From assembly GCA_000388065.2 (NCBI GenBank), contig KB932203.1: a stretch of DNA of 21,192 nucleotides. One strand, 5' to 3'. Each line of letters begins with the position of its first letter. Within the stretch, counting starts at the first letter, position 1. The translations under genes and the position numbers were made by a program. Below, piece by piece: positions 1 through 21,192 of the stretch. The notes under the pieces are model-generated. The model did not search any database, was not told the DNA's origin, and worked only from the letters and a program-made list of their open reading frames with translations. The DNA comes from Fonticula alba ATCC 38817. Taxonomy: Eukaryota; Protista; Nucleariida.

Positions 1-359
1 GGGGGGAGGGAAGACCGCTGGCCAGAGCCGGGGGGGGGTCTGAGCGCGCAGGAGTGTGCGTTGAATGGCTCGGGAGGGACCTGGCGCCGGGGCAGACCCG
101 GAGTGGGGCGGGGCCCCGTGTGGTGGAAGCAAGTTCAGGACGGAAAGTGCCCGGACCACCAGCACCCGGCGGCGCAGAGGCTTCGGGGGGAAATGTGTGC
201 AACGGCGAAATCCGCGCCCCCCTTCCGCGCCGGTTCCCCCCTGGTCCTTTTCCCGTGCATGGTCCCCAACCACGGGACAGTTTCGCCGTGCGTCATCTGC
301 CAGGTGAGCCGGAACAGTCGGACAAAGAAGAAGCGAGGCCGACGAGCAAATTCGCAGCA

Positions 360-384
360 TATTGGCCAATAATATTGCGCCAAA
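360..384. promoter_or_regulatory. Candidate promoter element: 12-bp palindrome TATTGGCCAATA (a CCAAT box on each strand) next to an E2F-type site GCGCCAAA
   Basis: Sequence is seen directly in an AT-rich island. Function is inferred only from motif similarity, and the target gene is not identified. Confidence 0.3.
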
Positions 385-1391
385 AGAAAAAAAAAAGCAG
401 ACCGCCCTTCCGGTCCGGCGGCCACCGCATCCGGCGATTGGGGGGGGGGGGGAAGGGAGAGCCGGCGGACCCAATCCCCCCATATGCAGAGAGTCCCTTC
501 CTTCGGACCGGGAGAGGACCGCCGGGGCTCGCGGGCGAAGCCGCGCCTCGCCCCTCTCGTCTTCGCGGCCCCCCCCCCCCCCCCCGGGGGCGCGCGGAGA
601 GGGGGGCGCCCAGCCGTTCGCAATGTTGACCACCCCAGGAGCAGGGGCAGGAACAAGGGGCGAAACGGCCGGAGCTGGAGACGGTGAAACGGCCTTTTTT
701 CGCCAGGCCGACACCTCGCCCTGCTCCCCCTCCCCCCCGTGCTCCCCCCTGCTCCTCGGATGGACCTACCGTGCTCCCCCCGGCATCGGACCCGGCGCCG
801 GGGGCGGGTGTGTGCAGCATGCCAGAGGGGAAGCGTTCGCTCGCATTTTCCCGCTCACTCATTGCGCCAGGCCATGCCTCACGCTAGTCCTGTCGCGGGA
901 TCTCCGTCTTCTCGCCGGAGTCTGGGGCATGCCGGCGACCCGCGCGCTCCTGCAGCAATCGCCGGCAGCTCACCCGGCCCGGCCCGTTCCTGGGCCATCA
1001 TGGCGGCGAGACCCAGGCTGCATCCCCCCCTCCCCGCCCCTTCCACCCACCCTGCGCGGTGTTGTCCTGCACCCCCAGACGCACGGGCAGGAGGGGCAGG
1101 GACGGCGAAAAAGGATCGGCACACGCCCGTAGGTCCTCCGCCCCCCCCCCCCCCCCTGCCCCAATAGAAGGGCGACCCGGCCGCCCATCTCCGGCCGCCT
1201 CCGCGCTGATGTGTCCCGCCCCGCCCCGCCCCGCCACCGCACACAGGCGGACGAAGGGAGGAGAGACACACACGCACACGCAGAGGGAGGGACCATTCTC
1301 TTCCCACCCCTCGGCCTGTTGGCCGCGGCGAAAAAAAAAACCCAGGGTTCGAGGGGCGCTCATCACACCAAGGAATGCACTCTTATTGGGA

Positions 1392-1710
1392 TCACCTGAA
1401 ATAATGCGTGATTCTCGTGGTCCGGTGGGACTTCCCCGTCGCCGGGGCGTTCCCCTCGGTTTCGGAGATCGGCACGGCCGGGTATGGATGCTGCCGCGGC
1501 GGGGCCGGCATCGGCCGCCGGGGGGCGGCGACGCCCAGGAAGGCCGCGATGCCCGGCTGCCGTGCGGGATCCACTGGCTCCTGGGCCGAGAGCTGTTGCT
1601 GCTGCTGCTGCTGCTGCTGATCTTGGAGGAAAGGGGGTGGGAGGTCCTGATCCGAGACATGCCTGATATTGCACTCAGGGCAGAGGGTGTGCTGGTCCTG
1701 GGCGGAGAAC
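1392..1710 (-). CDS. SIVA-like exon 3 (last CxxC, poly-Q, two PIP-like motifs)
   Basis: Acceptor cccctaccAG at 1712-1711. Splicing here restores the 13-aa spacer before CPEC. The exon encodes Q9, QPGIAAFL and the terminal TTRITHYFR*. Confidence 0.8.
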
Positions 1711-1751
1711 CTGGTAGGGGCGCGAGGGAAGAGGGAGTGAGTGAGTGTGTA

Positions 1752-1828
<77 letters not shown>

Positions 1829-2194
1829 GTGTGCGCGCGCGCGAACGCGCGCCCGATGTCAGTATGGTGGATTGCCTCTGGATGGGACTGGGCAGGGAGG
1901 CCCATTGGCAGAGGTAAAAGTACCTCTGGGAAATGCACCACTTGCAGCAGGCACACAGGCAGATGGTGCACCCGGCCAGACATTCTCCACAGGTGGACTT
2001 CAGGCAGTGTGTGCAGTCGGTCAACTCCGGCTGAGGCGTGCGGCAGGCATGGCATTGTGGCGCCGGGCCCGGGGCCGGGCCATCTGTCGGTGCAGAGTGG
2101 CCAAGTGCCAGCAGAGGCGTCCGTCAGTTGATCTGGGGGTGTGGAGCAGGGCACGGTGCTCTGATAGGCCAGCTAGAGGTAGATCGCGGCAGGA

Positions 2195-2225
<31 letters not shown>

Positions 2226-2380
2226 CCCCCCTGCCCCACAAGAGACGTACTGTTCTTTCGCCGCCGATCCTGGTCGGCAAAAAATCCTCCAAGCCCTGGC
2301 GCGCCCTCAGCCGAGGGACCCTCGCAAGCAGTGGGACATAGTCCGGGCATTTCGGAGCGAGCTCGTTTCGAGGAGTGCAT
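1392..2380 (-). CDS. SIVA1: SIVA-like (apoptosis regulatory protein Siva family) Cys-rich zinc-finger protein, 3 exons (2380-2251, 2083-1924, 1710-1392), 609 nt, about 202 aa
   Basis: Spliced translation gives CHAC-x9-CTHC-x4-CGEC-x3-CTIC-x4-CKWC-x13(ISQRFSAQDQHTL)-CPEC. This is the same spacing as the human SIVA1 C-terminus recalled from memory (CSSC-x9-CGQC-x4-CGQC-x3-CWGC-x4-CTLC-x13-CTSC). Both introns are GT-AG (GTACGT..ACAG phase 1; GTACTT..CCAG phase 2) and the phases are consistent. Start context is gccATG; TGA is at 1394-1392. The symbol denotes family similarity, not proven orthology. Confidence 0.8.
1745..1843. repeat. (GT)34 microsatellite plus (GC)n; 99-bp uninterrupted alternating purine-pyrimidine tract in intron 2 of the SIVA-like gene
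   Basis: Directly visible; pure GT run at 1755-1822. Confidence 0.97.
1924..2083 (-). CDS. SIVA-like exon 2 (first five CxxC pairs)
   Basis: Acceptor ccgacAG at 2085-2084, with a CTGAC branch motif at 2127-2123. It is the only AG between the upstream in-frame TGA and the first Cys pair. The exon ends AG|GTACTT at 1923. Confidence 0.8.
2195..2221. repeat. C27 homopolymer (G27 on the transcribed strand) in intron 1 of the SIVA-like gene
   Basis: Directly visible. Confidence 0.97.
2251..2380 (-). CDS. SIVA-like exon 1 (MHSSKRARSEMPGLC...DQDRRRKN)
   Basis: ATG at 2380 in gccATG context. The exon ends at a GTACGT donor (2250) followed by a poly-G intron. It has basic KRAR and RRRK patches (possible NLS). 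There is no homology support and the frame is open further upstream, so the start is uncertain. Confidence 0.55.
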
Positions 2381-3430
2381 GGCCAAGTGAGAGCCGAAAA
2401 ATGACCGGAGGCGGCGGAACAGCCAGAGAGAGAGAGAGGAAGAGAGAGGGAGCGGGCGAGCAGCGGGGCGCAGACACAGCAGGCAAGGGCGGAAGGGGAG
2501 ACAAGGGAGGCATCGTTGTACTTCGGCGCACGGGGGAGCGCCTGTGCGCCCGGACACACGAGCCTCTTCTCGTCCCGGGGCGCGGGGGGTGCCCCATCCG
2601 CACGCGAGCAAGCGCACACACGCACACACGCCCACAGGCACATCTGGCGCCTCTGCCCAACGGACCCAGGGCCGGTTTCCGATCTCACATTCGGCCGCCG
2701 CCGCGAGCAGCGCCCTCTCGGTTAACACCAGCCCCGCCGGCAACCGAGTTAATACCGCCCCTCGTGAAGTTTCCCCGGTGCCGGATGTTTCTGATTCCCC
2801 GGCCGCGCCCCCGGGGAGCGGCGGGGGGAGCCCCTGTTCTCTCTCGCTCTCCCGGTCGCTCTCTCGCAGGAGGTCTAACAAAATGGCCAACCGCGGGTGC
2901 TCCCCCCTCGCCGCGGCCCCGGAGGAAGGCGCCCAACTGGAGTGCTGGAGTGCTGGCGCCTGGCGAGCGCCGGGCCAAGGTCTGCCACCCGCAGGTGGTT
3001 CTCCCTCTGCCCAGACTGCTGGCCTCGGTCCCCGGCCCGGTGCTTGGGCCCTCTGCCTCCCGGCGCCCGGGGAAACCCTGCCCCCTTTGTTCTTTGGCTC
3101 CCCGCGCCCCCCGCCCCCCCCCCTGGAAGAAAAGTCGCCTTCTTGCTGAGACCGGGCCAAGCACCAGACAATGGCGATGGGGGGCGGGGTGTCTAGCGTG
3201 TCACACAGCAGCAATGTTTCCCCGCCCCCTCGGCCTCCGGGCTGGTGCGCGGCCCTCAAAAGCTTCGGGCAAGTGTAGCAGGGGACGGTATCTCCCAACT
3301 CCCACCGGATCCCAGGTAATTCCTTTGACAGACTCCGCGCGCCCGGCTGGCTGTGTTTTTCGGCTCCCTCACTCGCGCAGGTGGGGCGGTCGCCCCGGCC
3401 AGCCGGTTCCCCCAGCCCCTCCCCCCCCCC

Positions 3431-3476
3431 NNNNNNNNNNNNNNNNNNNNNNNNNNNNNNNNNNNNNNNNNNNNNN
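3431..3476. other. Assembly gap, 46 N, flanked by poly-C on both sides
   Basis: C10 at 3421-3430, N46, C8 at 3477-3484. Confidence 0.99.
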
Positions 3477-3682
3477 CCCCCCCCGGCAGGCCGGCTGGCC
3501 GGCCGCCCCCCTGGCGAAGACAGTGGGGGCAAGGTCGCGAGGGGGAGCCGGCGCGGCCGCGTATAGTGGGGGCCCCCCTTCAGGAAGGCAGTGCCGCATT
3601 TGGGCAGGGCACCACCACCGCAGATAGGACTGGGGGCGATCTCCGGCCCATGCTCGCCGGGGAAGGGAAGGAGGGCGTCCCC

Positions 3683-3683
3683 C

Positions 3684-3724
<41 letters not shown>

Positions 3725-3763
3725 TGCGTGTGTGTGTGTGTGCGGCGGCGGCGGCGGCGGCGG
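3683..3763. repeat. Compound microsatellite: imperfect (TG)n (62-bp alternating tract, 3683-3744) running into (CGG)7 (3743-3763)
   Basis: Directly visible, in the intergenic region upstream of the BEACH gene. Confidence 0.95.
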
Positions 3764-4099
3764 GCCCTTCCTCCGCCGGTGTCAAGAAAGTAGATGGGCC
3801 AGCCCCCTCGGCCGGCCGCGGGGGAGGTAAGAGGCGTCCACCACTCCACTCCTTTCTCCTTCCACTTTCCCTGCTCCCCCCCGTCGTCCTCCCTCCGGCT
3901 CCCTCCCCTTTCGGCCGCCCGCATCCTCTTCCCCCCCCCGGCGCCGGGGCGCGCTTCTGACCTCTCCGGCGTGGACGACGCCTCCTCCCCCCCCCTCCCC
4001 TCTATCTCTTTCTCCCTGTCCCCTTTTCCCATCCTCCCCCTCAGCGTCTGTGCCGGCGCACGGATATAGACGCGCACACGCGCACACGAGCACACAGCC

Positions 4100-4330
4100 A
4101 TGGCGGCAGTCGCGTCACAGCTCCCCCGGGATGACCTTGGCCCGATCATCGACAGCTTCTTCCTGTCGACCGTCTCTGACCTTGACGCGGCCATCATTCG
4201 CAAGCTGGCCGACATCTCCGCCGCCAACCCGACCGCTTTTGCGCCGTTCGTCGAGCATGCCCAGCAGACGCGACCGACCGTGCCGATCCCGGCCCACGAG
4301 CAAGCCGACCTGAATGAGGCAGCGCGTCAG
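4100..4330 (+). CDS. BEACH gene exon 1 (putative start)
   Basis: acagccATGGCG start context, high-GC3 codons, CAG|GTGCGC donor. No homology anchor. Confidence 0.65.
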
Positions 4331-7302
4331 GTGCGCCGCCCGGTTTTCCCGCCCCCCCCCGCCAAGGGCCTCCCCTCGACTTACCCCTGCCTTTTGCCTC
4401 CCTTCGCGCTCTTTTCGCCCCGTCGTCATCCCTCTTCACCATGCTCCTCCTCGTCTGGCAGATCCTCGCATGCACCCTGCACATGCTCTCCCACGCTCTG
4501 GTCCGGGCGCAGCTCTTGCAGGCCCTGCCGACCGATTGCTCTCAGTGGATGGTGTCCTCCTTCCAGCTGCTCCTTCGATCGGCCCTACGTCTGTCGCCGT
4601 GGATCTCGGCCAGTGTGCGTCCCAGCCCCCTTTCCTGCCCGCCATGTCCGATTTTGCGCGCACGCACACGCGGACGCGCACACAGGTCTCTCTTTTTCTC
4701 TCCCCCCCCCCCCCTCCCCCACACGCAGACATAGACACCACCGCTTACGGACACCGACTGACTCATGCGACCGCAGCTTCTCGAGCTTCTCTGGACGTCA
4801 CTTTGTGCCTGTGTCCGGCCGCTGTCGATCGCCACGACGTCCGCCGCGACGAATCGCTTCCCCGCGCTCAAGCTGCTGATCGATTCGGCCACGCCCTATC
4901 TGCCGGGCCGGGACAGCGATCCGCGCTTCTTTGGCCGGGCCATCATCCCCTGCGTGCCGGTGACCGCCCTGGCCGACATGCTCGGCCCCCTGCTGGAGTT
5001 TTGGCAGTCTCTCTGCCTCCTGCCAGTCGCGGTGACTCTCGCCACCCGGCGTTCCTCCTTCCTGGGTGTTCTCTGTGCGTCTTGTTTGCCCCGGCCCCCC
5101 CCTCCCCCCCTCTCCTTGGCTCTCCTTGCCTGTCTTTCTGTCTCCCTGCCTCGCTCCCTCTTCCTCTGTGTTTCCCTTCCGCCGTAGGTCCCCGGCTGAC
5201 ACTTCCCACGCTCAGACGCTGTTTCGGACCTGGTTGTCTGCGGGTATTTCGGCGTGCCTGCCGGGCCGGCCGACTCATCTCCCTTGTCAATCCGGTCGCC
5301 AGCGCCCACGCCCAAGGATGCGAAGGATCTGGTATTGGCCCTGCGGTCGGTTTCGGCCCGGCTGGAACGTCTTACCGCTCGACACCGCCGGTGCCTGGAG
5401 CCGGCCGACCCGGGGGTCTGTCCGGCCCCCTCTCGTTGCATTGCTCTCGTAGATGTCTCGCCAATCGTGCGTCCCGTAGCGACCGTGTCCCTCTTCTTTT
5501 GTCCTCCCTCCCTCTCCCTCTCTCCTTTGCCCCTGACGCCTTTGCTCACAACCTTTCGTCTGTTCTTTCTATCTCCCTCCCTCCCTCCCTCTCTCCCTCG
5601 CCCGCCAATCGCCAACTAATCCCTCTGCTGTCTCGGGGTCCCAATCTCCGCCCCCCTCTCCAATCCAGCCCGACTCCGTGTCTCGGCTGGTGCTCGGCAT
5701 GCGCACGGTCTTCGGCGGACTAAGCTCAAGTGGGGTGCAATTCTCTCCCTCAGCCCCGGCGACCGCATCGGCTGGCAGCGCCTCCATCCCCGGATCCCCC
5801 GGCTCCCCGGGGCATGGCCGGTCGTCATCCAACAACACCGGGCCCGGGGCCCTCGAGCGTCCCTCTCTTCCCCAGAACCACCCCTGGCTGTCGCTGTATA
5901 TGCTCTGGCCGAGCGCCCCGGCGCCATTGGTCCCGGCGGCCGGCGGCCCGGCCGTCCCGAGCTACTTCTCCCTGGATGGCATGCACTCGGGCTTGGTCCT
6001 GCCGGCCATCGCCTGGCCGGAGCGCGCCAAGGGCTATCTTTTCGCCGCCTGGGTGTGGCTGGAGCCCTGCCCCGTGGGCCCGGTGGCCATCCCCCGGGTC
6101 GAGCGCCCGGCCGAAGCCCCGGGCTCCCCGGGCCAGCAGCCGGCCTCGGCAGCACACCCACAGCAGCCGGCCTCGGAACGCTCCCCCGGCAAGACTTCCA
6201 CCTCGTCCTCCTTCTTGGGCGGCATGCTGGCCTCGGTCACTCGGGCCACGGGGCTCGCCTCGCCGGAGCCCTCTCTGCCCGGGTCGCCGAAGCTCGGGGC
6301 ATCGGGCCGCTCGGCGGTGCCGCCGCCAGCGCCCTTCACTCCGCCCCGCGCGCCGACACCTCCCGCTCGGCAGTACCTCTACAGGTGCGCGACTCTGCCA
6401 CTTCTCGCCGCTTCTCGCCCTCTTCGCTGCCTCCCTCTGGCCTCGCTCGCTCGCTCGCTCGCTCACTCATGGGACTGACTCGGTCCTTGGTGGATAGCTT
6501 TGCCGCTCGGGACACCTCGCCCACGGTTTTCGGGGCCGGTGTCCATGCCTTCTTTGAGCGGTACCCGAATATCGAGGCGCTGGACCCGTCGATTGCCGTG
6601 GCTCAGGTGGATCACTACCGCCTGGTGGTCGAGTCGACTGGCCTCTCGCCCGCGCTGACCAAGGACGAGCGCCGACGCTACGAGCGCCAGGATCGCCCGA
6701 TCCCCCGGAACCTGGTCGACTCGACGGCCTTTGTGCGTTGTCCACTCGCCTGCCCCTTGTCCCCCCCCCCCCCCCCCCGCCCTCGCCCTTCACCCCTTGC
6801 CCCTTCGTCCTGCCTCCTGTTTGTTCTGTCTGGGATTCGGCGTGCTGACATGTGCCCCTGCCCCGCAACAGGACTTTCCCTTCTGCCCCGGGCGCTGGTA
6901 CCATGTGGCTGTGTCCCACGCGCCGGAGACCGTGTCCAGCAGCTGGTGGTGGCCCTTCGGCTCGTCGTCCGGCACGGCATCCACCGCCGAGACCGGGCTC
7001 CCCGGGCAGGTGGCGCTGTACATCGATGGGTGTCTGGTTCTCTCGTCGCCGGACTCCCTGCCCCCGAGTGCTGAGCCGCATGCCGGCAAGGGTACCAAGA
7101 AGCCGGCCGACCCGGCCCCCGGGGCGACTGACGATCCGGCGTATGCCCGGTCGCGGCCCCTGCGCTTCCCCTTCCTGAATGAGGTACGCACATGGCCGGC
7201 CGTGGACTTTCCTCCCCTCGGTCCTGCCCCTTCACAGCATGCCCTTTCCTCCCCATGTCCCGCGCTCACATGCATGTACTCGCCGCTCTCCCTTCCACCA
7301 CT

Positions 7303-7364
<62 letters not shown>

Positions 7365-10300
7365 TGTCATGCGCAGTCTCCCCTTCCTCTGTCGACCATC
7401 GGCTGTCGGCCGAAGCAAAAGTATGGCTGGAGCATGGAGGCCAACCCGGTGTTTGATTGTCTGCGCGGGCGCATCGGCGCGGTGCACATGTTCGCCGGGG
7501 CGCCGCCCGTGCCGGACTCGTCGCCCACCCAGCGGCGCTTCCGGCCGCACCTGCGCCGCCGAGCCCCCACCATGTCGGGTGGCTTCTCCTCCGACGGGCC
7601 TGATGTCACAGCCTGCGAGCTGGTCCCCGGGACCATTCCGCACATTCTCTTCGGTCTGGGGCCGGCCTACACCGGGGACCTGGTGCACCCCTTCCTGGCG
7701 GCCAACATGGACCTCGCCGGGATCGGCCTCTCGGACCTCGGTTCGGCCGGCCTGCTGCCGGTGGTCGGCTCGGCCGAAGGCCTGCCGGCTGCGGCGGCGC
7801 GCTTTCCCCAGCCCGGGCCCGAGGTGCCCAGCCAGCAGGAGCTTTCGCTAGCGTGCGTGCTGTCGTCCCTCGGTGCACCTTTCTGTCTGTCCGCTGGCCC
7901 TCCTCCCGGGGACGCTCTCTTTCTTCTCTTTTTTTTTTGGTGTCTGACCCGACTCCTCCTTGCCGGTCCTCCCGCCGGGATGGACTCCACGCTTTTCTCC
8001 GCACCCGCCACCGGGCAGCCGCTCCCTCGGGTCCGACTTGCGCATCGGCATGTCGCTGATGTTCGCATACCACCCGCGCGCGGCCGAGCCCCTGGTGCAG
8101 GCGGTCCCGGCCGGGGCCGACCTGGACACCTGCCTCGGGCAGATGGACTCCCCCGTGGGCCGGGTGTTTGCCTTCTGGCAGTGCCGGTCGGTGGCCCCCC
8201 CTGGCTGCGAGCGCATCTTCGCCATCGATGGGCTGGCCCTCTTCCCCGGCGGCGGGTCGGAGGTCAATCCGCAGGCCCTTTTGGCGGCGGCCGGAGCGGT
8301 GCTCCTATTGGCTCCGGGCTCGAAGCCGGTCCGCCGGCCGGGGCTGGTTGCTGCCTCGACCGGGGCCCTCAGCCCGCCGGTCTTCTGTTCCTCGGCCACC
8401 AGCCTGCCGAGTAGCCTCTGCGCGGCGGCCCTGCAGGCATGGACCGCCGGGCTGTATGGGCCCCTGAATCCCTGGTCGCTGGCCGGTGTCCTGTCGCAGG
8501 TGAGCGCGGTCGGGGCCCTGCGCGCGGCGACGGCCGGCCACTCGGCCGAGACGGTCCTCCGCCGGGTGGACCTGGCGGCCACCACCCTGCAAGTGATGCT
8601 GGCTCTGCTTGCCTCGCGCCCGGCCATGCTGCTGGAGGCCCTACAGGGGGGCTTCTTCCCGCTGCTGGCCCACATCATGGAGCACCGGCTGTCCGGGAAG
8701 GCGGCTCTGTCGGGGCCCGGGGATCCCGGCTCCGGGAGTGCCTCGTCACCGGGTGCCGGTGGCGGCTCCGATGGCAGCGGCCCCGGGGCCGGCCCCGGCG
8801 GGGCTGCCTCCTCTTCGGCCCTCAGCTTGGAGGTGGCCTCGGTCATCGGGGCCGAGCTGCCGGTGGGCTTCTCCGCCGGGTCGGCACACCCGGCCCTGCG
8901 GGCCTTCCTGCGCGTGGCGCAATACCGCTTCCTGCTGCTGAACTGGGGCATTTGGATTGGGGCCCCGGTGTCGGTTCAGCGGTGGGTCCTGTCGGACATC
9001 GCGGCGGCCGCCGGCGGGGGGCCCGACGCCGCGGCCTGGCTCCGGGGGACCCTCGGCGTGGCCAGCCTCTTTGACATCCTCTCGGACCATCTGTTCTTCT
9101 GGGACACCGGCCACTCGGTGATCGGCACTGCCACCGGGGCGGATGAGGGGGCCGGCGATGTGGGCCCCGAGGCCGGGGCATCGGCCGGCCCGTCCTCCCC
9201 GGGCACGGGGCAGTTGCTCACCTGCCACGATGTGCGCGAGCTCCGTGCCTACATCATCTTCCTGCTGAATCGCATGGTGACGGCCAAGCAGCCGCTGGAG
9301 CTGCGCGATCTCCACCGGGTGTTGATGTTCATCAGCAACAGCACCTCGTCCATGGTGAATGCCGTGGCCTCGACGGCCGAGTCGGTTTTGTCCGGCCAGG
9401 CGGCGGCCCAGCTGCGGGGGGTCCCCTCGCGGCTGACCCGGCGCCAGGCCGCCGTGGCCGACGCCCTGGTGGATGTGCTGCCGGTGCTGCTGAATTGGCT
9501 GGCCGACCAGCCGACCGCCATCGCGGTGGATGGCTTCGTGCAGAAGGACGGCCTGACGGCCCTCATGCCGGCCCTGTGGCTGGACAATGAGATCATCCAT
9601 GTGACCATCGTCAAGATCATCGGGGTGCTCCTGCGGCGGACGGCTCGGCGCCGGGATGCCAACAGCCGGCACCTGCTGGCCGAGCTCAATGACCGGGCCT
9701 TCCCGTACATGGCCGCGTACTTTGCCCAGCGGCCGATGTCGCACCTGGTATATCGGTCGCTGTTTGAGCTGGCCATCGGCCAGGCCCATTCGTCTCTGGG
9801 CCATGCGGATTCCCGGTCCTCGGTGCGTGTGGTCCAGCCCGCGGTGTTGGAGCTCCTGCTGGTGGCCCTGTCGAGTTCCTTCCAGGCACACCAGGACCCG
9901 GATCTGGCTGCCTTGGGGGTCGGGCCGGGCGGGCTGGCGGTCGATCCCGGCCCCGGGGCCGGGACCATGTCCCGGAGTGGCTCCTTCGCCCGGTCGCCCT
10001 CCATGCATGGGCAAATTTCGGTCACCGAGCAATTCCTCCACGACCTGCGGCTCTTGCTGGTGGGCAACCCGGCGGACATTGTGCCGGTGCTGCTGAATGT
10101 CGAATCGTGGTATGTGTACCTGGTGCGCTTCCAGCTGAGCCGGCCCTTCGTGACGGAGACCCTGGGCGACAGCCTGAAGCGGTCGCTGCGCGCGTCGCGG
10201 GATTTCCCCCTGCCCGACATCCCGGCCCTGAAGTTGGCCCTTCCACGATCGACCGGATCGGTCGGGCCGGTTCTCCTGCCGCTGCGTGTGCGCCATTCGC

Positions 10301-13300
10301 TCACGGTGGCGGTGCCGGAAGCCGGGGGGCACTTTTCCCTCTGGGCCCCGGACGACCTTTCCCCGGCCATCGATCATGCCGGGGACGATGCCCCGGAGGC
10401 CGAGCTGATGGCCGCCTCGGCTGAGGGGTCCGGCAGGGAGGGGGCCCCGGCCGGCCAGCCGGAGCCCCCGGCCGGAGGGCGCTTGCGTCTTCGAACCCCC
10501 GGGCAGCTTTGGCTCGTGGCCACCGGGCCGCGGTTGCACTTTGTCCTGGCCGACTGCCCGGCGGTGCGGACCTTCTGCGACCCGCGGTCCGGGTTCCCCA
10601 GTGACCCGGTGGATCTGGCTGGCCGACAGCTGGTCGGCACCCTGGGCAGTGCCCTGGCCAGCGGGGCCGGTCTCGGGTCGCCCTTCAATGCGGGCCCCTC
10701 GGTGTCGAGCAGCTACCACACGCACCACTCCCCGGGGTCGGCCTTGTCCACGGCCGGGTCGCTGGGGCCCGGGAATGTGGCCGGCCTCGGTGGCGGGACC
10801 AGTGCCGTCTCCAGTGCCGGGGCCTCGCCCGCCCTGGGCACCTACCACCCGACGCACAGTTCGGCATCCTTGGCGTCGGCGGCTTCGCGGACGCCGTATG
10901 CCGGGTCGACGGCCGCCGCCGCGGCGGCGGCCAGTGCCCTGTCCACGGCCCCCGGTGCGTGGGCCCGGCTCGAGCCGCTCTTCGCCTACCTCAGCGGGGC
11001 CGATGACATTGAGGAAGCCGCGGCGGCCGTGGCCCTGGAATACCTGCTGCCGGTGAGCGCCCCCCACCGGGACCCGCATAGCCGGGCGGTCGGGGAGCTG
11101 GATGCGCCGATGTCGCCGATGACCGGGGATTCCGGCTCTCCCGGCAGCCGGGATGCCAGCCTGGAGGACCTGGCCACGCCGCCGAGCCCGCTGAACCCGG
11201 ATCAGCCCCTGCCCGGGGAGGCCGATGGCGCCGGGGCGGAAGCCGATCCCCGGCTCCCGGCCGAGGCGGCCTCGGCCGGCTTCGGCCGGCCCTGCTGGCC
11301 GATGGTCGTGCGGAAGCGCCTTTTCGCCGAGTTGCTGACCTTCGCCCGGATGACGGTGACCGAGTGGCAGCGGCTCGAGGGGCCGCGGCCGACCGGCAGC
11401 ACGATCAGCGCGCGGGACTTGCTCCAAACGGCGGAGGCCATTTTGCGGGTGGCCCTGCTGGCGGCGGCCGATGTGACCGGGCTCAACCGGTCGGACGGCG
11501 TGTCCGACTGGGATTTGATTCCGCTGGCCACGGCCGAGGACATGCCCATGCTGAATGACCTGCAGTTTGTGCTGGAGTTCTTTTTGAATGTGGCAGCCGT
11601 GGCGGCTGGCGCCCTGGCCGGGACCTTCTTCCCCTCGACCTGGATGGTGCCGGTCGTGGGCCAGCTCCTGGATGCCGAGGTGGAGGAGCAGCTCCTGGAT
11701 GCCAGCGTGCTGGTGACCCTGGCCGTGATCAATGTCCGCGTGCAGGCCCAAATCGCCGACAGCCTGCGCATCCTCGGTGCCGGCCGCCGGCCGTTGGAGG
11801 ACCTGGTGGCCGAGCAGCCGGTGGTCGGGGACCTGCTGGCCGGGCTGGCCCTGACATCGGAGGATGTGGCGGCCTTGACCCGGGTGGCTTCGTCGGCTGC
11901 CCGGCCGGCGGCCTCCGGCTCCGGTGGCCATGGCCCGGTGCCGCCCGGGCAGCCGGCGGTCGCCATGACGCCGACCACCGCCACCGGGGACCTGTTGAGC
12001 CCCCTGTCCCTGATGGGGGCCGGGCTGGAGGGGGATGATGGGCCGGGGCCCGATGGCTCGGGCTCCGGGGTGGGGAACGCCATGCCGGGCGGGCCGCAGC
12101 ATCCGCGCGCGCAGGCCCTCGGCCAGGCCCCCCGCCGGGGGAGCAGCTTCTCGCAGGGCACCCCCCTGGGAGCCCCATCGACCACGGCGGTGGCCGCGGC
12201 GGCCGTCGCCGCGGCCGAGGTGTCCCAGTCCCTGTCGTCGGATTTGTTCCCGGTGCCGGCGGAACGCCGGGGGTCCAATCCCCCGGTCCCTGGCGGCAGT
12301 GGCCCAGGGAGCCCGCGGCCGCCCCACCGGCGCCCCATGCCGGCCGGGCTGTCCGTGGCGGACCCCACCTCGGTGGCCGGGCTGAGCTCCCTGAACCTGG
12401 CGGATCCCACCTACCGGCGGCTGTTGGCCGTGGTGTACTGCCTGACCCGGTTGGCCCTGGCGGCCCTCGGGTATGATGTGGTGGAAGTGCTGCAGGAAAT
12501 GCCGGCCAGCTTGAAGAACACCACGGGGCTGTCGGCCGCGGCGCTGGCCCGGCTGGCGCACTCGTCGATGCACACCCGGTCCACCGGGCCCGGGGGCCCG
12601 AACACACCGCCGGCCTTGCAGCCGGCCTTCTCGGCCCGGGCCCCGGTGTCGCCGCATGCCGAGCGCTTTGCCGCCGCGGTGCGGTCCTTCATCGTCGAGC
12701 GCTTCAGCGTGCTGGTGTACCTGAGCATGGCGCACCTGCACCAGACCCTGCACGCGCATGCCAGCCTGCGGCCGGACAGCTCGGTCCAGGCCTTCCTCGA
12801 ATACCTGATGGACTCGTCGTGGATCTACTTCGCGCGGTACTGCCTGGTGGGGGCCTTCCGCGAGACGCTCCTTTCCCTGGCCCAGGCGCACTTGTTGATC
12901 CCGCGGCCGAATGACCCGGCGCCGCTGCAGCTGTCGCTGCCGGAGTTCACGTATGCCTCGCCGACGCACGGGCACCTGCGCCGGGCCCGGGCCGCCGGGA
13001 CCACGGCCGCCACGGCCGCCGCGGCGATTGGCCCCGGCGTCGCGGCCCTCGGCGGGGCCCCGGCCCCCTCGCCGGTGCTGCTGACCCCCTCCATCATTGA
13101 GGCGGTGCGGCTGTACTCGCACGACCTGCGCGCCACCTCCTACTACTACCATGATGCGGACTACTTCCGGTGCCAGATTCGCAGCGAGTCGGCCGCCTCG
13201 GTGCGCGTGGCCGCGGCCCGGACCCTGAGGGACATCCTCCGCGAGCAGGACATCTCCGAGGGTCCCTGGCGCCGAGCCGGGGCGGCCTTCTCCGGGTCCC

Positions 13301-16300
13301 CGGCGCCGGCCCTCCTGTCCGGGCCACTGCTGGCGTCACTGCCTCCGCAGAGCCTGGTTCGCATGCAGTGGGCCGGGTCCGAGGGGGCCCCGGCGGATGG
13401 GTCTTCGGCCGGGGCCTTTGCCCGGGGCCGGCACCACTCGTCGTCCTCCCCCTCGGCTGTCGCCGCCGCCGCCGCCGCCGCCGCCGCCGTTGGCACGGCC
13501 GTCGCCTCCGCCACCGCCACCACCACCGGGGATGTCTTCCGCGTGGTGGATTGCCTCCGGTGCGGGGGTGTGGTGGACCCACGCCGGGACTCGGCCGTCG
13601 GCTACCTGCTGCCAGATCGCCATGTTTCCTACCGGTCGCTGGGGCTCGGGACCGGTGGCCCGGTGGCCCGGGCCGCCGGCGTGTCCTCCGGGCCAGGGCC
13701 GCTGTTCGATCTGACCGCGGCCTCCTTCAGCCCGGCCTTGTCGCTGGCCGGGCGGTTGTTCTGCGAATGTCGCGGCGTCATCAGCTCCCTGCGCCCGTTG
13801 CAGGACCCGTCGGTCTTCAGCCTGCTGCCTCGGCAGCCGACCTACTGGCGGTTGGCCCTGACCGAGGATGCCTTCCGCCGGCGGCGCCTGCTGACCCGGC
13901 ACTATGGCGGCAGTTCGCACGAGGGGGCCTCCATTGCCACGTCCTCGGCCAGCCTGTATGTGCGCACGCGTTTGGCGGCCATCGCGCCGGCCGGCGATGC
14001 CGAGCAGCCGGACCAGGGCCTGGGCCTTGGGGCCGGCGCCGCGGACACGGGGCCCGCCTCGAGCCCGGCCTCCCCGCGGCTGGAGGCCGTCCTCCGGAAG
14101 CTGGCCGCCGATGCGGAGGAAGTCGACACGGCCGGCGGGCCGCACTCGGCCGAGCTGGAGGAGCTTATTGACGACATTTCCGGCTCGCTGTCGGCCGAGG
14201 GGCTGGCCTCCAACCGGCAGGCGCGGCTGCCCCCCGGGTCGCACACCCTCAAGGCGGAGCTCGTCCGGCCGGGGTATGTCCTGGCCGGCGAGCTGACCAT
14301 TGTCCCGGGGGTTCCGCTGTCGGGACATGCGCCGGGGGCCGGGCCGCAGGGATCGACCCTGGCCCCGGGCACCCCGGGCACCGGGCCGGAGCATGCCGAG
14401 CATGCCGACGCCGAGGTCAGCTCCGGGCATATCATCAGCCCGGCCCTGTCGGCCGGGCGCCAGGGCGGCCCGGGCCGGCGCTGGACCACGGCCCTCTTCT
14501 ACTTCCGGGCCTTCTACTACCTGGAGGCGCCCGGGCGCCGGGGTGCCGGTCGTGGGGCCGGGAGCGGGTCGCGCGGGTCGGCCGCCGCCGAGGCGGCCGT
14601 CGCCCTGACCGACGTGCCGATGAAGCACCGGCTTCGGGTGTGGACGGCGGATGCCATTTCCAGCATCCAGCCCCGGCGGTATCTCCTGTGCCAAACGGCG
14701 CTGGAGGTGTTCCTGGCCAGCCGGCGGTCGGTGTTCTTCAACTTCCCGATCCACGAGTCGCTGGCCGACACGCGGAAAACCCGCGACCGGGCCCTGGGCC
14801 TGCTGAAGCAGATCTCCCCGGCCACCGAAAGCCTGGCCAGTGCCCTGTCAACCACCCTGACCCGGGCCTTTGATGCCTTCTCCTCGGTGGGGTCCTCCTT
14901 GACGCACGCCCCGGGCGGGGCCCCGGTGCTGGATGTGCTGGAGCGCAATGCCCTGGCCGAGGTGACGCAGCAATGGTCCGCCGGGCGTCTGAGCAACTTC
15001 GATTACCTGATGCACTTGAACATGCTGGCCGGCCGGACCTACAGCGATCTCAACCAGTGGCCGGTCTTCCCCTGGGTGCTGGCCAATTACGAAACGTCGG
15101 AGCTGGACCTGACCGACCCGGCCAACTACCGGGACTTGTCCCGGCCCATGGGCGCGTTGAATCCCTCCCGGCTGGCCTACTTCCGGGCGCGCTTCGAACA
15201 GTGGGACAGCGACGACCTGGAGCCCTTCCTCTATGGGTCGCACTATTCCAACATGGGGACCGTGCTTTTCTTCCTCCTCCGGGTGGAGCCCTTCACCTCG
15301 CACTTCCTGCACTTCCAGGGCGACCGGTTCGACCATCCCGGCCGGTCGTTCTTCTCCCTGGCCCAGGCCTGGAGCAACGCCCTCAATTCCACCTCCGACT
15401 TGAAGGAGCTCATCCCGGAGATGTTCTACCTGCCGGAGCTCTTCCGCAACACCGGGCGCTTCGACCTGGGAGTCCTGCTGCCGGAGGGGGTCGACGATTT
15501 GGATTGCTACTCGAAGGGGCATGCACGGCGTGAGGCGGCTCGGGCGGCGGCGGCCGCCGCGGCGGCCGCGACCACCGCGTGCGCGTGCGAGCCGGCGGAC
15601 ATGTGCTCTTGCGAGCCGGCTCCATGCCCGGCCCCGCCGGGCCCCCCGGCTCCGGCATACGTCCTGGACGATGTGGAGCTGCCCCCCTGGGCCCATGGCA
15701 GCCCGGAGCAGTTCATCCGCATCCACCGGGCCGCCCTCGAGTCGGACATCGTGTCGAGCCAGCTGCACCTGTGGATTGATCTGATCTTCGGCTTCAAGCA
15801 GCGTGGCGCGGAGGCCGTGAAGGCCAACAATGGTGCGTGCTTCATGCTCCCCTTCGCCGGCCGGAGGGGGGGGGGGGCTCCTCTCCATAGCCGGGCCGAT
15901 TATGAGGCTGCCCCTGGCTGTGCACATTCTGCGCTCGCGCGCGCGCGCGCCCCCTACTCGCTTGATTTGCCTTTCGCCACTTGCCTTCTCCCCTGGTCTC
16001 CTCCATTCCTCACGCACACTCTCCATCCCCCTCCTCCCCCTTAGTTTTCCACTCGCTCACCTACGAGGGGAACTACGACCCGGGGCGCTTGCGCGAGAAG
16101 GACCCCCTCCTGCTGAAGGCGACACAGGACCAGGTGGCCACCTTCGGCCAGACGCCGCGCCAGCTCTTCTTCGCGGCGCACCCGCAGCGAGCCTTCGTCC
16201 CCTCGCTCGGGTGCACTCTTCCTGCCGCCGGGGGCGACAGGTCGCGTTTCCGCCGGTCGACCATGGTGGCCCCGAGTGCGGTGCATACGCGGACCCTGCC

Positions 16301-19300
16301 GGGGGCCGATGCACCGGGGCCCGATGTGCCGGGCTCGCCGAGCGGCTGCCCGCCCTCGCCGCCGCCGCCGCCGCCGCAGTCACAGCCGGGCAGCCCGGTG
16401 GTGCCGGGCCCGCCGTCGACGCCTCTGCGGGCGGACCTTCCGGAGCCCAGCTCGCCCGATGGCGATAGTGCCATTGCCCCGCCGGCCGGGTCGCCGGGTC
16501 TCCTCCAGACCGGGGCTGCCAATGCCAATGCCGGTCCGACGCCGCTGGCCCCGGGGCCGGCCTCGCCGCCTGGCGCCCGGCGGTCACTGGTGGCCCCGAT
16601 TTGGACCGACGAGCAGTTGCACTTCTCCCTCGGGTCGATTGACGTGTCGCCCGGGGTGCCGATCATCTTTGTCAGTGATTTGGACTTCGTCGGGCATGAT
16701 GACGAGAACCCGGCGGCCTGGCTGGCTGGCCAGCAGCCGACCGGGGGGTCCAGCGCCTCGGGCGCCGGGTCGGACGCCGGCCCGGCCGCCGGGGCCGGGC
16801 CCGGGTCGGGATCGTCCCTCGGCGGTGGTGGCGGGAGTCTTGGCGCCTCGGGCTCCGGCGGCGGTGGCAGCGCCTCGGCCAGCGCCGGCGGCGCCCCGGA
16901 CAAGGTGACCGCCTGGGGCCGGCTGCTGACCGTCAGCGCCGACCAGTCATACGGCTTGCATCGGTGGTCCGTGCGCCAGGCCGGCTTCGCGGCGCAGCTC
17001 CCCCAAACCCCGGTCGGCGATCCGGCGGCCGGTGGCGCGCGCGCCTCCGCCCTGCAGCAGCAGCAGCAGCACTGGCAGCACCTGCAGGGCCAGCAGCAGC
17101 AGCAGCAGCAGCAGTCTCTCGCAAATGCCGGCGCCGAGGGTGGCATCTCGCTCGGCGTGGAGGACGAGCCGGCCGGCCGAAACAACTTGCCGGACGTGCC
17201 GGCCTCCGCCTCGATGTCAGTCATCCCGTTGCCCTTCTATCTGGATGTGGATCCGTTGCTGTTCTCCCTCGCACCGGGGGACTTTGCGGCGGCGGCCGCG
17301 GCCGCGCCTCCCGCAGCCACGACCACCACCTTCTCGGCGGGGGGCCCGGCCACGACCGACCTCCGGCCTCGGTCGGCGTCGCGCCTGGCCTCGCCCGCCA
17401 CCACGGCCCCGACCCCGAGCCAGCTGTCGCTGATGTCCACCAACCTGAATCTCCTGGCCCTGCACACCGGGGCCGGGGACCTGGTCGGGGAGGCGGCCCC
17501 GCGAACCGGGGCCGCGGCCCTCCGCTCACGACAGACCCCCCGCTCGGCACCGAACTTCCGCCGGTACCTGCACCCGCACTTGGATGCGGAGCTCTTTGCC
17601 ACGCGCGCCCAGTGTCACAGCCTGTCTGGCGCGTGGGCCGGCACTCCGGCCATCCGGGCAGCCACGACCGCCGGGGCTGGGCGCGCCCGGCCGGCGGGTG
17701 GCTTCTTCGGCTTCGAGGCCGAGGACCTCCGTCAGGCGGCCGTGGCGAGCAGCGCCCCCGGGCAGCAGCCGGGCCTGGCCGGGGGCGCCGAGACCGCGGG
17801 CCCGGCCGACTCGCCGGCGGTCGTGGCCCTCCGGCGGTCGGCCGGCCTGCCGACCCTCAGCGCGGCGGTCGGGTCCGCCTGGCTGGCCCGGTCACGGCCC
17901 CTGGCCACCGGGTGGCTCTTTGTCTTCGACCCATCTCGCAGTGTGGTGGCCAGTGCCGGGCACTGGGATGGCTCGGTTCGCGTGACCCAGCTGCCGGATG
18001 GGTTCAGCGTGACCAGCCAGCTGCTCGGGGAGCTGGCCTCCCAGGCCACCAGCACCCTCGGCCTGGGGACCATCCTGTCGCTGACCGGGCGGACATTGCA
18101 AATCCTGCGGCTGGATGACACGGTCACGTCGCTGAGTTGGACCCGCTGCGGCCGGTCGCTGCTGGTGGGCACCCGCAGCGGGCAGTTGTCGCTGTGGGGC
18201 GTGCTCGGCGGGGCGGGGACCATCGGCGATGAGCGCCGCGGGTCCGGTGCCGGCGGGGCCGCCAGCTCCGTGGTGGCCGGGGCCTCGCTGGTGGGGGCCG
18301 GCTTGTCGGCCGGCGTGCAGAGCCTCGTCGGGGCCGGGTCCAGTGCCGGGTCCAGCAAGGCCGGGCACCTGTCCGCCTCGGCCGCCCGGGAGAATGACAT
18401 CTCCGTCGGACCGGTGGGCTTGTCGGGCCCGGGCCCGCGGGCCCCTGTGGCCAATTCCCTGGATTTGGCGCAGTTCCAGCCGGCCGAGCTGGGCTCCGTG
18501 GTCAGTGCCTTCGCCCAGGCCAGCCGGGTGTGGGGCACGGCCGAGGCGCGCAATCTCGGTGTCCTGGCCGGGCTGCCGGGCATCTCCTTCAGCTCGGCCT
18601 CCGGCCGGCAGATGATGTGCAGCCTCGACGGGGCGGCCATCTCCCCGGCCGAGCTGGCAGCCCTGCAGCAACTGAGCTCCGCCGCCGGGCAGGCGCTCCT
18701 CCGGCACAGCCTGCAGCGCGGGCGCCTGGACGACCGGGCCGTCCGGGCCCGCCTCGAGGGTCACGATTCGGCCGTCCGGGCGTCCTGCTACCTGGACCAC
18801 CCGTCGGAGGTATGCTTTTTTGTCGCTTCTTTTCCCCCACCTCCCCCCCCCCCCTCCTCCGCCCCCCGCACATGTGCGGTCCTCGGTTGCCTGTTTAGAA
18901 GCTGACATAACAAAAAACCCGTAATCCAAACACCACATAAGCAAAGACCAAAAACTCGCCGGCCGCCCTCTTTCTCCCCGGGTGAGGGGATGTGCGCGCC
19001 ATGACTGCGCCTGTTCTGACCGACCTGCTCAATCCCCCCCCCCCCCCCCCCCCCCCCCCTCCCCCTGCCTTGGTACAGCCCGGCATCGTTGTCTCCGCCT
19101 CCGCCTCCGGGGTCCTGCTGCACCTGGCCACGTCCGGGCGCTTTGTGCGGGCCATCTACGAGGCGGCGCTGCTGGCCCGGGGGCTTGCCCCCTCGGCCGT
19201 GGCCCCGGTGCGCGATGGGTGCTTCGTTGTCTTGTACACCCCCCTGTGGCTGCATCCGATGCCGGTCAATGGCGATGCCGTGGATCACGGGCTCTTCAAC

Positions 19301-20312
19301 CACATCGCCGATGTGGCGTCGATCTTCGAATCGCGCCTGGTCCTGTACACGGTCAATGGCACGCGCCTGCACCAGCTCTCCCTTGCCGGGGAGTTCTCCC
19401 CCTCCCTGTCGACGGTCCAGCACCAGGGGGCCCTGTTCATCGGGTCCCCGACGGCCGGCCTGGCCGGGCGCGCGTCGGCCGATCCGGTGGCCGCGGCCGC
19501 CGAGCATGCGCCCCTCCTGCGCGCCTCGCCCTGCGGGTCATTCGTTCTGCTGGCCCTGAAGACACACCTGCACGTGTATCGCGTGGATGCCAACGCCCTG
19601 GTACGCACATATGCTGCACATGTCTGGCTGGTGCCCTTTTTTTTTTTCTTTTTCCCCTTTCCTTCATTCTTTTTTTTGGGGGGGGGGGCGGCGGGGGGGG
19701 GGGGGGCCGCGGGCCCTTTTTTGGGTTTAGAGAGGCCCCCCCCCCCCCCCCCGGGTTTTTTTTCGGCCCTTTTTTCTCTTGCCCCGCGATGCCCACGCGC
19801 GCCGCGCGCCCCCCTCCCTTGGATTCCCACGTGCTGACCGGCCCGCGCGATGTTGCCCGGAAATTTGATCCCACAAAATGCAGACGCTGGTCCACCGGTC
19901 TGGCTCGGTGCCAGCCCCGATCACGGCCATCGGCCTGGTAACCACGCCGAACCATCGGCTGCACCTGCACCTGCCACCGCCGGTGCCGGGGGTCCACATC
20001 CCGGCCAGTGCCGGGTCCCGGAGCGGCCGCGGCGAGTCGCCCCATTCCCCTGGCCCTGGGTCCCTGGCACACGAGGCCTCGGCCGAGGCCCTGCAAACCG
20101 TGGTCGACACCCTCTGCCGGCGGTGCACGGTCCCGACGCCGGGCTTCGCCGGGCATCACTTTGTGCCGGCCGGCTCGCAGTCGTGCTCGCACGCGCACGC
20201 GGCCGGTACGGCCTGCGCCTCGGTCACGTATGCCTTGCTTGGCCTGGCCAATGGCGTGCTCCAGGTCAATGCCCTGGACTTTGCCTTCTGGCGCTCGCAG
20301 AGCGACTACTAA
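4100..20312 (+). CDS. Giant BEACH-domain protein of neurobeachin/LRBA/NBEAL type (ConA-like, DUF4704/ARM, PH, BEACH, WD40); 12 exons, 14,202 nt, about 4,733 aa
   Basis: Exons: 4100-4330, 4462-4614, 4777-5074, 5216-5466, 5669-6384, 6498-6732, 6872-7183, 7377-7852, 8019-15832, 16045-18809, 19079-19600, 19884-20312. All introns are GT-AG with consistent phases (0,0,1,0,2,0,0,2,1,0,0). Family motifs: YFSLDG..LPAIAWP..GYLFAAW and RWYHVAVSH (ConA-like); LLLNWGIWIGAP..VQ and ELRAYIIFLL (DUF4704); RRYLLCQTALEVF..RRSVFFNF (PH); [72 protein letters not shown] (BEACH); GHWDGSVRV and LEGHDSAV (WD40). Confidence 0.93.
4462..4614 (+). CDS. BEACH gene exon 2 (helical, ARM-like)
   Basis: tggcAG acceptor at 4461, GTGCGT donor at 4615, phase 0/0. 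Translates ILACTLHMLSHALVRAQLLQAL... Confidence 0.65.
4777..5074 (+). CDS. BEACH gene exon 3
   Basis: CTGAC branch at 4758-4762 and ccgcAG acceptor at 4776. GTGCGT donor at 5075 (phase 1); an alternative phase-1 donor exists at 5066. Confidence 0.6.
5216..5466 (+). CDS. BEACH gene exon 4
   Basis: CTGAC branch at 5196-5200, ctcAG acceptor at 5215 (phase 1), GTGCGT donor at 5467 (phase 0). Confidence 0.6.
5669..6384 (+). CDS. BEACH gene exon 5 (start of ConA-like domain)
   Basis: CTAAT branch at 5616-5620, ccAG acceptor at 5668. Encodes YFSLDGMHSGLVLPAIAWPERAKGYLFAAWVWLE and QYLY. AG|GTGCGC donor at 6385. Confidence 0.85.
6498..6732 (+). CDS. BEACH gene exon 6 (ConA-like)
   Basis: CTGAC at 6475-6479, TAG acceptor at 6497. 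Splicing gives QYLYSF..GVHAFF, similar to NBEAL-type LYSFFT..FEAFF. GTGCGT donor at 6733. Confidence 0.85.
6872..7183 (+). CDS. BEACH gene exon 7 (ConA-like)
   Basis: CTGAC at 6845-6849, aacAG acceptor at 6871. Encodes DFPFCPGRWYHVAVSH, VALYIDG and LRFPFLNE. GTACGC donor at 7184. Confidence 0.88.
7304..7363 (+). repeat. (CCG)20 trinucleotide repeat in BEACH intron 7
   Basis: Directly visible; ends 13 nt before the end of the intron (AG at 7375-7376). Confidence 0.97.
7377..7852 (+). CDS. BEACH gene exon 8 (end of ConA-like region)
   Basis: gcgcAG acceptor at 7376. Encodes STIGC, CLRGRIGAVHMF and LFGLGPAY. GTGCGT donor at 7853 (phase 2). Confidence 0.8.
8019..15832 (+). CDS. BEACH gene exon 9, 7,814 nt (DUF4704/ARM, DUF1088/4800-like motif, PH, most of BEACH)
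   Basis: Body of the 2,694-aa ORF. The acceptor at 8018 is the first AG after the CTGAC at 7944-7948. The exon ends ANN-G|GTGCGT at 15833; splicing restores the BEACH motif [10 protein letters not shown]. Confidence 0.93.
16045..18809 (+). CDS. BEACH gene exon 10, 2,765 nt (BEACH end and first WD40 blades)
   Basis: ttAG acceptor at 16044. Encodes [46 protein letters not shown] and LEGHDSAV. GAG|GTATGC donor at 18810. Confidence 0.9.
19034..19059 (+). repeat. C26 homopolymer between branch point and acceptor of BEACH intron 10
   Basis: Directly visible. Confidence 0.96.
19079..19600 (+). CDS. BEACH gene exon 11 (WD40)
   Basis: CTGAC at 19016-19020, tacAG acceptor at 19078. Encodes GIVVSASASGVLLHLATSGRFVR and LVLYTVNG. 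GTACGC donor at 19601. Confidence 0.88.
19884..20312 (+). CDS. BEACH gene exon 12 (terminal WD40 blade, TAA stop)
   Basis: CTGAC at 19834-19838, tgcAG acceptor at 19883. Encodes PAPITAIGL and YALLGLANGVLQV. TAA at 20310-20312. Confidence 0.82.
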   Translation, partial: TLVHRSGSVPAPITAIGLVTTPNHRLHLHLPPPVPGVHIPASAGSRSGRGESPHSPGPGSLAHEASAEALQTVVDTLCRRCTVPTPGFAGHHFVPAGSQSCSHAHAAGTACASVTYALLGLANGVLQVNALDFAFWRSQSDY

Positions 20313-21096
20313 AGGGCGCGCGCGTGCACGTGTGTGGACGGTCTCCCGCCGCCGGCGCCATTCGCGCCTCCACCATTCCCCCCCCCCCCCCCCCCTCCCC
20401 AAATTGATCCCTGTCCTTGCATCTTGTGCTGTGTCCTCCCCCGCCGCTATCCATGCTGGCCATGCCCCAAAGGAATACACTCTTCTCCCCTTCTGCCTGC
20501 CTCGGCCCTATTGGGTGCTTTTTTTCCCCGGGCCTTTCCCCGCCCACGTGCTGTCCCATGCTCTCGGCTAGTGTGCAGGCACAGCACGCCTCGACAGCAG
20601 AGAGACCACCGGTCGAGGCGACACCGGAGGCCAGCATGGTAGCCGGGCGATGTGGCGGTGTGCCCTGTTGGCCGGAATCCCAAGGGACACGCGCGCGCGC
20701 GCGCGTCACCCAGCGGGGATGGCCGGTGCCGGGGGCAAGCACAGGCGCACAAAGAGAGGGAGAGAGAAAGAAGAGACGCAATGACAAGGAGAGGGCGGCA
20801 TGCAACAGAGGTCACGAGATGGGACAAGGAAAAAAAAGTAAAGGCCAGTGGGCTTTGTTTTGTGAGACAAGGACATTCGGCGGTAGGTCCGGCGTCCGGA
20901 GGATGGTGGACAGCCGAGCGCGGCGCGCGCGAGGGGGAGGGGGGGGGGATTGGGGGGAGGAGGGGATGGGAAAGAAAGGTAGGGCGAGCGAGGGCTCTCT
21001 GTGGGGAGGGGCACATGAACTCGATGTGCGAGGAGGGAGAAGGGGGCGCCGCGCGCGCACGTGAAGGGGGGGAGAAAGGGAGATATAGGGACAGCC

Positions 21097-21118
21097 GAGA
21101 GAGAGAGAGAGAGAGAGG
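21097..21118. repeat. (GA)n microsatellite
   Basis: gagagagaga... run visible; ends are approximate. Confidence 0.85.
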
Positions 21119-21192
21119 GGGGGGAGAAGGCGGTGTTGTGGGGGACGGAGATCAAGCAGCGGCGGCGGCCAGGGAGGGGAGGCGGAAAGACG

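What the first reader, a model, noticed from the sequence alone, without database searches (positions are those of the whole stretch)
1392..1559. Two PIP-box-like motifs in the tail of the SIVA-like protein: a candidate PCNA adaptor
Seen: QPGIAAFL (1559-1536) fits Q-x-x-I-x-x-F-hydrophobic. The extreme C-terminal TTRITHYFR* (1421-1392) fits x-x-x-I-x-x-Y-F plus a basic residue, lacking only the Q. Established: PIP boxes (QxxI/L/MxxFF/Y) bind PCNA and often sit at disordered C-termini (POLD3/Pol32, Pol eta). Human SIVA1 has been reported to bind PCNA through a PIP-like motif and to recruit RAD18 for PCNA mono-ubiquitination. Here the motifs lie C-terminal to the zinc finger in a poly-Q/Pro disordered tail that human SIVA1 lacks (it ends just after the last CxxC). 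Inference: an independently arranged, bivalent PCNA-binding SIVA. This would suggest that the ancestral role of SIVA is at the replication fork (damage tolerance) rather than death-receptor apoptosis.
Basis: partly seen in the sequence, partly recalled or inferred. Interest (0 to 1): 0.78.

Follow-up and report, generated by a model that had tools for sequence, protein, structure and literature searches.

The report
PIP-like motifs in Fonticula SIVA-type protein
A small zinc-finger protein of the amoeba Fonticula alba, distantly like animal SIVA, has a long species-specific floppy tail with two short matches to the motif that docks proteins onto the DNA clamp PCNA, but no relatives exist to test them, so PCNA binding stays an untested guess.

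Summary
QPGIAAFL (1559-1536) and TTRITHYFR-stop (1421-1392) are in the annotated 202-aa protein H696_02198 of Fonticula alba. Spliced RNA contigs confirm both introns and carry the first motif. They stop at 1478, so the C-terminus and its stop codon have no RNA support.

The zinc finger is SIVA-type: a gapless alignment matches all 12 Cys. The Pfam score is below threshold, and the N-terminal two thirds of the SIVA profile is missing. That missing part holds the human RAD18-binding and PIP-like segments.

The 90-aa tail has no detectable relative in any search I ran, so conservation cannot be tested.

- **Internal motif:** it is weak. It has Leu at position 8 and nearly neutral flanks, and such matches occur about 0.8 times per 1000 aa in the neighbouring gene.
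- **C-terminal motif:** I-x-x-Y-F is the credible candidate. It has the strict hydrophobic core, net basic flanks and an extreme C-terminal position, but no Gln.
- **Third core:** LGGFF (residues 30-34) sits 20 aa before the finger. The mammalian SIVA motif sits 22 aa before it.

The bivalent PCNA adaptor and the "ancestral fork role" are not supported by independent evidence. I put PCNA binding by any motif at about 0.2. The scan noted this same stretch before (s1-065592).

The parts
2251..2380 (-). Exon 1 (residues 1-43 plus the first base of codon 44). It contains the NLS-like KRAR (2368-2357) and a third PIP-like core APGLGGFF (2302-2279).
   Evidence: The annotated protein P0001 matches the spliced translation. 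An RNA contig joint at 2083/2251 confirms the exon end.
2084..2250 (-). Intron 1, 167 nt, GTACGT...ACAG, with a poly-G tract.
   Evidence: RNA contigs of all 4 runs skip 167 nt, with CT..AC on the plus strand. Sequence.
1924..2083 (-). Exon 2: most of the SIVA-type zinc finger (Cys 54 to Cys 93).
   Evidence: Pfam Siva matches profile positions 106-170. The alignment to mammalian SIVA is gapless. RNA contigs cover it.
1711..1923 (-). Intron 2, 213 nt, GTACTT...ACCAG, with a (CA)n microsatellite.
   Evidence: RNA contigs of all 4 runs skip 213 nt. Sequence.
1392..1710 (-). Exon 3: the last CxxC of the finger (Cys 107 and 110, ending at 1671), then the 90-aa Q/P/A-rich tail and the TGA stop (1394-1392).
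   Evidence: Spliced translation. RNA contigs cover 1708-1478 only. Codon-position GC in the tail is 0.76/0.51/0.83, like the neighbouring BEACH ORF at 0.71/0.57/0.89 and unlike the 3' flank at 0.70/0.74/0.64.
1593..1619 (-). Run of nine Gln (residues 128-136), (CAG/CAA)n.
   Evidence: It is the only predicted helix in the tail.
1536..1559 (-). Motif 1, QPGIAAFL (residues 148-155). It has Q1, I4 and F7, but Leu at position 8. Flank charge is -1 on the N side and +2 on the C side.
   Evidence: It lies inside the RNA contigs.
1392..1421 (-). Motif 2, TTRITHYFR plus stop (residues 194-202). It has I4, Y7 and F8 but no Gln. Flank charge is +2 N side, +1 in the core, +1 C side. It sits at the extreme C-terminus.
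   Evidence: No RNA contig covers it.

Best explanation
H696_02198 is a small Fonticula alba protein built from three parts. The first is a 53-residue N-terminal stretch with a basic KRAR patch. The second is a SIVA-type 12-cysteine zinc finger (residues 54-110). The third is a 90-residue disordered tail, rich in Gln, Pro and Ala, found only in this lineage. The tail is most likely one of the low-complexity extensions common in this 70% GC genome. The internal QPGIAAFL is most likely a chance match and does not bind PCNA. The protein is therefore not shown to be a bivalent PCNA adaptor. The one part of the tail that looks like a docking peptide is the basic, aromatic C-terminal end (GKSHRTTRITHYFR). 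If any motif works, it is this one, inserting I197, Y200 and F201 into a hydrophobic pocket of a partner. Shown: the gene structure, transcription of the first motif, the SIVA-type Cys spacing, and the absence of detectable relatives. Inferred: disorder, chance origin of the matches, and any binding.
For: The gene model and RNA joints are. The finger matches Pfam Siva at E 2e-4 over profile positions 106-170. It aligns without gaps to mammalian SIVA, with all 12 Cys matched (hhalign E 1e-4, BLASTP E 1e-3). All ten best language-model hits are Siva clusters, score 0.94. The tail is an orphan. A word search gave only His-Thr repeat junk. A search restricted to the finger found only the protein itself. 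Exhaustive phmmer found only repeat artefacts. A metagenome scan found nothing, and the Atlas feature search of the tail gave no usable hit. Matches of the motif-1 type occur 0.8 times per 1000 aa in the neighbouring gene, and wide cores 6 times per 1000 aa. The same 202 residues also match SH3 class I, MIP-like, RIR-like and NLS-like patterns, which shows how easily such short matches arise. The neighbouring BEACH protein is full of Ala/Gly/Ser/Pro inserts. According to PMC6881253, flank charge favours only motif 2.
Against: Two strict [ILM]xx[FY][FY] cores in a protein with only 8 Phe or Tyr residues is rare in shuffles (3e-4), and one at the very C-terminus is rarer still at 5e-4. The last 15 residues switch from a Pro/Ala/Gln composition to a basic and aromatic one, as real docking motifs do. 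Human SIVA1 is a reported PCNA binder, which raises the prior. Confirmed PCNA motifs often lack Gln or one aromatic residue and can sit at the very C-terminus.
Confidence: 0.6

Rival explanations
1. Only the C-terminal peptide (residues 194-202) is a true non-canonical PIP-type motif. It tethers the zinc-finger protein to PCNA, in the manner of the C-terminal motifs of POLD3/Pol32 or of archaeal PCNA partners. Motif 1 plays no part.
For: It has the strict anchor residues I4, Y7 and F8, which define the broad PIP class (PMC6881253). Net charge is positive across flanks and core at +4, plus two His, and positive flanks raise affinity. It sits at the extreme C-terminus of a predicted coil. It is rare in shuffles at 5e-4. 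A KRAR basic patch is compatible with nuclear import. Human SIVA1 binds PCNA.
Against: There is no Gln at position 1, and Q to A cost 50-fold affinity in p21. Only one residue follows the aromatic pair, so no C-terminal flank can contact the interdomain loop of PCNA. There are no homologues to show constraint. This part of the mRNA has no RNA support. A handful of such C-termini are expected by chance per proteome (inference).
Confidence: 0.17
2. One reading: both tail motifs bind PCNA, making a bivalent SIVA adaptor that brings RAD18 to the clamp. This would reflect an ancestral replication-fork role of SIVA.
For: Both motifs fall within the spread of confirmed PCNA motifs. Tandem disordered PCNA motifs are known, for example Spd1 (PMC10939359, listed). 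An earlier unchecked note reports a RAD18 gene in this genome.
Against: Motif 1 has Leu at position 8 and nearly neutral flanks, and it occurs at chance-level frequency. The human RAD18-binding segment (residues 40-58) and the PIP-like segment (83-96) lie in the part of the SIVA profile that this protein does not match. Tail motifs at non-homologous positions cannot show ancestry. There are no homologues.
Confidence: 0.05
3. The C-terminal or N-terminal aromatic pairs dock to a different repair or replication hub. Candidates are the MLH1 site that binds MIP boxes (THYF resembles the S-[HRK]-[YF]-F core) and the REV1 C-terminal domain that binds RIR motifs (FFADQD is FF followed by four non-Pro residues). 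An unrelated partner is also possible.
For: The pattern matches are. From my own knowledge, not tested here: PIP, MIP and RIR motifs overlap in sequence and are partly interchangeable.
Against: These are pattern matches only, recalled from memory. There is no conservation, and an acidic context surrounds the N-terminal FF.
Confidence: 0.08
4. The annotated C-terminus is wrong. Transcripts use the GT at 1394 as a donor, or end earlier, so TTRITHYFR-stop is not the real end of the protein.
For: RNA contigs of both samples stop at 1478-1482, and no RNA run holds 1330-1480. CAG|GTGATC is a possible donor.
Against: The contigs end without loose ends or a poly(A) run, at a depth of about 5, which fits low coverage. 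Both confirmed donors are GTAC, not GTGA. GC3 stays at 0.86 in codons 161-202 and drops after the stop. No coding-like periodicity appears in the 1.39 kb down to the assembly gap.
Confidence: 0.07

Closest known systems
Animal SIVA1 (Pfam PF05458; human SIVA1 as PCNA-RAD18 bridge, PMC4068132)
   Same: It has a 12-Cys zinc-finger module with identical spacing over 62 gapless columns. It is a small protein. A short hydrophobic motif lies about 20 residues upstream of the first Cys: LGGFF here at 20 aa, QMLIGPDG in mammals at 22 aa.
   Different: The Pfam score is 21.3 bits, below the 26.2 threshold. Profile positions 1-105 have no match, so there is no detectable RAD18-binding helix or homologous PIP-like segment. 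Mammalian SIVA ends 5 residues after the last Cys, whereas this protein continues for 92 residues after it.
C-terminal PIP-type motifs of POLD3/Pol32 and of archaeal PCNA partners (PMC6881253)
   Same: [quoted passage not shown]
   Different: Position 1 is Thr, not Gln. Only one residue follows the aromatic pair. There is no binding evidence and no conservation.
Tandem disordered PCNA-binding motifs (S. pombe Spd1, PMC10939359)
   Different: In Spd1 binding was measured, and here nothing was. Motif 1 here has chance-level frequency and neutral flanks. I saw only that paper's abstract.

Membership tests
SIVA (Pfam PF05458) | C-terminal cysteine-rich zinc-finger module with fixed Cys spacing | tested here: met
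   Pfam aligns residues 48-112 to profile positions 106-170 of 173. hhalign to 12 mammalian SIVA sequences gives 62 gapless columns at E 1.1e-4. BLASTP to P0120 gives 67 gapless columns with all 12 Cys aligned. All ten best Atlas feature hits are Siva.
SIVA (Pfam PF05458) | Whole-protein score above the curated Pfam threshold | tested here: not met
   The score is 21.3 bits against a cut-off of 26.2 (E 2.4e-4). hhalign probability is only 56%.
SIVA (Pfam PF05458) | N-terminal two thirds of the family profile. In human SIVA1 this holds the RAD18-binding residues 40-58 and the PIP-like residues 83-96. | tested here: not met
   Profile positions 1-105 have no match. Residues 1-60 alone hit nothing. 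Human segment positions are from PMC4068132.
SIVA (Pfam PF05458) | Protein ends a few residues after the last CxxC | tested here: not met
   Eleven of 12 mammalian sequences end 5 residues after the last Cys. P0001 continues for 92 residues after Cys 110.
PIP-box (Q-x-x-[ILMV]-x-x-[FY]-[FY]) | Gln at position 1 | tested here: inconclusive
   Motif 1 has Q148. Motif 2 has T194. 34% of confirmed motifs lack Gln.
PIP-box (Q-x-x-[ILMV]-x-x-[FY]-[FY]) | Aliphatic residue at position 4 and aromatic residues at positions 7 and 8 | tested here: inconclusive
   Motif 2 meets all three with I197, Y200 and F201. Motif 1 has I151 and F154 but Leu 155 at position 8. No canonical full match exists in the protein.
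PIP-box (Q-x-x-[ILMV]-x-x-[FY]-[FY]) | Lies in a disordered region with net positive flanks | tested here: inconclusive
   The tail is predicted coil, but from a low-confidence single-sequence model with mean pLDDT 48. Flank plus core charge is +4 for motif 2, +1 for motif 1 and -1 for the N-terminal core.
PIP-box (Q-x-x-[ILMV]-x-x-[FY]-[FY]) | Conserved in orthologues | tested here: inconclusive
   No orthologue was found by word search, exhaustive phmmer or metagenome scan, so there is nothing to compare.
PIP-box (Q-x-x-[ILMV]-x-x-[FY]-[FY]) | Binds the hydrophobic pocket of PCNA, and anchor mutations abolish binding | not testable with these tools
   No complex prediction or binding assay is available here. 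The structure tool takes single chains of session sequences only.

The most novel reading that the evidence does not exclude
A non-animal SIVA-type zinc-finger protein is tethered to PCNA by a C-terminal I-x-x-Y-F peptide. The LGGFF core 20 residues before the finger might contribute too; it sits where mammalian SIVA carries its PIP-like segment. That would make clamp binding, not death-receptor signalling, the shared and older activity of the SIVA finger across Opisthokonta.
Probability: 0.12. Interest if true: 0.6.

Novelty: new variant of a known kind. Interest (0 to 1): 0.3.

Why it matters
SIVA is known mainly as an animal apoptosis and p53-pathway factor. A single study makes it a bridge between PCNA and RAD18. 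A SIVA-type finger in Fonticula, a relative of fungi without death receptors, already suggests a more basic cellular role for the module. If its tail really docked on PCNA, that would support the DNA-damage-tolerance role and give a simple system to test it. As it stands the evidence is only a pattern match in an orphan disordered tail. The value is a cheap, well-defined peptide-binding experiment, not a result.

Tried and rejected
1. A word-indexed homologue search with the unspliced frame returned only His-Thr repeat artefacts from the translated (CA)n intron. It did yield the annotated protein P0001.
2. The same search restricted to the finger, exhaustive phmmer of residues 44-116 against 1.84 billion representatives and a metagenome scan found no relatives. 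The three phmmer hits are tandem-repeat translations.
3. PDB sequence search gave only weak RING/LIM-like chance hits. NCBIfam gave nothing.
4. The single-sequence AlphaFold2 model has pLDDT 48 and is too poor for fold searches, so I ran none.
5. The Atlas search of the tail gave no usable hit.
6. RNA support for the C-terminus failed. Contigs stop at 1478, and a second run search for 1330-1480 found only DNA holders.
7. I wanted a position-specific matrix from the 83 curated PCNA motifs, but the table body is not held in the paper text.
8. Literature searches for non-animal SIVA found nothing useful.
Only the database sequences it returned, all from non-human mammals, were used. The length window of that search excluded full-length SIVA, so diversity is low (Neff 1.7).

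The window is Fonticula alba, not human.

Full report
**What is there.** The window is scaffold KB932203.1 of Fonticula alba (GCA_000388065.2). It has about 70% GC. On the minus strand lies the annotated gene H696_02198, a "hypothetical protein" (P0001, 202 aa). Its exons are 2380-2251, 2083-1924 and 1710-1392. The introns are 167 and 213 nt, begin GTACGT and GTACTT, and end in AG. The spliced translation equals P0001.

**RNA support.** Contigs from four small 2012 runs (two samples, one study) skip exactly these two introns. The runs are therefore RNA, and the gene is transcribed and spliced as annotated. The contigs extend from 2507 to 1478-1482. They cover motif 1, but not the last 29 codons, the stop or the possible donor at 1395/1394. 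A second run search with 1330-1480 found only DNA holders.

**The observation.** QPGIAAFL is residues 148-155 (1559-1536). TTRITHYFR-stop is residues 194-202 (1421-1392). The protein has no canonical Q-x-x-[ILM]-x-x-[FY][FY]. QPGIAAFL is the one Q-led relaxed match.

**Is it more than chance?** I ran 200,000 shuffles that keep the protein's composition.
- The Q-led relaxed pattern appears in 1.5% of shuffles.
- A strict core within three residues of the end appears in 0.05%.
- Two strict cores appear in 0.03%.

In the adjacent BEACH reading frames (3,668 aa of the same genome) the rates per 1000 aa are 0.8 (Q-led relaxed), 0.27 (strict) and 6 (wide core). Motif 1 is thus a 1-in-6 event for a protein of this size. 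The C-terminal core is rare for one protein. But the pattern was chosen after seeing it, and over several thousand proteins a handful of such C-termini are expected by chance (my inference). The same 202 residues also match SH3 class I (RPMPAPP), MIP-like (THYF), RIR-like (FFADQD) and NLS-like (KRAR) patterns. This shows how cheap short-motif matches are here.

**Is the protein a SIVA?**
- Pfam Siva matches residues 48-112 to profile positions 106-170 of 173. The E-value is 2.4e-4 and the score 21.3 bits, below the curated 26.2.
- hhalign of that alignment against P0001 gives 62 gapless columns, E 1.1e-4, probability 56%.
- BLASTP to P0120 gives 67 gapless columns, in which the 12 Cys at positions 54, 57, 67, 70, 75, 78, 82, 85, 90, 93, 107 and 110 all align.
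- The ten best language-model hits in the ESM Atlas are all Siva clusters (score 0.94, 203 of 256 shared features). The structural hit (TM 0.73) does not discriminate, because unrelated zinc-ribbon clusters score alike.

So the finger is SIVA-type, but the protein is not a full SIVA. Nothing matches profile positions 1-105. In human SIVA1 that part holds the RAD18-binding residues 40-58 and the divergent PIP-like segment 83-96, with Q85 and I88 (PMC4068132). Mammalian SIVA ends five residues after the last Cys.

**The tail.**
- Residues 113-202 are rich in Gln, Pro and Ala and include a run of nine Gln. They are predicted coil apart from the Gln run, though the model confidence is low.
- Codon-position GC is 0.76/0.51/0.83. 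In the last 42 codons it is 0.60/0.64/0.86. This resembles the neighbouring coding frame (0.71/0.57/0.89) and differs from the 3' flank (0.70/0.74/0.64). That fits translation in this frame up to the TGA.
- No coding-like periodicity follows in the 1.39 kb before an assembly gap.
- The tail and the finger have no detectable relative. The searches were a word search, exhaustive phmmer over 1.84 billion representatives, a metagenome scan and Atlas features.

That is not evidence against function, but it leaves the claim resting on pattern matches alone.

**How the motifs compare with known PCNA motifs.** Prestel et al. (PMC6881253) curated 83 confirmed motifs. Of these, 34% lack Gln at position 1, 12% lack the hydrophobic residue at position 4, 43% lack one aromatic and 10% lack both. 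The class is best defined by positions 4, 7 and 8. Most motifs lie in disordered regions, some at the very C-terminus (POLD3, and all archaeal cases). [quoted passage not shown] Q to A in p21 costs 50-fold.

By these criteria:

| Motif | Anchors | Charge | Assessment |
|---|---|---|---|
| Motif 2 (194-201) | I4, Y7, F8; no Gln | N flank +2, core +1, C flank +1, plus two His | Best candidate, but almost no C-terminal flank |
| Motif 1 (148-155) | Q1, I4, F7; Leu at 8 | N flank -1, C flank +2 | Weak |
| N-terminal APGLGGFF (27-34) | Anchors present, Gly-rich | N flank -2, C flank +1 | Weak |

One curiosity concerns the N-terminal core. Its last residue lies 20 residues before the first finger Cys. 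The mammalian QMLIGPDG lies 22 residues before it (P0136). This is a lead only.

**Reading.**
- *Most likely (about 0.6).* The tail is a lineage-specific disordered extension. Motif 1 is a chance match, and the protein is not a bivalent PCNA adaptor.
- *C-terminal peptide as a real PIP-type tether (about 0.17).* It is a credible single candidate for a docking motif.
- *Other partners (about 0.08).* These include an MLH1-type MIP pocket or a REV1-type RIR pocket. I recall these patterns from memory.
- *A wrong C-terminus (about 0.07).*

The evolutionary inference does not follow even if binding were shown. Motifs in a lineage-specific tail, at positions not homologous to the human segment, would indicate convergence. 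An earlier unchecked note reports a RAD18 gene in this genome (s1-066165). I could not test it.

**Novelty and score.** The SIVA-type finger outside animals is the more solid point, and it is the subject of the sister note s1-066210. The PIP-like motifs are a testable but weakly founded hypothesis. Interest is 0.3. If true it would be a new variant of a known kind: a SIVA-type finger with a C-terminal PIP-type tail.

Noticed in passing
window 2279-2302 (minus), residues 27-34: A third PIP-like core, APGLGGFF, is not in the finding. It ends 20 residues before the first zinc-finger Cys. In mammalian SIVA the published PIP-like QMLIGPDG ends 22 residues before the first Cys (P0136). The flanks here are acidic and the core is Gly-rich.
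   Followed up: partly
L001 8380-11240, directly before window base 1: A run of N of about 2.9 kb (an assembly gap) lies between this gene's 3' flank and the next annotated gene, a 1793-aa protein kinase. A missing gene or exon there cannot be excluded.
   Followed up: partly
window 1330-1480: This stretch is held at 0.8 and 0.5 of sampled words by 2025 DNA runs labelled as another organism (X9, X10), and at 0.4 by a sediment metagenome (X11). Fonticula-like DNA may therefore occur in other samples, and strain differences in the tail could be read there.
   Followed up: no
window about 4100-21192 (plus): A giant BEACH-domain gene is annotated here (4733 aa; DUF4704, PH_BEACH, Beach). It has very long Ala/Gly/Ser/Pro low-complexity inserts. 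One reading frame stays open for 2694 codons.
   Followed up: partly
window 1745-1850 and 2185-2237 (minus-strand introns); about 3430-3480: A (CA)n microsatellite of about 100 nt lies in intron 2 and a poly-G tract of about 30 nt in intron 1. Translated, the microsatellite gives His-Thr repeats that flooded the first protein search. A 46-base run of N lies upstream of the gene.
   Followed up: yes
window 2357-2368 (minus), residues 5-8; residues 162-168: There is an NLS-like KRAR near the N-terminus and an SH3 class I-like RPMPAPP in the tail. Both are pattern matches only.
   Followed up: no
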